Source: a virus (lineage: Duplodnaviria; Caudoviricetes). Taken from it: a stretch of 63,993 nt of DNA. Below the pieces are notes generated by a model. That model made no database searches. It had not been told where the DNA came from and saw only the letters and a list, made by a program, of their open reading frames with translations. Both the position numbers and the translations under genes were made by a program. The stretch is taken from positions 1 to 63,993 of IMG/VR virus record IMGVR_UViG_3300008448_006341; one strand, 5' to 3'. Shown here in pieces: positions 1 through 63,993 of the stretch (positions are counted from its first letter, which is position 1; each line of letters opens with the position of its first letter).

Positions 1-219
1 GAGTTAAGTTTAATTGATCAGTTAGGTGTATTTTATCAACCAGCAGGCGCCGCACTTCGCGCAACATTCATTGTTGACCCAGACAACGTTATCCAACACG
101 TCACAGTCAACAACTTGAACGTTGGCCGTAGCCCAGAAGAAACGCTTCGTGTATTGGATGCGCTACAAACTGGCGAGCTATGTGCTTGTAATCGTACAGT
201 AGGCGGCGAAACACTTTAA
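1..219 (+). CDS. ahpC: Peroxiredoxin AhpC, 3' part (runs off window start)
   Basis: Frame 1 reads ...ALRATFIVDPDNVIQHVTVNNLNVGRSPEETLRVLDALQTGELCACNR...TAA; ahpD is nearby. Not in ORF track. Confidence 0.92.
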   Translation, partial: ELSLIDQLGVFYQPAGAALRATFIVDPDNVIQHVTVNNLNVGRSPEETLRVLDALQTGELCACNRTVGGETL

Positions 220-230
220 TCGGAGGATGT

Positions 231-635
231 ATGCTTGAATGTCTAATTGTTGGAGATAGTATTGCAGTAGGAGTAAGCCAAGTTCGTACAGAATGTCAGG
301 CCATTGTCAAAAGCGGTATTAATTCTGACAGTTGGAACAAACAGCATCTGCACAAACTCAAGCCAACTAAAACACTGATTATCAGTCTTGGAGCCAACGA
401 CCTTGGTGTCAACACAGAAGTTAACATACGTAAACTTCGAGAGGCTGCACAGGCTGACAGAGTGTTTTGGTTGTTGCCTAGTCAGAGATTAAAACCTGAT
501 CAGGTTCGTGCAGTTAAATTTGTAGCACAAGACTACAACGACACCGTTATACCAAGACCTGAACGGGATATAAGCAATGACGGTGTTCATCCGACCTATA
601 AAGGGTATAAAGTACTAGGAGAGTTAACAAGATGA
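231..635 (+). CDS. SGNH/GDSL hydrolase
   Basis: GDSIA, SLGAND and DGVHPT blocks. Confidence 0.85.
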   Translation: MLECLIVGDSIAVGVSQVRTECQAIVKSGINSDSWNKQHLHKLKPTKTLIISLGANDLGVNTEVNIRKLREAAQADRVFWLLPSQRLKPDQVRAVKFVAQDYNDTVIPRPERDISNDGVHPTYKGYKVLGELTR

Positions 636-1144
636 GTTGGGTAGACACACTTAAAGAAGCATTACCAGATTATGCTAAAGATACAAAATTAAATTTAGAT
701 GCAGTTATCAAACGTAGCTCAATACCAGAAGTTGAAGCCAACGGTTGCGCTCTAGCAGCCGCAATGGCCACAGGTAACGGTAAGCTACTTACTTGGATTG
801 CTAGTACCTTTGAAGATGTACAGGAAAGAGATGCCGCACTGACTGCTGCCGCAATTATGGCACAGAACAACATATGGTACCCCTATGTTGAAATGGCTGA
901 AGACGAACAGTTGAAAGGCCTGCCAGCACAGTTGCGTATGAATGCCATTGCCACGCATGGTGGAACTACCAAGGCACGTTTTGAAAGTTACAGTTTGGCA
1001 GCAAGTATTGTTGGCAAGTGTCACTTCTGTGTTAAGGCACACTACGACACACTCAAGAAGGAAGGCTATTCAGTAGAACAACTTCGTGACATTGGTCGTA
1101 TTGCCGCAGTGGTTAATAGTGTTGCTAAAGTATTGAATAGTTAA
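632..1144 (+). CDS. ahpD: Alkyl hydroperoxide reductase AhpD
   Basis: LPDYAKDTKLNL, MAQNNIWY and CHFCVKAH (CxxC) motifs; near ahpC. Confidence 0.92.
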   Translation: MSWVDTLKEALPDYAKDTKLNLDAVIKRSSIPEVEANGCALAAAMATGNGKLLTWIASTFEDVQERDAALTAAAIMAQNNIWYPYVEMAEDEQLKGLPAQLRMNAIATHGGTTKARFESYSLAASIVGKCHFCVKAHYDTLKKEGYSVEQLRDIGRIAAVVNSVAKVLNS

Positions 1145-1149
1145 AAATT

Positions 1150-1184
1150 TTGTAATCATTTTGTAATCTCTTTATGTTTAAATA
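1150..1184 (+). promoter_or_regulatory. Pho-box-like direct repeat followed by a TAAATA element upstream of pstS
   Basis: TTGTAAT at 1150 and 1161 (11-bp period), TAAATA at 1179. Confidence 0.6.
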
Positions 1185-1209
1185 ATGTTGTTACACAAGG
1201 AGATTTACA

Positions 1210-2214
1210 GTGAACAAACTACTAGCAATTCTATTAGCCGCAGTGTCTATATCAGCACACTCGGCAGACATCACAGGAGCAGGAGCTACCTTTCCGTTCC
1301 CAATCTATGCCAAATGGGCAGAAGGATATAAGAAAGCTACTGGCAACAGTTTGAACTATCAGAGCATTGGTAGTTCAGGTGGTATTAGGCAAATCAACGC
1401 AAAGACAGTAGACTTTGGTGCAACTGATGCTCCGGTAAAAGGTGAAGACCTAGACAAGAACGGACAAGTTCAATTCCCTGCTATCATTGGCGGAACAGTT
1501 CCTGTTGTTAATTTAGATGGTATCAAGCCTGGCGAATTAAAGATTACTGGACCAGTTATGGCTGAAGTGTTCTTGGGCAACATTACCAAGTGGAATGATC
1601 CTAAATTAACAGCACTAAACCCAGGCAAGGCATTACCAGATGCACCAATCACTATTGTACATCGTGCTGATGGCTCGGGTACAACATTCAACTGGACAGA
1701 CTACCTTGCTACTGTTAGTCCTGAGTGGTTGGCCCGTGTGGGTCGTGGTGCCGCAGTCAAATGGCCAGCAGCTACATCTGTGGGTGGCAAGGGCAACGAA
1801 GGTGTTGCAGCCAACGTTAACCGCATCAAAGGTTCAATCGGTTATGTAGAGTATGCTTATGTTAAGAAAAACAATATGGTATTCTTACAGCTACAAAATA
1901 AGAGTGGTAAGTTTGTTAGTCCAGATGACTTAACATTTGCCGCAGCCGCGGATGGCGCTGATTGGTTCTCAGTTCCTGGTATGGGGCTCAGCATTGTAGA
2001 TCAAAAGAATCCCAACGCATGGCCAGTAAGTTCTGCCAGCTTTATCATTATGTACAAGGAGCCAAAGAACAAGGCCAACAGCGATGAAGTGCTAAAGTTC
2101 TTTGACTGGGCATTTAAGAATGGTAAGAAAGATGCCATTGACCTAGACTATGTACCGTTGCCCGATGCCTTGACCAAACAGATTCGTGAACGAGTATGGA
2201 CACAGATCAAATAA
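1210..2214 (+). CDS. pstS: Phosphate ABC transporter substrate-binding protein
   Basis: Signal peptide; GAGATFP, YQSIGSSGG, DFGATD, RADGSGTT motifs. Confidence 0.97.
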   Translation: MNKLLAILLAAVSISAHSADITGAGATFPFPIYAKWAEGYKKATGNSLNYQSIGSSGGIRQINAKTVDFGATDAPVKGEDLDKNGQVQFPAIIGGTVPVVNLDGIKPGELKITGPVMAEVFLGNITKWNDPKLTALNPGKALPDAPITIVHRADGSGTTFNWTDYLATVSPEWLARVGRGAAVKWPAATSVGGKGNEGVAANVNRIKGSIGYVEYAYVKKNNMVFLQLQNKSGKFVSPDDLTFAAAADGADWFSVPGMGLSIVDQKNPNAWPVSSASFIIMYKEPKNKANSDEVLKFFDWAFKNGKKDAIDLDYVPLPDALTKQIRERVWTQIK

Positions 2215-2328
2215 GATAAGCTATATCATTACTATCTTTTAATGATTATCAGTATGTGAAACAGGGTAGTTTTACCTTATACTAACGATACATACTAATG
2301 CAGTATGTTTGTTAAAAGGAGATCTACT

Positions 2329-2400
2329 ATGTGGACTAAACCAGAAGCAACTGAAATGCGCTACGGTTTCGAGATTACAATGTACATTGCAACTCGTTAA
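2329..2400 (+). CDS. pqqA: PQQ precursor peptide PqqA (23 aa, MWTKPEATEMRYGFEITMYIATR)
   Basis: AGGAGA SD; MWTKP...GFE-x-x-x-Y signature; terminator follows. Below the ORF-track size cutoff. Confidence 0.92.
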   Translation: MWTKPEATEMRYGFEITMYIATR

Positions 2401-2422
2401 ACTGTTAGATAATGATCGTTTT

Positions 2423-2444
2423 AAAAGGGCCTTTGGGCCCTTTT
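2423..2444 (+). terminator. Intrinsic terminator
   Basis: AAAAGGGCC-TTTG-GGCCCTTTT. Confidence 0.8.
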
Positions 2445-2461
2445 ATTCTAATAAATAATCA

Positions 2462-3442
2462 ATGCGAGCACAAGAAGTTACCAACGAACAACGAAAACGT
2501 AAAAAGCCTAGATCTGCGGCATATGGCCCCGGAGCATTTGGCATGTATGGAACCGATGCAGGTTACAGCGGAGATGGGGGTGTAGCAGAAGATGCTGAAC
2601 CTATAGATCGTGAATTTGCATTAGTTAAAAAATTAGGTAGACTTGGTCAGCGTATTGTAGAAAATCCAAAACTTTGGGAAAAGTATTCTGACGCCATTGA
2701 CAACGACGATATTGATTGGATTATTAGTTTAATACAAGAAGGCACTGGTGCCGATAAAGATGAAATAATGAATCTCAGCGACTTGTTCGGTGAAATCGGT
2801 GGCGGCCTGGGACGAATTATAGATTTTGCCTGGGCTGTGAAAGAAGGTACCTGGGAAGAAGATTTTATGAATCCATATAGACAACATAGAAGTCAAGATG
2901 TGTCGGAAGGCAAGTTTAGAGCTAACGACATAGAAGAATACAAACCCGGCAAAGAAGCATTAAATGATCTTAAGAGTAGATTCTTACCAGACTGGGAAAT
3001 GCTAGATCATAAGACACTACAGGCCAAATATGTAGCTAAAGATCATAGACATGCAGAACAGTTTACAAAGTTTATTAATAAATTATCTGAACGCATGGAT
3101 CACTTTGCTGAAGTAACACAAGACGTTGCAGAAATCACAGTAAAGACCACTACATTTGATGTTAAGGGTCTTACTCTATTAGACTTTCAATTGGCAATGA
3201 TTGTAGATAACTTTGCCGAGAAAGCTGATATTGAACAGGTAAGAATGAGCGGAAACTTTGGCATGTATGAAAACTTTGCCGACGGCAAGAACCCGCAGGA
3301 CAAAGGCGACAGTAAGCGACACGGTATCAATACCAAAGCCAGTGTAAGTTCATTACGTAAGACTGCTAAACAAGGCGGACGTAAAGGACAACTAGCACAT
3401 TGGTTAGCTAATATGAAAGCAGGCAAGGCAAAGAAAAAATGA
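2462..3442 (+). CDS. Modular putative virion protein with an internal pterin-4a-carbinolamine dehydratase-like domain
   Basis: MRAQEV N-terminus; LPDW...KY...F...MDHFAEV...TTFDVKGLTLLDFQLA resembles the PCD fold; basic C-terminal module. Confidence 0.6.
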   Translation: MRAQEVTNEQRKRKKPRSAAYGPGAFGMYGTDAGYSGDGGVAEDAEPIDREFALVKKLGRLGQRIVENPKLWEKYSDAIDNDDIDWIISLIQEGTGADKDEIMNLSDLFGEIGGGLGRIIDFAWAVKEGTWEEDFMNPYRQHRSQDVSEGKFRANDIEEYKPGKEALNDLKSRFLPDWEMLDHKTLQAKYVAKDHRHAEQFTKFINKLSERMDHFAEVTQDVAEITVKTTTFDVKGLTLLDFQLAMIVDNFAEKADIEQVRMSGNFGMYENFADGKNPQDKGDSKRHGINTKASVSSLRKTAKQGGRKGQLAHWLANMKAGKAKKK

Positions 3443-3843
3443 GAGCATACGAGTTCATCCGCAACAGTAGATCAAATCCTGCCAAAGAAGATTACCATCC
3501 AAACGATCCTCCACCGGGCCCAGAGTTTAAACCCAAGATGCCTGCAGGTACTGTAAGAGTAGATGTCAGTGATGTCTATGATTGGTACAAGTTAGGACAA
3601 CATATTAGCAATCTTGATAGAGTAGATCCTAAAATATTTGGCAAAGGCCCACCTAGTACAATTATATCGTTTGGCGACGAAGAAACAGAGCACAAGTATA
3701 TCAATGCTTTAAAGAAGCTAGGTCTTACCACTACTGATATTGATCCAGTAGATCCTAATCAACCTAAAGGTATGCCACGTCAAAAAGTTGATCCTACATT
3801 TGATGTTGAAGATTCCAATAAGCCAGAAAAGAAAAACTTTTAA
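3439..3843 (+). CDS. Hypothetical protein, M-R-x-x-E-F family
   Basis: ATGA-coupled ORF starting MRAYEF. Confidence 0.7.
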   Translation: MRAYEFIRNSRSNPAKEDYHPNDPPPGPEFKPKMPAGTVRVDVSDVYDWYKLGQHISNLDRVDPKIFGKGPPSTIISFGDEETEHKYINALKKLGLTTTDIDPVDPNQPKGMPRQKVDPTFDVEDSNKPEKKNF

Positions 3844-3930
3844 CTATATCTGTCAACGCAGACTGTAGGTAAGGCGTTATATATGTATACAGATAAATTT
3901 CTGTATATTAACCAAAAAAGGAAACTTTAT

Positions 3931-4149
3931 ATGAAATTAGTTGCAACTTTAATCGCTTCGTTATTTGCCGTATCTGCCTTTGCCGCTGAGCCAGCAAAGA
4001 AAGCAGAAGCCAAACCTGCTGCCGCAGCCCCTGCTCCAGCCGCTAGTGCTCCAGCCGCACCCAAAGCTGATGCCACTAAAAGTGAAGCCAAACCTGCCGC
4101 TAAAAAGGACGACAAAAAGGCTGCTGAGCCAGCTCCAGCAAAGAAGTGA
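3931..4149 (+). CDS. Secreted Ala/Pro/Lys-rich low-complexity protein
   Basis: AAGGA SD; signal peptide MKLVATLIASLFAVSAFA; PAAK-type repeats. Confidence 0.8.
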   Translation: MKLVATLIASLFAVSAFAAEPAKKAEAKPAAAAPAPAASAPAAPKADATKSEAKPAAKKDDKKAAEPAPAKK

Positions 4150-4320
4150 TATAGAAGACAGTGATACCTGCAATGGATCTGAAGATATTGAACTACATGT
4201 TGGATATCGAAGACCAGAACTAATTCGAGTAGATGTCATCGACGATGATAATGATTTGAGTGAGTATGTAAGGTTAAGACTGTTTATTGCTAGGATCAAA
4301 GCTTTAGAAGCTTACAATAG

Positions 4321-4348
4321 AAAATGGGCTGCTTGACAGCCCATTTTT
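4321..4348 (+). terminator. Intrinsic terminator
   Basis: AAAATGGGCTG-CTTGA-CAGCCCATTTTT. Confidence 0.75.
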
Positions 4349-4349
4349 C

Positions 4350-4378
4350 TTGACTGTTATATCTATATCAAGTATAAT
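4350..4378 (+). promoter_or_regulatory. Sigma70-type promoter
   Basis: TTGACT-N17-TATAAT. Confidence 0.8.
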
Positions 4379-4409
4379 ATGTTTACTTTATCCATTCTCT
4401 GGAGCATAT

Positions 4410-4973
4410 ATGATTACCCTAAAAGAGTTTCTCGAAACAATTGACTACAAAATTACCGAAGGCAGCGAGTACTACTGGAATTGCTTTGGCCCAGATGCAT
4501 ACAGTTTAGATCATTGGGACGGTGATCACGAAGGCTGTGCCCTGCATGTGGTCTTTGACAAGACTAGTCAAACTGTCTATACAGTAGAAGCACACGATTA
4601 TACTAACCGCCGCAGTTATCGATTAATTAACAGTGAGTTCAAAGAAGCACATGACAACGAAGTTACTGCCAGAGGCATTGACGATGTGGCCTATGACGAT
4701 GTTAACTATATTGATTTAGAAAGTGCAGAAGATTGGTTAGAAAAAGCCCGTGCTATCTTTCTTGGAGAAGACTACGATACTCGTGTGAGTATCCCGCTAG
4801 ACATTCCCAAAGACGATCTCTACACTTATATGTTGGCTGCACATGAACGCGACATGTCACTTAATGAGTTCGTTGAAGAAGCAATTCGTAATGCTGTAAA
4901 AGAACTTGAGCAGGATCCAGAAGGTTTTAAACAACGAGCAGAGCGGTGGAAGCATGAAAAAAATATTCTATGA
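4410..4973 (+). CDS. Hypothetical phage protein, possible C-terminal ribbon-helix-helix
   Basis: GGAG SD before ATG 4410; AAHERDMSLNEFVEEAI is HicB/RHH-like. Confidence 0.7.
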   Translation: MITLKEFLETIDYKITEGSEYYWNCFGPDAYSLDHWDGDHEGCALHVVFDKTSQTVYTVEAHDYTNRRSYRLINSEFKEAHDNEVTARGIDDVAYDDVNYIDLESAEDWLEKARAIFLGEDYDTRVSIPLDIPKDDLYTYMLAAHERDMSLNEFVEEAIRNAVKELEQDPEGFKQRAERWKHEKNIL

Positions 4974-5418
4974 GAAACAGGGACGACGATACATTCCTGT
5001 GGCGGAGTATGATAACGAGCTTTTGGACTCACTGCCCAAAGGTGCTCATTTGGTTATGGTTTACCCTGGAGGTAGCTCTCGCCGTTTTAACATTGATCCT
5101 AACTATGCGGGAATGATTGCCGCAGGTCGTGTTGCTGAAGATGCTATTTGTAAAGCCATTAACAAAGCCAGTGAACTACGCCCTAAACAGACTCCTCTCA
5201 CAGAAGGACAACGTCGAGCATGGCGCAAGTTAGCCAAAGAGTTTGGCGATGAACTGTGTACCCTGCACGGTGCTAGCACTCACGACATTGCCGAAGCAGG
5301 AGTTAAAGCTATGATGACCGAAGCAGATAAGCTCATGGCCAATCCTACTGTGCGTAAGTCTTTTGAAAAGTTTATCATGCTCTGCGAATTGACAAAACAG
5401 AATGAACCTCACAATTAA
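4954..5418 (+). CDS. Hypothetical phage protein
   Basis: Overlap-coupled ORF (MKKIFYE...). Confidence 0.75.
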   Translation: MKKIFYEKQGRRYIPVAEYDNELLDSLPKGAHLVMVYPGGSSRRFNIDPNYAGMIAAGRVAEDAICKAINKASELRPKQTPLTEGQRRAWRKLAKEFGDELCTLHGASTHDIAEAGVKAMMTEADKLMANPTVRKSFEKFIMLCELTKQNEPHN

Positions 5419-5719
5419 AAAGACTGATAAACGGCATACCGGAGGAGGGCAATGGAAGTGGCTGGTCATTGTAGAACGTAGACCTGCTGTGCCCTATGGT
5501 AGTCCTGCAATGATTCAAAAGACTCAGGATCTTAATGAGATTAGAGATTGGTGCTGGCAAACCTACGGTGCTAGCTGTGAGTTAGAATTTTGGCTGCGTG
5601 TACCTGAAGACGGACAAAAAAGAAATGAAAAGTGGTGTTGGCACACTAACTATGACAACTTTAAAATTTATCTACGCACAGATAAAGAAGTAAACTGGTT
5701 TAAGTTGAAATGGCTATAA
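5402..5719 (+). CDS. Small protein, F-x-L-[KR]-W C-terminal family
   Basis: DWCWQTYG ... WFKLKWL. Confidence 0.75.
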   Translation: MNLTIKKTDKRHTGGGQWKWLVIVERRPAVPYGSPAMIQKTQDLNEIRDWCWQTYGASCELEFWLRVPEDGQKRNEKWCWHTNYDNFKIYLRTDKEVNWFKLKWL

Positions 5720-5725
5720 CTCAGT

Positions 5726-5944
5726 ATGCGTGAAGTTATTATACCAGATAAGAATGCTAATGAAATTATGGAACTCGTAAAGGAGTTACGCCAGCACGGA
5801 CTAATACAGGGACAGGACTTCGATTTTAAGTATCAACCCCCTGTCTGGGATGACTTCAGTGGACATGCCGTACATGAAAAACATACTGTGTTTTATTTTC
5901 ATACAGAAAAGTATGCAACCTTTTTTCAATTAAAATGGTCATGA
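5726..5944 (+). CDS. Small protein, F-x-L-[KR]-W family
   Basis: Ends FFQLKWS. Confidence 0.7.
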   Translation: MREVIIPDKNANEIMELVKELRQHGLIQGQDFDFKYQPPVWDDFSGHAVHEKHTVFYFHTEKYATFFQLKWS

Positions 5945-6234
5945 GAAAGAAGCGCCTGCTCACTGATCGTTCTGGTGATCTACAAGAACAAATAATAGCA
6001 AAACAATCAAAACGAATAGCAGACGAGGTAGATGCTGAAGTCTTACGAAACATGCTCTGTGAAATAGGGTGGCATCAAGTTATTGTTCCTCGACCTATGA
6101 CCTACGAACAAAGCAATGAACTTGATCAATGGCTTCGTGATAGTATTAAAGGCCGCCATTGGGATCGAGGATTAGTATTCTTATTTGAAGAAGAACGTGA
6201 TGCTATGTGGTTTAAGTTGAGGTGGCTATCATGA
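5941..6234 (+). CDS. Small protein, F-x-L-[KR]-W family
   Basis: Ends FEEERDAMWFKLRWLS. Confidence 0.7.
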   Translation: MRKKRLLTDRSGDLQEQIIAKQSKRIADEVDAEVLRNMLCEIGWHQVIVPRPMTYEQSNELDQWLRDSIKGRHWDRGLVFLFEEERDAMWFKLRWLS

Positions 6235-6416
6235 TTAGCTTCGATGTTAAACCAAATGTTACCTATGATGTAATCTATGTTGAAGGCAATATTGCCCCTG
6301 CCCTAGAATGGTGTAATAAAACTTTTGGTCCGCCGGGTGACCGCTGGTTTATATCTAACCATAGGTTCTATTTCTTGCAGGAAAAAGATGCTATGCTATT
6401 TGAATTAAGGTGGTAA
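6231..6416 (+). CDS. Small protein, F-x-L-[KR]-W family
   Basis: EWCNKTFG ... EKDAMLFELRW. Confidence 0.7.
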   Translation: MISFDVKPNVTYDVIYVEGNIAPALEWCNKTFGPPGDRWFISNHRFYFLQEKDAMLFELRW

Positions 6417-6417
6417 T

Positions 6418-6774
6418 ATGAAGTTCTATCAAAAGTATGACATGCAGGTATATCCAAGCCAACGCAAGATGCGTAGGATTCCTCATATGCGTAACTATAC
6501 TAATCTATGGAACATAGATGTATCCGATTCGGCTGTTTATCAACATACTTTTGATGTTGAAGAAGTAGAATGTGTTGATGTAGTCATGCCTAAAGATAGA
6601 CTAGAAGAATTAGAACGTATGATAGAATGGTATGAAAACAGAGAACACAAGATAAAACAACAAGCAGAAATAGTTGAGATGCTACGCAGAGATGAACGTG
6701 TACGCATAGAGTATCCTGCTGTACAAAAAGCCTATATGAAGTATCTAACCTTGTTGGAGTTATGTAGAAAATGA
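6418..6774 (+). CDS. Hypothetical phage protein
   Basis: Tightly packed ORF; C-terminal PAVQKAY motif similar to ORFs 4954 and 7102. Confidence 0.7.
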   Translation: MKFYQKYDMQVYPSQRKMRRIPHMRNYTNLWNIDVSDSAVYQHTFDVEEVECVDVVMPKDRLEELERMIEWYENREHKIKQQAEIVEMLRRDERVRIEYPAVQKAYMKYLTLLELCRK

Positions 6775-6989
6775 TTTTTAAAACCTGTGAAGTAGGTATA
6801 TTTAGACTGCCTGGCATAGTTATAGAGTCTGAAGAAGATGAAACTATTTCTGAAGAAGCACTTAAAGAAATGGAAGACTGGTGTAACAGCGAGTTTGGTA
6901 AAGGAATACGTATGACTGAAAGACTGTTTAGTTTTCGTAAAGAAAGTCAACGTGACTGGTTTATATTAAGATGGAGTGGAAAAGAATGA
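6771..6989 (+). CDS. Small protein, F-x-L-[KR]-W family
   Basis: DWCNSEFG ... RDWFILRWS. Confidence 0.7.
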   Translation: MIFKTCEVGIFRLPGIVIESEEDETISEEALKEMEDWCNSEFGKGIRMTERLFSFRKESQRDWFILRWSGKE

Positions 6990-7105
6990 CTGAAGGCGAA
7001 CGAGCAGGCCGCTGGGCTATGGTATATCTCTATACGGCGTTGTTTGCTTTATGGTTTAATATTATCTGCATTGTTGGTTGGCATATCAAGGAGTGGTTTT
7101 TATGA
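6986..7105 (+). CDS. 39-aa single-pass membrane peptide
   Basis: MTEGERAGRWAMVYLYTALFALWFNIICIVGWHIKEWFL; ATGA overlaps at both ends. Confidence 0.6.
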   Translation: MTEGERAGRWAMVYLYTALFALWFNIICIVGWHIKEWFL

Positions 7106-7488
7106 TTAAAGGAATAAATTCGAGCGGCCGTTATCTAACTGTGTCTGGCGGCACAGCATCTAACCCATACATTAGTCCGGGTAGTGTGGGTGCAGGCATG
7201 ATGAGATACAATCCTAATATGAATTGTATCGAAGTTAACGACGGTAACAGTTGGCAACAGTTGGGTGTGAGTTATGCCACTGTTGAACTCAATCCAGATA
7301 CTGAGGCACTATTAGAGTGGGCAAGACTAGAACGTACTAAACAACGAATCCTTGCAGAGCGCATTGAACAAAACCCTGCACTGAAGAAGGCGTATGCAGC
7401 CGTAGTTCGAGCACAGGAAAACTTTGATATCCTAGATAGGATTGTCGGAGATGATTTAGATAGAGAACTCCGCGAGATTGCGCCATAA
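7102..7488 (+). CDS. Hypothetical phage protein
   Basis: AAGGAG SD; coupled ORF. Confidence 0.7.
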   Translation: MIKGINSSGRYLTVSGGTASNPYISPGSVGAGMMRYNPNMNCIEVNDGNSWQQLGVSYATVELNPDTEALLEWARLERTKQRILAERIEQNPALKKAYAAVVRAQENFDILDRIVGDDLDRELREIAP

Positions 7489-7495
7489 ATAGTTA

Positions 7496-8305
7496 ATGAA
7501 GAAATTTTTACTTACATTAGTATTGTCTGCGTCTACACTATATGCAGGGGCAGCACAGAGCTCCTGGGGTCTCTATGACTATCAGCTAGGCAAGTATCAG
7601 CAGGCTGCAAACACTGATGATGTCCGCAGTATTGCCAGCATTACTAAACTGTTTACTGCTACTACTATTCTACGATCTGGGTTAGATCTCAACGAACGAG
7701 TAAAAGTCACAGGGCGCAGTGGTGGAAGATTCCCCAAAGGTACTATGGTACGCAGGATTGATCTTATGAAAGCCATGTTGATCAGTTCGGATAACCTAGC
7801 TGCCGAAACACTGGCTAACACCTACCCAGGTGGCTTTAGTGTTTTTATAACAGAAACAAATCAGTGGGTTAGAGGTTGGGGATTGATAGATACCACTATT
7901 GTCGATGCCAGCGGGCTATCCCCAGGCAATCAAAGTTCAGTTAATAATCTTGTAACTCTTATCTATAAGATTAGACAGTACCCTGAAATATTAAACATCA
8001 GTGCAGAATCTAATACAATCTTAAAAGTTAACAAAGGCAAGAAAGAAATAAAGATTCATTTAAAGAATACTAATCCAGAAGTATTTGTCTTTGATAACAT
8101 TGTATTAAGTAAGACTGGCACAACCAATGCCGCAGGTAGATGTGTAGTCATGCTAGTTGAAAAAGCCAACGGCCTACACGGCATTGTTGTACTAGGCAAG
8201 CATAACTCTAAAGAAAGAAGTACATTGGCACAGGCATTGTTAAAAATAGTACCTGTATCAAATGCCAATGCCAGCCAAGATGAATACGAAATAACATTCC
8301 CTTAA
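7496..8305 (+). CDS. D-Ala-D-Ala carboxypeptidase/endopeptidase (peptidase S11, PBP7-like)
   Basis: Signal peptide; SITK (SxxK), SDN (SxN) and KTG motifs. Confidence 0.9.
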   Translation: MKKFLLTLVLSASTLYAGAAQSSWGLYDYQLGKYQQAANTDDVRSIASITKLFTATTILRSGLDLNERVKVTGRSGGRFPKGTMVRRIDLMKAMLISSDNLAAETLANTYPGGFSVFITETNQWVRGWGLIDTTIVDASGLSPGNQSSVNNLVTLIYKIRQYPEILNISAESNTILKVNKGKKEIKIHLKNTNPEVFVFDNIVLSKTGTTNAAGRCVVMLVEKANGLHGIVVLGKHNSKERSTLAQALLKIVPVSNANASQDEYEITFP

Positions 8306-8652
8306 TGTCAGTAACTTCAATTAAATCAGATACAGGGCATCTAGGACCTACTCCTAGACAGCAGACTTATGAGAATATGGTCATTGATGGATACGCTCAT
8401 AGGATCTATAATATTACTGTGCATCAGTTCACAATGGGAGATGTAGATGATTTTGAAATCTACGTAGCACAACCATTGTGGGAGTGGCAGGAAACCGAAA
8501 TGGGCTCCTGGATTATGAAACACGCTGTTGAATCGCCTACATGGCATAGAATGACAGACTACACTTCTTTTGGACATCGTGTTGCAATCACAGCCAAACT
8601 CAAAGGCAAGGATCATACCTATTGGCAACTCAAATGGGGAACTGCCGCTTGA
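8305..8652 (+). CDS. Hypothetical protein ending in an L-K-W motif
   Basis: Ends TYWQLKWGTAA. Confidence 0.7.
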   Translation: MSVTSIKSDTGHLGPTPRQQTYENMVIDGYAHRIYNITVHQFTMGDVDDFEIYVAQPLWEWQETEMGSWIMKHAVESPTWHRMTDYTSFGHRVAITAKLKGKDHTYWQLKWGTAA

Positions 8653-8677
8653 CCGTTGGCTTAAAATCAGCTATAAT
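8649..8677 (+). promoter_or_regulatory. Sigma70-type promoter
   Basis: TTGACC-N17-TATAAT. Confidence 0.75.
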
Positions 8678-8708
8678 AAAGCTATTGTAAACTTCACTAC
8701 TTAAACAC

Positions 8709-9065
8709 ATGGACGCAATCATTTTTTTCTTCGTTGGGTTTCTTTGTGGTTGGTTCTGGCATGCTAGAACTATGCTTAAAAGGATCTTACAAAACCCTCA
8801 AGAGATGATTACTCTTTTGGAAAAGTACAAAGTTGAAAACGACAAAGTACAGACAACAGTCGGCGACAGCATCCGCCCTGTTAAAGTAGAGAAACATGGT
8901 GAACAGTTTTATCTCTATGCTGACGACAATGGCGAGTTTCTAGCACAGGGCAGTTCTATGGAAGAAGCCCTAGACATCATTGCCAAACGATTCCCAGATC
9001 AAAACTTCCGTGGCCTGATTCCAAAAGACCAAGCTGAGAAGATGGGTTTGAGCAAACAAAGTTAA
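8709..9065 (+). CDS. Membrane-anchored hypothetical protein
   Basis: N-terminal hydrophobic helix. Confidence 0.7.
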   Translation: MDAIIFFFVGFLCGWFWHARTMLKRILQNPQEMITLLEKYKVENDKVQTTVGDSIRPVKVEKHGEQFYLYADDNGEFLAQGSSMEEALDIIAKRFPDQNFRGLIPKDQAEKMGLSKQS

Positions 9066-9083
9066 ATTAGTCAACCGTTTTGC

Positions 9084-9112
9084 TTGACCTAGTTCTTGTA
9101 TTGTTTTATAAT
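9084..9112 (+). promoter_or_regulatory. Sigma70-type promoter
   Basis: TTGACC-N17-TATAAT, followed by GTTAGCA 9 nt downstream. Confidence 0.8.
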
Positions 9113-9160
9113 AATAGAACGTTAGCAATTAAAGCTAACACTAACAAGGAAACTAAAATT

Positions 9161-9436
9161 ATGATTAAGCATTTCAATCCAGAAACAAAGACATTCAAGT
9201 TGTTCAACGCCCTGTACAAGGGTGACGCTGTTACAGCTAGCCAAGCAGAAAAGCGTTTTGGCATCAAGAACATCTCAGCAGAAGTAAGCCGCATCCGTCA
9301 AAACGGTTATGCAGTTTACACTAACAGCCGTACCGCTGGTAACGGTGTTAAAGTTACCGAGTATGTTATTGGCAAGCCAAGCCGCAAGTTAGTTGCCGCT
9401 GGTTACAAAGCAATGGCACTCGGCCTTGTTGACTAA
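9161..9436 (+). CDS. Winged-helix DNA-binding protein
   Basis: AAGGA SD; VTASQAEKRFGIKNISAEVSRIRQNGYAV HTH-like; own promoter and terminator. Confidence 0.7.
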   Translation: MIKHFNPETKTFKLFNALYKGDAVTASQAEKRFGIKNISAEVSRIRQNGYAVYTNSRTAGNGVKVTEYVIGKPSRKLVAAGYKAMALGLVD

Positions 9437-9454
9437 TCTCAACTAGCTCTAGCC

Positions 9455-9477
9455 AAGCCCCGCAAGGGGCTTTTTTT
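9455..9477 (+). terminator. Intrinsic terminator
   Basis: AAGCCCC-GCAA-GGGGCTTTTTTT. Confidence 0.9.
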
Positions 9478-9482
9478 ATGAC

Positions 9483-9490
9483 TATAAATA
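9483..9490 (+). promoter_or_regulatory. T4-type late promoter
   Basis: TATAAATA directly after the terminator. Confidence 0.75.
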
Positions 9491-9506
9491 CCCAGTGAGG
9501 TAAGTT

Positions 9507-10328
9507 ATGAAAGTTCTTGTCACTGGCCCTAATGGCTTTATTGGTCGTAACATGATTAGTTGGTTACACCACAACGAATATCAAGTAGATGGTTGGGATT
9601 GGGATCCTAAAGATTTTCCCGATGTACGAGACTATGACTGGGTAATACATCTAGGCGCAATTGCCGATATGCGAGAAAACAGCATAGATAAAGTTCTTAC
9701 ACAAAATTTAGACTTTAGTCAACGACTATTTGAAGAATGTCAATATCACGGCGTGCATCTACAGTATGCTAGTTCTAGCTCTGTATACGGTAATACCAAA
9801 GACTTTTCAGAGTATGCAGAGTGCTACCCACAGACTGTATATGCGTGGAGCAAGTATCTGTTTGATCGCTGGGTGTTTAATCAAAAGCCTACTATAATGG
9901 TACAGGGCTTTCGTTACTTCAATGTCTACGGCAAATGGATGCACCTGCGTGGTAGTCGTGCTAATGCTATCTATAAATGGCGTCAGCAGGCTCGCAAGCA
10001 GGGCTACATAGAAGTATGGGAAGGTGCTGAAAACATCTTTAGAGACTGGACTTGGGTAGGTGATGTATGTCGCTTACACACAGACTTTATAGAGCAGGTA
10101 AAAGGCAGCGGAATATGGAATGTAGGCTCAGGTCTACCGCACTCATTTCTAGACATTGCTGAAACTATTGCTGAACAGGAAGGCGTAGAAATACAAAGAA
10201 TTCCTATTCCAGAAGAAGAAAAAACACGTATGCGAGTTAAAACCTGTGCAAATTTAGAAAAATTAAAGTCTACAATAGGAAAAAGACCCTGGCTAAATGT
10301 TTATGAATGGCTTGATCTAGAAAGCTAA
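9507..10328 (+). CDS. rfaD: NAD-dependent epimerase, ADP-L-glycero-D-manno-heptose 6-epimerase-like
   Basis: TGPNGFIG, YASSSSVYG, YAWSK (YxxxK), GFRYFNVYG. Confidence 0.75.
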   Translation: MKVLVTGPNGFIGRNMISWLHHNEYQVDGWDWDPKDFPDVRDYDWVIHLGAIADMRENSIDKVLTQNLDFSQRLFEECQYHGVHLQYASSSSVYGNTKDFSEYAECYPQTVYAWSKYLFDRWVFNQKPTIMVQGFRYFNVYGKWMHLRGSRANAIYKWRQQARKQGYIEVWEGAENIFRDWTWVGDVCRLHTDFIEQVKGSGIWNVGSGLPHSFLDIAETIAEQEGVEIQRIPIPEEEKTRMRVKTCANLEKLKSTIGKRPWLNVYEWLDLES

Positions 10329-10339
10329 TAAATATATAC

Positions 10340-10585
10340 ATGAAAGTCCACGAAATTATTTCAGAAGTAAAAGCCGGCAGAGATCTTTGTTTAAGCACTA
10401 AACCTAACAGTGAATTAGGTGCTAGCCAGTTGGCCAGCTGTAAATCACAGGGCCTACGTGCTAGAGAAGGCAACAAAAGCCATAAAATGGGTAAAAGTCC
10501 AAAGAGCCGTATGGTCATGGGCGGCCACAAAGTCAAAGGTAAAAAGTACGGTGGCAAGATCCCAGACTGGGGTACCCGTAAATGA
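10340..10585 (+). CDS. Small basic putative virion protein
   Basis: MKVHEIISE N-terminus; TAAATA upstream. Confidence 0.7.
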   Translation: MKVHEIISEVKAGRDLCLSTKPNSELGASQLASCKSQGLRAREGNKSHKMGKSPKSRMVMGGHKVKGKKYGGKIPDWGTRK

Positions 10586-12135
10586 GATTTAACGAATTTA
10601 AATTAACAGAAGCAAAGTCTAACGACTTCTACACAGTGGGCGACAGTCATGCTAAAGGTGTAGGCACAGCTTCACGTTTAAGTGCTGCAACTAATCTAGC
10701 TGTTGACGGAGCGGCTGCTCACGGCAGAGGTAGAGGCCGTGAAATGTTGGCAAACATTGTTAAAATCCCCAAAGGTGCTAACGTATTGATTTCTGTTGGG
10801 GCGAATGACACGGCTGATGTAGTAAAACAGAATGTAGACAGTCAAGGTAAAACAAGACTACCACCTGTAAGCAAGATTGTAGGTGATGTGATGAAAGTAG
10901 TTAACGCTGTTAAAGAGCAAAGCCCAAATAAAATTGTGTTTATGTTATTTCCCAACGGCGACAACAAGAAAACAAAATACTATGCTGGGGACTATCAAAA
11001 AGAAGTACGAGATGCACTTAAAAGTGCAGTAGGTGTTAAAGTCATTGACTACGACGGAAGTCCAATGCAGAACGATGGTATACATTATCAATTTGATGTT
11101 TATAAGAAAGCAGGCACAGATGCTAGAAAAGAATTTGGTGTTCCGGCTCCTGTAGGCAATCCAGATGCAAACCCAGCTGTAGTTCCAACCAAAGAAAAAC
11201 CTGGCGACACAGTATCGAATACAGGATCGAATACACAATCGAATACACAATCGAATACAGGATCGAATACAGCATCACAGGAAAATAAACCTAATCTTAA
11301 TGATCCTAGGGTCGCTGGAATGTTCAAAGGTAACGCTCCTAAAGACAATGATAAAGACATAACTGTTGATCTTTCTGTGGGCCCTGGAAAGAACTATTAC
11401 AATCCAAAAGGAATTAAACAAACATCGCCAAATACAGTCACACCTGGCAGTGATAGCGGATCTAATACAACGTCTCCGGTTGTAGTCGCTCCTGGTACTA
11501 ACACTAACAAAGACCCAGGGGCATCTAATACAAAACCACCTGTGGTGACAGCACCGCCGGCTAATCAAGATAAAAAAGACAATAACAGCGAAAGGATTGG
11601 AAATTTACCAACGATTTACCAACGCTCTGTGACATCAGGACAAATTGGTCAAGTGCTTGATCTACTTGCTTCATGTGAAAGTAATGGTTATTATAATATT
11701 GTATTCCGTAAAGGTAAAGTAAACAAACGTATCAACGGATTAGAAAACGCTACCATAGCAGCCGTTATGACATTCCAAGTAGAACTTAAGAAACAAAACG
11801 GTGCAAGGGGCAGCGATGCTGTAGGACGATATCAGTATGTCGGCGGCACCCTTAAAGAAATGGTTGAGATTATGGGGTTGAATAAAACAGTTACAAGATT
11901 TAGTCCAGAGACACAGGACTCTATTGCAACCGCTGACATGCGTCGACGCTGTGATCTAGACAAATGGCTTGCTGGCAGTATATCTCATATAGATTTCCTA
12001 GAAAAATTATCTAGAGTTTGGGCAGGTTTGCCATGTCCTAGTAACGGTGGAAAAAGTTATCACCGATACGATACAGCACAGACTACTTTAGCCATAGCAT
12101 TAGATGCACTTAAAAAAATACGTGAAAGAAAATGA
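10582..12135 (+). CDS. SGNH esterase - linker - lambda-R/GH104-like lytic enzyme fusion
   Basis: GDSHA, VGAND, DGIH; C-terminal CES...Y, AVGRYQ, FSPETQD, WAGLP. Confidence 0.75.
   Translation: MRFNEFKLTEAKSNDFYTVGDSHAKGVGTASRLSAATNLAVDGAAAHGRGRGREMLANIVKIPKGANVLISVGANDTADVVKQNVDSQGKTRLPPVSKIVGDVMKVVNAVKEQSPNKIVFMLFPNGDNKKTKYYAGDYQKEVRDALKSAVGVKVIDYDGSPMQNDGIHYQFDVYKKAGTDARKEFGVPAPVGNPDANPAVVPTKEKPGDTVSNTGSNTQSNTQSNTGSNTASQENKPNLNDPRVAGMFKGNAPKDNDKDITVDLSVGPGKNYYNPKGIKQTSPNTVTPGSDSGSNTTSPVVVAPGTNTNKDPGASNTKPPVVTAPPANQDKKDNNSERIGNLPTIYQRSVTSGQIGQVLDLLASCESNGYYNIVFRKGKVNKRINGLENATIAAVMTFQVELKKQNGARGSDAVGRYQYVGGTLKEMVEIMGLNKTVTRFSPETQDSIATADMRRRCDLDKWLAGSISHIDFLEKLSRVWAGLPCPSNGGKSYHRYDTAQTTLAIALDALKKIRERK
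11215..11274 (+). repeat. Five 12-nt tandem coding repeats (SNT[GQA])
   Basis: TCGAATACA-(GGA/CAA/CAA/GGA/GCA). Confidence 0.95.
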
Positions 12136-12680
12136 ATCTCATAGGAAAATTATTAATAGCCCCTCCTACTGTCAAAGGAAACTTTTGGCAAAAATCTGTA
12201 GTATACGTTACTGAACACCATGCAAGAGCCAGTGTTGGACTGGTAATCAATAGACGCAGTCAAGTTTCAATTAAAGAGTTTTCAAAACAGGCTAATGTAC
12301 ATTTAGACATGACTGGCTATATGTACATCGGCGGACCTGTTAACACCAAAGCAATGACCATGCTACACACTTCAGAATGGAGTTGCGATAACACTATGCA
12401 GATCAATGATGAATTCAGTCTGAGTTCTTCTGTGGATATCTTTAATCAATTGGCCATGGGCAACATTCCTAAAAAATGGAGATTGTTTGTTGGCCTCTGT
12501 GGTTGGAATCCAAATCAATTAGAAAATGAAGTACGTGGAACACACGGCTATGAGCACAACAACAGTTGGCTGCTCTGTGCCGCAGACCCTAGTCTAGTAT
12601 TTGGCTATGAACAGCAACAACAATGGTCAGAGTCAGTTGAGCGCAGTGGTCAGGAATTTGTTCAAAATATACTTGCATAA
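12132..12680 (+). CDS. YqgE/AlgH (UPF0301) family protein
   Basis: LLIAPP, SVVYVTEH, GLVINR, IGGPV, GLCGWNPNQLENE, SWL. Confidence 0.88.
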   Translation: MNLIGKLLIAPPTVKGNFWQKSVVYVTEHHARASVGLVINRRSQVSIKEFSKQANVHLDMTGYMYIGGPVNTKAMTMLHTSEWSCDNTMQINDEFSLSSSVDIFNQLAMGNIPKKWRLFVGLCGWNPNQLENEVRGTHGYEHNNSWLLCAADPSLVFGYEQQQQWSESVERSGQEFVQNILA

Positions 12681-12736
12681 TAAGTGTTTTGAATATATAA
12701 TAGCATATCTCAACTTAAATAATATGGATATCCAAA

Positions 12737-13252
12737 ATGAGCGACACATTGCTACTCAACGCCGACGGCGCACCAGTAAGCTTCTTGCCGCTATCAGTCA
12801 TTGATTGGCAGGAAGCAATTAAGTATATGGTTTTAGAAAAAGCCAGTGTAATCGCTTTCCATCAAGATTGGGTAGTCCATTCAGCTCGCTGGGAAACACA
12901 GGTCCCAAGTATTCTTATTCTCAAAGAATACATGAAGCCAAAGTCCACAGTTCGTTTCTCAAAAAGCAATGTTTTCCTACGTGACAGCTATGTCTGCCAA
13001 TACTGTGAAAAGAGTCTAACTAAAAAAGACTGTACTCTAGATCATGTGTTGCCGGTAAGCCACGGTGGCAAAACTACGTTTGAAAATACTGTTACAGCCT
13101 GCGGTACATGCAATGCTACCAAAGGCAACAACAAGAAGATCCGTCCTAAAATCAAGCCCTATAAGCCTGATTACTACGAACTGGTTAACAAGCGTAAGCG
13201 TATACCGTTTAATGTAAGAGATCCTGAATGGTTGGAGTATATTCAAATATGA
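12737..13252 (+). CDS. HNH endonuclease
   Basis: LLLNAD, RDSYVCQYC, TLDHVLPVSHGG, ACGTCNATKG. Confidence 0.92.
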   Translation: MSDTLLLNADGAPVSFLPLSVIDWQEAIKYMVLEKASVIAFHQDWVVHSARWETQVPSILILKEYMKPKSTVRFSKSNVFLRDSYVCQYCEKSLTKKDCTLDHVLPVSHGGKTTFENTVTACGTCNATKGNNKKIRPKIKPYKPDYYELVNKRKRIPFNVRDPEWLEYIQI

Positions 13253-13668
13253 AAAAGTTCTTATGGAAAATCCTAGGCTTCTTAAGCCTAGGTATGGCCT
13301 ATATAGGGGTTGTCACACCCGGCATCCCCTACAGTCCATTTGTTGTGTTTGCAGCCTATTGCTTTGCCAAAGGTTCACCAAAGATGCATGCCTGGTTGTA
13401 CAATCACAAACTGTTTGGCCCTTTCCTAACCAACTGGGGTGAGAAGCGAGTTTTCCCACAGAAGATGAAATACTTCATGCTAGCCATGATGTCATTGAGT
13501 CTAGTGCTGATGTACACTGGCGGAGTTAAACCTATAGGCATTATCAGTACTGCTGTGTTTATGGCATTAGTTGCTGTGTGGGCTTGGCGCTATCCTAGTT
13601 CAGTAGAAGAGCATGATCGTCGCATTGCCGAAGGCCGCAAAGTAGGTTGGTTTAACAATAGCTTCTAA
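13249..13668 (+). CDS. YbaN/DUF454 inner membrane protein
   Basis: GVVTPGIPYSPF, CFAKGSPKMHAWL, FGPFLTNW. Confidence 0.85.
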   Translation: MKKFLWKILGFLSLGMAYIGVVTPGIPYSPFVVFAAYCFAKGSPKMHAWLYNHKLFGPFLTNWGEKRVFPQKMKYFMLAMMSLSLVLMYTGGVKPIGIISTAVFMALVAVWAWRYPSSVEEHDRRIAEGRKVGWFNNSF

Positions 13669-13699
13669 ACTAAATAGTAGTACTTAATTGGAGTACTAG

Positions 13700-14134
13700 A
13701 TGAAGAAATTTTTATTATTATTGCTGGCTGTGCCGTTGCTGGCCTTTGCACAAAAAACACCACAGGGGGTAACCTATGACGCACAGATCGTTCGCATCAA
13801 TGATGGCGATACTGTAGTTATAGCCGCACCGTTTTTACCTGCTCCGCTCAAGCCAGAGTTGGCTGTTAGAGTCTTCGGAGTGGACACTCCAGAAAAAGGT
13901 TTTAGAGCTCAATGTCCAAGCGAAGATCAGCGAGGACAAATGGCCACAGCCTTTACCAAACAAGCTATCGCTTCGAGTCAAAAGCGTCAAGTCATCCTAT
14001 ACGGCTGGGACAAGTTCGGTGGTCGTGTTCTTGGTGATATTATTTTAGACGGAAAGAGTCTACGATCTGCACTGATTGCCAACGGGTTCGCTCGTGAGTA
14101 CTTTGGTGAAGCTAAACAAAGCTGGTGTAATTAA
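13700..14134 (+). CDS. Thermonuclease (SNase) family, exported
   Basis: Signal peptide; [19 protein letters not shown]. Confidence 0.9.
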
Positions 14135-15324
14135 ACCCCAATTGCTTTTAAAGCATTAACTAAATCTTCAATCATACCATCATCATGTAACGGAGTAGGT
14201 GCAAAGCGTAACCGCTCCGTTCCCACATCTACTGTAGGATAGTTGATTGGCTGAACATAGATATTATGTTCGTTGAGTAATGCATCGCTCATTGCCTTAC
14301 ACTTCTTTGCATCGCCTATCAGCACAGGAACTATGTGTGTAGTAGAGCAATCCATAAATGGTAAACTGTTTTTAATTAAACTGTCTTTTAGTTTCTGAGC
14401 CTGTTGCTGATGCCGTTCACGCAGTTCTGGATGTGCTTTAAGGTACTTAACCGCAGCCATAGCACCTGCACAGGTAACAGGACTCATACTTGTCGTAAAG
14501 ATAAAGCCAGCAGCAATACTACGAACAGCATCAATGATTACACTATCGGCAGCAATATAACCACCTTGGACTCCAAACGCTTTGCCTAGAGTGCCGTTGA
14601 CTATGTCCACTCTATCTTGTAAGCCTAGTTCTTCTACCTTACCACCGCCATGAGCTCCGTAGAGTCCTACTGCGTGTACTTCATCAATGTATGTTATAGC
14701 ACCGTACTTGTCTGCTAGATCGCATATTTCTTTAATTAATCCTACATCACCGTCCATACTGTATACACTTTCAAATACAATACAAGGTGTCTCTCCTGCA
14801 CTTCTCACAGAAGACAGTATAGTTTCTAGATTAGCTAAATCGTTGTGTTTAAAGACAGTTTTTGCTGCTCGGCTATGACCAATGCCTATGATCAAACTGT
14901 TGTGATTGTTGCTGTCGCTGACAAAATGTATATTAGGAATGATCTTTGATAGAGCAATCAGTGTCCATTCGTTGGCCACATACGCTGAACTAAACAGCAG
15001 AGCTTTTTCTTTCTTGTGCAGAGTTGCTAGTTCATACTCTAGGGCTACGTGGTAGTGGCTAGTACCACCAATGTTGCGTGTACCACCAGACCCTGTGCCT
15101 GTATGGTCAAGTGCGGTGTGCATGGCATCAATTACCACTTTGTGCTGTCCCATACCTAGATAGTCGTTACTGCACCAGTTAACAATGTTTTTAATAGCAT
15201 AAGGACCGTACCAAATTGCATTAGGAAACTTGCCGTTTTCTCGCACAATATCATTAAAAACGCGGTACTTGCCGTTAGATTTGAATTCTTTTATTAGATC
15301 TTCGAATGGCTGTTTGTTTATCAT
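14131..15324 (-). CDS. hemA: 5-aminolevulinate synthase
   Basis: [35 protein letters not shown] (PLP lysine), INYPTV. Confidence 0.95.
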
Positions 15325-15367
15325 AGTAGCTTACTTATCACTAAATATAGAATACGGGAACCAAAAC

Positions 15368-15922
15368 ATGAGAGCAGCAGAGTTTATTATCAAAGAAGCA
15401 GAAGCCAGCGATGCTGAATTAAAGCAACGCTACGGCGATTTTGACCCTGAAGACAAGCCCATGCTGCCAACTACAAAATTAGGCGGTGCACCAGCTCCTA
15501 CCCTATGGACAGCCTATGCAGCCATCGAAAATATACTGGGTCGTCGAAGAGTCACAGACGATGAAGATAGTATAGAACCAGGGATGTATTACGTGTATCA
15601 AAGTGATGGACCTCCAATGTTTAGAGATACTAACGATTCAGGCCCTGGCGGCAGTATTAATATTCCTAATCTTGAGAGCAAAGCAGCAAGAGATGTGGCC
15701 ATGGCGGTACACGAAGCATGCCATGCCTATGTACACGACAAGATCAAAGGCAAGGGTGCTATGTACTCTAACGAAAAGATCATTAATAACCTAGCAGAAA
15801 AATGGCTACGTAATCATTTAACTGGTACAGCATTGCATGTAGCACTGGAAACAATCACAGGCAGTAGAATAAGCTACGGCGCAGACTATCTACCTAAAAC
15901 TAGAAAAACGGATGACATATGA
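15368..15922 (+). CDS. Putative virion protein with HExxH motif
   Basis: MRAAEFIIKE; VHEACH. Confidence 0.65.
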   Translation: MRAAEFIIKEAEASDAELKQRYGDFDPEDKPMLPTTKLGGAPAPTLWTAYAAIENILGRRRVTDDEDSIEPGMYYVYQSDGPPMFRDTNDSGPGGSINIPNLESKAARDVAMAVHEACHAYVHDKIKGKGAMYSNEKIINNLAEKWLRNHLTGTALHVALETITGSRISYGADYLPKTRKTDDI

Positions 15923-16218
15923 GAGCAGCAGAAATATTAAGAAAATTAGCAGACATTATAGATCAAGTAGATCAGCCTGACAGCACAGACGGACAAATGA
16001 GCCCGTTGACCAAAGGCGACGACATCAACAGATTTAGACAAATTGCAGGACTTGAACCCAGAGACGAGTCTGCTGAGTTTGCCAACGAGCCCAACGAAGA
16101 ATATGCAGGCATTGAAGCTGTTACCACAGATGCTGGCGGTGGCGTCAACGGGCCCAAACATCCACATGATCTGCGTGTAAAAGATCCTAGTGCTTATCCT
16201 AATCAACAGGAGTATTGA
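15919..16218 (+). CDS. Acidic putative virion protein
   Basis: MRAAEILRK; RFRQIAGL. Confidence 0.7.
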   Translation: MRAAEILRKLADIIDQVDQPDSTDGQMSPLTKGDDINRFRQIAGLEPRDESAEFANEPNEEYAGIEAVTTDAGGGVNGPKHPHDLRVKDPSAYPNQQEY

Positions 16219-16219
16219 T

Positions 16220-16480
16220 ATGTCAGCAAATGGAATTGCACACCTAACCACAAGACAAGACAGACAAGATGCTAAACTGGCCATTGCTGAAGCAAAGCGA
16301 CAGGGCAAGGTAGTAGCAGAGGACGGAACTATAACTGGATCAGTAGACCCTACTGTACCTTGGTACAGAGCTAACAATGTGTTAGATAAAAACTTGCTGC
16401 CAAATCCTTACAATGCCAATGATGTTGCACCTGATGATGGTGCTTCAACACTAACTACTGGACGTCCTTGGACAACTTAA
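16220..16480 (+). CDS. Hypothetical (structural?) protein
   Basis: AGGAG SD; ends GRPWTT. Confidence 0.7.
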   Translation: MSANGIAHLTTRQDRQDAKLAIAEAKRQGKVVAEDGTITGSVDPTVPWYRANNVLDKNLLPNPYNANDVAPDDGASTLTTGRPWTT

Positions 16481-16483
16481 TTT

Positions 16484-17833
16484 ATGGCTTCAATACCTCA
16501 GAGTAACTACGAACACGATAGTAAGAACTACCACCTAAACGATATACACCAAGCAATGGAGTACAATGCTCTAGGGCAACCTGTGCTTCGTGCCAATGTT
16601 AACCTAGTAGGCTCAGGCGAAGGTTCCGGAGTTAGTTCCAGCATAGACAGCAAAGGTCGTCTCAAAGTACAGACACAGCAAACTATATTCTTCAACACAT
16701 TCCAGTATGGTAAAGAAACTGATGTCTGGGATGAGAGCGCAGTCAACGGCGCTTCCGCAGTGTTTGACACTTCATTTAGTCAAATACGTATGCAAGTGAC
16801 AAATCAAACAGGATCTACGGTTATACGACAAACTCGTAACGTTCAGCGTTATACTCCGGGCCGCACACAGACTATAGCATTCGCTGTTAGATTACAAACA
16901 CCAGCAACTGGCATTCGTCGTAGGTTTGGTATGTTTGACGGCAATGACGGATTTTTCTTTGAGGATTGTGGAACTGTTGATCCTGACACAGGTGAGCCAC
17001 AGTATGCCTGTGTGATTATCAACAGTGACGGCGCCACTCCCACAGTGGAAAGAATATATCGCAAAGACTGGAACGGCGATAAACTTGATGGTAACGGTCC
17101 AAGTGGTTTTACAGCAAACCCTCAAGCACAGCAGTTAGTCATGATGGATTACGAATGGTATGGTGCTGGACAAGTATCGTTTATGTTTGTGATCAACGGC
17201 TTGCCCAGAGTTATACACACCTTTAACCACGGTAATAGACTACAGAGTCCTTGGGCGAAAACTCCATTCTTGCCCATCAGGCTGGAGATAGAAAATCTCA
17301 CTGGAGCCGCGGGCACACACTATCTATGGCAAGGATCCAACAGTATTCTAGCAGAAGGTAGTGTTGAAAAACTAGGCATCGCTGAAAGCATACTAACACC
17401 GTTGACTGGCGTCAACATGCCCAGTTCCAACACATTCTATCCCATAGTCAGTATTAGAATAAAAAACACAGCATTGACGGGCATTGTCTTACCTACTTAC
17501 TTCCAAGCAAGCACCCTGGACAACACTGACATTTACTACAAACTTATACGCAACGCTACAGTGAATGGCACGTGGGTGGATCATCCAGATCCCAATGCCT
17601 TCACACAGTACAACTATACTTCAACAGGTGCTATCACAGACGGTGTTGAACTGTCAGCAGGTATGATTACTTCGGGCGCAGGTGCCGGACAGATTAGAGT
17701 GGACACTGACACAGTTTATCAACTTGGGCGAAGTAGTTTAGGCACAGTCAGCGACACCTTGACCCTAGCCATCGCTGCCAAGAATGCCAACAAGAATGCT
17801 GTGGCCACACTGACTTGGATCGAACAGAGATGA
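16484..17833 (+). CDS. Beta-rich putative structural protein
   Basis: 449-aa Thr/Gly-rich ORF; DYEWYGAG, LPIRLEI. Confidence 0.7.
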   Translation: MASIPQSNYEHDSKNYHLNDIHQAMEYNALGQPVLRANVNLVGSGEGSGVSSSIDSKGRLKVQTQQTIFFNTFQYGKETDVWDESAVNGASAVFDTSFSQIRMQVTNQTGSTVIRQTRNVQRYTPGRTQTIAFAVRLQTPATGIRRRFGMFDGNDGFFFEDCGTVDPDTGEPQYACVIINSDGATPTVERIYRKDWNGDKLDGNGPSGFTANPQAQQLVMMDYEWYGAGQVSFMFVINGLPRVIHTFNHGNRLQSPWAKTPFLPIRLEIENLTGAAGTHYLWQGSNSILAEGSVEKLGIAESILTPLTGVNMPSSNTFYPIVSIRIKNTALTGIVLPTYFQASTLDNTDIYYKLIRNATVNGTWVDHPDPNAFTQYNYTSTGAITDGVELSAGMITSGAGAGQIRVDTDTVYQLGRSSLGTVSDTLTLAIAAKNANKNAVATLTWIEQR

Positions 17834-18258
17834 CCTACAGAAAGTATATCCGCATAGTAGAAGCAGCCAACAAGGGCTGTCCCATTGCTACCTACGACAT
17901 AGACGTCAACCTAAAGAATCGTCAGAAGGCCATTGATGCATATCACTACGGTCCTGCTAATCCTGAGGAGCCAGAATCATATTGGAAGGATGCTGCTGAT
18001 CGTTGGGATATTACAGAGAAAACTGCTCGTACTATGAAGTGCGGTAACTGTGCGGCATTTGATGTCAGTGACAAAATGTGGGCATGTATAGAAGCGGGTA
18101 TCAAAGGCGATGAAAAAGACGCAGATGCTATGGCTTCAATACACAAGGCTGATTTAGGTTATTGTAACTTCCTGCATTTTAAATGTGCAGGCACACGTAG
18201 TTGTACAGCCTGGGTCACAGGCGGCAGCATAGACAACAAAGACAGAACACACAAGTAA
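17830..18258 (+). CDS. Cys-rich hypothetical protein
   Basis: CGNC ... GYCNFLHFKCAGTRSCTAW. Confidence 0.7.
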   Translation: MTYRKYIRIVEAANKGCPIATYDIDVNLKNRQKAIDAYHYGPANPEEPESYWKDAADRWDITEKTARTMKCGNCAAFDVSDKMWACIEAGIKGDEKDADAMASIHKADLGYCNFLHFKCAGTRSCTAWVTGGSIDNKDRTHK

Positions 18259-18275
18259 ATTCAAATTAATATCAA

Positions 18276-18896
18276 ATGTTTAAAAGACATGATTTGCATT
18301 TAGTATCAAACCCAACATGCTCTAGGGCAATTAAAGATCTTGTTGCTAGAGATTTTCAATTCTATGACAAAGACGGATTTGAACTTAACATAGCAGAACG
18401 CAAATTCTATTCTGCAATGGGACATCCTATCGAGCATGAAATTTTAAATCACTGCTGTTGGCAAGAGCCCTGGTTTGAATTAACAGATTCCGAATCTTCT
18501 TTGATTTTAGATCATTCAATGTTTCTCTGTAGATGTAACTACTCAGGTGAAGCGTTGGATCAATTGCTGGAATTAAAAACTACCGTTCCATTGGCCGCAT
18601 ATCTAGTTCAAACAAAGATTAAGTGGGGATTTGATTTTGCGTTAGATGCAAACATCGATGGTAACCTCTTTGAAGTGCTACACATAGAATACGATGATCA
18701 AGACTACGAAACATTCAAAAATAGAATGCTTACCTTTGACTTTACTGTTCGCCACACTGACTGGATTGATGCTGCTAGAAAAATATGGCAGCATAGACAT
18801 GAGTGGGAACATCTAAAAGGATTTGATCAAAACAACTGGAAATCTAAATTTCTCATAGGTTGGAACAAATCTGAGTACACAGAAAAAAGTGTATGA
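18276..18896 (+). CDS. Hypothetical phage protein
   Basis: 206-aa ORF followed by a terminator. Confidence 0.7.
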   Translation: MFKRHDLHLVSNPTCSRAIKDLVARDFQFYDKDGFELNIAERKFYSAMGHPIEHEILNHCCWQEPWFELTDSESSLILDHSMFLCRCNYSGEALDQLLELKTTVPLAAYLVQTKIKWGFDFALDANIDGNLFEVLHIEYDDQDYETFKNRMLTFDFTVRHTDWIDAARKIWQHRHEWEHLKGFDQNNWKSKFLIGWNKSEYTEKSV

Positions 18897-18897
18897 T

Positions 18898-18925
18898 AAA
18901 AAAAGGCCCGGAAAGGGCCTTTTTT
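18898..18925. terminator. Bidirectional terminator between convergent genes
   Basis: A7-GGCCC-GGAAA-GGGCC-T6. Confidence 0.88.
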
Positions 18926-18979
18926 GTTAATATAACAAATTGCTCTATGAGCGTAATATAATTTACTGTAATGTAATAT

Positions 18980-19246
18980 TTATTTCTTTACGCTGCTATT
19001 GACAAATGAGTACATTTTCTCAGCAGTCTCAAGAACCTTTTCAAGTCCTGGATGCTCTGGCATGCCAACTGTGGTAACAATCTGTCCAGTCTTTTCATCG
19101 CGTTGTGCAGTCATTTCCCAACCTTGGAACTTAACGTGAAAATCATCACTGATAAGATCTTTGGCCATCTTTAGGATGTCTGTACGGATTTCATAGCCGT
19201 TCTTGTTAAATTTAACTTCTGGTAATTTTGGTGTAAAATCTGACAT
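18980..19246 (-). CDS. Hypothetical protein
   Basis: AAGGAG SD; KNGYEIRTDILKMAKD. Confidence 0.8.
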   Translation of the reverse strand: MSDFTPKLPEVKFNKNGYEIRTDILKMAKDLISDDFHVKFQGWEMTAQRDEKTGQIVTTVGMPEHPGLEKVLETAEKMYSFVNSSVKK

Positions 19247-19280
19247 ATTATTCTCCTTATGTGTGTATGTCTATGAGCCT

Positions 19281-19502
19281 TTAGGCGGCTCCGTCCTTCT
19301 TTGGAAACAGTACTTTAGATACTGATTCTACAGAATACTTGGTCATGTCAATGGTGTTGTTAACAGCCATTTTAGCGAATTGAGTTTGTGCATCAATATA
19401 GGCGTGTGCAGCCTTATTCAATGCTGGGTCTTTGAATACTTGATCAGTTACTAGCTTTTTAGTGCTTTGAAAAGATTCAATAAAAAAGTGTGGTGTAAAC
19501 AT
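19281..19502 (-). CDS. Small helical protein, phasin-like
   Basis: AGGAG SD; amphipathic Ala/Lys/Gln-rich helices (YIDAQTQFAKMAV). Phasin call is tentative. Confidence 0.5.
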   Translation of the reverse strand: MFTPHFFIESFQSTKKLVTDQVFKDPALNKAAHAYIDAQTQFAKMAVNNTIDMTKYSVESVSKVLFPKKDGAA

Positions 19503-19573
19503 ATTTGTCTCCTGTGTGTAAAGTATGTGTTATTATATATATCTTTTTTAGAAATAGCAATAGAAAATAATGA

Positions 19574-19693
19574 TCATTTCACCATTAACGCTTTTGCTTC
19601 TTCATATCGTCCTATGCGAGCTAATGCGCATGCCGCTCTGGTTTGTCCAATTGATAGGCAAATGTTGTACAATGTATTTAAAAAGTTTTTCAT
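19574..19693 (-). CDS. 39-aa protein
   Basis: MKNFLNTLYNICLSIGQTRAACALARIGRYEEAKALMVK; AAGGA SD; ATGA-coupled. Confidence 0.65.
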   Translation of the reverse strand: MKNFLNTLYNICLSIGQTRAACALARIGRYEEAKALMVK

Positions 19694-19866
19694 AGATAAG
19701 TTTCCTTGTGAGAATTAAATTGTCGGATATAGTTTTCCAACTGTGCGGCATCGGTAATGCCTTTGGTGTTTAGATAAGCGTCTAAACGGCTTTGGTAACT
19801 AGAACCTGGAAACATTTCGCTCAAACGTTCCATGATCCTAATCATTTGCTCTGATATGAATTTCAT
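19690..19866 (-). CDS. 58-aa protein, DUF3563-like
   Basis: MKFISEQMIRIMERLSEMFPGSSYQSRLDAYLNTKGITDAAQLENYIRQF...; AGGA SD. Confidence 0.6.
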   Translation of the reverse strand: MKFISEQMIRIMERLSEMFPGSSYQSRLDAYLNTKGITDAAQLENYIRQFNSHKETYL

Positions 19867-19934
19867 GTTATAATCCTAGTGTAAGTGTGTGCAGATACTC
19901 ATGGTTTCTACTAATATATTTAGCAAAATGTTAT

Positions 19935-19946
19935 TGCCCTGCACAA
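19935..19946. promoter_or_regulatory. PhaR-like operator candidate
   Basis: TGCCCTGCACAA next to a minus-strand TAAATA (19917-19922) upstream of the small-gene cassette. Confidence 0.4.
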
Positions 19947-19999
19947 AAAACATTTGATTCTTTAAAAAGGTTAAATATAACAAAGGATTATAGGTAAAA

Positions 20000-20257
20000 A
20001 TGCGTAAAAGTACCAGATCGATTCTGCAGGAATTAAGTGATTTAGGCATAAATCGTAACAAGGACTTGGTTATAGAAAGCCGAGGTACCAACCTTATCGA
20101 AAGTGCTGTCAATCTATTGACTATGATTCGCGAGAATTACGATTTAGAAACAGCAGCTGAATTAGAAAGGCGTTTCCTTAACGCTATACGAACAGGCGAG
20201 CCAGCTAAATTTAAGCGCGGCATCAAAAAAATACAGGAAAATAAAGACAATGGCTGA
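20000..20257 (+). CDS. Hypothetical phage protein
   Basis: TAAATA upstream; ELERRFLNAIRTGEPAKFKRG. Confidence 0.75.
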   Translation: MRKSTRSILQELSDLGINRNKDLVIESRGTNLIESAVNLLTMIRENYDLETAAELERRFLNAIRTGEPAKFKRGIKKIQENKDNG

Positions 20258-21029
20258 AAAAGGCAGTAGAGTCTTTGGTGATACTGTGCCCTTCCAAAAG
20301 AAGTACGCAGACGAGATAAAGGCTAAAATGGACAAGTACCTAGGTAAAATAGGTTTACAATCTGTTGGCGTTGGATCAACTGCTGATCCCGACAAAGATC
20401 CAGAAGAAACAGCCAGTGACCTAGATACCATGGTAGATCTTGATGACATCATCCAAGCACTTAATCCGCAGGTAGATCAGTCAGACAAGAAAGACAGCAT
20501 TGAAAAAGCAGCTCGCCGAGCATTATCTAGTGCAATACAACAAATGGGTCTACAGACCAGCCAAGCAGGTGTAAACGTATTTGTACGTATGCCCTTTGGT
20601 CCTAATGCACATCAAGTTGATTTAGAGTGCATACGCAAAGTACCTAAAGTAAGTCGTTACCATCAGCACAAAATTCCCAAAGGCAGTCCCTACAAGGGAG
20701 TAAACAAACAGCTGATGATTGCTAGCCTAGCCAAACAAAAAGGCTATGTGTATAGTGCATGGGAAGGACTGTATGTTCGTACTCCTGAAAATAAAAAGGG
20801 AGACCTAGTAGCAGATGACTGGGATGAAATGGCCAAAGTGCTATTAGGTCCAACTGCTGACGGCAATAATCTTTCCAGCGTAGAAGCAATAATGAAGAGC
20901 CTTCCAGCTGATCAAGCTGAAGCTCTGTTGGCCCATGTAAGACAAGATAAGAACTGGGCGGAGAAACAAGCACAGCCCAAGGTTAATACTACTGAGTGGT
21001 TTAAAAACATGTTAGGCAGAATAGAATGA
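20250..21029 (+). CDS. Pol-beta-type nucleotidyltransferase-like protein
   Basis: VGS...SDLDTMVD and downstream QVDL. Confidence 0.55.
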   Translation: MAEKGSRVFGDTVPFQKKYADEIKAKMDKYLGKIGLQSVGVGSTADPDKDPEETASDLDTMVDLDDIIQALNPQVDQSDKKDSIEKAARRALSSAIQQMGLQTSQAGVNVFVRMPFGPNAHQVDLECIRKVPKVSRYHQHKIPKGSPYKGVNKQLMIASLAKQKGYVYSAWEGLYVRTPENKKGDLVADDWDEMAKVLLGPTADGNNLSSVEAIMKSLPADQAEALLAHVRQDKNWAEKQAQPKVNTTEWFKNMLGRIE

Positions 21030-22177
21030 GAGCCAGAGAATTTTTACGCGAAGCAGAAGCTGCCACAGTTAAGAAGCTAGGTCGTGCATTCAACCATTTA
21101 GAAGATCTAGTATTCTTCTATGGCAGTAAAGGTACACTAGAGTCATTACAACATCTACGAGAAATTGCATCAGAAGAAGGCAGTAAGACTGTGCGTATGA
21201 AGTGGGACGGTAATCCGCAGATCTATTGGGGCCGTGCTGCAAAAAATGGACCACTAGTACTGGCAGGACACAACGGTTGGAGTAGAGGTGCAGTCACAGA
21301 TAACCCACGAGAGCTCTATGACTTCATAGCTAACAAGAGCGGCACTCCTAAAACTCCAGAAGAGAAAAAACAACGAGATGCTTTCGCCAAACAGTTTGCC
21401 AGTCTATATCCATTGTTTGATCGTGCCACACCTAAAGACTTTGTTGGCTATGTTTATGCTGACGGGCTGTTCCTACAGCGTCCGCAGGTAGACCAACAAG
21501 GTGTTTATAATTTTTGTCCTAACCCAAAAAGCAAAACCTGTTATCATGTACGAGCAGACAGCCAACTAGGGCAACAAATTGGTCAGGCACAGGTTATGGT
21601 TGTGGGACATGCTTACTTCTCAGAGTTTGGCATGGACGACAGCGACCAGGAGCCCATGGACGACTTCAGCATGTTTAACACTACTCCTGCTCTAATAGTA
21701 CAAGGACCTGTGTATAACAGTACGCCAGTTAATCTTGCCAGCGATAGCATAGCTGAAGTAGAAACGTTCCTTACCAAGAACGCTGGTCAAATAGACAGCT
21801 TCTTGCAAAACACTCCAGGGCTTGGCGATCTTAAAAATATATTGTATACCTATGTAAATCAAACTGCCAAAGTTAGGGCACTTGATCAATTAGGTCCGCA
21901 GCACTTTTTCAATTGGATGACCACAAGCAAGGTCAGTACCAACAAGCAGACTAAAATAAAAGAGCTGGCACAGCAACATCAGAATGCTCTTGACTCTATC
22001 TTTACATTGGTTAGAATGATCATGGATCTCAAAGACGATGTGATCAACCAAATAGAATCAGGTGAAAAGGGAGAGATCTGGGACACTGAAGGCGAAGGCC
22101 GTGTTCGTTATGCTGGGCAGGGCAAGCAGTTCGGTAATGTTAAGCTAGTGCCTAGAAAGCGTTGGACTCCTACATAA
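21026..22177 (+). CDS. Putative virion protein with ligase-like KxDG motif
   Basis: MRAREFLRE; HLED, MKWDGNP, EGEGRV, VKLVPR resemble ligase motifs I/IV/V. Confidence 0.55.
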   Translation: MRAREFLREAEAATVKKLGRAFNHLEDLVFFYGSKGTLESLQHLREIASEEGSKTVRMKWDGNPQIYWGRAAKNGPLVLAGHNGWSRGAVTDNPRELYDFIANKSGTPKTPEEKKQRDAFAKQFASLYPLFDRATPKDFVGYVYADGLFLQRPQVDQQGVYNFCPNPKSKTCYHVRADSQLGQQIGQAQVMVVGHAYFSEFGMDDSDQEPMDDFSMFNTTPALIVQGPVYNSTPVNLASDSIAEVETFLTKNAGQIDSFLQNTPGLGDLKNILYTYVNQTAKVRALDQLGPQHFFNWMTTSKVSTNKQTKIKELAQQHQNALDSIFTLVRMIMDLKDDVINQIESGEKGEIWDTEGEGRVRYAGQGKQFGNVKLVPRKRWTPT

Positions 22178-22836
22178 TGTTTACAGATATAGAATTAGCC
22201 ACAATGAACGGTGGCCATGCTCTTTATACTCCTGCTAAAGGTAAGATGAGCTTTATCAAAGAACTCAAAGAAGCTAGACTGCTGTACAGTTTAGATGATC
22301 TCAAGAGCAGTTACTCCGACACATGTGAAAACTTATACCTAGCCCTGTTAGCTTTAGAGCTCACGGCACATTGTAAAGAAACACAGAGCTTTGCTAAAAA
22401 GTATGCCAGCGAAACTGTCAAGTGGGGCGTAGAGTACAGAGAGTTTAGATCCAGTGCCAACGACCTCTACAACTTCATTTATCTTGTACAGGCAGAACCT
22501 AGCAAAGTAGAAAAAATATTTAAAAGTGAAGATGCTAGAAAGCTGCGAGAAAAAACGCAGTTACCTTTGATGCAGCTCAACGGATATCTTACCAGTCTTA
22601 CTACGCCCAACAACAGAGATATCTATTTCCTCATGCGTGTTGAACAGGCATTATCTATTAAGAATTCAAACTCTAAAGAAATACGCAGACTATTAAGCTA
22701 TAAAAACCCCACAGACAGCGATGTAAAACAGCTGGCCTATAGGATCCTTAATGAGTTTAGAAACAGACTATCGCAGTTTGATCTACTACCCGACCTAGAG
22801 CGTCAATTAAGCAAGAATCTTACTTTTGATCGCTGA
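22177..22836 (+). CDS. Hypothetical phage protein
   Basis: Coupled helical ORF. Confidence 0.7.
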   Translation: MFTDIELATMNGGHALYTPAKGKMSFIKELKEARLLYSLDDLKSSYSDTCENLYLALLALELTAHCKETQSFAKKYASETVKWGVEYREFRSSANDLYNFIYLVQAEPSKVEKIFKSEDARKLREKTQLPLMQLNGYLTSLTTPNNRDIYFLMRVEQALSIKNSNSKEIRRLLSYKNPTDSDVKQLAYRILNEFRNRLSQFDLLPDLERQLSKNLTFDR

Positions 22837-22870
22837 TTTTGTCTATTTGAGCCCAATTTTTTTCAGTTGG

Positions 22871-22878
22871 TATAAATA
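22871..22878 (+). promoter_or_regulatory. T4-type late promoter
   Basis: TATAAATA. Confidence 0.75.
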
Positions 22879-22934
22879 ATATTACAAAGGCCACAGAGTC
22901 GTGGTCTAAAGCATAAATCAGAGGAGATTTTATT

Positions 22935-23402
22935 ATGCCAGATATTTCAAGCGTAGTAGTTGGTTCAACAACAGTTGGTGCTAACTATCTTAAAGCCGTA
23001 CAAAGCCCAGGCGCTGCATTAGGTGGTTTAACAGCCAGCGACACAGTACCATTGTTAACATTCAGCACACCAAATTTACGTCTATTCAGAGTTTCTCTTG
23101 CAGGCGTAGATCTAACAGCTACTCCAGGTGCTGCAAACAGCGCATGGTCTAAAGCTGTTCGCGCACTACAAGTAACTAGTGAACTATTTGCTGTATTTGC
23201 ACCAGAGTATGACACAGTTACAGAAGGTGCTAGCACATTCTGCTATATGGCTCCAGACTTCAACACAAACGTTGGTCCAGCTACAAACAGCAACCCATTG
23301 AGCACTCCGCTATTCACAACAGTTGAGACAGCTATTAATGATGCAACTGGTGGTACAGCTACCGTTAGCTATGTAGCCTTAACAGGTGTAGCAGTAGCTT
23401 AA
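22935..23402 (+). CDS. Putative abundant virion structural protein
   Basis: Late promoter, GAGGAG SD and own terminator; Ala/Thr/Val-rich. Confidence 0.65.
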   Translation: MPDISSVVVGSTTVGANYLKAVQSPGAALGGLTASDTVPLLTFSTPNLRLFRVSLAGVDLTATPGAANSAWSKAVRALQVTSELFAVFAPEYDTVTEGASTFCYMAPDFNTNVGPATNSNPLSTPLFTTVETAINDATGGTATVSYVALTGVAVA

Positions 23403-23427
23403 TTCTTTATCAAACGGGATGGGAAGG

Positions 23428-23454
23428 GGCCCTAGTTTTTACTAGGGCTTTTTT
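23428..23454 (+). terminator. Intrinsic terminator
   Basis: GGCCCTAGT-TTTT-ACTAGGGCTTTTTT. Confidence 0.85.
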
Positions 23455-23472
23455 ACGACTATTAAATACAGC

Positions 23473-23970
23473 ATGAAAGACGAAACTTTAAAATTACTTA
23501 ATATTCATAAGAAACATGTTACTATTACATCTGAGTTAATAGAACGTGTTTTAAAACTTAAAGACTATCATCCTAGTAGACAAATGACCAACAGAGGAGG
23601 ATGGCGATCTGATAAGTTTATCGATGAAGAACTATGGATTAAAGAATTGCGAGAATACATAGAAGAACTGTGCGAATCTGCTACTCGTAGATTTTGGATT
23701 AATATTAACGGCAAAGGACACTGGAACGAATGGCATACGCACGAATACGCAAGATACGGTATTGTATTTTACCTACAAGTTCCCCAAGACTCTGGAGACA
23801 TAGTTTTTAGAAAAGATGACATAGAATACCCGCTAACTCCTTATCCAGGTTTGTTGTTAATGATTCCTGGAAGATTAGAGCATAAAGTATTACCTAATAA
23901 TAGCGAAGAAAATCGTATAAGCATTGCTGCAAACCTAGAAAAATTAGTAGACCCTTTGAGCCCATATTAA
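23473..23970 (+). CDS. 2OG-Fe(II) oxygenase-like protein
   Basis: GGWRS, WININ, HTH, FYLQVP, LEHKV, RISIAAN. Confidence 0.85.
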   Translation: MKDETLKLLNIHKKHVTITSELIERVLKLKDYHPSRQMTNRGGWRSDKFIDEELWIKELREYIEELCESATRRFWININGKGHWNEWHTHEYARYGIVFYLQVPQDSGDIVFRKDDIEYPLTPYPGLLLMIPGRLEHKVLPNNSEENRISIAANLEKLVDPLSPY

Positions 23971-23977
23971 ATAATCC

Positions 23978-24379
23978 ATGCAATATAAACTATATACACT
24001 AGTTGACATAACTAACACCGGACAATATAGATTTGAAGACGGCAAAGAAGATCTTTGGAAAAAAGAACAGAACTTCAATACTCTACTGTTTACACTAGGG
24101 CTACGGTCAAACATAACATATACAACAAAACCGCAGAGACTAGAAGTAGGCGGCCGCCTCATAGGCTTTGACACTGATGAGATCATACGAGTTTGGCGGT
24201 TTGACTGGTCTACAGAGGGTGATTATTATACCGTAGATGATGATAATATTGGTTACCTAAAACAGGACTTCCATCTGGTGCCCTATATTGAAGGGTTAGA
24301 TGAAGCAATGGAGCAGAGGCACCGTGTGTTCTGTACCCAGGATCCAGGCAAGAATATTGTTTTCTTTTTGAAACAATAA
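23978..24379 (+). CDS. Hypothetical phage protein
   Basis: TLVDITNTG ... QNFNTLL; TAAATA-N4-ATG. Confidence 0.75.
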   Translation: MQYKLYTLVDITNTGQYRFEDGKEDLWKKEQNFNTLLFTLGLRSNITYTTKPQRLEVGGRLIGFDTDEIIRVWRFDWSTEGDYYTVDDDNIGYLKQDFHLVPYIEGLDEAMEQRHRVFCTQDPGKNIVFFLKQ

Positions 24380-24396
24380 ATAAAGAGTAGGCTCAT

Positions 24397-24461
24397 ATAT
24401 AGGCGATAGTTAAAGGCACATGTCCGGAAGGAACTTGACCAACAGGAGACCCGCCTATATG
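24397..24461 (+). promoter_or_regulatory. Structured 5' leader masking the start codon
   Basis: ATATAGGCG (24397) pairs with CGCCTATAT (24452-24460, includes AT of ATG); inner GTTAA/TTGAC and TCC-GGAA-GGA. Confidence 0.5.
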
Positions 24462-24764
24462 GCAACCACAGCAGAACGTTTGGGCATTGTAGAAACCAAA
24501 GTCCATAATTTAGATGAAAAAATTGATCATCTAAAATCAGATGTTAGAGATGTACACGACTGTTTAGATCGTACTGGTGACGAGCTTAAACAACAGTTGC
24601 AGACCATGCACGACGATTCCTGCAGACAGCACAATGAGCTGGCTGGGAAGATCAGTGAGTTAGAAAAATTTAGATTAAAATGGACATATATGATTGCAGG
24701 TGCTATTGCTGTGCTGGGAATTATGTCAGGCCACTTTGAGAAAATAGAAACTTTTTTTAAGTAA
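24459..24764 (+). CDS. Coiled-coil protein with C-terminal transmembrane helix
   Basis: AGGAG upstream; heptads then WTYMIAGAIAVLGIM. Confidence 0.7.
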   Translation: MATTAERLGIVETKVHNLDEKIDHLKSDVRDVHDCLDRTGDELKQQLQTMHDDSCRQHNELAGKISELEKFRLKWTYMIAGAIAVLGIMSGHFEKIETFFK

Positions 24765-24770
24765 TGTACA

Positions 24771-25490
24771 ATGTATCTACGAGAATTTACCCAAGAAGGA
24801 ATTGTTGATGCCGCAGTCCAATTTCATAGAGAGCTAAACCCTAAACTATGGAATGGTAAAGTACTCAAACCAATAGTAAGATACAAACTTTTAGAAATCG
24901 CTAGACATTTTATTGAATTCATAGACATACCTAATCTACGTTTGAAAGACGTTACTATATCAGGTAGTAACGCAGCCTACAGTTATACATCACAGAGCGA
25001 TATAGATCTACACCTAGTAGTTGATGTTCCTGAACAACAGGAAAAACTACTAAAACCTCTATACGATGCTAAAAAGAATCAATACAACTACAATCACGAT
25101 ATTAAAATCAAAGATATAGATGTAGAGTTATATGTACAGCCCAGTGTAGACAAACATCACAGTCTGGGCATTTTCAGTGTACTAGATAACAAATGGATAT
25201 CAGAGCCTACCATGGGCTCAGTAAAGATCAACGACAGCGATGTGCAGTTAAAAGTTGACAATTATTTAAATAAAATAATGCAGGCACTGACCAGTGATGA
25301 ACTGGCCACTGCAAAAGATATACAGCAAGAAATAAGCAAGATAAGACAAGCTGGTCTAGAGCAAGGTGGAGAATTTAGCATTGAGAACGTAGCCTATAAG
25401 GTTTTACGTGCTAAAGGATTCATCGAGCAACTGCGCCAGCATATATACAAGTTACAAGACAAAGAGCTGAGTCTCGGAGAACAAAAATGA
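24771..25490 (+). CDS. Pol-beta-type nucleotidyltransferase
   Basis: SGSNAAYSYTSQSDIDLHL, VELYVQ; MYLREF N-terminus. Confidence 0.75.
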   Translation: MYLREFTQEGIVDAAVQFHRELNPKLWNGKVLKPIVRYKLLEIARHFIEFIDIPNLRLKDVTISGSNAAYSYTSQSDIDLHLVVDVPEQQEKLLKPLYDAKKNQYNYNHDIKIKDIDVELYVQPSVDKHHSLGIFSVLDNKWISEPTMGSVKINDSDVQLKVDNYLNKIMQALTSDELATAKDIQQEISKIRQAGLEQGGEFSIENVAYKVLRAKGFIEQLRQHIYKLQDKELSLGEQK

Positions 25491-26905
25491 AACGCAATGA
25501 AATCATAGAAGGCCTACGCGATCCCAAAGATAATCCCTGTTGGAAGGGCTACAAGCCTGTAGGTACTAAAAAGAAAGGCGGCAAGACTGTGCCTAACTGT
25601 GTGCCAAACGAGGGAGTAGAAGAAGGGCGATATGATCGTCGAGATGCTTACCAACGTGATTATGATTCGAGCATTTCAGGAATGGATGGCAGCGATCGTC
25701 GCGAATTCAAACGCCGTGAAATGGAACACGAATTAGGACACGAGACTAACAACTATGCTGTGGCCATTGACGGACGTACATGGAAAGTGTTTGCCAGCAA
25801 GAATCATGCGCAGGCAGTGGCCCGTTCTTTGCAAAACAAAGGCAAGAATGCCACAGTACATGAAACAGGCGCTGAGCCAACAAATGAAGCTGTTAAAAAA
25901 GAAGCACCTAAACCTCGTAACTTCGTAGCCAAGAACGCTAAAATGGGCGGCGCCGGACAGCACAAAGATAAAAAGAAAGCTGAAAAACAAGGCGATGCTA
26001 AACATAAAAAGCCTTACTATGAGCAGAACTATACAGCCGACGAAATGGTAGATATTCTTTCTGGAAAGAAAACACAAGCACAGGTAGATGCAGAAAGAAA
26101 AACAAAGCCGCAGACAGCTCCGCAGGGTCAAGCACCGCAACAACCTAAAGCACCTAAAGCACCCGCAGTACCAGTAGCGCCTGCTAGAGAAGCATCGGGC
26201 GAACTTAAGGTACAGAAAGACGATGACAAAGCCACTGTGTTGCTTAATCCAGCAACTGGAGTTCAAACACAGATTGACAAAACAAATCCTAACTCTCCAA
26301 GACTAACACAAGACCCTACAGGTAAACTTAAACTTACTGCTCCACAAGGAGCACAGTCTGGCGGACTAGCACAGAAACCAAATCTTGCTGGTAAGAGCGT
26401 TGAAATAGAAGCTCCTCCGATGGAGGCGCATCAAGAAAAACGGCAATCAACTCCGCAGGCTCCAGTAAGAAATCCGAATATGACTCAGCAGACACAGGAT
26501 AGATTGGGAATATCGTTGGACAGTCAAGGACGAACGGCTCCCGGAGCCAATTTGGCAAGACCCGCTGGACCACAACAGGGCGAAGTTGGCTCGGAACTAG
26601 CCCGTCTCAGCGGCGGTGAATTTGCTACCCGGGCTGACAGATTGAATAAGGCCAAAGTTGATGCTATATTGCAAGGACAATTAAGATTGGGCCCCGGATA
26701 CGAGGCTGGCAGTGCTGCTGCCAACAGGGAGCTACTCAATTTTTTCCGCCGCAAAGAGGTAGTAGACAAAAATTTAGCTTGGTCCCTGGCATTGTCTAGG
26801 AAAGAGCGCGAACGTATTGAAGCTGAGAAAGACAAATCCACCAAGACTTTACCCGAAGATAAAAATCAATTGACGAGATTGATGAAACTGTCAGGGCAAC
26901 GTTGA
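25487..26905 (+). CDS. Modular putative internal virion protein
   Basis: MKRNEIIE; short modules bounded by Glu sites; ends RLMKLSGQR. Confidence 0.65.
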   Translation: MKRNEIIEGLRDPKDNPCWKGYKPVGTKKKGGKTVPNCVPNEGVEEGRYDRRDAYQRDYDSSISGMDGSDRREFKRREMEHELGHETNNYAVAIDGRTWKVFASKNHAQAVARSLQNKGKNATVHETGAEPTNEAVKKEAPKPRNFVAKNAKMGGAGQHKDKKKAEKQGDAKHKKPYYEQNYTADEMVDILSGKKTQAQVDAERKTKPQTAPQGQAPQQPKAPKAPAVPVAPAREASGELKVQKDDDKATVLLNPATGVQTQIDKTNPNSPRLTQDPTGKLKLTAPQGAQSGGLAQKPNLAGKSVEIEAPPMEAHQEKRQSTPQAPVRNPNMTQQTQDRLGISLDSQGRTAPGANLARPAGPQQGEVGSELARLSGGEFATRADRLNKAKVDAILQGQLRLGPGYEAGSAAANRELLNFFRRKEVVDKNLAWSLALSRKERERIEAEKDKSTKTLPEDKNQLTRLMKLSGQR

Positions 26906-26906
26906 T

Positions 26907-27605
26907 ATGAAAATACTAGAAGTTACCCAATCTGTACAACCTGTACAACCTACACCTAATCCTAGAATAGATATTACCTTCCCAGATGGAAGAACATCTA
27001 AAGACACAGATAAACTAAAACCCGCTGTTAAGCCAGTTGGGGTTAAACCTACCGGTAAAGTTGTACCAATTTCTCAACCTTCACAAATGGGGCAGATGTT
27101 GCAAGGTGCTGGCATTCCAAACATAGATTTGCCCGCAACACCTCCCCTGCCACAACAGGCCGGTTCAGGTGAAAAAATAGAAACTTTACCAAACGGTACA
27201 ACAAGTTACACTGGAGGCTTTGGACGTTACATCTACGATAAGACAGGCAAACCCCTTACATATCAAACCCCTTCTTTTAGCGGATTATCGCAAACAAACG
27301 ATCTAGTCACCGGAGTTATAACAGTTAGATATGCAGCTGGGCCGCTGGTTTTATCAACAAAATTTGATAAGACTGGTAAGCCGTTAGACTCTACTAAAAT
27401 TCAATATGATCTAGGATTAGGGGTAATGGGCTATGAAAAAGACAAGGGGATAACAGCTACTACTTGGCAAGACCGCGGTGATAATGTTGTTCAAAGTCGA
27501 GATATGGTAAAAGACCCTGCTGCCTATGACCGTGCAATGGCACAGGTACAGCAGACAACCAACGAAGAATTAAACACAGTATTAAAGATAGCGGGATTAA
27601 GATGA
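26907..27605 (+). CDS. Putative virion protein
   Basis: MKILEV ... LKIAGLR. Confidence 0.65.
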   Translation: MKILEVTQSVQPVQPTPNPRIDITFPDGRTSKDTDKLKPAVKPVGVKPTGKVVPISQPSQMGQMLQGAGIPNIDLPATPPLPQQAGSGEKIETLPNGTTSYTGGFGRYIYDKTGKPLTYQTPSFSGLSQTNDLVTGVITVRYAAGPLVLSTKFDKTGKPLDSTKIQYDLGLGVMGYEKDKGITATTWQDRGDNVVQSRDMVKDPAAYDRAMAQVQQTTNEELNTVLKIAGLR

Positions 27606-29367
27606 AAATTAATGAGTTACTTGGCGAAGCCGTTACAGACACTAAAGATGCTTTAGCTTTAAGCTCAGCAATAGTAGACTACATCATCGCAAATAACCTC
27701 AATGTGCCAGGCACAAAAATTGATATAAATCAAATACCTAATTTACCTAAAATGTTAAGCCAGGACGGCGAAACATTAATTAATGCCACACGACTTATTG
27801 TTGTTGATCCTGTTAAAATTTGGGGAGCAGAAAATGTAGGAGGCGATGCTGCCTCATGGTACACAGATGCTCAAGGTAATTTTGTTAATCAATCTCCGGC
27901 GATGGATGCTAGAAGAAGTAAAGCTATTAGAAAAGGCGTTGGATTTGATGCAAAATTTTGGGGGATTAAACCAGATGACCCCGAATGGCGTGATCTTATT
28001 AGCGCCAGAGGCAAAGAAGGGAGCAAGATGAACATCCGTTTGCCGTTTAACGCTCTCAGTAAAGCAAACAAAATTTGGATATCTCAAACATTATCACACG
28101 AATTTAGTCATTTATTAGACACTATCAAGGGAAGATATCTTGGCAAAGAGTTCGAAGATGTTCTTAAAAACAAAGATGCACGAGAAAGACTGGAAAAACA
28201 TAAAGAAGCACTGAAATTAGTCACACCTGAAAATCCTAATCCAGAAGGGCTATTGAGCAAAGCAGAAGAAAAACAATTAATTAAAATATTAAAAGTAACT
28301 CCGACACAATACGCACCGCATATGAGCTCTGGTTACTTTGGTCGTGTTACAGAGATAAACGCAAGGTTAGTTGAATCGTCCCACCTGCTAGCTTTATGGG
28401 CTCCAAAGATGCTGCAAACCCAACACAACGTTGAAGACATTATTAAGTCTGCGCTTATTCGAGCAAAAGTTGCACATTCGTTTGTTAAATGGCCAGACGA
28501 AGCAGCATTTAGCAAAGGGCTAGGATATAACTTAACTGAACAACAATGGAAAGAAGCATTCGCTAATCCTGAGTTTCAAAAAGTTTATAAACGAATCTAT
28601 AAGTTTATGGCTGATGAATCTGTAGGGGCAGGGTTTATTGCACAAGCACAGAAAGATAATTTCCGTTCATGGACACATGTGTCTGCCGGCGGCAAGTCTT
28701 TTAAAGATCGTTTTCTTGAAAAGTTTAGACAGATAGTTATCAATCAGGTTCAGTTAGCTAAAGATATTGCCCAACTTGCTGTTCGTCATGTTAAAAAAGA
28801 AGTTCAACTGGTAGCCAATGATGTAGCTAAAATTGAACAGTACATTATTAAAAATATGCCTAAAATACTAGCCAAAGCTGGAGTTAAAAGCATACCGTTA
28901 GTAGGCATACTTTTTGGTGTAGCATTTGCTATACCTAGACTAATTAAAGGTGATGTTCCTGGTGCCGGCCTTGAAGTGGCTGGTAGCGTTGGCAGTCTAA
29001 TTACTGTGATACCGACAGTAGCTTACCAGATATCGAGAGATGTCTACGGTGAAGTTTATCAATACGAGGACGGCAAGAACGCAGTATTTGAATATGACAT
29101 GGCGGAAGATCCTGCAGGTACACAACAACGTGTCAAAGAGCTCAGAGATAAGATTACTGAGTTACTAGAAAAAGCAGTAAAACTAAATGCTCCAAAATAT
29201 CCAGAAGCATTTCAAAGTACTCAGGGCGGCGCTGCTGTAGGTAATCCTATGATTGCTAGACAAGCGGGTAAAGTAAGAGCACAGAGAGATCAATCTCCAG
29301 TGCAGGATATACCCTTTGAATCAATGTTAAGGATAGCAGGATTAAGATGAAAATCAATGAACTTCTA
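27582..29367 (+). repeat. 41-nt imperfect direct repeat at two gene junctions (27582-27622, 29327-29367)
   Basis: TTAARGATAGCRGGATTAAGATGAAAATYAATGAR... encodes L[KR]IAGLR* / MKINELL. Confidence 0.85.
27602..29350 (+). CDS. Putative virion protein with HExxH and a hydrophobic Gly-rich hairpin
   Basis: MKINELLGE; SHEFSH; KSIPLVGILFGVAFA; ends LRIAGLR. Confidence 0.65.
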   Translation: MKINELLGEAVTDTKDALALSSAIVDYIIANNLNVPGTKIDINQIPNLPKMLSQDGETLINATRLIVVDPVKIWGAENVGGDAASWYTDAQGNFVNQSPAMDARRSKAIRKGVGFDAKFWGIKPDDPEWRDLISARGKEGSKMNIRLPFNALSKANKIWISQTLSHEFSHLLDTIKGRYLGKEFEDVLKNKDARERLEKHKEALKLVTPENPNPEGLLSKAEEKQLIKILKVTPTQYAPHMSSGYFGRVTEINARLVESSHLLALWAPKMLQTQHNVEDIIKSALIRAKVAHSFVKWPDEAAFSKGLGYNLTEQQWKEAFANPEFQKVYKRIYKFMADESVGAGFIAQAQKDNFRSWTHVSAGGKSFKDRFLEKFRQIVINQVQLAKDIAQLAVRHVKKEVQLVANDVAKIEQYIIKNMPKILAKAGVKSIPLVGILFGVAFAIPRLIKGDVPGAGLEVAGSVGSLITVIPTVAYQISRDVYGEVYQYEDGKNAVFEYDMAEDPAGTQQRVKELRDKITELLEKAVKLNAPKYPEAFQSTQGGAAVGNPMIARQAGKVRAQRDQSPVQDIPFESMLRIAGLR

Positions 29368-29559
29368 ACAGGATTTACAATATTCACTTCTAGAGAGGAA
29401 GATGCTATTCTTGAGCGTCTAAACTCTATGTCTTATCTACACAGTTTTACAGAGCGCGAACAAGTCATAATTGAGGGGTTGGTACGCAAGAGTTTGGTAA
29501 TTAAGATAGGGGATACCAATCCTAGGGTAATTGCCAATGAATTTGACACGCCAAGCTAA
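29347..29559 (+). CDS. Small hypothetical protein
   Basis: MKINELL; EREQVIIEGLVRKSLV. Confidence 0.7.
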   Translation: MKINELLTGFTIFTSREEDAILERLNSMSYLHSFTEREQVIIEGLVRKSLVIKIGDTNPRVIANEFDTPS

Positions 29560-29971
29560 AAAGCTAGAAAACTACTTAAATCAAGAACTCAGCTCAAAAC
29601 TGCCAGTAACAGTTCTGAACAATGGAGATCTTGTTTATAAAGAGTTTAAGATTAAAAAAAACAAAAAAACAGACAACTGGGATCTATACTCAGTTAAGTA
29701 TGGAAAAGTTGACTCTTTTTATCTTAAAGCCTGTGCCCTTATAGCTACAAATTTTTACAGCGCAAGCTCTTTGAGCAGATTTAAAGAAATAAAGCTCATG
29801 GATTCACAGTATCAAAAAAACTTTATAGACGCAGAAATATTTAAATATAGATATGACACTACAAAAGATCCTGAAAAACGCGATACATATCTTTGGCGCT
29901 GGGAACTTACCAACGCTAGAGCCAAAGCTATCAAGCAACAAATCACGATCAAGTTTAGATCTATGTTTTGA
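29537..29971 (+). CDS. Hypothetical phage protein
   Basis: Overlap-coupled ORF. Confidence 0.7.
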   Translation: MNLTRQAKKLENYLNQELSSKLPVTVLNNGDLVYKEFKIKKNKKTDNWDLYSVKYGKVDSFYLKACALIATNFYSASSLSRFKEIKLMDSQYQKNFIDAEIFKYRYDTTKDPEKRDTYLWRWELTNARAKAIKQQITIKFRSMF

Positions 29972-30006
29972 TAAATAACTACAAGAAGCCTTATAGGACC
30001 GCTAAC

Positions 30007-30915
30007 ATGCAAATCAGAGAATTATCGAATAAATTTAATAGCGACGTTTTAAACGAAAGTTTAGCTAAAAAGTTTGGCTATAGAATTAACGTTGACCAGC
30101 TCACAAACGAAGAGCTCGATACTGTTCGTTTAAAACTTACTAACAATATCACTAGTTTTGAAAAAACTAACAGTTTTGATTCTGTGCTAGAAAATCACGA
30201 ATATCAAAAGCAACGTGCAATGCTAGACGTTATACGTCAAGCTATAGACGAACGCACTCTTAATCCAGAAGAGAAAGCCAAGAAAGAAAAGTTTGTCAAA
30301 GGCATGAAACAGGCAGATTCAACTTTTAAAAAGAAATACGGTAAAGATGCTGAGAAAGTTAAACATGCTACAGCAACTAAAATGGCCAAGAAAAAATCAA
30401 TGGACGAAGCAATGGCCGTGTTACGCGGTGTATTGAATGAGCGTACATTGTTAGAAGGCGAAGAAGAAAAAGCAGCCCTAATTATGAGTGCTCGTGATAT
30501 GGTAGATCGTATCACAGGTTGGTTAGAAGACACAGCCAGCATGAAGAGCGAGAGCATGTTAGAGTTGGTAGACTCTATAAGAGACGAAATGGGCAATGAA
30601 CTGTCACAGCAGTTCTCTGACACAGTTAAACCAGCGTTAGAAGAATTATACACATCATTAGAAACTACTCGTACTACACTAGCACAGGCAGTGAGTATCC
30701 TTACAGGTGAAGAAGGCCCACAAGGCGCCCCAACTGCAGGCCCAAGTATGGGAGCAGAAATGCCTTCCACTATGTCAGCTCCAGAAGAACTAGGCGATGA
30801 GTTTGGTGCTTCTCCAGCAGCCGCAGGTGGCGCAGAAGCCGCAGGCCGTGCAAAAAGAGAAAGCATTGAATATAGTCGCAGACTAGGCACAATTTTAAGC
30901 TCAAAAAAAAACTAA
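30007..30915 (+). CDS. Helical acidic putative prohead core/scaffold-like protein
   Basis: TAAATA and AGGA upstream; MQIREL; coiled-coil; several x-x-E sites. Confidence 0.6.
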   Translation: MQIRELSNKFNSDVLNESLAKKFGYRINVDQLTNEELDTVRLKLTNNITSFEKTNSFDSVLENHEYQKQRAMLDVIRQAIDERTLNPEEKAKKEKFVKGMKQADSTFKKKYGKDAEKVKHATATKMAKKKSMDEAMAVLRGVLNERTLLEGEEEKAALIMSARDMVDRITGWLEDTASMKSESMLELVDSIRDEMGNELSQQFSDTVKPALEELYTSLETTRTTLAQAVSILTGEEGPQGAPTAGPSMGAEMPSTMSAPEELGDEFGASPAAAGGAEAAGRAKRESIEYSRRLGTILSSKKN

Positions 30916-31241
30916 ATGAAGACTCGGACGTACTAGTTCGAGTTCTTTCTAATCTACAGGGACGGGCAGATAGTAAAAATACTTCTGCCCAATTTTCTTG
31001 GATGGCTATATCAAAGATGATGCAGAACATGACTGGGCAGACAGTTGACTATGACTCATTCAAAGCTGAATTTGATAAGACTCCAGAACTAAAGAATCTC
31101 ATTGACAACTTCGACGAAAACGGTATAACCATTAAAACTAAAAATAAAGTAGAAGAGCCTGGGACTGTAGGTGACAAAGCCAAAGCTAAAAATGCTGTAA
31201 ATTCCAGCGCGAAACGAGCAGCTGCCAAGATGATAGGTTGA
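30906..31241 (+). other. -1 frameshift site and extension frame of ORF 30007
   Basis: A AAA AAC before the stop; -1 frame open to 31241; hairpin ACTCGGAC/GTTCGAGT about 9 nt downstream. Confidence 0.7.
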
Positions 31242-31266
31242 CAGTTGCTTTCTGTTGCTATATAAT
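31238..31266 (+). promoter_or_regulatory. Sigma70-type promoter (leaderless gene follows)
   Basis: TTGACA-N17-TATAAT, ATG 6 nt later. Confidence 0.85.
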
Positions 31267-31272
31267 AGCACT

Positions 31273-31962
31273 ATGAAACTACTAATAGAAAGATACCAAT
31301 ATAAACCCTTATCTAGAGACGAAAGCCAAGGCAGACGATTATACTCTACACCTGAAGGACATAAAGTCCCTAGCGTTACGACTATCCTAGATAAAACTAA
31401 ACCTGCAGAAGCCCGCGAAGCATTAGCTCGTTGGAAGAAATCGGTAGGTGAAAAGAAAGCACAGGAAATTGTTACAGAGGCTGCTAATCGCGGCACACGT
31501 ATGCACAAGTTCTTGGAAGACTATGTCAAGCAGGGCGACATTAATGATCCCGGCACTAACCCCTTTAGCCAGCAAAGCCACAAGATGGCTAGTATTGTTA
31601 TTGCAGAGGGCATGAAGAATGTAACAGAAGTATGGGGCAGTGAGGTACCTTTGTACTTTCCTGAACTATATGCAGGTACTACAGACTGTTGCGGAGTCCA
31701 TCTAGGCGACGAAGCTATCTTGGACTTTAAACAAACTAACAAGCCCAAGAAATTAGAATACATCAGCGATTACTTCCTACAGCTTACAGCCTACGCCCTA
31801 GCACACAACGAAGTACACGGTACAAACATACGCAAAGGCGTTATTCTTATGTGTAGCAAAGACTATGAATATCAGGAGTTTATCCTAGAACCCAAAGACT
31901 TTGACATGTGGACAGAACGCTGGTGTCAGCGAGTAGAGGAATACTACAAGTTAAATGGCTAA
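31273..31962 (+). CDS. PD-(D/E)xK exonuclease
   Basis: PSVTTIL, RGTRMH, YAGTTD, ILDFKQ, QLTAY. Confidence 0.88.
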   Translation: MKLLIERYQYKPLSRDESQGRRLYSTPEGHKVPSVTTILDKTKPAEAREALARWKKSVGEKKAQEIVTEAANRGTRMHKFLEDYVKQGDINDPGTNPFSQQSHKMASIVIAEGMKNVTEVWGSEVPLYFPELYAGTTDCCGVHLGDEAILDFKQTNKPKKLEYISDYFLQLTAYALAHNEVHGTNIRKGVILMCSKDYEYQEFILEPKDFDMWTERWCQRVEEYYKLNG

Positions 31963-31984
31963 ATATCTAAAATGAGGATATTTC

Positions 31985-33955
31985 ATGGCCGTTTTTCAAA
32001 TCAGTAAAATCCAGGTTCGTCGTGGCAAGAAAGCAGTTGCTGGAATGCCGCAACTTGCCAGCGGAGAACTAGCCTGGGCTATAGATACACAAGAACTTTA
32101 TATCGGTAATGGTGCTATTGCAGAAGGATCTCCCTTTGTTGGCAATACCAAAGTGCTCACAGAAAAAGACAACATCTTTACTCTAGCAGAGCAATATTCT
32201 TACAAGCCGTTAAGTGCTAGTATATTCACCGGAATCGGTGTAGACATTGGTAGAAGTCTACAGTCTAGATTAGACGAAGGTTCAGTCAATGCTAGAAGCT
32301 TTGGCATCGTAGCAGAAGAAGGCCCAGTACCTCTCAAAGATCAAACAGAACTTATTCAAAACGCAATTTGGAGTCTGTACAGTGACGGCTTTACTATGCT
32401 TAATAAGGTTGTACTAGAGTTTGATCCCGGCTACTACAAAATATCAGGAACAATTTACTTGCCAAGCAATGTAAGCATTCAGGGCACCGGCATTGGTAAA
32501 ACTGTATTTTACTACGAAAAAGGCGGCATCAATTATAAAACAACATTTACCATCACTGGCACATCTACTGGCAGTAATTCTGCCGGTGTGTACACTGACA
32601 TACCTTTGGTAACAGTTACTGGCAGTGGCAGTGGAGCCACAGTAAGAATTACCAAAGGCGGCGATCTTCCCTACAGCGGAAACTCTAGTGTTACTATTAT
32701 AAACAGCGGTAAAGGTTATGCATCAGGCGATCAAGTAAAAATTCCAGGAAGTGTTTTTGGTGCAGGCAGTGTAAGCCCTACTAATGATATGTTAATAACG
32801 CTAGTTAACAACGAAGTACTGGCCACTGCTTATCCATCATTTAATACCGATACCATTTTTGAATTTGTTAACAGTAGTTCTAATAGAGATACAAGAAATC
32901 CAACTCCAACATCTACAACGAATCAAGCATCGAATGTTAAACTGTCAGACTTTTCTGTAGCAGTAAACAGAGCTAACCCAACAAGAGTATTTGCCATCGA
33001 TGATTTAACCAGCAGTCAATTTGTTAATATTGATGCTGTCAGTGAAGATAGAACAGGACTAATAGTTTCTGTGTTTTCACCTACAGTAGACGATCAATTT
33101 AATTCAGTAATTTCTTTAACTGCAACCAGTTCGGTGTTGACCTGTCAAGAAAACTCGTTTACTAATATCAAAGCTAGAGGATTTGCCTATGCGGTCTTTA
33201 GTGCAACTGATATAATCAATAATATTTTTACAAATTGTCTATTTGAAGATCTTTATAAAGGAATTGGATTTGGTATTGGAGCCAGCCTCGGTGCTAATGG
33301 ACCAAGGAAGAATATTATAGAAAATTCTCTATTCAATAGAATATTACAAGAAGGTATATTTGTCGAAAAAGGTTACGGTAATAGATCTAAAGGAAATACA
33401 TTCCTCAATGTTGGAACAAACTTGTCAGGCATTGATGATGCAATCTTTCCTGTGATTAAATTTGTGTCTGTAGGTAACAGCAGCGTTAATGACAATTTTG
33501 ATAGATCAGAGCCATATAGTAGTTTAAATTTAAGTAGAACTAATTTTACTAAACCTTATGCTCCAGAAGTAGCGGGCCGAGCAAACTATCAAGAAATGAT
33601 GCCATCTGAACTTACTTTAGTGTATACTGCGGTACCTGAAGAAGCATTTAAGATACCCGTTAATAATGTAAACAACATTGAAATTAATTATGTGTTTAAG
33701 AGTACAGTATTCAATCAAACTAAAAAAGGCACACTACATATTGTAGTTGATCTGTTATTGAATAGAGTACAACTTGTAGATGAGTTTGAATATGTTGGCA
33801 CATCAGGGCAAGACAACAGAATTCAATTTACCGCTGCCATTGCTAGTAACACAGGTTCAGGCGGCACAGTTGTTCAATCATTAATAATATTTTATAGTAA
33901 TCTTAATATATCTGACTCTAATACATTTACCTATACCTATAAAATATTAAGTTGA
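31985..33955 (+). CDS. Tail fibre/baseplate-type protein with beta-helix region
   Basis: IQVRRG...LASGELAWAIDTQELYIGNG; FDPGYYKISGTIYLPSNVSIQGTG. Confidence 0.75.
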   Translation: MAVFQISKIQVRRGKKAVAGMPQLASGELAWAIDTQELYIGNGAIAEGSPFVGNTKVLTEKDNIFTLAEQYSYKPLSASIFTGIGVDIGRSLQSRLDEGSVNARSFGIVAEEGPVPLKDQTELIQNAIWSLYSDGFTMLNKVVLEFDPGYYKISGTIYLPSNVSIQGTGIGKTVFYYEKGGINYKTTFTITGTSTGSNSAGVYTDIPLVTVTGSGSGATVRITKGGDLPYSGNSSVTIINSGKGYASGDQVKIPGSVFGAGSVSPTNDMLITLVNNEVLATAYPSFNTDTIFEFVNSSSNRDTRNPTPTSTTNQASNVKLSDFSVAVNRANPTRVFAIDDLTSSQFVNIDAVSEDRTGLIVSVFSPTVDDQFNSVISLTATSSVLTCQENSFTNIKARGFAYAVFSATDIINNIFTNCLFEDLYKGIGFGIGASLGANGPRKNIIENSLFNRILQEGIFVEKGYGNRSKGNTFLNVGTNLSGIDDAIFPVIKFVSVGNSSVNDNFDRSEPYSSLNLSRTNFTKPYAPEVAGRANYQEMMPSELTLVYTAVPEEAFKIPVNNVNNIEINYVFKSTVFNQTKKGTLHIVVDLLLNRVQLVDEFEYVGTSGQDNRIQFTAAIASNTGSGGTVVQSLIIFYSNLNISDSNTFTYTYKILS

Positions 33956-34389
33956 TGTACAAGTTCTTGGAAGAGCAATCCAGCCAGCGCCTGAAAAATT
34001 GGTATCAATTTAGACAACAGCTAGAAACATCGTCAACACCGCTTGACGATGTAGTCAAATACTTTTCTAAAGTTCCTAAAGTAAAAATCTACACTGACCC
34101 CTACGACCAATCAACATGGCCCACCGCTTGGGAATTGATTGACGAAAACGAGTACTGCCAATTTAATATAATTTTGGCAATATGCTTCACACTCCAACTG
34201 ATTAAACAGTTCAAAAATATTCAACCATTGATTAAAATAGCGATTGACAAAACTAATAAAGTAGTATATTATTTGTTATTTGTAGATGATAAGGTTTATG
34301 GCCTTGTAGAAGATGAGTGGATTCCTGCTAAAAACCTACCTACAACATTGAATTACTTAAAGATTTATACCATGCCGCCACTCCACTAA
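33955..34389 (+). CDS. Hypothetical phage protein
   Basis: DPYDQSTWPTAWELI; coupled to the previous stop. Confidence 0.7.
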   Translation: MYKFLEEQSSQRLKNWYQFRQQLETSSTPLDDVVKYFSKVPKVKIYTDPYDQSTWPTAWELIDENEYCQFNIILAICFTLQLIKQFKNIQPLIKIAIDKTNKVVYYLLFVDDKVYGLVEDEWIPAKNLPTTLNYLKIYTMPPLH

Positions 34390-34457
34390 ATAGTTTTCTT
34401 ACTCAGAAAAAGAAAGCTGTCAGTGGCGACAGAAGCATTATTATTAGAGACGGAAAC

Positions 34458-36797
34458 ATGACAAACATAACTGTAATCAAGCGTAGCGGCAAAAAAGAGC
34501 CGCTCACTATCGAAAAATGGCAAAATCAAATTGCTAAAGTATGTCAAGGGATTGCAGATGTTAGTCAAAGTATGATTGAAATCAAAGCCCAGCCACACTT
34601 CTACGACGGCATAACCACAGAAGAAATCGACGGTATCACTCTACGTGCTATTGTTGACCTGATTGATGTTGAATCAAATCCTGACATAGGACATGTTAAC
34701 TATCAATACGTAGCAGGCAAACAACGTTTAAGTATGTTGCGTAAAGATGTATATGGAGATTACCAACCTCCCCACCTCTACGAAATTGTAAAGAAAAATG
34801 TTGGAGTTGGTCTTTATACCGCAGAACTTCTAGAATGGTACAGCGAAGACGACTGGAATCGAATGAATGACATGTTGGAACATGACAAGGACGAGCAATA
34901 CAGTTATGCTGCCATTGAACAATTAATTGAAAAATATTTGGTACGCAATCGTGCGACAAAGGAAATTTATGAAACTCCACAGATTAGATATATGGTTGCA
35001 GCCGCTACTGTATTCCATAAAGAAGAACCTAATGCAGCTCGTATGCGCTATATCAAAGAGTATTACAACTGCGCCAGTGATGGTCTTTTTACTCTTGCTA
35101 CTCCTGTACTCGCTGGCCTTGGTACTCCTACCAAACAGTTTAGTTCCTGTGTTCTTATTCGTAGCGATGATGATTTGGACTCTATTTTTGCCTCTGGGGA
35201 AATGATGGCCAAGTATGCCAGCAAACGTGCAGGCATTGGTTTAGAAATTGGACGCTTACGACCACTAGGTAGTCCTATCAGGGGCGGTGAGATTATGCAC
35301 ACTGGCATGATACCTTTCCTTAAAAAGTGGTTCGGTGATTTGCGCTCATGCTCACAAGGAGGTATCCGCAATGCAAGTGCTACTGTATTCTATCCTATTT
35401 GGCATCATCAGTTTGATGATCTTATTGTACTTAAGAACAACCAAGGAACCGAAGAAACCCGGGTCCGTCATATGGATTATGGGGTTGTGCTGTCAAGTTT
35501 CTTCTGGAGAAGATTTAAAAACAAAGAAGACATAACATTCTTTGATCCCAACGAAGTACCCGACCTTTACGAAGCTTTCTATTCAAACACGGAACGGTTT
35601 AACGAACTATACGTCAAGTACGAAAAAACTCCGGGTATTAGAAAGAAAACAATGAGTGCTGAAGAAGTATTCAAAAGCGGTATCCTAAAAGAACGCACAG
35701 ATACAGGACGTATCTATCTTGTATTCATTGACAACGTAATGAATCAAGGACCATTTGATACAGAGTATCATACCATTTACCAGAGTAACCTTTGCTGTGA
35801 AATCTTATTACCTACTCGATCTTTCCGTCGTCTCGATGATGATAGTGGCCGTATTGCTTTGTGTACACTTGGTAGTATCAACTGGGGAGCTTTCAGGAAT
35901 CCAGAAGATATGCGTAGGGCTTGCCGCATACTTCAGCGTTCTTTATGTAATATTCTTGATTATCAAGACTTTCTGAGTATACAGAGTAAGTTAAGCAACG
36001 ATGAGATACAGCCGTTGGGCATTGGAGTTACTAACCTTGCCTACTGGCATGCCAAACGTAACCTCAAGTATGGTGAGAAAGATGCGCTAGCTGATGTTAA
36101 GAGTTGGATGGAGCATCAGGCATACTATCTAACAGAAGCCACAGTTGAACTAGCCAAAGAACGTGGCAAGTGCCTAGACAGTGACAAGACATGGTATGGA
36201 CGAGGCGTGTTCCCCTGGGAGCGCAGAGCACAAGGTGTAAATGAGCTAGCAGATTTTAATCCTGAGCTAGACTGGGAACCACTACGCGAACAAATGAAAA
36301 CCTATGGTGTACGCAATGCTACGTTGATGGCAATTGCACCAGTTGAATCAAGTAGTGTTGTTATAAACAGTACAAACGGCATTGAGCTACCCATGAGTCT
36401 TATCTCAACTAAAGAATCAAAGGCAGGATCATTTACACAGGTTGTGCCCGAATACCATAAGTTGAAAAACAAATATCAACTAATGTGGGAACAGAAAGAC
36501 TGTTCAGGTTATATTAAAACAGCGTCAGTATTGGCTGCGTATGTTGATCAAAGCATTTCAACAAACACATTTTACAATCCTGCACACTTTGCTGAACGCA
36601 AAGTGCCAATTACATTGATTGCTAAAAATCTCATGCAGGCACATTACTGGGGATTGAAAACATTCTACTACAGCTTGATTAACAAACAAGGTTCTAGAAT
36701 GCAAGAAGATCAACCAAAACTTAACGGATATCACGAAATAGAATTTAACGGCACGGAGGTCGCTGATTTAGAAGATTGCGAAGCGTGTAAATTATGA
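34458..36797 (+). CDS. nrdA: Class Ia ribonucleotide reductase alpha subunit
   Basis: ATP cone (VIKRSG), QFSSC, SNLCCEI, KTFYY, C-terminal CEACKL. Confidence 0.98.
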   Translation: MTNITVIKRSGKKEPLTIEKWQNQIAKVCQGIADVSQSMIEIKAQPHFYDGITTEEIDGITLRAIVDLIDVESNPDIGHVNYQYVAGKQRLSMLRKDVYGDYQPPHLYEIVKKNVGVGLYTAELLEWYSEDDWNRMNDMLEHDKDEQYSYAAIEQLIEKYLVRNRATKEIYETPQIRYMVAAATVFHKEEPNAARMRYIKEYYNCASDGLFTLATPVLAGLGTPTKQFSSCVLIRSDDDLDSIFASGEMMAKYASKRAGIGLEIGRLRPLGSPIRGGEIMHTGMIPFLKKWFGDLRSCSQGGIRNASATVFYPIWHHQFDDLIVLKNNQGTEETRVRHMDYGVVLSSFFWRRFKNKEDITFFDPNEVPDLYEAFYSNTERFNELYVKYEKTPGIRKKTMSAEEVFKSGILKERTDTGRIYLVFIDNVMNQGPFDTEYHTIYQSNLCCEILLPTRSFRRLDDDSGRIALCTLGSINWGAFRNPEDMRRACRILQRSLCNILDYQDFLSIQSKLSNDEIQPLGIGVTNLAYWHAKRNLKYGEKDALADVKSWMEHQAYYLTEATVELAKERGKCLDSDKTWYGRGVFPWERRAQGVNELADFNPELDWEPLREQMKTYGVRNATLMAIAPVESSSVVINSTNGIELPMSLISTKESKAGSFTQVVPEYHKLKNKYQLMWEQKDCSGYIKTASVLAAYVDQSISTNTFYNPAHFAERKVPITLIAKNLMQAHYWGLKTFYYSLINKQGSRMQEDQPKLNGYHEIEFNGTEVADLEDCEACKL

Positions 36798-37894
36798 GCA
36801 AACAACAATACAACCTAAACACAAAAACAGATTATCTTCAACGTAAAATGTTTCTTGACCCAGAAGGTCCTGTAACCATACAACGATTTGAAGAAGTAAA
36901 ATATAAAAAGATTGCAGACTTTGATGCTACAGCACGTGGCTTCTTTTGGCAACCAGAAGAAGTAACTCTTACCAAAGACAGCAATGACTTTAAAGAAGCC
37001 AGTGATGCTGTCAAGCACATCTTCACTAGTAACTTGCTACGTCAGACAGCATTGGATAGTTTACAAGGCCGTGGACCTACACAGGTATTCACTCCTGTGT
37101 GCAGTCTCCCAGAAGTAGAAGCACTGATGTACAACTGGGGTTTCTTTGAAACTAACATTCACAGCAAGAGCTACAGTCACATTATTCGTAACATCTACAA
37201 TGTGCCAAAGGATGTGTTTAACACTATTCACGACACTAAAGAAATAGTAGACATGGCCAGTAGTGTTGGGGCGTATTACGATAAGCTACATCTAATTAAC
37301 TGTCTAAAAGAAACTGGCGAAAAGATAGACGAAGCAGTTCATATCAAAGCAATTTGGATGGCACTGAACGCCAGCTATGCATTGGAAGCATTCCGCTTTA
37401 TGGTTAGCTTTGCTACTTCATTGGCCATGGTTGAGAATAAAATCTTTATTGGCAACGGCAATATTATCAGTCTAATCCTGCAAGACGAATTGTTACACAA
37501 AGGTTGGACTGCATACTTGATCAATCAAGTGGTCAAAGAAGACAGTCGCTTTGCTCAAGCCAAGGTTGAATGTGAAGCAGAAGTATATAAGATGTACATG
37601 GATGTTATCCGTGAAGAAAAAGAATGGGCTGACTATTTGTTTAAGATGGGCCCAGTTATCGGATTAAATGCCAATATTCTCAAAGACTTTGTAGACTACA
37701 CTGCACTAGGTGCGCTGAAAGATATTGGTATCAAATACAATCATCCTGCTCCAAAGTCTACACCTATTCCCTGGTTCAACAAACACAGTGACACCAGCAA
37801 GAAACAAACTGCTCTACAAGAAAATGAAAGTACCAATTATGTTATTGGTGTAATGAGCGACAGTATTAACTACGACGAATTACCGGCATTATAA
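36794..37894 (+). CDS. nrdB: Class Ia ribonucleotide reductase beta subunit
   Basis: FFWQPEE, ETNIHSKSY, LEAFRFMVSF, QDELLH. Confidence 0.97.
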   Translation: MSKQQYNLNTKTDYLQRKMFLDPEGPVTIQRFEEVKYKKIADFDATARGFFWQPEEVTLTKDSNDFKEASDAVKHIFTSNLLRQTALDSLQGRGPTQVFTPVCSLPEVEALMYNWGFFETNIHSKSYSHIIRNIYNVPKDVFNTIHDTKEIVDMASSVGAYYDKLHLINCLKETGEKIDEAVHIKAIWMALNASYALEAFRFMVSFATSLAMVENKIFIGNGNIISLILQDELLHKGWTAYLINQVVKEDSRFAQAKVECEAEVYKMYMDVIREEKEWADYLFKMGPVIGLNANILKDFVDYTALGALKDIGIKYNHPAPKSTPIPWFNKHSDTSKKQTALQENESTNYVIGVMSDSINYDELPAL

Positions 37895-37904
37895 GGAAAT
37901 AAAA

Positions 37905-38135
37905 ATGAAAGCTATTGTATGGAGTAAATATCAGTGCCCGTTTTGTGATCAAGCTAAAGCCCTGTTAAAACAAAAAGGCATTGCGTTTGAAGAAAAGAAA
38001 ATTGGCGATGGGTACACTAAAGAAGACCTATTAGAAGCAGTACCAACAGCTAGAACTGTCCCGCAGATATTTCTAGGTGAACAGCTCATTGGTGGGTTTA
38101 CAGAATTGAAAAGACATTTAGAAGAGGCAGCGTAA
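37905..38135 (+). CDS. Glutaredoxin
   Basis: CPFC, TVPQIF, IGGF. Confidence 0.95.
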   Translation: MKAIVWSKYQCPFCDQAKALLKQKGIAFEEKKIGDGYTKEDLLEAVPTARTVPQIFLGEQLIGGFTELKRHLEEAA

Positions 38136-38452
38136 TGCTATTAGAAAAATCAAAATTTACAGACAGTGACGTAGTTAGTTTTAAACTGATCAACGGAGAT
38201 GAAATTATTGGCAAGTATGCCAAAGAAGACATGGTCAGCTACACTATTAATAGACCAGTCATGCTAGCAATGACTCCAAAAGGTCCAGCTATGGCTCCTA
38301 TTATGATGACAGTGAACCCTGACAAAGACTACACAATAAATAAATCAGCAGTGATGTTCAGCGGCGAAACTGTTAAAGAAATTGCTGAACAGTACATATT
38401 CCAGACCACAGGTATTCAACCTGTAAGTGCTGGCAGCATTGTAACAGGATAA
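38135..38452 (+). CDS. Small beta-rich (Sm-like?) phage protein
   Basis: VSFKLINGDEIIG. Confidence 0.65.
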   Translation: MLLEKSKFTDSDVVSFKLINGDEIIGKYAKEDMVSYTINRPVMLAMTPKGPAMAPIMMTVNPDKDYTINKSAVMFSGETVKEIAEQYIFQTTGIQPVSAGSIVTG

Positions 38453-38456
38453 TATT

Positions 38457-39110
38457 ATGGCAGTGACTTTTACCGCATCTCAAGCTATTTTAGCTGTACA
38501 AGCAACTGCTCTCGCAGCTGAAGCTACTACTGCGGGGTTAACAGCTCTTGCCACTGCCTTAACTAATTTATCTACAGAGATAACACAGACACTTACTGAA
38601 CAAGAATTTTTTGGTGGTGGCACAACTACCTATACAGCTGGCGGCGGCAGTGGAACTGATTATGATTCAGCAGCTCTAGTATGGACACAAACTTTAAACT
38701 CTGCGGCAAATATTATACAGTCAAGAAATTCTAATTTTATTAAAGCTTCTCTTTCTGCTATTGAAACAGACATTGATGCCGTTGCCACAGATATTGATAC
38801 TATGGCTGCTAATTCTACAATTATTAAAGATAAACAATCAGTCATAGCTGACAAGCAAACTGTAATAGCTGATAAAACTAGTTCAATTGAAACCTATCAA
38901 AAGAAACTCAAAGAGCTAGGCGAAACATCTGGCATACGAAGCAGAGGTCCTTTTGAAGCATGGGGTAATATTTCTACATACAAGTATCTAATTGAGCAGG
39001 CCAAGATACTTGACTCTGCAGACAATGCAACCCCAGAGAAACAAACACAGGCATTGGCCGCAGTTAAAAACTATACTGACGCTATTAACGGTAGGTTCAA
39101 GGAGTTCTAA
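38457..39110 (+). CDS. Helical hypothetical protein next to PAAR
   Basis: Ala/Thr-rich; 7-aa repeats IKDKQSV/IADKQTV/IADKTSS. Confidence 0.7.
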   Translation: MAVTFTASQAILAVQATALAAEATTAGLTALATALTNLSTEITQTLTEQEFFGGGTTTYTAGGGSGTDYDSAALVWTQTLNSAANIIQSRNSNFIKASLSAIETDIDAVATDIDTMAANSTIIKDKQSVIADKQTVIADKTSSIETYQKKLKELGETSGIRSRGPFEAWGNISTYKYLIEQAKILDSADNATPEKQTQALAAVKNYTDAINGRFKEF

Positions 39111-39415
39111 TGCCAGGCGTTGCAAGACAAGGCGATTCAACAACCACAGGACACGGATGTGATGGTTCTACAACAATCACAGGCCCTACTGGTGCAGGCG
39201 CCAAAGTCTTTGCCAACGGCATTCCAATAGAGTGCAAAGGTAACCCCACAGTAGTACATAGATATGGCGGCCGCAGATGCTCTGCACAGCATCAGGCTGC
39301 TATAAACGCAGGATCGCCAAATGTGTTTGTTGGCGGTGTAGCAGTGGCCAGGATAGGCGATTCCACAGACGGTGGCGCAATCAGTTCTGGATCAGGAAAT
39401 GTCATAGCCAATTGA
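39110..39415 (+). CDS. PAAR spike-tip protein
   Basis: PGVARQGD, VAVARIGD, GSPNVFVGG, SGSGNVIAN. Confidence 0.92.
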   Translation: MPGVARQGDSTTTGHGCDGSTTITGPTGAGAKVFANGIPIECKGNPTVVHRYGGRRCSAQHQAAINAGSPNVFVGGVAVARIGDSTDGGAISSGSGNVIAN

Positions 39416-39451
39416 CTTGACAAGTTCTCTTTTTTTCTATAATATTAGCAC

Positions 39452-39958
39452 ATGAACATCTATATTGATATGGACGACGTTGTCGCCGATTGGATGCCCG
39501 CCGCAAGGGCAATAGTTAATCGCAACTGGAATTATGGAGAACGTATTCCGGACAGTGATTGGAATAAGGTAAAAGCCAAAGAAAGATTCTATAGGCATTT
39601 GCCATTGAAGGAAGGCGCACATGATCTAGTTAACTGGTGCAGACTGTACCATGCTAGGACTAGATGCGGTCTTTTCTTTTTAACAGCACTACCACATGAC
39701 AATTCTATGCCCTGGGCGGCACAGGATAAAGTATGGTGGGCTAACGAACATTTCCCGGGAATACCTGTATTTTTTGGACCTTACAGCTATGATAAGTGGC
39801 AGCATTGTAAGAGTCCAAAAGACATACTTATAGATGATAGAACTAGCAACATTACAGAATGGACTAGAGCAGGAGGTAGGGGATTTCTTTACAGAAATTG
39901 GCCCGAATGTAAAATTTGGTTAGATAATATTTTAGCCGAAGATTTAGCTGATAATTAA
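39452..39958 (+). CDS. HAD 5'(3')-deoxyribonucleotidase
   Basis: YIDMDDVVAD, FLTA, LIDDR; sigma70-like TTGACA at 39417. Confidence 0.88.
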   Translation: MNIYIDMDDVVADWMPAARAIVNRNWNYGERIPDSDWNKVKAKERFYRHLPLKEGAHDLVNWCRLYHARTRCGLFFLTALPHDNSMPWAAQDKVWWANEHFPGIPVFFGPYSYDKWQHCKSPKDILIDDRTSNITEWTRAGGRGFLYRNWPECKIWLDNILAEDLADN

Positions 39959-39975
39959 AATACAAGGAGATTATT

Positions 39976-40170
39976 ATGGCAGCAAATAGATATACAGAAT
40001 TCGCAAAATTAGTAGAGGCAATGGAAGGTGACTTCGAAAAGTTCTACGACAAAGAAGTAGGTGCCGCTGGTACTCGTGTACGTAAACATTTGCAGGAACT
40101 TTCAAAGCTCTGCAAAGAAGTGCGTAACGATGTTACCGCAGTTAAGAACGCTCGCAAAGAAGCCAAATAA
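39976..40170 (+). CDS. Histone H1-like (Hc1-family) small protein
   Basis: AAGTRVRKHLQELSKLCKEVR; AAGGAG SD. Confidence 0.7.
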   Translation: MAANRYTEFAKLVEAMEGDFEKFYDKEVGAAGTRVRKHLQELSKLCKEVRNDVTAVKNARKEAK

Positions 40171-40185
40171 TGGAATAAATACTGT

Positions 40186-40572
40186 ATGGCATACAGTAAT
40201 CAAGTAATCGATCATTACGAAAATCCCCGCAACGTAGGGTCGTTTGAAAAAGGCGACCCTACAGTTGGCACAGGGATGGTCGGTGCACCTGCGTGTGGTG
40301 ATGTAATGAAACTACAAATAAAGGTCGATGATGATACAGGTATTATTACAGATGCAAAGTTTAAGACTTATGGTTGCGGAAGTGCTATTGCAAGTAGTTC
40401 ATTGGTTACTGAATGGCTTAAAGGCAAAACACTTGACCAAGCAGGACAAATTAAGAATAGTGAGATTGCAACAGAGCTTGCACTCCCTCCGGTCAAAATA
40501 CATTGTTCTATTCTAGCAGAAGATGCTATCAAAGCAGCCGTACATGATTATAAAGAAAGGCATGCCAAATAA
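40186..40572 (+). CDS. iscU: Fe-S scaffold IscU
   Basis: DHYENPRNVG, PACGDVM, GCGSAIAS, PVKIHCS. Confidence 0.97.
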   Translation: MAYSNQVIDHYENPRNVGSFEKGDPTVGTGMVGAPACGDVMKLQIKVDDDTGIITDAKFKTYGCGSAIASSSLVTEWLKGKTLDQAGQIKNSEIATELALPPVKIHCSILAEDAIKAAVHDYKERHAK

Positions 40573-41378
40573 TGAATGTGTTAATTGGCATAGGCGATAG
40601 CTGGACCTCAGGTATTGGTGGTATACCAGACTACGAAAAACCTGCTAATTATCCCGACGACCGAAATTATTTTTATTGGCATGGCGAAGACCTTGATAAA
40701 ATTCCAAATTATATTAATAAAGAATTAACATCGTCTTGGGTTAACAAATTAGCATCCAAGTTAAATGTTGTTCCTATTAATCTAGGAGTACCTGGATCAG
40801 GTAACAAAGGATCTATAAAATCGTTACATTTAAATGATATTGCATGGAATAATATAAATGGTGGCTACCTAATATACATGCTGTCAACAAGAATTAGATT
40901 TGATTTATTTGATCGTAGCGATATAGAAGAATTACAAAACTCACACCAACGACCATTCTATACAATTACTCTACCTGATGAAGAAGCAGACCCTGTATCA
41001 TATGAAAAACATACTTGGTGGTATAAAAACATTTATTCTGAATCAATAGCGAACAATACAACTATAATGAGTATTTTAGAAGCACAGCATGTATCAAAAT
41101 TAAAAAATTTAAAATTTTATTTTTGTTTTGCATTCGAAGATTGTAGTGAATTAATGAACACTAACAAACTTTCTTCAAAGATTGATTGGGATCGATGTCT
41201 CACAAAAAATACATCATTCTTAAAAATTTTAGCAGATCTTCAGAATACGCCCGACATCATAGAATACTATAATCAATTAAATAATTCTACTGAATATATT
41301 AGTAAATGTGGTCATCCTACTAGTAATGGATATAGTTACATAGCTGACTACATGTTTGATCAAATAATTGAAAAATGA
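40572..41378 (+). CDS. SGNH-like hydrolase
   Basis: GDSWT, NLGVPGSGN, GHPTSNG. Confidence 0.7.
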   Translation: MNVLIGIGDSWTSGIGGIPDYEKPANYPDDRNYFYWHGEDLDKIPNYINKELTSSWVNKLASKLNVVPINLGVPGSGNKGSIKSLHLNDIAWNNINGGYLIYMLSTRIRFDLFDRSDIEELQNSHQRPFYTITLPDEEADPVSYEKHTWWYKNIYSESIANNTTIMSILEAQHVSKLKNLKFYFCFAFEDCSELMNTNKLSSKIDWDRCLTKNTSFLKILADLQNTPDIIEYYNQLNNSTEYISKCGHPTSNGYSYIADYMFDQIIEK

Positions 41379-41701
41379 TTACCGTGACCAACACAGCGGC
41401 TAAAAAAGTCAAGCAAAACCTAGAACGCCGAGGTAAGGGTGTAGGTATACGATTGGGTGTAAGAACTACAGGATGCAGTGGGCTTGCTTACACACTAGAA
41501 TATGTTGACAGTTATACTGCTGAAGAAGGTATAACTAATTTTGCCCAACCAGATTTTGTAGTATTAGTTGATGCAAAGTCTCTAGCATACTTACAAGGAC
41601 TTACAGTTGATTGGGTTCGAAACGGACTCAATGAAGGATTTGAATTCCGCAATCCAAACGAACGTGATCGTTGCGGCTGCGGGGAAAGTTTTAGAGTATG
41701 A
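41375..41701 (+). CDS. iscA: A-type Fe-S carrier IscA
   Basis: TTGCSGLAY, CGCGESF. Confidence 0.95.
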   Translation: MITVTNTAAKKVKQNLERRGKGVGIRLGVRTTGCSGLAYTLEYVDSYTAEEGITNFAQPDFVVLVDAKSLAYLQGLTVDWVRNGLNEGFEFRNPNERDRCGCGESFRV

Positions 41702-42036
41702 CAAAGTATTGGGCAAGAGAAGATACACAATATTGGATAGCACAGCTAGAAAATCGTTTGGAAGATATAGATTATTATTTGAATCGCACAGTTGAATGGT
41801 GTGAAAACAACGGATACTGGGATCAAGAAAAAGTTTTCAGTTTGGCATTTGTTACAGTACTTTGGGTATGTCATATGCGAAACGAAGACGTAAGCCGACA
41901 GGAAATCTACGAACTTTTGGGTATAGAAGATTACTATAACTGTGAAGATCATGTGATGGAATTGGGCGATAAACTCAGTGGAATGGACTGGGAAGAGATG
42001 CTTTGTTTGGTTGCAGAAACTTTTTCAAAAGACTAG
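41698..42036 (+). CDS. Hypothetical phage protein
   Basis: ATGA-coupled acidic ORF. Confidence 0.65.
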   Translation: MTKYWAREDTQYWIAQLENRLEDIDYYLNRTVEWCENNGYWDQEKVFSLAFVTVLWVCHMRNEDVSRQEIYELLGIEDYYNCEDHVMELGDKLSGMDWEEMLCLVAETFSKD

Positions 42037-42092
42037 ACAAATTCCTAAAAAGAAGTTACAATACGAGCTGTGTTTAACTTTAGGAGTTTGAT

Positions 42093-42494
42093 TTGTCAAT
42101 GCATTTAGAAGGCCCGTGGCTCAGTACTACAGGCAAACGAAAAGGTAAACAAAAGTTTGCATCTGCTGATGCCAAACGAAAGAGTGAACAATTGGACAAA
42201 GAATGGAAAGAGCTTCAAAAACGTTGGGGTGTTGAAGCAGAAGAAAAGAAACGTGTTCGTGCATTGTCTGCACCTGCACTAGGTAGTTCGGGTTATTCTT
42301 TGAGAATTCCCGAAGGACGTAATACTACTGCTCATATCAAGAGCGTAGACACTGGTTTGGGCAATGCTGTATTAAAGCCAGCCAAACAGTATACCGGTAC
42401 CAAAGTTAAGGGTATCGCTACTATGCATAAATCTAATGCTGTACCTGTTTTTTCCGACGAAGAGGCAGTGGACATTAGTAAAATGCGTAGATAA
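42093..42494 (+). CDS. Basic hypothetical phage protein
   Basis: AGGAG SD; TAGACA-N17-TACAAT at 42034; GIATMHKSNAVPVF. Confidence 0.75.
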   Translation: MSMHLEGPWLSTTGKRKGKQKFASADAKRKSEQLDKEWKELQKRWGVEAEEKKRVRALSAPALGSSGYSLRIPEGRNTTAHIKSVDTGLGNAVLKPAKQYTGTKVKGIATMHKSNAVPVFSDEEAVDISKMRR

Positions 42495-42554
42495 TACTGA
42501 TGTAAATAAGTTGCTGATTCGTTGATCAGTTAATCCCGCGTAAAGGAGAAAGAA

Positions 42555-43088
42555 ATGATACGCTTTATAAAATTATTACTAATAGCCCTAGGATTAGCCA
42601 TTGTTGGCTTGATTGGCTACAAAGCTGTTATGTATAAACTTGATGCCAGTAGGCAGACAAGTTTTATAAAAGGAACCGCAGTTACCGCTGAAGTGCGTAA
42701 CAAACAATTAGAGTGTCTTGCTCGTAACATTTATTACGAAGCAGGCGGCGAGCCTTTTGAAGGTAAAGTTGCTGTGGCACAGGTTACTATTAACCGAGCC
42801 AACAGTGGAAAATTTCCCGAAGATATTTGTAGGGTGATTTATCAAAAGAATGTAGTCTACGACAAAGTAGTTTGCCAATTCAGTTGGTATTGTGAAAGCC
42901 CTAGTGGAATTAAACCACGCAATGCGGCTGTTTACAAAGAATCTGAAATTGTAGCACGACAGGTCCTTTTGGAGAACTTTAGATTGCCTAGTTTGAAAGA
43001 TGCATTGTACTTTCATGCTACGCATATAAACCCCAAATGGAACAAAGAAAAAGTAGCAGTTATTGGTGGTCATATTTTTTATAAATGA
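42555..43088 (+). CDS. SleB/Hydrolase_2 cell wall hydrolase with N-terminal anchor
   Basis: CLARNIYYEA, AVAQVTINR, CQFSW, IGGHIFY. Confidence 0.92.
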   Translation: MIRFIKLLLIALGLAIVGLIGYKAVMYKLDASRQTSFIKGTAVTAEVRNKQLECLARNIYYEAGGEPFEGKVAVAQVTINRANSGKFPEDICRVIYQKNVVYDKVVCQFSWYCESPSGIKPRNAAVYKESEIVARQVLLENFRLPSLKDALYFHATHINPKWNKEKVAVIGGHIFYK

Positions 43089-43099
43089 AAGAGGATTAT

Positions 43100-43420
43100 A
43101 TGCAAGTAAATTTGAGAGATCTAGTTAACATTCGTAAAATTATGGACAATATTCGCGAGAACATTGGTCATTTAAGTGCAGAAACTTTGGGCTGGGTAGC
43201 AGTAATTCTTATCCATTTAGCCACTATTCCTACTTTGGTTGCTGTACTTACTGGACTTACAGAAAAACTGCCCCCAGTTGACATTGTAGTATTGATGTGG
43301 TTGGGTCTTTTTATGTTCTTTGTACGCTCAGTTATTGCAAAAGACCTACTAAACATCATTACTATTGGGTTTGGCTTCTTTGTACAAGCGGTATTACTGG
43401 CCCTAATCGTTTTTAAATGA
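43100..43420 (+). CDS. Three-helix membrane protein (holin candidate)
   Basis: Hydrophobic segments; follows the cell wall hydrolase. Confidence 0.55.
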   Translation: MQVNLRDLVNIRKIMDNIRENIGHLSAETLGWVAVILIHLATIPTLVAVLTGLTEKLPPVDIVVLMWLGLFMFFVRSVIAKDLLNIITIGFGFFVQAVLLALIVFK

Positions 43421-43451
43421 ATAAATACTAGAACATTAAGGAACCTTTAAC

Positions 43452-44066
43452 ATGCCTTCAGGATTTCAACAAGACCTAAACCAACTATCGCCCGATTTTT
43501 ATCGTGTGGTAATTACCATGAACGGTGGAACAGCCGCATGGAATGCAGCCAGCCCAGCCAACGGTGCTTTGAACCCGTACAACTGGGACAGCTTTGCTAC
43601 TAAACCTAGTTCAGACGCCAACGGCGAAAGACTGGCTAGAGGTAATATGCGCTGGCAAGCCGTTATCGAAGAACTAACTAATCACGCTGATGCTCAAATC
43701 ATTGACGTAGAAGTTACTAGTGCAGGTAACACCGATGCAAACAATGTACCAACAGCTATTGCTTTCACAGTTAAATATGACAGAGATGAGTTTGTTCTAA
43801 CTGGAGCAACTGAAATTGCCGAAACATTTACTCCAACTACAGGTGGTGCAGTGACGATTGACTCTGTGGCCAAAGCTATTAGATTTTTAGTAGCCACTGC
43901 TATCACTCGCAACGCATACACTAAAAAATGGTGGACATGGGATTATACTAATCAAAGCGGTAAATTAGCTTCTATCACAATTAATCAACCAGATACACTA
44001 GCCGATGTGTTAGATGATGTTGCAGTACAAATACTAGACGGAACTGAGTTAGTATCCACTGTTTAA
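43452..44066 (+). CDS. Putative virion structural protein
   Basis: TAAATA and AAGGA upstream. Confidence 0.65.
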   Translation: MPSGFQQDLNQLSPDFYRVVITMNGGTAAWNAASPANGALNPYNWDSFATKPSSDANGERLARGNMRWQAVIEELTNHADAQIIDVEVTSAGNTDANNVPTAIAFTVKYDRDEFVLTGATEIAETFTPTTGGAVTIDSVAKAIRFLVATAITRNAYTKKWWTWDYTNQSGKLASITINQPDTLADVLDDVAVQILDGTELVSTV

Positions 44067-44073
44067 GGATAAA

Positions 44074-45207
44074 ATGATTTTAGCCTGGCTATTACTGCTT
44101 ACCGGCCTCACCATTTCAGCAGTCGCGATCTATTACTCTGTAATAGGTCTGGCTGCTATTTTTGCCGCTGCCACTATTCCCATCTACATTATGGGTGGCA
44201 GTTTGGAAGTGGCAAAGTTGGTCTGTGCTAGTTGGTTAAAAGCAAACTGGGACCGAGCACCCCTGTTCATGAAATCATACATGATTGCGGCAGTGGTGGT
44301 ACTTATGTTTATTACTAGCATGGGCATATTTGGTTTCTTATCAAAAGCTCATACTGATCAAAGTCTAGTTAGCGGTGATGTTCAAAGTAAGATTGCTATC
44401 TACGATGAAAAAATCAAAACTGCAAAAGACAATATTGACGCTAACCGCAAGCAACTTAAACAGATGGATGAAGCTGTCGACCAAGTCATGGCACGAAGTT
44501 CAGATGAAAAAGGTGCTGACAAATCAAACGCTATCCGCAGGTCGCAACAACGTGACCGTGCAAACATTGCCAAAGACATTGAAGCCAATCAGAAGCTTAT
44601 TGCTAAACTCAATGACGAAGCCGCACCAATTCGTGCAGAGGTGCGTAAAGTTGAAGCTGAAGTAGGCCCTATCAAATACATTGCTAAATTAGTTTACAGT
44701 GATGATCCAGATACCAACATGCTCGAAAAAGCAGTTACCTGGGTTATTATTCTTATTGTAGCAGTATTCGATCCATTGGCTGTTATCATGCTATTGGCTG
44801 CTCAAATGACCTTTGGTTGGTATAGAGAGCAAAAAGAACAAGGGAATAAACCCGATGCTTGGGTTGCTGATGTAGGTGAAAAACCCACTCAAGAAGAAAA
44901 AGACGACTTCTTACCAACCTATGAAGAAATAACTCCCAAAGAAGAACCTAAAGAGCCTGCTCCACATCATCCAGATACACACCCGTATCTTAAGCAAGGA
45001 TTCGCATATCCAGCAGACTGGGCATTTCATCCGCCTATTGTAGCTACTGATCCTGAAGAAGCTCAACAGCCATTGACAGTTGATACTACAGAAGTTAAAG
45101 TAGACGAACCTGCTTACAAAATACTACCCGAGTTAGAAGAAGAGTCAAAAAAAAAGACTTTCATGATCAAGGAAAACGGGGTACAGATAGTGAAGAACAA
45201 ACAATAA
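44074..45207 (+). CDS. Multi-pass membrane coiled-coil protein
   Basis: N-terminal TM helices, GIFGFLSKAH, EVGPIKYIA, VFDPLAV. Confidence 0.8.
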   Translation: MILAWLLLLTGLTISAVAIYYSVIGLAAIFAAATIPIYIMGGSLEVAKLVCASWLKANWDRAPLFMKSYMIAAVVVLMFITSMGIFGFLSKAHTDQSLVSGDVQSKIAIYDEKIKTAKDNIDANRKQLKQMDEAVDQVMARSSDEKGADKSNAIRRSQQRDRANIAKDIEANQKLIAKLNDEAAPIRAEVRKVEAEVGPIKYIAKLVYSDDPDTNMLEKAVTWVIILIVAVFDPLAVIMLLAAQMTFGWYREQKEQGNKPDAWVADVGEKPTQEEKDDFLPTYEEITPKEEPKEPAPHHPDTHPYLKQGFAYPADWAFHPPIVATDPEEAQQPLTVDTTEVKVDEPAYKILPELEEESKKKTFMIKENGVQIVKNKQ

Positions 45208-45467
45208 CTTACATTCAAAATGCTGAACAAAGCCCAGGCACACTTTGGAGTAGAATACTCAACAAGGATCAATTAAATCCATCGGACAGACTATATAAAG
45301 AGTACAGCGAACATGAATTTAAAGGATTGCTTGTTGACGAAACTGTAGAACCAGAGTTGGCAGAATTTGTAAAAAGAATACAAGAAAAAGGACCAAAGTT
45401 TAGTATCTACAATAAAGAACAGTTAGAATACTTTGCTCAAAGAATTTATGAACTTCGGAAAAATTAA
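45150..45467 (+). other. -1 frameshift site and 103-codon extension frame of ORF 44074
   Basis: A AAA AAG; -1 frame DFHDQG...YIQNAEQSPGTLWSRI...ELRKN* has no ATG and fills the gap to the next gene. Confidence 0.72.
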
Positions 45468-45864
45468 TCTTATTACTCCACCAGACACATTGTTTAATAA
45501 CAATCCAGGATACTTACTAGTTAAACCTAGCACCAAACTCAAAGTACAATTCCAAACTATATTAAGTGCAATTGACATTGATATCAATGTTTATGTATAT
45601 GATTCTGACGAAGCAGATATAGCATGGATGTTGAACGCAGCCAATAATGCAGACTTTATTATCATTGACATTGATAACTGTGACTCAATTACTAAAAATT
45701 TTGTGAGCTTGTTGTTAACTAATTCTAATACCTACTACATGACCAGTGATGAAATCACACCTTGGAGCCTGATAAGTAGAAATAGAATATATAATTTAGA
45801 CTGGATTTTAGAAGCCATTAAAACCATCGAGGAAGATGAAGAGGATGAAGATGAGAGAGAATAA
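45448..45864 (+). CDS. Hypothetical phage protein
   Basis: INLITPPD...; acidic tail. Confidence 0.7.
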   Translation: MNFGKINLITPPDTLFNNNPGYLLVKPSTKLKVQFQTILSAIDIDINVYVYDSDEADIAWMLNAANNADFIIIDIDNCDSITKNFVSLLLTNSNTYYMTSDEITPWSLISRNRIYNLDWILEAIKTIEEDEEDEDERE

Positions 45865-46093
45865 TACCCCAAGGTCATTTGGAACAACCGTTTATTTAAG
45901 AGACGGTGAAGACGTTAACAGAGCCCTGCGTAAATTTAAAAACAAAGTTGAAGACAGCGGTAAGCTTAAAGATCTCCAAAAGAAAGAGTTCTATGAAAAG
46001 CCAACTACTACTCGTAAACGCAAAGCCAGTGCTGCCAAAGCTCGTTGGCAGAAGAAGCTCAAAGACCAGCAATTACCTAAAAAATTCTATTGA
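45851..46093 (+). CDS. rpsU: Ribosomal protein bS21
   Basis: GEDVNRALRKFK, KEFYEKPTTTRKRK. Confidence 0.9.
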   Translation: MRENNTPRSFGTTVYLRDGEDVNRALRKFKNKVEDSGKLKDLQKKEFYEKPTTTRKRKASAAKARWQKKLKDQQLPKKFY

Positions 46094-46118
46094 CATTCTA
46101 TCTGTTATTTGCTATAAT
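46090..46118 (+). promoter_or_regulatory. Sigma70-type promoter
   Basis: TTGACA-N17-TATAAT. Confidence 0.85.
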
Positions 46119-46146
46119 ATAAGTTCTTAATTTTAGAAAGAACATA

Positions 46147-46734
46147 ATGGCAAAAACAGATATAATGATCGATTTAGAAACATTGGCAACATCTCCAGAT
46201 GCTGCCATTCTTACGATCGGCGCAGTAAAATTTGATCCGTTTGGTGATGATATCAACGAGCCAAATTGCGACAAGTTTTACGTTAAAGTTGACCTTGACA
46301 GTTGTGATCGAATTGGGCTAGTAACACACGATGATACTATTGCTTGGTGGGCCAATCAAAGCAAAGAAGCACAAGAAGAAGCATTTAGTCCAGATAACAG
46401 AATTGACATTGTTGATGCTATGAATCAACTGTACAAATTTTGCTGGGGTGCTAAACGTGTATGGTCACATGGTGCAAGTTTTGACGTAGTGATATGTGAA
46501 CATATCTTTGGCAAGATTCAAAAAGCAGTTCCTTGGAAATTCTGGGAAGTCCGCTGTACACGTACTCTTTTTGATATTGGTATTAATCCTGAACGTCCTC
46601 CTGTGTTAAAACATCACGCATTGGAAGATGCTTGGAATCAAGCAGTTGGAGTACAACATGTATTCCAAAAATTAAGAGGATCGACACAGTATGACGGAAA
46701 AATGATTCAGCCGTTTGCTAGAGAAGGAAGATAA
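46147..46734 (+). CDS. DEDDh 3'-5' exonuclease
   Basis: MIDLETL, GASFD, HHALEDA. Confidence 0.88.
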   Translation: MAKTDIMIDLETLATSPDAAILTIGAVKFDPFGDDINEPNCDKFYVKVDLDSCDRIGLVTHDDTIAWWANQSKEAQEEAFSPDNRIDIVDAMNQLYKFCWGAKRVWSHGASFDVVICEHIFGKIQKAVPWKFWEVRCTRTLFDIGINPERPPVLKHHALEDAWNQAVGVQHVFQKLRGSTQYDGKMIQPFAREGR

Positions 46735-46735
46735 C

Positions 46736-47020
46736 ATGGACAGTCAAACAAAAGAAGTAATGGATATTCTGCAAGAAGAATGTGCAGAAGTAATTCAAGC
46801 AGTAAGTAAAATTAGTCGCTTTGGACTTGATAACTACAAGCCTGGAAAACCTAAAACTAATCGTGAGCACCTAGAAGAAGAACTAGGTGACATGTTGGCT
46901 ATGATCGATATTTTGCATAGTATGGATATTGTCAGCTATGCTAATATTGAACGAGCACAGGCTGCTAAAATAGAAAAACTTAAAAAATGGTCAAATATTC
47001 AAAATTTAGAGAATATCTGA
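46736..47020 (+). CDS. MazG-like NTP pyrophosphohydrolase
   Basis: QEECAEVIQ ... LEEELGD. Confidence 0.8.
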   Translation: MDSQTKEVMDILQEECAEVIQAVSKISRFGLDNYKPGKPKTNREHLEEELGDMLAMIDILHSMDIVSYANIERAQAAKIEKLKKWSNIQNLENI

Positions 47021-47032
47021 TATAAATAAATT

Positions 47033-47079
47033 TGTAGAGCGCCGTAAGGGCCTACATATTCTTGCTTAATTAAGGAGAA
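47033..47079 (+). promoter_or_regulatory. ROSE-like RNA thermometer in the dnaK leader
   Basis: 5' hairpin, then TTCTTGCTT pairing with AAGGAGAA with bulged G; TATAAATA at 47021. Confidence 0.6.
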
Positions 47080-47083
47080 AATT

Positions 47084-48967
47084 ATGAGCAAAGTCATCGG
47101 TATCGATTTAGGTACCACAAATTCATGCGTAGCCGTTATTGAAAACGGTGTCACAAAAGTAATCGAAAACAGCGAAGGCGCACGTACTACACCTAGTATT
47201 GTTGCATACGCAAACGATGAAATCCTAGTAGGTGCTTCAGCAAAGCGTCAAGCAGTAACAAATCCTAAAAATACAATCTATGCAGCCAAGCGTCTTATTG
47301 GACGTAAGTTCGATGAGAAGGCTGTACAAAAAGACATTGAACTAATGCCTTACACTATTATCAAAGCTGATAACGGTGATGCATGGGTTAAGGTTGAAGA
47401 TAAGAAATTAGCGCCGCCCCAGATTTCAGCTGAAGTGCTACGCAAAATGAAAAAGACTGCGGAAGACTACTTGGGTACAACTGTTACTCAGGCAGTTATC
47501 ACGGTCCCTGCATACTTCAACGACAGCCAACGACAGGCTACTAAAGATGCTGGTAAGATTGCAGGACTTGAAGTACTGCGTATTATCAACGAACCCACTG
47601 CGGCCGCATTGGCCTATGGTGTTGACAAACAAGACAAGCAGGATCGCAAGATTGCTGTCTATGACTTGGGTGGTGGCACATTTGATGTATCTATCATTGA
47701 AATTGCCAACGTTGATGGCGACAAACAAATTGAAGTATTGAGTACTAACGGTGATACATTCCTAGGCGGTGAAGACTTTGATCAAAGGCTTATGGACTAT
47801 CTGGTTGATGAATTCCTCAAAGACTCAGGTTTTGATCTTACCAAAGATGTGCTGGCACTACAGCGTTTAAAAGATGCCGCTGAAAAAGCCAAGATTGAAT
47901 TGTCTAGCACACAACAAACATCTGTAAACTTGCCCTACGTCACAGCTGATGCCACTGGTCCTAAACACCTTAATGTAAACATCAGCAGAGCAAAGCTTGA
48001 ACAGTTAGTTGATGAACTGGTCCAACGTAGTTTAGAACCTTGCCGCCAGGCTATGAAAGATGCTAATGTAACTCCAGCAGACATTGATGAAGTTATCCTT
48101 GTTGGTGGACAAACACGCATGCCTAAAGTACAAGAAGCAGTTGAGAAATTGTTTGGCAAGGCTCCACGTAAAGACGTTAACCCAGATGAAGCAGTGGCCG
48201 CAGGTGCTGCCATCCAAGGTTCAGTACTAGCTGGCGATCGCACAGACGTTTTATTGTTAGACGTAACACCATTAAGTCTTGGTATCGAAACTATGGGCGG
48301 TGTGTTTACTAAATTGATCAGTAAGAATACAACTATCCCTACAAAGCATAGCCAAGTGTTTTCAACAGCAGAAGATAATCAACCTGCTGTTACAATCAAA
48401 GTAGGACAGGGGGAGCGTGAGCTTTTCCAGTACAATAAACTATTAGGTGAATTTAACCTAGAAGGTATTGCACCAGCTCGTAGAGGTACTCCGCAGATTG
48501 AAGTTACACTAGACATTGATGCCAACGGTATCTTAAATGTAAACGCCAAAGATAAAAACACTGGTAAAGAAAACAAGATTACAATTAAAGCCAATTCAGG
48601 ATTATCCGATGATGAGATTCAACAAATGGTTCGTGATGCTGAAGCCAATGCAGAGTCAGATAAAAAGCAAAAGGATTTAATTGAAGCTAGAAATCAAGCC
48701 GAAGGACAGTTGCACAATCTACGCAGTGATATGAAAGATGTAGAGAGTCAACTTACTGAAGAAGAAAAGACTGCGGCTAATGAAGCATTTGCCAAAGTAG
48801 AAGAAGCTATCAAAGGCACTGACACAGAAACAATTACTAAATCAGTAGAAGATTTGTTTACTGCCGGTATGCCAATTATGAAAGCTAAATCCACTGCCAG
48901 CACAGAAAGCCCATCTCAAACTACAGTTGATGCAGAAGTAACTGAAGTTAAAGAAAAAGCTGCATAA
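47084..48967 (+). CDS. dnaK: Chaperone DnaK
   Basis: [33 protein letters not shown]. Confidence 0.99.
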
Positions 48968-48971
48968 AAAT

Positions 48972-49000
48972 TTGACACAGACAGACAGTATTGTTAAAAT
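48972..49000 (+). promoter_or_regulatory. Sigma70-type promoter
   Basis: TTGACA-N17-TAAAAT. Confidence 0.75.
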
Positions 49001-49048
49001 TATAGGGTGCTCAGGTGAGGCCCTATACAGTTCTTGCTTAAAAGGAGA
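49001..49048 (+). promoter_or_regulatory. ROSE-like RNA thermometer in the hsp20 leader
   Basis: TATAGGG...CCCTATA hairpin, then TCTTGCT-TAAA-AGGAGA. Confidence 0.65.
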
Positions 49049-49054
49049 TCTAAA

Positions 49055-49477
49055 ATGACACAATTAAGAACTATCGACACAGCCGCTCTAGCACAATTGA
49101 GCAAAGCACTAATAGGATTTGATCGCTATTTCAGTGCACCACATCACCAAAACGGTAACTATCCTCCTCATAATATTGTAAAATATGATGAAACCCATTA
49201 TGGAATTGAAATTGCTGTAGCTGGTTTTAGTAAAGAAGAAATTACAGTAGAAGTTGATCAAGATCAACTCACTGTAAAAGGACGTAAACTAAATCAAGCA
49301 GACAGTCGTTTTGAATATCTACATCGCGGGTTAGCCGCTAGAGATTTTGAACAGACATTTACTCTTGCTGAGTATATGGAGGTTTATGCGGCAGAAGTTA
49401 AGGATGGCATGCTTGTGATTGAAATCATGCGTGTTGTACCGGAAGCACTAAAACCTCGCCAAATCGAAGTTAAATAA
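49055..49477 (+). CDS. Small heat shock protein (IbpA-like)
   Basis: YPPHNI, IAVAGF, YLHRGLAARDF, DGML. Confidence 0.95.
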   Translation: MTQLRTIDTAALAQLSKALIGFDRYFSAPHHQNGNYPPHNIVKYDETHYGIEIAVAGFSKEEITVEVDQDQLTVKGRKLNQADSRFEYLHRGLAARDFEQTFTLAEYMEVYAAEVKDGMLVIEIMRVVPEALKPRQIEVK

Positions 49478-49484
49478 ATATCAC

Positions 49485-49507
49485 GGGGGAGGAAACTCCC
49501 CCATTTT
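49485..49507 (+). terminator. Terminator-like hairpin
   Basis: GGGGGAG-GAAA-CTCCCCC-ATTTT. Confidence 0.7.
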
Positions 49508-49518
49508 TGGAGTCTATC

Positions 49519-49821
49519 ATGCCTACCACCGAAATTCAAATTGATGAAAAGATTAAAAGCAAAATTTCTGAACCTAAACGCTGGAAAGTTGTACTACTAA
49601 ACGATGATACTACTCCAATGGACTTCGTCATGGGTGTACTCACAGAAATTTTTAAACACACTCAAGAGACAGCTAAAGAAATTACTCTAGAGATACATAC
49701 TACAGGTAGTGGCATTGCCGGCGTCTATAGTTTTGAAATCGCTGAAGTAAAAGCAGTAGAGGCAACTCAACTAGCAAGAGCTAATGGCTTCCCACTCCAG
49801 ATCAAAATGGAAGAAGAATGA
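49519..49821 (+). CDS. clpS: Clp protease adaptor ClpS
   Basis: VVLLNDDTTPMDFV, EIHTTG, GFPL. Confidence 0.95.
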   Translation: MPTTEIQIDEKIKSKISEPKRWKVVLLNDDTTPMDFVMGVLTEIFKHTQETAKEITLEIHTTGSGIAGVYSFEIAEVKAVEATQLARANGFPLQIKMEEE

Positions 49822-50351
49822 GCCTAAAAGAAATAACCAAAGATTTACACACAGAAGCAGAACGAACTATATTTGCCAAAAAGTTAATCAAAGGCGATCT
49901 TACCACAGAAGAATACGCTAACTATCTTTGGCAAATGGTACTTGTTTATAACGGCATTGAAGTTGCTGCCAACAGTCAGGGCATGTTAAAAAACTTACCT
50001 GATATAGAAAGAACGCACAAAATTTATCAAGACTGTATAGAACTAGTAGGTCCACATCATACACTGAAATGGAATCCCACTACTGTCGAATACTATCAAT
50101 ATCTCCTAGCATTAAACTACAATCAAGATCGTAAACATCTAGTTAAAGCACACATGTACTGCCGTCATATGGGAGACCTGTTTGGCGGACAGATGATCAA
50201 AGGTCGTGTTCCTGGCAAAGGTAAGTTCTATGAGTTCAAAGATCCAGAAGGACTCAAAATGGCCATACGTGCTGAACTTACAGATGACCTCGGAGAAGAG
50301 GCTCGCGTAGCGTTTCAATGGGCTATTAAACTTATGGAAGCACTACAGTAA
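49818..50351 (+). CDS. Heme oxygenase
   Basis: LKEITKDLHTEAE, HMYCRHMGDLFGGQ. Confidence 0.9.
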   Translation: MSLKEITKDLHTEAERTIFAKKLIKGDLTTEEYANYLWQMVLVYNGIEVAANSQGMLKNLPDIERTHKIYQDCIELVGPHHTLKWNPTTVEYYQYLLALNYNQDRKHLVKAHMYCRHMGDLFGGQMIKGRVPGKGKFYEFKDPEGLKMAIRAELTDDLGEEARVAFQWAIKLMEALQ

Positions 50352-50983
50352 TGTTAGAAACAATCTGCGAAACACTAGTAGAAGCCTATCGTCGTAATTG
50401 GATTACTAGCCGTGACGGCAACGTTAGTATACGGCACCACGATCGAGACCACTTCTATATTACACCCAGCGGTGTACGTAAACAAACTCTACAGCCTGAT
50501 CAATTTAAGAAAATTGGCATTATGTTTCAACCAGTCAATCGGTGGAATCATACAGATCTACCGTATACTGATATCAGCGCCAATTTAAAACCAAGTGGAG
50601 AGTTGCCTCTTCACTTTGGACTACAAAAAATGATGGGACAACACAGTAACGATGTTCGAGTAGTAGTACATGTACATCCTACATATTGTATCGCCGCAAT
50701 GCACGCCGGGATTGATCTCAGCACTATCAGCAGTGATTTTCCTGAACTTAATCGCTACACAAAGGTAGCACCCAATGTAGGCGATGTGCCTCCTATCAGC
50801 CAAGAGCTAGCTGATCGCTGTCACGAAAATTTACAGCTAGATGAATACGGCAACATTGCCTATGATATCGTAGGTATTAAAGGACACGGAGTTGTTGCCA
50901 TTGATACTAGCCCGTGGCGTGCGTTTGAACACATAGAACGACTAGAACACATTTGTAAAATTGTATTAGCGAGTAAAATATGA
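50351..50983 (+). CDS. Class II aldolase/adducin family protein
   Basis: DGNVS, ITPSG, PSGELPLH, VHVHP, GHGV. Confidence 0.9.
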   Translation: MLETICETLVEAYRRNWITSRDGNVSIRHHDRDHFYITPSGVRKQTLQPDQFKKIGIMFQPVNRWNHTDLPYTDISANLKPSGELPLHFGLQKMMGQHSNDVRVVVHVHPTYCIAAMHAGIDLSTISSDFPELNRYTKVAPNVGDVPPISQELADRCHENLQLDEYGNIAYDIVGIKGHGVVAIDTSPWRAFEHIERLEHICKIVLASKI

Positions 50984-51660
50984 GCATAGTTTGGGATACA
51001 CTTACTGAAGTAGAAAATTACTTTGAAATGGCCTTTAACGAGAAAGGCTGGTTAATTCACGAGCCTGGTATGGAACGTTTTAACCAACCTGGTTGGGTTA
51101 ATATGGTATGGGAAAGCGACATATATCGCAGGGCGCACATTGATGTAGTAGATGCTCGCGAAACTAAAGGACTGTGGATGATGCATTGTTGCGTCTTCCC
51201 GCATACTGACAATCCTGCACCTATTTTTGGCTTTGATGTAGTTGCAGGTAAGAATAAAATTACAGGTTGCTTCCATGACTTTAGTCCAGCAGGCGATCCT
51301 AACCATCCGTTAATTACATGGTTTGGTGAAGAAGTTAGCCGTTACGAATGGAACAAAAAACGTCCGTTACCAGAGTGGGCACAGCGTATTTTTACAGAAC
51401 ATATGGTGGCTGCGGGCAACGTCAGCGAACAGCACGAATTAGTACAGATTCTGGGTATGGCCCGTAAAACACTGGATCACTACTTGGAAAATGTAGGCGA
51501 AACTCGCGGCCACGCAGTAGATACCAAAGACGCACAGAACTTCTATGCACAGAACCAAAAGCAAAACCCGCATACTCCTAAAGTTATGACTAGTTTAGGC
51601 TTAAACGAGCAAGACGTACAAATATTCGTGCAGGAGTGTTTGTTCCCAGAAATTCGCTAA
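50980..51660 (+). CDS. Ferredoxin-dependent bilin reductase (PcyA/PcyX-like)
   Basis: RRAHID, MHCCVFP, PIFGFDVV, HDFSP, QKQNPHT, LFP; next to heme oxygenase. Confidence 0.88.
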   Translation: MSIVWDTLTEVENYFEMAFNEKGWLIHEPGMERFNQPGWVNMVWESDIYRRAHIDVVDARETKGLWMMHCCVFPHTDNPAPIFGFDVVAGKNKITGCFHDFSPAGDPNHPLITWFGEEVSRYEWNKKRPLPEWAQRIFTEHMVAAGNVSEQHELVQILGMARKTLDHYLENVGETRGHAVDTKDAQNFYAQNQKQNPHTPKVMTSLGLNEQDVQIFVQECLFPEIR

Positions 51661-51670
51661 ATATTATACT

Positions 51671-53245
51671 ATGAGATTTCGCGAATTTAAACTATTAGAA
51701 ACCCTAAACACAACGATATCTGCTGATCATTTAGATGGTCTAAAGGATGTAATTGCCCGCCGAATTAGATCACTACCCGATGATCAAACTACAGCAAAGG
51801 CCCTTAAAGATATTGAAGACCTACTTCAACATCTTGGATCAGGCGGACGTATTGGTTCAATTGGCAAAGAACTAGCTGACGTAAAAGATTCAGCAGTTGA
51901 CGATGCTAAAAAAGTTCTAGGGCGATTAGTATTAAGTATTGCGGAAGAACTAAATGCTTCTCCAGAGCAAAAAGAAGAATTTTTCCGATTATGGAAAGCT
52001 GACCAAATAGTTAATGTTGAAACTATTATTGATCCAGAAAATAGAGGTGTGAGCTTAAACTTCAACGATGTTTTTAATGGTTATTCTAGTAACCCACTAA
52101 TGACAGAATTTATCAATGAAGTAATGACAGTTGCTGAGTTAGGTATGGGACGCGGAGAGTTTGGTCTTAACGTGTTGAGTAAAAGTATCACTGTTTCTAA
52201 AGGTGGTAAAAAAGAAGAGACTGAAGATGGCGGATCCAAAAAAGGAGATCTACAATTTATTATCGGTGGCAAAACGTACCAGATAGAATTAAAAACTGAA
52301 CAAGGTGGCGCTGCTCGTTTTGGCGATCAAGAAGTGCGGCCTGCAGAAGGCTTTGAAGCAGCCGCAGTGGCATTAAACAACTATGTAAAGAAACACAAGC
52401 TTTATAAAGGTATTGGATTTACATTGTCTGGCAGCGGCATGAATTTAAATCAAGCAATACAATTTCATCAGGCATTAACTCCTGCTGATAGATCTACGTT
52501 TCTTGGCATGGTAAGAAAATGTCTAACTCTAATCTTTGGCAATCTTAAAAGCGGCCGCAAAGATCATTTGATGAGATTAAAAAGAAACATAAATGAAATT
52601 ATGGATGCTATCGAAGTAGGTCGCGGTGGTCAAGCAGCACAGGCGTATAGCCAAGCTAGTTTTAATTTTTATATGAGTCGCAAACACGACGACGGTGTAT
52701 TATATACAAATCTTAATAATAAAACTTTTGTCTATTATGATGACGCGGCACAGCTATTAGCTGCCGGTTTACGATTCCATGCATCTACTCCTTATATTAG
52801 TGCAACCAAAGATCCAGTACGTGCTGTGTATCCGCAGATCAGTGTTCAATCTACAACATTTGGTGGCGAGAAAGCACAAAAAGGATTAAAACAATTATCC
52901 AAGGGAAAAAATCCGTTTGATGATCCAGAATTTGCCAGCAAAATACAAAATTGGACTGCTGCATTAGCTGCTCCTCGCGGCGTTAAAAATAAAAATACTT
53001 TAAACAAAATTTCTATAAGAGTAGTCCAACTCATGGGGCAAAAGATGCCTACTGATCAAATCATTACTACATTAGAACTAGAGTTCCCAGAACTAGCAGT
53101 AAAAGTAAAAACTACACCAAAACTAACTCCTAGAGCACCTGCAAAGGTCTCTGTACCCGCACCTGCAGGCTCTGTGCCAAAGACTATGGCTCCTACACCA
53201 CAGCAACCAGCACAAACCCAACCGGCTCCAACAGCCACAGTATAA
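51671..53245 (+). CDS. Putative virion protein with possible PD-(D/E)xK nuclease core
   Basis: MRFREFKLLE; GRGE...KGDL...IELK; Pro-rich tail. Confidence 0.55.
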   Translation: MRFREFKLLETLNTTISADHLDGLKDVIARRIRSLPDDQTTAKALKDIEDLLQHLGSGGRIGSIGKELADVKDSAVDDAKKVLGRLVLSIAEELNASPEQKEEFFRLWKADQIVNVETIIDPENRGVSLNFNDVFNGYSSNPLMTEFINEVMTVAELGMGRGEFGLNVLSKSITVSKGGKKEETEDGGSKKGDLQFIIGGKTYQIELKTEQGGAARFGDQEVRPAEGFEAAAVALNNYVKKHKLYKGIGFTLSGSGMNLNQAIQFHQALTPADRSTFLGMVRKCLTLIFGNLKSGRKDHLMRLKRNINEIMDAIEVGRGGQAAQAYSQASFNFYMSRKHDDGVLYTNLNNKTFVYYDDAAQLLAAGLRFHASTPYISATKDPVRAVYPQISVQSTTFGGEKAQKGLKQLSKGKNPFDDPEFASKIQNWTAALAAPRGVKNKNTLNKISIRVVQLMGQKMPTDQIITTLELEFPELAVKVKTTPKLTPRAPAKVSVPAPAGSVPKTMAPTPQQPAQTQPAPTATV

Positions 53246-53311
53246 ATACATTTGAATTAAACACCTAGTTTTTAATTTTAAAGCTGGTGTTTAATGCATA
53301 AATATTTGTAC

Positions 53312-53680
53312 ATGGAAATACTCCTACTTTTAACCCTATTACAAATCAAGCACTGGTACGCTGATTTTAAAATACAGACCTACATGCAGACTGTGAAAAA
53401 AGGCGTGTGGTTAGATCCTATTGGCGTAAGCCATAGTATAGATCATATGTGGTGTACCCTTGTGGCATTGTTAGTCTTTAGTATTTTCTATCCAATTACA
53501 GTTGGTGCCATATTTTTAGTAGCTTTCATAGAAGGCATTGTACATTACCTTATAGACTACACTAAAGTAAAATATGGTTGCAAAGACAATACCAAACCTC
53601 TGTTTTGGAATCAATTTGGTCTTGACCAATTAGCACATCAAATCTGTTACATACTGATTGTATTTTTCCTCCTAGTCTAA
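53312..53680 (+). CDS. DUF3307-like membrane protein
   Basis: HWYADF..Q, HYLID..K, DQLAH. Confidence 0.8.
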   Translation: MEILLLLTLLQIKHWYADFKIQTYMQTVKKGVWLDPIGVSHSIDHMWCTLVALLVFSIFYPITVGAIFLVAFIEGIVHYLIDYTKVKYGCKDNTKPLFWNQFGLDQLAHQICYILIVFFLLV

Positions 53681-53746
53681 ATCTGCTAGTTTAATTCTTC
53701 ATCTCGGGTCATTAAATAATAATGACAGACTGCCGGGAGCGAATCA

Positions 53747-54199
53747 ATGAAAAAACACATAGCAGTTCTAATTATAACAGTTGCCTCTTCTGTACAGGCC
53801 GCTGAATTAGTACACCAATTTACTAGTCCATCCTTTTCTGGAATAGGATTCTCAAGTCATGCACTTACAATCTATAACCAAGAGTTAAGTCGTAAGTTAG
53901 CCATTGCAGCTGAAAAGAAAGCAGACGCACTTAAAGCTGAACAAGATGCTAAAAACACCACTATGGCTAAATTTATATCAAATTTAGAAAGTAGGATATA
54001 CAACGAGTTGGCTAGACAAATAACAGAAAAATTATTTGAAGGCCAAGGCGGACAAGCGTCCGGAACTTTTGCTTTCAATGGCGGAACAATAACATATACC
54101 AAGGTTGGTAATATGATAGAAATCACTATACGTGATGCAAATGGAAACGTCACTACAATGACGGTGCCCATTGGAGACTTTGGATGGCTATCACCATGA
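53747..54199 (+). CDS. csgF: Curli assembly protein CsgF-like
   Basis: Signal peptide then AELVHQFTSPSFSG (CsgF N-terminal F-x-x-P-x-F-x-G); upstream of csgG. Confidence 0.8.
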   Translation: MKKHIAVLIITVASSVQAAELVHQFTSPSFSGIGFSSHALTIYNQELSRKLAIAAEKKADALKAEQDAKNTTMAKFISNLESRIYNELARQITEKLFEGQGGQASGTFAFNGGTITYTKVGNMIEITIRDANGNVTTMTVPIGDFGWLSP

Positions 54200-55053
54200 A
54201 ATTAATAACATCTTTAATAGCAGCTTCGTTTTTAACAGGCTGTGGCACTATAGGTAATATGGTCAGAGACTTCGACGATCCTGTTATTACCCAACCTAAA
54301 TTAAAAACTGAACAAGGACTGAAAGCACCTGCCGCAGGATCTATCGCTGTAGCAGTTTACAGCTTCAGAGATATGACTGGACAGAGAAAAGCCAGCCAAA
54401 ATATTGCAAGTTTAAGTTCAGCAGTTACGCAAGGGGCAGATGCTTACCTTGTTAAGAGTCTACAAGAAATAGGCGGCGGGCAATGGTTTAAAGTTTTAGA
54501 ACGAGGCGGCCTAGATAATCTTATCAAAGAACGACAATTAATTCGCCAGATGAGAGAACTGTATCAAGGCGACAAAGCACAGCCTTTACCTCCAATGATG
54601 TTTGCTGGAATGATTTTAGAAGGCGGTATCATTGGCTACGACAGCAACACTTTAAGTGGTGGTAGTGGTGCTCGATTACTAGGTATTGGTGCCAGCACTG
54701 AATACCGTCAAGACGAAGTTACAATTAGTCTACGTGCAGTAAGCGTAGCTACTGGTGAAGTTTTAGTAGCTGTAAATGTCAGTAAAACTGTGTATAGCTT
54801 TATGGACAAAGCTGGTGTATTAAGATTTATGGAAGCTGGTACTAGAAGTCTTGAATTAGAAACTGGTTCAGCAACTAACGAATCTATGAACCGTGCTGTT
54901 CAGTTGGCAATACATGCAGGTGTTATTGAAATGATCAACCAGGGAGCTACTAAAGGCCACTGGGCATTCAAGCAAGAGGAGAAGAAAGATGAGCTGGTTC
55001 AAAAAAACTCCCAACCTGAAGCGAACAGAGAAGCACCTGCCACAAAGAAGTAG
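54196..55053 (+). CDS. csgG: Curli secretion channel CsgG
   Basis: Lipobox LTGC; VAVYSFRDMTGQRK, SAVTQG, WFKVLER, LIKERQLIR, EGGIIGYD. Confidence 0.95.
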   Translation: MKLITSLIAASFLTGCGTIGNMVRDFDDPVITQPKLKTEQGLKAPAAGSIAVAVYSFRDMTGQRKASQNIASLSSAVTQGADAYLVKSLQEIGGGQWFKVLERGGLDNLIKERQLIRQMRELYQGDKAQPLPPMMFAGMILEGGIIGYDSNTLSGGSGARLLGIGASTEYRQDEVTISLRAVSVATGEVLVAVNVSKTVYSFMDKAGVLRFMEAGTRSLELETGSATNESMNRAVQLAIHAGVIEMINQGATKGHWAFKQEEKKDELVQKNSQPEANREAPATKK

Positions 55054-55150
55054 TCAGGTAGCTGAAAAATTATGGAAGGAAACTGTTTTAAAACATAACG
55101 CAGAAAAGAGCGATTTAAATCCAAATAATAAAAACAAAGGAGCGGATTAA
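54989..55150 (+). CDS. 53-aa basic ORF overlapping the csgG end
   Basis: GAGGAG SD; MSWFKKTP...; stop 1 nt before the next ATG. Confidence 0.4.
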   Translation: MSWFKKTPNLKRTEKHLPQRSSQVAEKLWKETVLKHNAEKSDLNPNNKNKGAD

Positions 55151-55151
55151 A

Positions 55152-55832
55152 ATGATTAAGAATTATAGACAAATGGCATTCGTAATGGCGGCCATATTTG
55201 CTGGTTCTGGAGCATATGCAGACAACAAAGTCTACATTGAACAAGCAGGTAGCAGTAATACGGTTACTATTACTCAAGTGGGCAGCACAAACAGAGTAGG
55301 TAACGTTGGCACTGGTAATCAAAGCAAAATTACTGGTAGCACAAACACACTAACAACATCTCAATCAGGAGATGGCAACATTATTGATTATACCGTGGTA
55401 GGTAACGGTAATACGATTACTAAAACTGTAACAGGTGATACAAATCAGATTACTTTTACTTGTGGCGACGGAACAACAGCATGTACAACTGTAACAAGTT
55501 CTATGACTATAGTTGGTGAGCTGAATACCGTGACTAGCACCATTAAGGGATCAAATATTACAAATACTTTAAGTATAACTGGTGACAGCAATACTGTTAC
55601 ACAAAGTATTCTTACAAGCAATAGTACTAGCAATATTACTATACTAGGTGACAGTAACGCATTTACCAGCGCAATGAGTGGTGCCAGCGGAGGCACAGGA
55701 CATCATTTGATTGCTGCGGTATCAGGCACAAGCAACACACACTCAATTACACAAAGTGGTAGTGTTAATACAAATGTAAGCATTGTAACAACAGGTAATT
55801 CGAACACAGTATCAGTAACCACTGGAAACTAA
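55152..55832 (+). CDS. Curlin-like repeat protein (CsgA/CsgB-like)
   Basis: Signal peptide; about 11-aa repeats such as IEQAGSSN, ITQVGSTN, SQSGDGN, VVGNGN, VTGDTN. Confidence 0.78.
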   Translation: MIKNYRQMAFVMAAIFAGSGAYADNKVYIEQAGSSNTVTITQVGSTNRVGNVGTGNQSKITGSTNTLTTSQSGDGNIIDYTVVGNGNTITKTVTGDTNQITFTCGDGTTACTTVTSSMTIVGELNTVTSTIKGSNITNTLSITGDSNTVTQSILTSNSTSNITILGDSNAFTSAMSGASGGTGHHLIAAVSGTSNTHSITQSGSVNTNVSIVTTGNSNTVSVTTGN

Positions 55833-55833
55833 A

Positions 55834-56928
55834 GTGAAATATCTATGGCTGTTAGCTTTATTAATTGCATCTGGAGCTCAGGCAAACATCGGAAAGATAA
55901 CCGAGCTCCAGGGCGCAGCCGTTGAAATAAAAAGAAAAAATCAAGCAATCAAAGCAGGCAAAGACACAGTGATAGAAGCCAACGACACTGTCAGTGTTGG
56001 CTCTAATACTAAACTTACAATAACATTTGCAGATAACTCTACTGCAAAAATTACAGAAAACAGCAAACTAGTTATAGATGATTTTGTCTACGACCCTAAA
56101 GGTTCTAGCAAGAGCGCCATGCGTGTTACTTTAGGTACAGTAAGAATGGCCTCCGGCGGTATTGCCAAACAGAATTCAGAAAGTGTAAACATAAGAACTC
56201 CTACCGCAGCTATTGCAGTTCGAGGCACAGACTTTGCTATGACAGTCAGTGAACTGGGAGAGAGTACAGTTGTATTATTACCAACTTGTAAAGACGACAG
56301 AGATGCAACTAAAGTAGAACTACCCGGTAACTGTGTCTGTGGAGCAATTGACGTTGTTACTCAAGCTGGTAAAGTAAGTATGGAAAGTCCTTTTTTTGCC
56401 ACACACGTTGCCACAGCACAAGAAGTACCACTAGTTCCAGTAAGAGTAGATCCTCAAATTATCAACGCCAGTGGGGAAGGTAATTTAAACAAACCACAAG
56501 CAGTGGCGTTAGCACATGTTGAAAAACAAGAACGTAAAGAAGCACATAAAGACAAAAGCAAAGCCAATCAAGACGAACAACGAACTGCTAGAGACAACAA
56601 CAAAGATGCAGTAGATAAGAGAAAATCAGCATCTGATGATGATACTATTAATAGAGCTCTTCGTGGAGAAGTGGGTGAAATTAGAACTGCCGATGCTGGC
56701 ACAGCAGCTAATCCTTGTTGGCCATTTACCAGTTGTGGTAATGAAAAAGGTTACAACTGGTATGAACACGTAGACCCCTTACGTGGCAATATTATTCATA
56801 TTAGAACACTAGAAACAACAGATACAACAACATACAATATTTCAGTAAACAATGTTGACGTCAGCCAACGTCAAGTAGGCAGTGGTGCCAATGGTAACGT
56901 AGTAACGGTGAGACAATGGAACAGATGA
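55834..56928 (+). CDS. FecR-domain exported protein
   Basis: Signal peptide; ITFADNS, LVIDDFVYDP, IRTPTAAIAVRGTDF; curlin-like C-terminal strand. Confidence 0.88.
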   Translation: MKYLWLLALLIASGAQANIGKITELQGAAVEIKRKNQAIKAGKDTVIEANDTVSVGSNTKLTITFADNSTAKITENSKLVIDDFVYDPKGSSKSAMRVTLGTVRMASGGIAKQNSESVNIRTPTAAIAVRGTDFAMTVSELGESTVVLLPTCKDDRDATKVELPGNCVCGAIDVVTQAGKVSMESPFFATHVATAQEVPLVPVRVDPQIINASGEGNLNKPQAVALAHVEKQERKEAHKDKSKANQDEQRTARDNNKDAVDKRKSASDDDTINRALRGEVGEIRTADAGTAANPCWPFTSCGNEKGYNWYEHVDPLRGNIIHIRTLETTDTTTYNISVNNVDVSQRQVGSGANGNVVTVRQWNR

Positions 56929-58859
56929 AAAAGATACTGTTAACCTTATTGTTTTTATGCTCTAATGCATATGCTGACCTAACTGATATCAAATTCGGCC
57001 AAAGTCAGATCGCTGACAGTCAATGGAACGTTAATGCCTGTCTTAACACCACCACCTGCCAGATTTATAGCAAACAACCTGGAACAGCTTACAAGATTCC
57101 TTGGACTAGTGGGCAGGTACAATGGGCTGCTGGAGACTATGTAAAATTTGAAATGAGCGGAAACAACTCGTTTCCCTATACTGCAAAGCAATACGACAGC
57201 GCAGGTAATGTTAAATCTACACTGGGCAGTGGTAAAATTGTTAATATGGGTCCTGACTATTTTTTCTTTGTAGGTAGTGATAATAACACTGGACAACTAT
57301 TCAGCGGTAGCAGCGGTATGAGCGGAACAGCAGGAGTAAGTTGGACTGGCACACTTAACCCTTCGGTGGCACAGGCCAATACCTATGCTGATGCTAGTTA
57401 CTCTACCGTTCCGTTAACCGCAGGACAGACTGCAACAACTACACCTAGTAGTTCAGCGCCTCCACCTGCTCCGCCACCATCTACAGGGCCTGTTAGTCCT
57501 ACTGCTACTAATGCTAATTTTGGATTTGAATCTGGTACTACTGCTAACTGGACAATCAGTAATGGTACTGGTACAGAAAAAACTGATCCGTGGAGCGACA
57601 ATGGCAGTGGTGTAAACACTTCTAAAGGTATGGCAAACTATAGTCCAGACGGACAAAAGTCTTGGACAGTGACACCTTATGGTACATACATGCTGGCGAT
57701 TCAAGCTGGCGGCGGCAGTCCTAACTTTGATCCTGCTATGACAAGTTTAGGTTTAACTACTACACATATAACTGAGATAAGAAACTATCTAACAGGATTA
57801 GGTGGAAATAGTTCACCAACAAATGCTTCTTGGGCAAAACGTACAGTTACACTGGAAGCAGGCAAAACTTATGTTGTAGCATGGCAGTATATGAGCACTG
57901 ACTATGTACCGTTTAATGACGGCTCTATGATGACTTTAATACACTCTACTGATCCTAGTAAAGTGCCTACACTAAACAACAACACAAAGAATTATGCCTT
58001 GCTAGGATTTACTAATCCCGGCACAGGTAACTATGCCACTGACAGTTACGGTTCTACTGGTTGGCAGTTGGCTACTATTACTGTGCCTATCACAGGAGAT
58101 TATATACTAGGTTTTGCCAGTTTCAATCTAGGCGATACTGCGTTAAGTCCTATTTTGTTTGTTGACGATTTACAAGGCGCAACGTTTTTAAATGGCACAA
58201 CATTTGGTCCTATTGCTCCTAACGCAGGAAGTAACGCTCCAGTAACTGGTGGTGGTGGCAGCACACCCCCACCTTGTCCTAACAGTTCTACATGCTCTAC
58301 AGATGCGTTTGCTGCCAACACTGGATTTAACAATCGTGCCAATGTATGGAGCCAACAAACTGGCAACAAAGTTATCATTGAACAGATTGGTAGCTATAAT
58401 GTTATCACAGTAGGACAGTCTGGTCGTAAAAATTATTCAGAAATTGATATTATAGGTAGTAATAATTCAGTAACAACTATTCAAACAAGTGGATTAACAT
58501 CTGCTACAAATTATATGGAAATATCAGTTAACGGAAGTAATAATACCATAGAAAATAGACAAAACAGTACTGGTGGTGCTAAAGGTAGTATGACTACGGT
58601 TAACAACAATAATAATCAAGTTGAAATATGGCAGAAAGACAACGGCAATCATTATGCAGAAATCAACGTATCGGGCGGCAGCAAAACAGTTGGTGTTATA
58701 CAAGAAGGTAGTGGAAGCCATATGGCTAAAATAACTCTTACAGGCGGCGCTACAACTATCAATACTACACAAAGTGGCAGCACACAGCAGTTCTACTCAA
58801 TAACACATAGCTGTGCCCAAGCGAGCTGTGCGGCAATAACTGTTACTCAAGGGCAGTAA
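56925..58859 (+). CDS. Exported multidomain protein with C-terminal curlin-like repeats
   Basis: Signal peptide, Pro linkers, NFGFESG beta-sandwich-like domain, then IEQIGSYN/VGQSGRKN/IQEGSGSH repeats. Confidence 0.75.
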   Translation: MKKILLTLLFLCSNAYADLTDIKFGQSQIADSQWNVNACLNTTTCQIYSKQPGTAYKIPWTSGQVQWAAGDYVKFEMSGNNSFPYTAKQYDSAGNVKSTLGSGKIVNMGPDYFFFVGSDNNTGQLFSGSSGMSGTAGVSWTGTLNPSVAQANTYADASYSTVPLTAGQTATTTPSSSAPPPAPPPSTGPVSPTATNANFGFESGTTANWTISNGTGTEKTDPWSDNGSGVNTSKGMANYSPDGQKSWTVTPYGTYMLAIQAGGGSPNFDPAMTSLGLTTTHITEIRNYLTGLGGNSSPTNASWAKRTVTLEAGKTYVVAWQYMSTDYVPFNDGSMMTLIHSTDPSKVPTLNNNTKNYALLGFTNPGTGNYATDSYGSTGWQLATITVPITGDYILGFASFNLGDTALSPILFVDDLQGATFLNGTTFGPIAPNAGSNAPVTGGGGSTPPPCPNSSTCSTDAFAANTGFNNRANVWSQQTGNKVIIEQIGSYNVITVGQSGRKNYSEIDIIGSNNSVTTIQTSGLTSATNYMEISVNGSNNTIENRQNSTGGAKGSMTTVNNNNNQVEIWQKDNGNHYAEINVSGGSKTVGVIQEGSGSHMAKITLTGGATTINTTQSGSTQQFYSITHSCAQASCAAITVTQGQ

Positions 58860-58908
58860 TATTGGCACAGTAAAGTATCATTAGCTAAAAAAGTCTAATA
58901 AATACTTA

Positions 58909-59319
58909 ATGCGATTCCAAGAATTTAAAAATACTGAACCACAGTTTCTTCAAGCATTACAGGACTTCCTGCCCATTGCTATGCAAGAACTTGATATTAA
59001 GTCTCTTCCTAAAATCAAATTAGAAAAAATCGTTCCAGACGATGAACAACCTACTTTTGGACGGATGGACTACGACGACAAAACTATAACTATAGGTCTA
59101 GCCAATAGACATATAATTGACATACTGCGTACTTTGGCACACGAACTAGTGCATTGGAAACAACTGACACTAAACCAACTAGGCGACATGAGCGGAGAAA
59201 CTGGCAGTCCTGAAGAAAATCAAGCCAACGAAGTAGCTGGTGTTATAATGAGACACTTTAATAAAAAGTTCCCTCAGTACTTTCACACTAAACCTTTAGA
59301 TATGGACGTAAGCAAATGA
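58909..59319 (+). CDS. HExxH zincin-like putative virion protein
   Basis: MRFQEF; LRTLAHELVHWKQ ... EENQAN. Confidence 0.75.
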   Translation: MRFQEFKNTEPQFLQALQDFLPIAMQELDIKSLPKIKLEKIVPDDEQPTFGRMDYDDKTITIGLANRHIIDILRTLAHELVHWKQLTLNQLGDMSGETGSPEENQANEVAGVIMRHFNKKFPQYFHTKPLDMDVSK

Positions 59320-61370
59320 AGAAAATTTTACTTAATCCCTGGACGGCTCTGATCACACTGGCTGTAGTTTTATTGATCCGTGCTTGGGATCCAAGTTTTG
59401 TAGAAAGTGTAAGACTACGTTACTTTGATCAACTAATTACATCTGCACCTAAAAAACCTGTTCCAGTACATACTGTTAACATAGACGAAGCAGCACTAGA
59501 CAAATACGGTCAATGGCCTTTCCCTCGTGATGTATATGCAAAGATAATTCAAGACTTGTATAAACGAGATGTGGCACTGGTTGTATTCAATGTAATGATG
59601 CCAGAAAAAGATCGCTTTGGCAAAGATGCTGTACTAGCAGACACATTGAAACAGTTTCCAGTTGTACTACCCGCAGTAGGCAGTACAAAAAGTAAGAATA
59701 CAGATAGAGGCAGTCCTGTACAGCTAGTGGGTCAGGACCCAACTGGAAAAATGGCAGAGTATCATGGACTGATTAATTCCGTAGATGTAATAGCAGACCT
59801 AGCTGCAGGTGTTGGTATTGTTAATACATTTCCAGAGATAGACGGTGTTGTTCGACGCATGCCTTTGGTCATCATAGCAGGCGGTAATGTTCATCCTGCA
59901 CTGAGTTTAGAAACACTCAGAACTGCGGCCAATGACAAGATACAGGTTAAGATCGGGGATAAAGGTGTAGAAGCTCTACGTATTCCACAAATGGGCAAGT
60001 TTGACACAGACAATTTAAGTCGCATTTGGATTGACTGGTCATCCAAGCCAACAGAACACAGTCTTGCTGACCTACCAAAAAGTTTTAACGGTGAAGTCGT
60101 TATTGTTGGATTAAGCGCAGCAGGTCTTGTAAATCCTGTGTCGACAGCACAGGGAGAAGTGTGGCCGCAGTACTTACAGGCCGCAGTATTCGGCACAATG
60201 GTCAGCGGCAGTAATATTCAACGTTCAGGCCATGCTGATGATTTAGAAATTATACTAATATTGATCGCAGGCGTAGCACTGATATTTTTAATGAGGTGGA
60301 CCTATGTGGGCATTGCGGCAACTGTTGTTGTTATTGGTGGGGTCATTGGTGGTAGCATTTACGCTTACAGTAGCCATATGGTATTATACGACTCAACTGC
60401 CTTTGCAGTTGGCGTTGGACTGGTCGCTTTGCATGCCTACATGGTCAAGTTCGTCTCAGAGTTCTTACAGAAGCAACAGATCAGAAAGCAGTTCCAAAGC
60501 TACCTCAGTCCCGACCTTGTTGCCAAACTGATTAAAGATCCTAGTCTATTACGTCTAGGCGGAGAGGAAAAAGAACTCAGTATTATGTTTACTGACGTTC
60601 GTGGCTTTACCAGCATCAGTGAACACTACGGCAGAGATGTGCAGGGCTTAACCAGCATTATGAATCGTTACATGACTGCTATGACTAGAACTATTCTTGA
60701 AACAGGCGGTACACTAGACAAGTATATTGGTGATGCACAAATGGCTTTCTGGAATGCACCACTTGATGAGACCAAGCATTGTAAAGATGCTGTCAAAGCC
60801 GCACTCGAAATGTTAGGGAGTTTAGATGGGTTTAATAACAGTATTAAAGAAGAAGGTGTTCCACCCTTTGGCATGGGTATTGGCATTAACACTGGGGTTG
60901 TTGTTGTTGGTAATATGGGCAGCGAGCAGCGTTTTGACTATACTTGTCTTGGTGATTCTGTCAATCTTGCATCCAGACTTGAAGGACAAAGTAAAAACTA
61001 TGGCGTCCTCATTGTACTTGGTCCCGTAACTGCTGAACGTGTAGCCACTGACTATTTTACTCTAGAACTAGACTGTATCGCTGTTAAAGGTAAGAAAGAC
61101 GGGGTAAACATCTATACAGTATTCTACAATCCTTCTACTGAAGAAGAACTTAAAGAATGGAAACATGACAGAGAACTACATGATCTCATGTTAGAATACT
61201 ATCGTAAGCAACAATGGGATAAAGCCATTGCGTTAATTGAAACTGTGAGAGGCAAGTTTGCCGGTGGCATGGATCATTACTATGATCTATGGTTAGAACG
61301 AATAGAGGAAATGCGTAATGCGAATTTACCTAGCGACTGGGACGGAGTTTTTAGAGCCACGAGCAAATGA
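59316..61370 (+). CDS. CHASE2-domain class III adenylate cyclase
   Basis: IDEAAL..GQWPFPR, DGVVRR, three TM helices, FTDVRGFT, DKYIGD, YTCLGDSVNLASRLEG. Confidence 0.95.
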   Translation: MKKILLNPWTALITLAVVLLIRAWDPSFVESVRLRYFDQLITSAPKKPVPVHTVNIDEAALDKYGQWPFPRDVYAKIIQDLYKRDVALVVFNVMMPEKDRFGKDAVLADTLKQFPVVLPAVGSTKSKNTDRGSPVQLVGQDPTGKMAEYHGLINSVDVIADLAAGVGIVNTFPEIDGVVRRMPLVIIAGGNVHPALSLETLRTAANDKIQVKIGDKGVEALRIPQMGKFDTDNLSRIWIDWSSKPTEHSLADLPKSFNGEVVIVGLSAAGLVNPVSTAQGEVWPQYLQAAVFGTMVSGSNIQRSGHADDLEIILILIAGVALIFLMRWTYVGIAATVVVIGGVIGGSIYAYSSHMVLYDSTAFAVGVGLVALHAYMVKFVSEFLQKQQIRKQFQSYLSPDLVAKLIKDPSLLRLGGEEKELSIMFTDVRGFTSISEHYGRDVQGLTSIMNRYMTAMTRTILETGGTLDKYIGDAQMAFWNAPLDETKHCKDAVKAALEMLGSLDGFNNSIKEEGVPPFGMGIGINTGVVVVGNMGSEQRFDYTCLGDSVNLASRLEGQSKNYGVLIVLGPVTAERVATDYFTLELDCIAVKGKKDGVNIYTVFYNPSTEEELKEWKHDRELHDLMLEYYRKQQWDKAIALIETVRGKFAGGMDHYYDLWLERIEEMRNANLPSDWDGVFRATSK

Positions 61371-61492
61371 TTGATCCATTTGCTTTATGGTTTGATTATC
61401 AGGTGTGGTTAATGCTACAAATGAAATTTATGACACCTGCATACATGATGAGTAACAATGATGATATGCAGGCGTTTTTGAAACAGTTTAGC

Positions 61493-62209
61493 TTAAACGG
61501 TATTAAGGCTTCTAATCTTTGCAAGCCCTACGATTCTAAATAACGTAAACCACATCCAACCTATGTCAAATTCGAACCAGCGTCTGCTGAGTTTAGGATT
61601 TGCTGGATCAAGATGGTGATTGTTGTGCAGCTCTTCACCGCCAATTAAGATACCCCAAGGACTTACATTGTGTGAGCGATCTTTAGTTTCGCCATTACGA
61701 TATCCCCACCAATGTCCAACTCCATTGATAAAGCCAGCAGCCCAGAATGGTATCCAGATCATCTGAACACCCCACACTAAAAATCCCCATGGCCCAAATA
61801 ATAACAGATCTATGATCAACATTAAAAGAATGCCCAGTCGATGGTGAGGTGTATAAAGTTTGCGCTCGATCCAGTCTTTGGGAGTACCCATGCCGTATTT
61901 CATAACCATGTGTGCATCTCTACCTGCTTGATTATAAAATTTAACTCCGCCAAAGACTAGTTGCCAAATGCCAAATACGTGTGGGCTGTGCGGATCGCCT
62001 TCTACGTCTGTATTCTGATGATGTTTACGATGTATTGCCACCCATTGTTTAGTAGTCATACCAGTGGTCATCCATAACCAAAATCGCATAAAGTGACTCA
62101 GTGCAGGATGAAACTCAATACCTCTATGTGCTTGGCAGCGATGCAGATATAGGGTAACACAAACGATAGTTATGTGTGTACAGATTAATATATAGATAAA
62201 TTCATTCAT
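61493..62209 (-). CDS. Membrane fatty acid (delta-9-type) desaturase
   Basis: His boxes HRCQAH, HRKHH, HNNHH. Confidence 0.93.
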   Translation of the reverse strand: MNEFIYILICTHITIVCVTLYLHRCQAHRGIEFHPALSHFMRFWLWMTTGMTTKQWVAIHRKHHQNTDVEGDPHSPHVFGIWQLVFGGVKFYNQAGRDAHMVMKYGMGTPKDWIERKLYTPHHRLGILLMLIIDLLLFGPWGFLVWGVQMIWIPFWAAGFINGVGHWWGYRNGETKDRSHNVSPWGILIGGEELHNNHHLDPANPKLSRRWFEFDIGWMWFTLFRIVGLAKIRSLNTV

Positions 62210-62216
62210 CTAGTAT

Positions 62217-62564
62217 TTAATCATCTCCGGCCGAGTCTTTAATTTCTTGTTTAGTGGCTTTGCGCTTGCCAATTGGAGCATCTTCTGAAGTTTTATTAAT
62301 TTCCTGTTCAGCTTTGATACGCTCATACTCAATGGTCTTACCGCGTAGTTCCATTACAGTTTCAACCTTTTGATTTAACCGAATAAGATCGTTATCAAGC
62401 ATACGAATACGATCAATAAGAGCAATAAGAGTTCCATTGGCTTGTCCTATAACAGGTTTGATTTCTGTGGTTACCCAGGTCCACACGTAATAGATGAAAT
62501 AACCCATGCCGCCAGCAGCCACAATTGGGAAACCATATTTGTTTACTAGTTCTACCGGATCCAT
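62217..62564 (-). CDS. Membrane-anchored coiled-coil protein (paralog of 62705-62980)
   Basis: YGFPIVAAGGMGYFIY; RIRMLDNDLIRL. Confidence 0.75.
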   Translation of the reverse strand: MDPVELVNKYGFPIVAAGGMGYFIYYVWTWVTTEIKPVIGQANGTLIALIDRIRMLDNDLIRLNQKVETVMELRGKTIEYERIKAEQEINKTSEDAPIGKRKATKQEIKDSAGDD

Positions 62565-62705
62565 TTATTTTTCCTCACTCCAAAATCCCCACGGGTTATA
62601 AATCTTCTTTTCTACTTTTTTTGACTCTTTGTAATAAAGAACATAAGCAGTTATTAAAACTAAACATTCTAACAAATAGAATACTAGAAAGGATTCAAAT
62701 ATCAT
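62565..62705 (-). CDS. 46-aa membrane peptide
   Basis: MIFESFLVFYLLECLVLITAYVLYY...; abuts both neighbours. Confidence 0.55.
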   Translation of the reverse strand: MIFESFLVFYLLECLVLITAYVLYYKESKKVEKKIYNPWGFWSEEK

Positions 62706-62980
62706 TAGTCCTTCCTTTGATCGGTTTGTTCTGCTCTGCTTATGCGATCATAGTCAGGTTGAAGGCCTAGTGCGTGACTGACTTTAACATCAATACGTTG
62801 TAATTGGTTAGTCATCGTGTCTACACGAGCATCTAATCCTTTGATAATACCGCCCATACCGTTGACACTGCTAGTAACACCAGCAAGAATAAATTTTAGT
62901 GTTAAGAATACAAAATAGCCTGCTGCCATTGCTCCTGCAATAGGAAAACCTAACTCTGCTACTAATTTTAAAAAGTCCAT
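62705..62980 (-). CDS. Membrane-anchored coiled-coil protein
   Basis: LGFPIAGAMAAGYFVF; AGGAG SD. Confidence 0.75.
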   Translation of the reverse strand: MDFLKLVAELGFPIAGAMAAGYFVFLTLKFILAGVTSSVNGMGGIIKGLDARVDTMTNQLQRIDVKVSHALGLQPDYDRISRAEQTDQRKD

Positions 62981-63066
62981 TTTCGCTCCTGGATTTTATA
63001 TGTGTATTTATTAAATTTGGGCTAATCAGAATTTGACAATTTGCGTTAAATATGTTTAAATACAGT

Positions 63067-63141
63067 ATGGATGATGATTTAACAAGATTTGTAATCGGAT
63101 TTGTTGCTGTAGTGACAGTGATGTTACTGATCTTGTTGTAA
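63067..63141 (+). CDS. 24-aa hydrophobic peptide
   Basis: TAAATA-N4-ATG; MDDDLTRFVIGFVAVVTVMLLILL. Confidence 0.45.
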   Translation: MDDDLTRFVIGFVAVVTVMLLILL

Positions 63142-63539
63142 GTTATTGCTGTATGAAGCAAAGAGAAAAGTGTTCTGGACGCGGGTTCGACTCCCGCCAG
63201 GTCCACCAAAAGGATATTTATGAAGTACACCGCATTGTGCCCAAATTGTTTTATTAGATTTGGTTGGGTAATGAGGAAAGGCTTAACAAAACATAAGTGT
63301 TTTTCTGATGGGCCTGCCATGGTTTCGACAGGGCAAAGAGTAACGGAGTGGACAGCTCGGGAAAGCAGAACCCGTAGGATTGGGGTAACCCGGTCGTAGA
63401 AGCAAAAACCATAAATGCAAAAACAGCATTTCAGTACTGGCAAGCTCCAGTTGGCGTTTCAGCAATGAACGACAGCGAGTTCGCCCTAGCTGCCTAAAAA
63501 ACAGAGTGCCGGGGTTGGCTACCTTGTAACCCAATAGCC
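63142..63539 (+). ncRNA. ssrA: Two-piece (circularly permuted) tmRNA
   Basis: T-arm GCGGG-TTCGACT-CCCGC plus CAGGTCC-A-CCA (ends 63208) precedes GGGCCTG (63310); 7-bp acceptor stem with G3-U70; tag frame 63417-63497 ends FALAA. Outer ends approximate. Confidence 0.93.
63220..63399 (+). CDS. ORF starting in the tmRNA intervening segment (CxxC...HxC)
   Basis: AAGGA SD; MKYTALCPNCFIRFGWVMRKGLTKHKCFSD/GPA..., 59 aa. Confidence 0.4.
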   Translation: MKYTALCPNCFIRFGWVMRKGLTKHKCFSDGPAMVSTGQRVTEWTARESRTRRIGVTRS

Positions 63540-63565
63540 GATAGGGCTTCGGCCCTATCTTTTTC
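63540..63565 (+). terminator. Intrinsic terminator after tmRNA
   Basis: GATAGGGC-TTCG-GCCCTATC-TTTTT. Confidence 0.9.
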
Positions 63566-63600
63566 TTTTGTTGCAAAAACACCACATTATAACATGGTTC

Positions 63601-63844
63601 TTGACAAGAGATATAAATACTCATATAATAGAAAACATTGTACAGCAGTGAAGTCCGGAAAGACCCTACAGTTTACTCAGAATTAAACTAGAGGCTTGAC
63701 AGCAGAGACTAATTACTATACAATAGAGACAAGTTAGCAAGCAAAGCGTTTGAAGTTGTTGTAAAAATACAACAAACAAAGATAGCCAAAAGTTGTTGAC
63801 AAGGGTGTTGAAAGACACTATAATTAAGACTAGTTAGCAGGCAA
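63601..63844 (+). promoter_or_regulatory. Three tandem sigma70-type promoters
   Basis: TTGACA-N17-TATAAT (63601), TTGACA-N17-TACAAT (63696), TTGACA-N17-TATAAT (63796). Confidence 0.85.
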
Positions 63845-63993
63845 TGGTGCTTGTTAACACAAAAGGATTTTAAGAGAAAGCAAATGACAAACGTAACGAT
63901 ACATTATTGCAGACAAGACGCCAAACAGGCAGGCTTTATGCCCACCTCTTGGTTACTGTCAAGTAATGATCGTACACCAGAGATTTGCCAGGG

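Follow-up and report, generated by a model that had tools for sequence, protein, structure and literature searches.

A stand-alone pqqA gene, probably useful to the phage, in a fragment of a freshwater T4-like myophage

The stretch of viral DNA analyzed here (IMG/VR record IMGVR_UViG_3300008448_006341, 63,993 nucleotides in full; hereafter the window) carries close to its left end a 23-codon open reading frame that, judged by its profile matches, is a genuine pqqA gene. The gene is probably useful to the phage. The reading that we favor, and with reasonable confidence, is that the phage has kept it as an auxiliary gene, the peptide of which would serve as a consumable substrate for the PqqB-E proteins that the host is presumed to encode; expression of the gene, conversion of the peptide and benefit to the phage are what we infer.

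The pqqA gene and its stand-alone status

The pqqA ORF occupies positions 2329..2400 of the plus strand, from the ATG at 2329 to the TAA at 2398-2400, as read from the sequence and the ORF list, and encodes a peptide of 23 residues. The peptide scored above the cut-off with both curated models of the family, i.e., Pfam PqqA (PF08042; 33.9 bits, cut-off 21.1, E = 2.9e-8) and TIGR02107 (35.5 bits, cut-off 20, E = 6.3e-9), and a six-frame search of the whole record with the PqqA profile yielded 34.2 bits (E = 2.7e-9). In view of these E-values, the match is more than chance. The Glu-x3-Tyr pair from which PQQ is formed is intact (Glu15 at 2371-2373 and Tyr19 at 2383-2385), as is the N-terminal W-x-x-P leader (W2 and P5), which we take to be the element recognized by PqqD. 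The length also falls within the range of the family (~20-40 aa). Another mark of the family, a position adjoining pqqB-E, was found neither in the window nor in related records; it is not a mark of every member, since orphan copies are common in Methylophilaceae (PMC4109929). The first-pass annotation, made from the letters alone, had proposed a 23-aa pqqA ORF at this position with an E-x-x-x-Y motif, and both the ORF and the motif are borne out. Its remark that the gene had been missed by the ORF track fits the absence of the exact peptide from a collection of ~15 billion predicted proteins.

An alternative in-frame ATG at 2305, which would give a product of 31 aa, was rejected, since it has no Shine-Dalgarno (SD) sequence and falls inside the upstream hairpin described below; position 2329 was thus taken as the start. 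All of the extracted homologues begin at the equivalent position.

Among the 83 window ORFs of at least 72 aa, none contained a PqqB-, PqqC- or PqqE-type domain according to Pfam, and no six-frame match to PqqD was detected in any of five records, the window included. The earlier statement that the window lacks pqqBCDE therefore stands. Record and window coincide; the record is linear, with a CheckV completeness of 13%, and the term stand-alone applies to this fragment. At such a completeness, the rest of this phage's genome could contain pqqB-E or a PQQ enzyme. The search was extended to five pqqA-bearing IMG/VR records, termed G001 (163.5 kb, 93%), G002, G003, G004 (231 kb, 66%) and G005 (172 kb with terminal repeats, 100%). 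PqqE, PqqC, PqqB and PQQ alcohol dehydrogenase were not found above the cut-off in these records, and the sole signal was a generic radical-SAM match in G004 (25.5 bits versus a cut-off of 381). All five bacterial positive controls were recovered when PqqC was searched for. PqqC and PqqE were likewise absent from the five complete genomes of cultured phages (Melnitz, Venkman, P19250A, MEP402 and MEP301). The first-pass annotation had named a search for other pqq genes as a check, and none came to light in any of these genomes or in the window. The closest relative of the window phage is G003, whose virion protein and CsgG are 77% and 80% identical to those of the window, respectively, while identities of 29-31% mark G001 and G005 as distant.

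Recurrence in other phages and the surrounding cassette

When 50,697 phage records were searched with the peptide by tblastn, 12 matches were obtained. Nine were from cultured phages of Methylophilales/Methylophilaceae, namely Melnitz (four records), MEP401, MEP402, Venkman, MEP301 and P19250A, and one was from an uncultured spring podovirus. The remaining two, contigs designated "Acinetobacter phage", in reality contain a chromosomal pqqABCDE operon and served as a positive control. In contig CAKLQF020000010.1 ("Acinetobacter phage MD-2021a"), ppk, pqqABCDE and a dipeptidase gene follow one another in chromosomal order, and the contig is probably of bacterial origin and misfiled under a phage name. 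Stand-alone copies (E <= 4e-4) were thus present in ten phage records, nine of them from cultured phages of methylotrophic Methylophilales. Seven of the 12 matches were inspected; in the six phage copies the ORF was either unannotated or lay under a call on the opposite strand, while an SD sequence was present and the core of the peptide was intact. Since the gene is unannotated in cultured phages and the peptide is missing from the large protein collection, pqqA is systematically missed by gene callers.

In IMG/VR, the pattern G-F-E-[VI]-T-M-Y was found at no fewer than 120 loci, and all 120 of those listed were PqqA-type short ORFs. The longer regular expression R-[FY]-G-F-E-I-T-M-Y-I was found at 119 loci or more, and 115 of the 119 listed were of the PqqA type. 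Among the matches listed, the viral copies nearest to the window peptide are L358 and, in G003, L368, each of which shares 22 of its 23 residues. The two further checks proposed in the first pass, a match to the PqqA profile and the small ORFs of other phages, thus turned out positive, the first with both curated models as well as in the six-frame search, and the second in the phage records as well as in IMG/VR.

Selection on the leader was estimated from 130 distinct 23-codon viral ORFs, which were picked by geometry only and whose codons 2-10 lie outside both search patterns. For these codons, pS was 0.47, pN was 0.17 and dN/dS was 0.27; W2 and P5 were invariant in all 130 ORFs, though not demanded by the search. 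The leader of pqqA is under purifying selection. Both IMG/VR patterns demanded Glu and Tyr, and the conservation of these residues in the two sets is therefore circular; the ten tblastn matches in phages constitute an independent sample, in which all six of the stand-alone copies extracted retain both residues. Of 110 viral peptide types, only one also occurs among the 81 bacterial types collected.

The gene is part of a compact cassette, all on the plus strand. A promoter-like site of putative function (GTGAAA, 16 nt, TATACT) is located at 2256..2283, with the -10 hexamer at 2278-2283. The hexamers score 9/12, and shuffles of this AT-rich region score equally well; in an alignment of 20 viral cassettes, a TATAAT-like hexamer stands at a constant distance of 5-6 nt before the hairpin. 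Directly after the -10 box is a 5' stem-loop (2284..2313), with arms ACATACT (2290-2296) and AGTATGT (2302-2308), a folding energy of -8.7 kcal/mol and a z of -3.1; one of 200 shuffles folds as well. Its motif occurs once in the 64-kb window, versus 0.03 occurrences expected. The SD sequence AAGGAG (2316-2321) precedes the ATG by 7 nt. The gene is followed at 2422-2445 by a GC-rich, intrinsic-terminator-like hairpin with a T run (10-bp stem, 4-nt loop), which folds at -16.0 kcal/mol (z = -4.2) and is matched by none of 200 shuffles. Both a strong SD and a terminator of its own had been ascribed to the gene from the sequence, and both were recovered. The terminator was not listed by a simple terminator scan, apparently since the T run is taken up by A/U pairing in the stem. 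Within the cassette, the sole change in contigs of four lake metagenomes is at 2434 in the terminator loop, where all four read C rather than T, converting UUUG to UUCG and leaving the stem intact. In an Rfam search of positions 2100-2600, the best result was a sub-threshold match to an sRNA (18.5 bits versus 38).

The same order of elements, i.e., a TATAAT-like box, the same stem after a gap of 5-6 nt, an A/T-rich spacer, the SD sequence, pqqA and a terminator, was observed in 20 distinct viral loci, which were chosen by the sequence of the stem among the IMG/VR matches listed. Their terminators are GC-rich and unrelated in sequence. The core pairs of the hairpin are invariant across the 20 loci, a set selected by that very sequence, and show no covariation above a shuffle control. 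The ACATACT hairpin module was detected in none of 150 bacterial pqqA loci (120 + 30), which do carry an SD sequence and a terminator; other viral pqqA loci have a different hairpin in the equivalent place. In a wider set of 201 unique viral pqqA loci, the SD core was present in 190, and the mean minimum free energy (MFE) was lower than that of shuffled sequences both in the 38 nt upstream (-5.5 versus -2.3 kcal/mol) and in the 60 nt downstream (-13.7 versus -7.8). A stem finder, the background of which is high, reported hairpins at 154 of the 201 viral loci and at 228 of 404 random places; the combination of a hairpin with a -10 box was found at 65 of 201 and 30 of 404, respectively, with a different stem picked in the window. 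The claim of structure upstream of viral pqqA rests on the MFE comparison and not on this finder.

The phage, its gene neighborhood and its probable host

By its gene content, the window is a fragment of a freshwater T4-like myophage that is rich in host-like genes. Nearly all of its genes are encoded on one strand. Among 50 ORFs compared with PHROGs were a virion structural protein (phrog_1645, E = 2e-130), an exonuclease, a PAAR protein, a 2OG-Fe oxygenase and an endolysin-like domain; Pfam models identified both the alpha and beta subunits of ribonucleotide reductase (RNR), MazG and an Mtd_N tail-fiber domain, together with host-like genes for DnaK, Hsp20, ClpS, IscU/IscA, heme oxygenase, bilin reductase, CsgF/CsgG and PstS. 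The nearest relative of the virion protein is encoded by a viral contig from a freshwater spring (59%), followed by those of T4-like cyanomyophages (~50%). CsgG was found in only seven phage records, the nearest being OM43 phage Melnitz (48%) and pelagiphage HTVC008M (46%). The window PstS is 53% identical to proteobacterial PstS versus ~40% to that of cyanophages. A megablast search with positions 1-12000 gave no match among the phage records.

The pqqA gene sits in a bona fide phage genome. The virion protein, exonuclease, PAAR and RNR genes lie downstream of it on the same strand, and the upstream flank in the window consists of host-like genes only: according to Pfam, a plus-strand block at 1..2214 encodes an AhpC fragment (1-219), an SGNH hydrolase (231-635), an AhpD/CMD protein (632-1144) and PstS (1210-2214). 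The GC content of this block is 43.6% versus ~40-41% in the remainder of the window. In viral loci L346, L367 and L371, pqqA comes immediately after an AhpC-[SGNH]-AhpD series, an arrangement found in part in L423 and L447 as well; the proteins encoded there are 74-97% identical to their window counterparts, and the AhpC-AhpD-pqqA block lies within viral contigs of 100-164 kb. The AhpC gene itself, which is cut at the start of the window, is 85-97% identical in other viral contigs, which suggests that AhpC and AhpD are a phage-carried peroxide-defense pair.

Elsewhere, the neighbors of the gene vary. SGNH and pqqA are adjacent in L365, L376 and L339, pqqA is followed by PstS in L384, and in L358 and L368 it stands beside homologues of the window genes at 42084-43417. 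In the closest relative, G003, the cassette occupies a position that differs from that in the window, beside a cell-wall hydrolase module, and in other contigs it is beside Hsp20 or an exonuclease. One metagenome contig apparently joins 1146 to 2278, thereby skipping PstS, with a shorter side of only 27 nt (weak).

Downstream of the cassette and outside it, a plus-strand gene at 2462..3442 encodes a protein of 326 aa with a pterin-4a-carbinolamine dehydratase domain. This gene was considered as a synteny guide to the cassette and rejected, as none of the best 80 of 446 loci with its relatives had pqqA within 4 kb. Over its last ~60 residues, the protein has matches of 88-98% identity in dozens of viral contigs (L274-L328) that are alike in this tail only, while the pterin-dehydratase middle is common to only ~25 contigs among the best 80 of 446. 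The tail looks like a highly conserved, basic C-terminal module fused to varied N-termini.

Several other features of the window were observed in passing. A tmRNA gene of the permuted, two-piece type, encoding a tag of 26 residues, is located at 63116-63588; a two-piece tmRNA is also described for Melnitz, in the part of the paper available (PMC9004378). A region at 53747-58859 encodes CsgF, CsgG, two curlin-repeat proteins (55152-55832 and 56916-58859) and a FecR-domain protein. According to the same part of that paper, Melnitz and the pelagimyophages do not carry the curlin genes csgA and csgB (PMC9004378); given the curlin-repeat proteins here, the window phage may have a fuller curli module. 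Directly after this block, a 684-aa protein with a CHASE2 sensor and adenylate/guanylate cyclase domains is encoded at 59316-61370. Genes for heme oxygenase, a class II aldolase and a ferredoxin-dependent bilin reductase stand in a row at 49818-51660, a pigment-type set that contrasts with the otherwise proteobacterial-looking host-like genes. The CheckV values of 13% for 64 kb in the window and 21% for 75.7 kb in G003 would imply a genome of ~360-490 kb, well above the 140-220 kb of cultured T4-like relatives.

The first 10 kb of the window were matched in 20 DNA runs of 13 studies, mostly lake or freshwater metagenomes. No RNA runs matched positions 1-10000, a result that has no bearing on expression. 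Near-identical contigs from four runs of four studies bridge positions 2093-2659 and 2236-2659 and thereby link PstS, pqqA and the downstream gene; at a likeness of 85%, further pqqA cassettes, with flanks that differ, align to this region as well.

With regard to the host, the pattern R-[FY]-G-F-E-I-T-M-Y-I, searched over one genome per species, produced at least 120 matches, of which those listed were nearly all Burkholderiales sensu lato (Burkholderia, Paraburkholderia, Caballeronia, Variovorax, Comamonas, Polaromonas, Rhodoferax, Limnobacter and Rhodocyclaceae, with a few Rhodanobacteraceae). The best full-length identity among the bacterial matches listed was 17 of 23 residues. From the order to which one such locus belongs, 401 genomes were sampled evenly. 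Of these, 108 had a match, the best being 83% and 78% identical, and several contained three to seven copies of pqqA; three unpublished genomes (G304, G036 and G389) are part of this tally and of no other claim. The leader of the window peptide equals that of a six-copy genome, and its tail is of the Paraburkholderia/Caballeronia type. Overall, the peptide is 74-83% identical to chromosomal PqqA and resembles other viral copies (22 of 23 residues, among the matches listed) more closely than any bacterial copy compared. The best matches of the window DnaK are proteins of 80-84% identity. From these sequence affinities, the host was probably a PQQ-making betaproteobacterium, and by analogy with the cultured phages, Methylophilaceae are the obvious candidate. 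The PQQ-using host suggested in the first pass fits the distribution of stand-alone copies, concentrated as they are in phages of methylotrophs.

Proposed role, alternatives and known systems

According to the favored reading, pqqA would be transcribed on its own, from the sigma-70-type -10 box, into a short RNA with a stabilizing stem-loop at its 5' end and a strong terminator at its 3' end, and the strong SD sequence would direct translation of the 23-residue peptide. Host PqqD would then bind the peptide, host PqqE would cross-link Glu15 and Tyr19, and host PqqF/G, PqqB and PqqC would trim and oxidize the product to PQQ. In the pathway that leads through PqqD, PqqE, PqqB, PqqC and peptidase steps to PQQ, one peptide is spent per molecule of PQQ, while the enzymes are reusable. 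Because the peptide is consumed in this manner, the phage would top up the sole consumable component of the pathway, and the periplasmic PQQ dehydrogenases for methanol, alcohol or sugar would stay supplied during infection. The bacteria themselves appear to pull the same lever of precursor supply, since, in the parts of the two papers available, Methylophilaceae are described as carrying 3-12 copies of pqqA with a single pqqBCDEFG set (Beck et al. 2014, PMC4109929), and an orphan pqqA as being among the most highly expressed copies in a PQQ-overproducing methylotroph (PMC9851590). The same portion of the latter paper suggests PqqB and PqqC as possibly rate-limiting, which counts against the supply reading (PMC9851590).

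Three other explanations were weighed. The phage peptide might act as a decoy or inhibitor that titrates host PqqD/PqqE or gives a dead-end product, such that PQQ synthesis is shut down. The constraint on the leader, the part that PqqD would recognize, would be expected for a decoy as well, and the phage copies do form sequence types of their own. A decoy would not, however, need the Glu and Tyr residues, which are intact in the independent tblastn sample; the window peptide is also close to chromosomal PqqA, and hosts are themselves described as multiplying pqqA in the excerpt available (PMC4109929). We consider this explanation very improbable. Hardly less so is the notion that pqqA is a passenger without benefit, captured recently with host DNA or left over, for example, from an integration site, and not effectively expressed. 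The gene does end a host-like block of elevated GC content, and its position is not conserved with respect to the downstream gene. Yet more than 200 viral loci retain an intact ORF, SD and terminator, the dN/dS value is low, the promoter and hairpin module is phage-specific with respect to the 150 bacterial loci, the same cassette occupies another position in G003, and the bridging contigs from four studies retain the order of PstS, pqqA and the downstream gene. The integration-site variant was rejected for this phage, as none of the 83 ORFs scanned had an integrase domain.

PQQ or a related product might alternatively serve another purpose, such as redox protection in a peroxide-stress module with AhpC and AhpD. 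The recurrence of the AhpC-[SGNH]-AhpD-pqqA block among viral contigs is in keeping with such a module. The adjacency is not general, however, as shown by the cell-wall hydrolase, Hsp20 and exonuclease neighbors of other copies, and to our knowledge no pathway links AhpC/AhpD with pqqA; PqqC itself releases peroxide. This explanation is unlikely. The supply of a precursor to the host pathway thus remains our preferred interpretation, and the in silico checks (profiles, small ORFs of other phages and searches for pqq genes) support the first-pass annotation in that respect.

A broader proposal is put forward only tentatively, and we regard it as doubtful: that phage pqqA is more than a host gene once captured, the cassette being a mobile, self-contained unit that evolved inside phages, hopping among positions and among lineages of large freshwater myophages, and that a PQQ-precursor bottleneck is exploited in Betaproteobacteria well beyond the methylotrophs. 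The latter part may hold because the E-I-T-M-Y-I core matches that of Burkholderiales generally and not that of the cultured methylotroph phages. If the supply reading is true, the phage gives its host a stoichiometrically consumed substrate rather than an enzyme, which would be a compact form of metabolic take-over, and a gene of 72 nt would be a cheap marker of PQQ-making hosts. Viral contributions to methanol and alcohol oxidation in lakes are probably under-counted, since gene callers miss pqqA. The promoter-hairpin-terminator cassette offers a concrete, testable unit for expression.

Viral pqqA is already known, while the structure and proposed mobility of the cassette were not found in print. 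The novelty implied by the first-pass annotation was too high: in the portion of their paper available, Coutinho et al. 2020 (Microbiome 8:163, PMC7678222) reported PqqA and methanol dehydrogenase in T4-like phages of Lake Baikal predicted to infect Methylophilaceae (VP_266), and for related populations they described viral genes for methanol dehydrogenase and radical-SAM proteins. Neither the structure of a cassette nor any copy in a cultured phage is mentioned in that portion. A 2026 paper lists, in the part available, viral pqqA, pqqD and pqqE among phosphorus-cycling genes (PMC13188868), and the corresponding part of the Melnitz paper mentions PQQ only as a medium ingredient (PMC9004378). 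A full-text literature search, covering main texts, revealed no paper describing pqqA in cultured phages.

As in VP_266, the gene in the window belongs to an uncultured freshwater T4-like phage and is read as a PQQ booster for methanol oxidation, a likeness that is drawn by description from the accessible part of that report (PMC7678222). Unlike VP_266, which has a methanol dehydrogenase and a GC content of 35%, the window has a GC content of 40.5%, and a PQQ dehydrogenase was detected neither in it nor in the five related or pqqA-bearing records. Closer at the level of the gene are the cultured phages Melnitz, Venkman, MEP301, MEP401/402 and P19250A, which carry stand-alone ORFs of 23-24 codons with an SD sequence, 65-77% identical to the window peptide; Melnitz also shares the CsgG pore with the window phage. 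These carriers are marine or LD28 phages of four morphotype lineages, their core is E-V-T-M-Y-V versus E-I-T-M-Y-I in the window, and in Venkman and MEP301 pqqA is antisense to its neighbors.

On the bacterial side, the operon pqqA of the Acinetobacter contig belongs to the same family, with the same length and Glu-x3-Tyr core and 59% identity to the window peptide; unlike the window gene, it is directly followed by pqqB, C, D and E. Orphan chromosomal pqqA genes do not have the phage-type -10 box and ACATACT hairpin (0 of the 150 loci), but each copy has its own SD sequence and terminator, as in the window. Like the orphan copies of Methylophilaceae, in the account available (PMC4109929), the phage gene stands away from pqqB-E and would follow the same logic of supply by copy number.

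What the first reader, a model, noticed from the sequence alone, without database searches (positions are those of the whole stretch)
53747..61370. Phage-encoded curli-type amyloid secretion coupled to a FecR / CHASE2 adenylate cyclase signalling module
Seen: one co-oriented, tightly packed run after a TAAATA element: csgF, csgG, small ORF, curlin-repeat protein, FecR protein, 644-aa exported protein with curlin tail, HExxH gene, CHASE2 cyclase. The cyclase retains both metal-binding Asp, the ATP-specifying Lys/Thr and the N-x-x-x-R motif. Known: CsgG/CsgF form the type VIII secretion pore; csgF/csgG have been reported in marine myophages of SAR11/OM43 (from memory); FecR plus CHASE2 cyclase pairs occur in bacterial trans-envelope signalling. 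Inference: the phage builds a surface amyloid on the infected cell and relays its state (or a ligand it binds) to cAMP. Possible roles are superinfection exclusion, aggregation, grazer defence or lysis timing. I do not know of a described system joining both halves.
Basis: partly seen in the sequence, partly recalled or inferred. Interest (0 to 1): 0.9.

Follow-up and report, generated by a model that had tools for sequence, protein, structure and literature searches.

The report
Known phage curli–cyclase gene cassette
A freshwater phage carries the viral gene set, already described in marine phages, for building curli-type amyloid fibres on its host, next to a membrane sensor that makes cAMP; it is a new member of a known kind, not a new system.

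Summary
Window 53747-61370 holds a tight, co-oriented run of csgF, csgG, an all-repeat curlin, a periplasmic FecR-domain protein, a curlin-tailed 647-aa protein, a small HExxH gene and a CHASE2 class III adenylate cyclase with intact catalytic residues.

Linkage is strongly conserved. CsgG and FecR lie on the same contig in 69 of 80 cyclase-selected IMG/VR loci, and the other 11 are too short to tell. In a second, csgG-selected lineage, FecR follows in 60 of 60 loci and the cyclase in 41 of 47.

PMC9599517 (2022) describes this viral T8SS + FecR + adenylate cyclase module in pelagiphages. HTVC008M and Melnitz carry it annotated in their deposited records.

Three details fail. The "TAAATA element" is not a signal, the small ORF is unsupported, and the HExxH gene is a lineage-specific insertion.

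New here:
- The phage recurs in freshwater metagenomes.
- The second curlin carries swappable lectin-like heads.
- The FecR protein has a plug-like N-domain and a weakly curlin-like C-terminus.
- Bacterial CHASE2 cyclases sit beside FecR-headed RTX adhesins.

Function is untested.

The parts
53294..53680 (+). DUF3307 membrane protein gene. It is an upstream neighbour, preceded by a TATAAATA motif at 53241-53248, and may start the transcription unit.
   Evidence: Pfam DUF3307 4e-10. PHROG 2470 'membrane protein' 1.3e-17. It lies directly upstream of csgF also in L009, L010, L013 and L016. Motif position. Promoter function is not shown.
53747..54199 (+). csgF: T8SS outer accessory protein, with an N-terminal signal-peptide-like segment.
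   Evidence: Pfam CsgF 1e-17 and PHROG 35372 4.5e-39. Orthologues lie beside csgG in the related loci.
54184..55053 (+). csgG: T8SS outer-membrane pore lipoprotein, with a lipobox-like L-T-G-C near the N-terminus.
   Evidence: Pfam CsgG 7e-51, NCBIfam PRK15184 4.4e-52 (below its equivalog cut-off) and PHROG 20175 1.3e-75. 48% identical to Melnitz csgG and 46% to HTVC008M csgG. Lipobox read from the translation.
55152..55832 (+). Curlin 1: a 226-aa signal-peptide protein made almost wholly of roughly 22-residue repeats; the likely main fibre subunit.
   Evidence: Pfam Curlin_rpt 9.4e-7. Autocorrelation peaks at lags 11 and 22 (0.75 and 0.69, against a maximum of 0.42 in 200 shuffles). The profile matches curlin genes in 7 of 7 alphaproteobacterial csg loci.
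55834..56928 (+). FecR-domain protein of 364 aa. It has a signal peptide, a FecR/plug-like beta-sandwich (about residues 18-215), a charged helical/disordered linker (about 220-295) and a six-strand C-terminal beta module (about 296-364).
   Evidence: Pfam FecR 1.8e-11. AF2 model mean pLDDT 77.8. VIA: PupR 6ovm Z 15.9, 4m0h Z 14.6, 5ix9 Z 10.9. C-terminus against curlin profile P 2.4e-4, but Curlin_rpt hits 0 of 51.
56916..58859 (+). Curlin 2: a 647-aa signal-peptide protein. It has a low-confidence N-domain, a Pro-rich linker, a CBM-like beta-sandwich (about residues 198-419) and a C-terminal CsgA-type beta-solenoid (about 480-647, 14 strands).
   Evidence: Pfam Curlin_rpt 6.3e-5. AF2 pLDDT is 80-90 in the repeat region. 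VIA: CsgA 8c50 Z 16.1, 8enq Z 14.1, CBMs Z 7.8-9.1. Lag-23 periodicity. Orthologues carry F5/8-type-C or PA14 heads.
58909..59319 (+). HExxH gene, 136 aa, no signal peptide. A lineage-specific insertion whose stop overlaps the cyclase start by 4 nt.
   Evidence: No Pfam, NCBIfam or PHROG hit. 932 homologues, some named 'ImmA (M78 family)' by a source. Found in 0 of 82 related loci. Found elsewhere in 4 of 5 related records. Contigs from other studies bridge it.
59316..61370 (+). CHASE2 receptor adenylate cyclase, 684 aa. It has TM1, a periplasmic CHASE2 domain, three TM helices, a class III cyclase domain and a C-terminal helical tail.
   Evidence: Pfam CHASE2 5.3e-35 and Guanylate_cyc 8.2e-20. 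PHROG 35576 2.5e-231 over its full length. PDB CyaB 3r5g 2.2e-29. Catalytic residues conserved. Full-length homologues in all 20 alphaproteobacterial loci examined. TM segments read by eye.
61367..61543 (+). Small 58-aa ORF overlapping the cyclase stop by 4 nt.
   Evidence: Matches directly downstream of the cyclase in 5 of 82 loci (L005, L006, L026, L051, L055; 39-54% identity). No Pfam hit.

Best explanation
This is the viral type VIII secretion ('curli') auxiliary module already described in marine pelagiphages, here in a freshwater T4-like phage. Shown by sequence: a CsgG lipoprotein pore with CsgF; two Sec-exported curlin-type proteins; a periplasmic FecR-domain protein; and an inner-membrane CHASE2 adenylate cyclase with a complete catalytic site. 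All are tightly packed and kept together in hundreds of phage contigs. Inferred: during infection, CsgG/CsgF export curlin 1, which polymerises into a surface amyloid fibre. Curlin 2 joins the fibre through its CsgA-like tail and displays a carbohydrate-binding head, making the infected cell sticky. The FecR-domain protein works with the secretion system in the periplasm and, where the cyclase is present, feeds its CHASE2 domain, so that cAMP reports envelope or fibre state to a host cAMP receptor. The HExxH gene is an unrelated small phage gene inserted at a junction that often takes insertions.
For: Domain calls and close PHROG families for csgF, csgG, FecR and the cyclase. The same gene order is annotated in Melnitz and HTVC008M. 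PMC9599517 describes the module, its ocean-wide distribution and metatranscriptome hits (passages). Linkage: of 80 cyclase-selected loci, 66 hold csgG and FecR within the locus (55 colinear upstream, 10 inverted downstream, 1 inverted upstream). Three more hold them 12.7-16.2 kb upstream on the same contig, and 11 are too short to tell. In the csgG-selected lineage, FecR is present in 60 of 60 loci and the cyclase in 41 of 47. Curlin 2's tail matches solved CsgA (8c50 Z 16.1, rmsd 8.4, 161 aligned; 8enq Z 14.1, 110 of 111 aligned). Curlin 1 has 11/22-residue periodicity above all 200 shuffles. Lectin-like heads: CBM-like in the window (Z 7.8-9.1), F5/8-type-C in L009 and L016, PA14 in L051 and L039. 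The cyclase catalytic residues are invariant or nearly so in 54 sequences. FecR and CHASE2 are neighbours in bacteria: 7 of 20 alphaproteobacterial CHASE2-cyclase loci, plus three papers. The cassette is contiguous in contigs from four other studies.
Against: No experiment exists for any step. The Melnitz paper saw no clumping of infected cells under its culture conditions (PMC9004378 passage). No CsgE was found in 5 records, two of them at least 90% complete, so gating differs from E. coli. No phage cNMP-binding protein was found in 5 records, so the cAMP receiver is unknown. The cyclase is dispensable in part of the family: 6 of 47 loci lack it, and the one cyclase-less locus examined (L157) has no CHASE2 gene nearby. 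The gap between FecR and the cyclase varies from 4 nt to about 16 kb, which weakens strict co-regulation. The CBM matches are of middling strength: no Foldseek hit at or below 1e-3, and Z 8-9 is near the aligner's background.
Confidence: 0.6

Rival explanations
1. The FecR-domain protein is a structural part of the secretion system (a periplasmic plug, tether or CsgE-like adaptor) and not a signalling relay. The cyclase is an independent host-takeover gene that happens to lie nearby.
For: FecR follows the curlin gene in 60 of 60 loci while the cyclase is missing in 6 of 47. The cyclase-less L157 has only T7-like replication and virion genes around the cassette. Model residues 16-111 match the pore-plug domain 5ix9 (Z 10.9, rmsd 2.2, 74 of 76 aligned, 27% identity) (meaning of 5ix9 from passages). 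No CsgE was found. Insertions of up to 16 kb separate FecR from the cyclase.
Against: The cyclase stays on the same contig as the csg genes in every one of the 69 cyclase-selected loci long enough to judge, and in two distant phage lineages. FecR-domain genes neighbour CHASE2 cyclases in bacteria without any curli genes (7 of 20), which argues for a FecR-CHASE2 relation of its own.
Confidence: 0.22
2. A pore-only device: CsgG/CsgF act as a gated channel or pinholin-like element that times lysis, and no fibre is made (the proposal of PMC9004378).
For: That paper found no aggregation and judged the module incomplete (passages). CsgE is absent.
Against: The module is not incomplete. Two curlin-type genes are conserved beside the pore, one with a CsgA-like solenoid. 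PMC9599517 likewise identified CsgA/B genes in the myophages. A lysis pore would not need lectin-headed curlins.
Confidence: 0.08
3. An import channel: an ungated CsgG pore lets cofactors or larger solutes in, and FecR senses an iron-linked ligand (an option raised in PMC7029224 and PMC9599517).
For: CsgE is absent; the papers raise this option.
Against: The FecR protein lacks the anti-sigma N-domain and the transmembrane segment: the FecR domain follows the signal peptide directly. No FecI- or FecA-like gene lies in the cassette, where every ORF is otherwise assigned. The idea explains neither the curlins nor their lectin heads.
Confidence: 0.05

Closest known systems
Viral T8SS/curli module of pelagiphages and of Methylophilales phage Melnitz (PMC9599517; PMC7029224; PMC9004378; GenBank NC_020484 and MZ577097)
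   Same: Same genes in the same order: csgF, csgG, curlin, FecR, second curlin, adenylate cyclase. No CsgE. The genes are absent from the known hosts according to those papers.
   Different: Protein identity is only 37% (cyclase) to 48% (csgG). The window belongs to a separate, larger clade: at least 598 matching stretches in IMG/VR, with the 80 kept being 54-78% identical. It recurs in lake and freshwater metagenomes, whereas PMC7029224 reported that its freshwater pelagimyophages lack the operon. Curlin 2 is longer, at 647 aa against 338 and 441, with a CBM-like head. An HExxH gene is inserted. 'CHASE2' occurs 0 times in PMC9599517.
Bacterial curli system (E. coli Csg; alphaproteobacterial csg loci)
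   Same: CsgG and CsgF plus curlin-repeat subunits. The solenoid matches solved CsgA. The 7 alphaproteobacterial loci examined have csgF-csgG with 1-3 curlin genes.
   Different: No CsgE. No FecR or CHASE2 cyclase was found within about +/-10 kb in 0 of 7 bacterial csgF loci, and no csg genes were found near 0 of 20 bacterial CHASE2 cyclases. In these samples, therefore, the join is seen only in phages.
Bacterial FecR-domain + CHASE2 sensor pairs (S. meliloti CyaD1 with SMc02177; Campylobacterota CHASE2 cyclase cluster; Burkholderia LysM-FecR + CHASE2 histidine kinase)
   Same: A periplasmic FecR-domain protein encoded beside a CHASE2 receptor (passages). The phage cyclase is a full-length homologue of alphaproteobacterial CHASE2 cyclases (HMM positions about 10-680, E down to 4e-189).
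   Different: No ligand or mechanism is known for any of them. In S. meliloti the FecR-domain gene was not needed for plant-signal perception. None is linked to curli.
LapA / MpIBP retention module (PDB 5ix9)
   Same: An N-terminal beta-sandwich that stays in the periplasm because it cannot pass the outer-membrane pore, followed by a flexible segment and a surface-exposed part (passages). The phage FecR N-domain matches it at Z 10.9 and weakly matches NCBIfam retention_LapA (7.2e-4, below cut-off).
   Different: LapA uses type I secretion with a C-terminal RTX signal and a LapG cleavage site. The phage protein has a Sec signal peptide and would have to use CsgG. Threading has not been shown.

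Membership tests
Type VIII (curli) secretion system | CsgG outer-membrane lipoprotein pore | tested here: met
   Pfam CsgG 7e-51 over model positions 6-207 of 210. A lipobox-like L-T-G-C is read from the translation.
Type VIII (curli) secretion system | CsgF accessory protein encoded beside CsgG | tested here: met
   Pfam CsgF 1e-17 over model positions 6-132 of 132. The gene overlaps csgG by 16 nt.
Type VIII (curli) secretion system | Secreted curlin-repeat subunit(s) with a beta-solenoid fold | tested here: met
   Curlin_rpt above the Pfam cut-off in both proteins. Periodicity of 22/23 residues. The predicted solenoid matches CsgA 8c50 (Z 16.1) and 8enq (Z 14.1).
Type VIII (curli) secretion system | CsgE periplasmic gating factor | tested here: not met
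   PF10627 was found in 0 of 5 records (the window plus 4 relatives, two at least 90% complete), while the E. coli control was positive. The literature reports the same for pelagiphages. CsgE is reported as non-essential for curli expression (PMC7029224 passage).
Type VIII (curli) secretion system | Amyloid fibre formation on the cell surface | not testable with these tools
   Needs expression with Congo red or ThT staining and electron microscopy.
Class III adenylate cyclase with CHASE2 sensor | Two metal-binding Asp, the substrate Lys and Thr, and the transition-state Asn and Arg | tested here: met
   D427, D473, K469 and R554 are invariant, and T543 and N550 are present in at least 90% of 54 sequences. 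Aligned to CyaB 3r5g and CyaC 1wc0/1wc1. The roles assigned to these positions are recalled.
Class III adenylate cyclase with CHASE2 sensor | Extracytoplasmic CHASE2 domain between transmembrane segments | tested here: met
   Pfam CHASE2 5.3e-35, residues 14-320. The hydrophobic segments on either side were read by eye; no topology program was run.
FecR anti-sigma regulators (FecI-FecR-FecA cell-surface signalling) | Periplasmic FecR domain | tested here: met
   Pfam FecR 1.8e-11. The fold matches PupR 6ovm (Z 15.9) and 4m0h (Z 14.6).
FecR anti-sigma regulators (FecI-FecR-FecA cell-surface signalling) | Cytoplasmic anti-sigma domain plus a transmembrane helix, with FecI and FecA partners | tested here: not met
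   The FecR domain starts right after a 17-residue signal-peptide-like segment. No sigma factor or TonB-dependent receptor lies among the cassette ORFs. It is therefore a FecR-domain protein, not an iron-citrate regulator.
Viral T8SS module of pelagiphages (PMC9599517) | Phage-borne csgF-csgG-curlin-FecR, often followed by a second curlin and an adenylate cyclase, in conserved order | tested here: met
   The order in the window equals that in HTVC008M and Melnitz and matches the paper's description.
LapA-type retention module | N-terminal beta-sandwich of the 5ix9 fold | tested here: met
   VIA Z 10.9, rmsd 2.2, 74 of 76 residues aligned, 27% identity. Foldseek E 2.5e-3, TM 0.80 on the target.
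LapA-type retention module | Type I secretion signal (RTX) and retention in a TolC-like pore | tested here: not met
   There are no RTX repeats in the phage protein, and it has a Sec-type signal peptide. It resembles a retention module in fold but is not a member of the LapA system.

The most novel reading that the evidence does not exclude
The FecR-domain protein is a pore-threaded tether that physically joins the two halves. Its folded N-terminal plug stays in the periplasm next to the CHASE2 domain, its roughly 80-residue linker spans CsgG, and its curlin-like C-terminus is built into the lectin-decorated fibre. Load on or occupancy of a surface amyloid adhesin is thereby reported as cAMP. 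The same logic would hold in Alphaproteobacteria, where CHASE2 cyclases sit beside giant adhesins that have a FecR-type N-terminal head and a C-terminal RTX type I secretion signal. CHASE2, whose signal is unknown, would then be a sensor of the periplasmic stubs of surface adhesins.
Probability: 0.18. Interest if true: 0.8.

Novelty: new member of a known kind. Interest (0 to 1): 0.4.

Why it matters
The module gives the host a surface structure that, according to the published work, it does not encode itself. It is one of the largest multi-gene auxiliary sets in aquatic phages. This window shows that the module is not confined to marine SAR11/OM43 phages. It sits in a large clade of big freshwater phages, and its second curlin carries interchangeable sugar-binding heads, which favours an adhesion role over a pore-only role. 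The FecR/CHASE2 part gives a concrete, testable entry to an open question: what CHASE2 domains sense. None of this changes the main verdict that the joined system is already in print.

Tried and rejected
1. Complex prediction of FecR residues 18-215 with CHASE2 residues 24-310, both given as alignments, scored 0.00 in both runs and returned 'no answer'. It counts neither for nor against binding.

2. Expression. No RNA holder was listed among the 24 runs returned, so nothing can be said about transcription. The reads laid were DNA contigs only.

3. FecR C-terminus as a curlin repeat.
- For: hhalign P 3e-4 and 6e-4 in my script, with the reversed control and five column shuffles giving P 0.11-0.98. 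The tool's own hhalign gave P 2.4e-4 and probability 43.9%.
- Against: Pfam Curlin_rpt hit 0 of 51 FecR proteins at E <= 0.1. The profile search against PDB sequences gave nothing better than E 0.29 and no CsgA. The Atlas feature search gave no usable hit. There is no internal periodicity above shuffles. The C-terminal module was barely tested by the structural searches, because the N-domain filled the lists.
- I keep it as a lead only.

4. The genome-contig scan with the cyclase alignment used very specific patterns. It returned 10 MAG contigs, 8 with a full-length CHASE2-cyclase match. Five of the 10 carry the whole cassette. L090 has an integrase, a Cas4-like exonuclease and a Sak4-like gene, so it is phage DNA binned into a MAG. 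The scan did not reach true cellular homologues, so I sampled Alphaproteobacteria with the genome search instead.

5. Bacterial neighbourhoods were screened with HMMs built from phage sequences, so divergent FecR or curlin genes could be missed. The 20 CHASE2 loci were the top-scoring rows with enough flank out of 150 listed (400 matches in all), not a random draw. Only one class was sampled.

6. The HExxH protein against the 524-aa upstream protein shares only the first 7 residues (E 0.16). I rejected it as a relation.

7. TAAATA/TATAAATA as promoter evidence: no enrichment.

8. Small ORF 54989-55150: rejected.

9. No glutamine riboswitch reached the Rfam gathering threshold near the tmRNA.

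11. Supplementary files of papers are closed. Fig. S3 and Data Set S1 of PMC9599517 may already show domain-level detail (CHASE2, curlin heads) or non-marine members that I could not see. Claims of 'not in print' rest on searches, and on term counts inside three papers.

12. Papers seen only as passages via 'find': PMC7029224, PMC9004378, PMC9599517, PMC5498481, PMC5192318, PMC9239204, bioRxiv 10.1101/198937 and PMC5550230. All other papers were seen as search listings only.

Full report
WHAT IS THERE. Window 53747-61370 holds, all on the + strand:
- csgF (53747-54199)
- csgG (54184-55053)
- a 226-aa curlin-repeat protein (55152-55832)
- a 364-aa FecR-domain protein (55834-56928)
- a 647-aa protein with a curlin-repeat tail (56916-58859)
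- a 136-aa HExxH protein (58909-59319)
- a 684-aa CHASE2 + class III cyclase protein (59316-61370)

The gaps between them are -16, 98, 1, -13, 49 and -4 nt. Pfam supports every domain above its curated cut-off. Five of the seven proteins begin with a signal-peptide-like segment, and CsgG has a lipobox-like L-T-G-C. The HExxH protein has no such segment, and the cyclase begins with a transmembrane segment (read).

The cyclase aligns to solved bacterial class III cyclases (CyaB 3r5g at 2.2e-29, CyaC 1wc0/1wc1). In 54 aligned phage cyclases D427, K469, D473, R539 and R554 are invariant, and T543 and N550 are present in at least 90%.

IS IT PHAGE. The window is an IMG/VR virus record, a fragment that CheckV rates 13% complete. 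Nearly all its ORFs lie on one strand. It has PHROG hits to both RNR subunits, a virion structural protein and an endolysin. Around the cassette lie Hsp70, Hsp20, heme oxygenase, a class II aldolase, a bilin reductase, a fatty-acid desaturase and a permuted tmRNA.

Near-identical DNA is held by 20 runs from 13 studies labelled lake water, freshwater or (four runs) 'fungus metagenome'; two of those runs may be the source. Contigs from four other studies cover the stretch. One contig of 1134 nt spans 58293-59426, bridging curlin 2, HExxH and the cyclase. The insertion is therefore real and not an assembly artefact.

DETAILS OF THE OBSERVATION THAT FAIL.
- 'TAAATA' occurs 48 times against 73 +/- 10 expected. 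TATAAATA occurs 5 times against 5.5 expected. The one near the cassette sits before the DUF3307 gene (53241-53248).
- The 53-aa 'small ORF' overlaps the end of csgG, and only the overlapping part finds matches in relatives.
- The HExxH gene has no counterpart within +/-10 kb of the cyclase in any of 82 loci. It belongs to a large family of small phage proteins: 932 homologues, some named ImmA/M78 by a source. It lies far from the cassette in 4 of 5 related records.

LINKAGE. Of these 80:
- 66 hold csgG and FecR within the locus: 55 colinear upstream, 10 inverted downstream and 1 inverted upstream.
- 65 hold csgF, csgG, curlin 1 and FecR together.
- The two loci with full flanks but no csg genes (L007, L012), and also L008, carry csgG and FecR on the same strand 12.7-16.2 kb upstream on the same contig.
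- The remaining 11 are too short to judge. Six of them show curlin 2 at their edge. Two of the 11, L005 and L057, were searched contig-wide; those contigs are only 10.8 and 9.1 kb and hold neither gene.

A second lineage was selected by csgG instead (128 of 138 candidates confirmed, 80 kept). Its contigs are small, and L157 has T7-like genes. It shows csgF-csgG-curlin-FecR-cyclase without a second curlin. FecR is present in 60 of 60 loci with at least 2 kb downstream of csgG. The cyclase is present in 41 of 47 loci with at least 3.5 kb downstream. Six loci (L152, L155-L159) lack it.

However, FecR is tied to the curli genes more tightly than the cyclase is.

ALREADY KNOWN. HTVC008M and Melnitz have the same six genes in the same order, annotated as such in their records.
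- PMC7029224 (2020) reported the 'curli operon' in pelagimyophages and noted its absence from its freshwater group.
- PMC9004378 (2022) discussed a pore and lysis-timing role. Neither of these two papers contains the words cyclase or FecR.
- PMC9599517 (2022) explicitly describes the viral T8SS cluster with FecR, a histidine kinase and an adenylate cyclase. It finds CsgA/B genes in the myophages too, maps the genes across 65 ocean stations and reports metatranscriptome hits.

The joined system is therefore in print. That paper reads FecR as an iron-linked regulator and never uses the word CHASE2 (0 occurrences).

WHAT THE PARTS LOOK LIKE.

Curlin 1 has strong 11/22-residue periodicity, about nine repeats.

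Curlin 2 was modelled with 22 sequences (mean pLDDT 62, but 80-90 in the tail). It ends in 14 short strands. These match solved CsgA best (8c50 Z 16.1; E. coli fibril 8enq Z 14.1, 110 of 111 residues). Its middle domain (198-419) matches carbohydrate-binding modules at middling strength (8xmz Z 9.1, 2c4x Z 8.2, 2xom Z 7.8; Foldseek E 3e-3 to 3e-2). In relatives the tail is conserved while the head is swapped or absent: F5/8-type-C in L009 and L016, PA14 in L051 and L039, and no head in forms of 166-207 aa. This pattern fits a fibre-anchored lectin.

The FecR protein was modelled with 51 sequences (pLDDT 77.8). It has a confident beta-sandwich (18-192), a helical then disordered linker (222-293) and a six-strand C-terminal module (300-361; pLDDT 64-79). 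The N-domain matches the periplasmic signalling domain of PupR/FecR-type regulators (6ovm Z 15.9; 4m0h Z 14.6). Residues 16-111 match the whole of 5ix9 (Z 10.9, rmsd 2.2, 27% identity). 5ix9 is the periplasmic N-terminal domain of the MpIBP adhesin, described as too large to pass the TolC-like pore, and it was used as the template for the LapA retention module (passages).

The phage protein has no anti-sigma domain or membrane helix, so it is not a FecR regulator in the iron-citrate sense.

Its C-terminal 45 residues align end-to-end with the last two repeats of curlin 1 (P 2.4e-4, probability 44%; controls). Pfam's Curlin_rpt model, the PDB profile search and the Atlas do not support this.

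CELLULAR CONTEXT.
- CsgF was found in 9 of 401 sampled alphaproteobacterial genomes. The 7 loci fetched all have csgF-csgG and curlin genes, and none has a FecR or CHASE2-cyclase gene within about +/-10 kb.
- CHASE2 was found in 180 of 401 genomes. The 20 loci fetched all encode full-length homologues of the phage cyclase. Seven have a FecR-domain ORF within +/-8 kb, and none has csg genes.
- Three of the six FecR-domain partner ORFs scanned are giant proteins with a FecR domain near the N-terminus followed by cadherin/Ig repeats. Two of them (L191, L199) also have RTX repeats. This is the LapA-like layout.
- No open paper combines CHASE2, adhesin and adenylate cyclase.

In these limited samples the FecR-CHASE2 pair and the curli set are separate in cells and joined only in phages, which agrees with PMC9599517.

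MECHANISM.

Shown: gene content, conservation of linkage, an intact catalytic site, export signals and a CsgA-like solenoid.

Inferred: CsgG/CsgF export curlin 1 into a fibre. Curlin 2 decorates it with a sugar-binding head. The FecR-domain protein acts at the periplasmic face of the system and, where present, the CHASE2 cyclase converts its state into cAMP.

The receiver of cAMP is unknown: no cNMP-binding gene was found in 5 phage records. The complex prediction gave no verdict.

The boldest reading that is still open is that the FecR protein is threaded through CsgG. Its plug would stay beside CHASE2 and its C-terminus would be built into the fibre. I put this at about 0.18.

VERDICT. The system is already described, and this window is a new freshwater member of it with some new anatomical detail. 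Interest 0.4.

Noticed in passing
window 63087-63588 (+): A permuted (two-piece) tmRNA gene. ARAGORN predicts a tag peptide ending ALAA. Rfam gives tmRNA_permuted at 109.6 bits and beta_tmRNA at 85.3 bits (cut-off 84). Melnitz also encodes a two-piece tmRNA, but no glutamine riboswitch reached the Rfam threshold here.
   Followed up: partly
window 47084-51660 (+): A run of auxiliary genes: Hsp70/DnaK (6.9e-257), Hsp20, heme oxygenase, a class II aldolase and a ferredoxin-dependent bilin reductase. A heme oxygenase plus bilin reductase pair sits in a phage of unknown, possibly non-photosynthetic, host.
   Followed up: partly
window 61493-62209 (-): A fatty-acid desaturase gene on the opposite strand just after the cyclase. 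It lies near the cyclase in many relatives (for example L005, L009, L017, L080), so it is a conserved neighbour.
   Followed up: no
L191 1892-4906, L199 3727-7848, L197 1330-7077, L198 11707-17100 (alphaproteobacterial genomes): Giant ORFs beside CHASE2 adenylate cyclases. Each has a FecR domain near the N-terminus. Pfam, run on three of them, finds cadherin/Big_9 repeats in all three, RTX repeats in L191 and L199, and LamG and BNR in L197. L198 runs off its locus and was not scanned. This is a LapA-like adhesin layout with a FecR-type head.
   Followed up: partly
L096 = G005:C1:126671-130012: In one related record of 344 kb (99% complete), the HExxH homologue (45% identity) lies inside an open frame of 1680 aa, so it may be fused to a much larger protein there.
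   Followed up: no
L090 (11.3-kb MAG contig labelled Nisaea, GC 0.52) and L105: The same csgF-csgG-curlin-FecR-cyclase cassette lies next to a tyrosine integrase, a Cas4-like exonuclease and a Sak4-like annealing protein. This suggests a temperate or integrated phage carrying the module. L105 in IMG/VR has a csgG match that is 100% identical.
   Followed up: partly
window, whole; G001, G003, G005: CheckV rates the 64-kb window 13% complete. Related records of 250-344 kb are rated 71-99% complete, so this clade may consist of very large (jumbo-size) phages, unlike the 141-147 kb marine isolates.
   Followed up: no
A2 alignment, linker columns (window FecR residues about 215-295): The FecR linker consensus shows a recurring L-D-x-N-x-L type motif across lineages, although the window's own linker is mostly charged. 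A conserved motif in a supposedly flexible linker may mark a binding site.
   Followed up: no
window, 5 sites (9483, 22871, 47021, 53241, 63612): All five TATAAATA copies lie on the + strand, the coding strand of nearly all genes, although their number is not above chance.
   Followed up: partly
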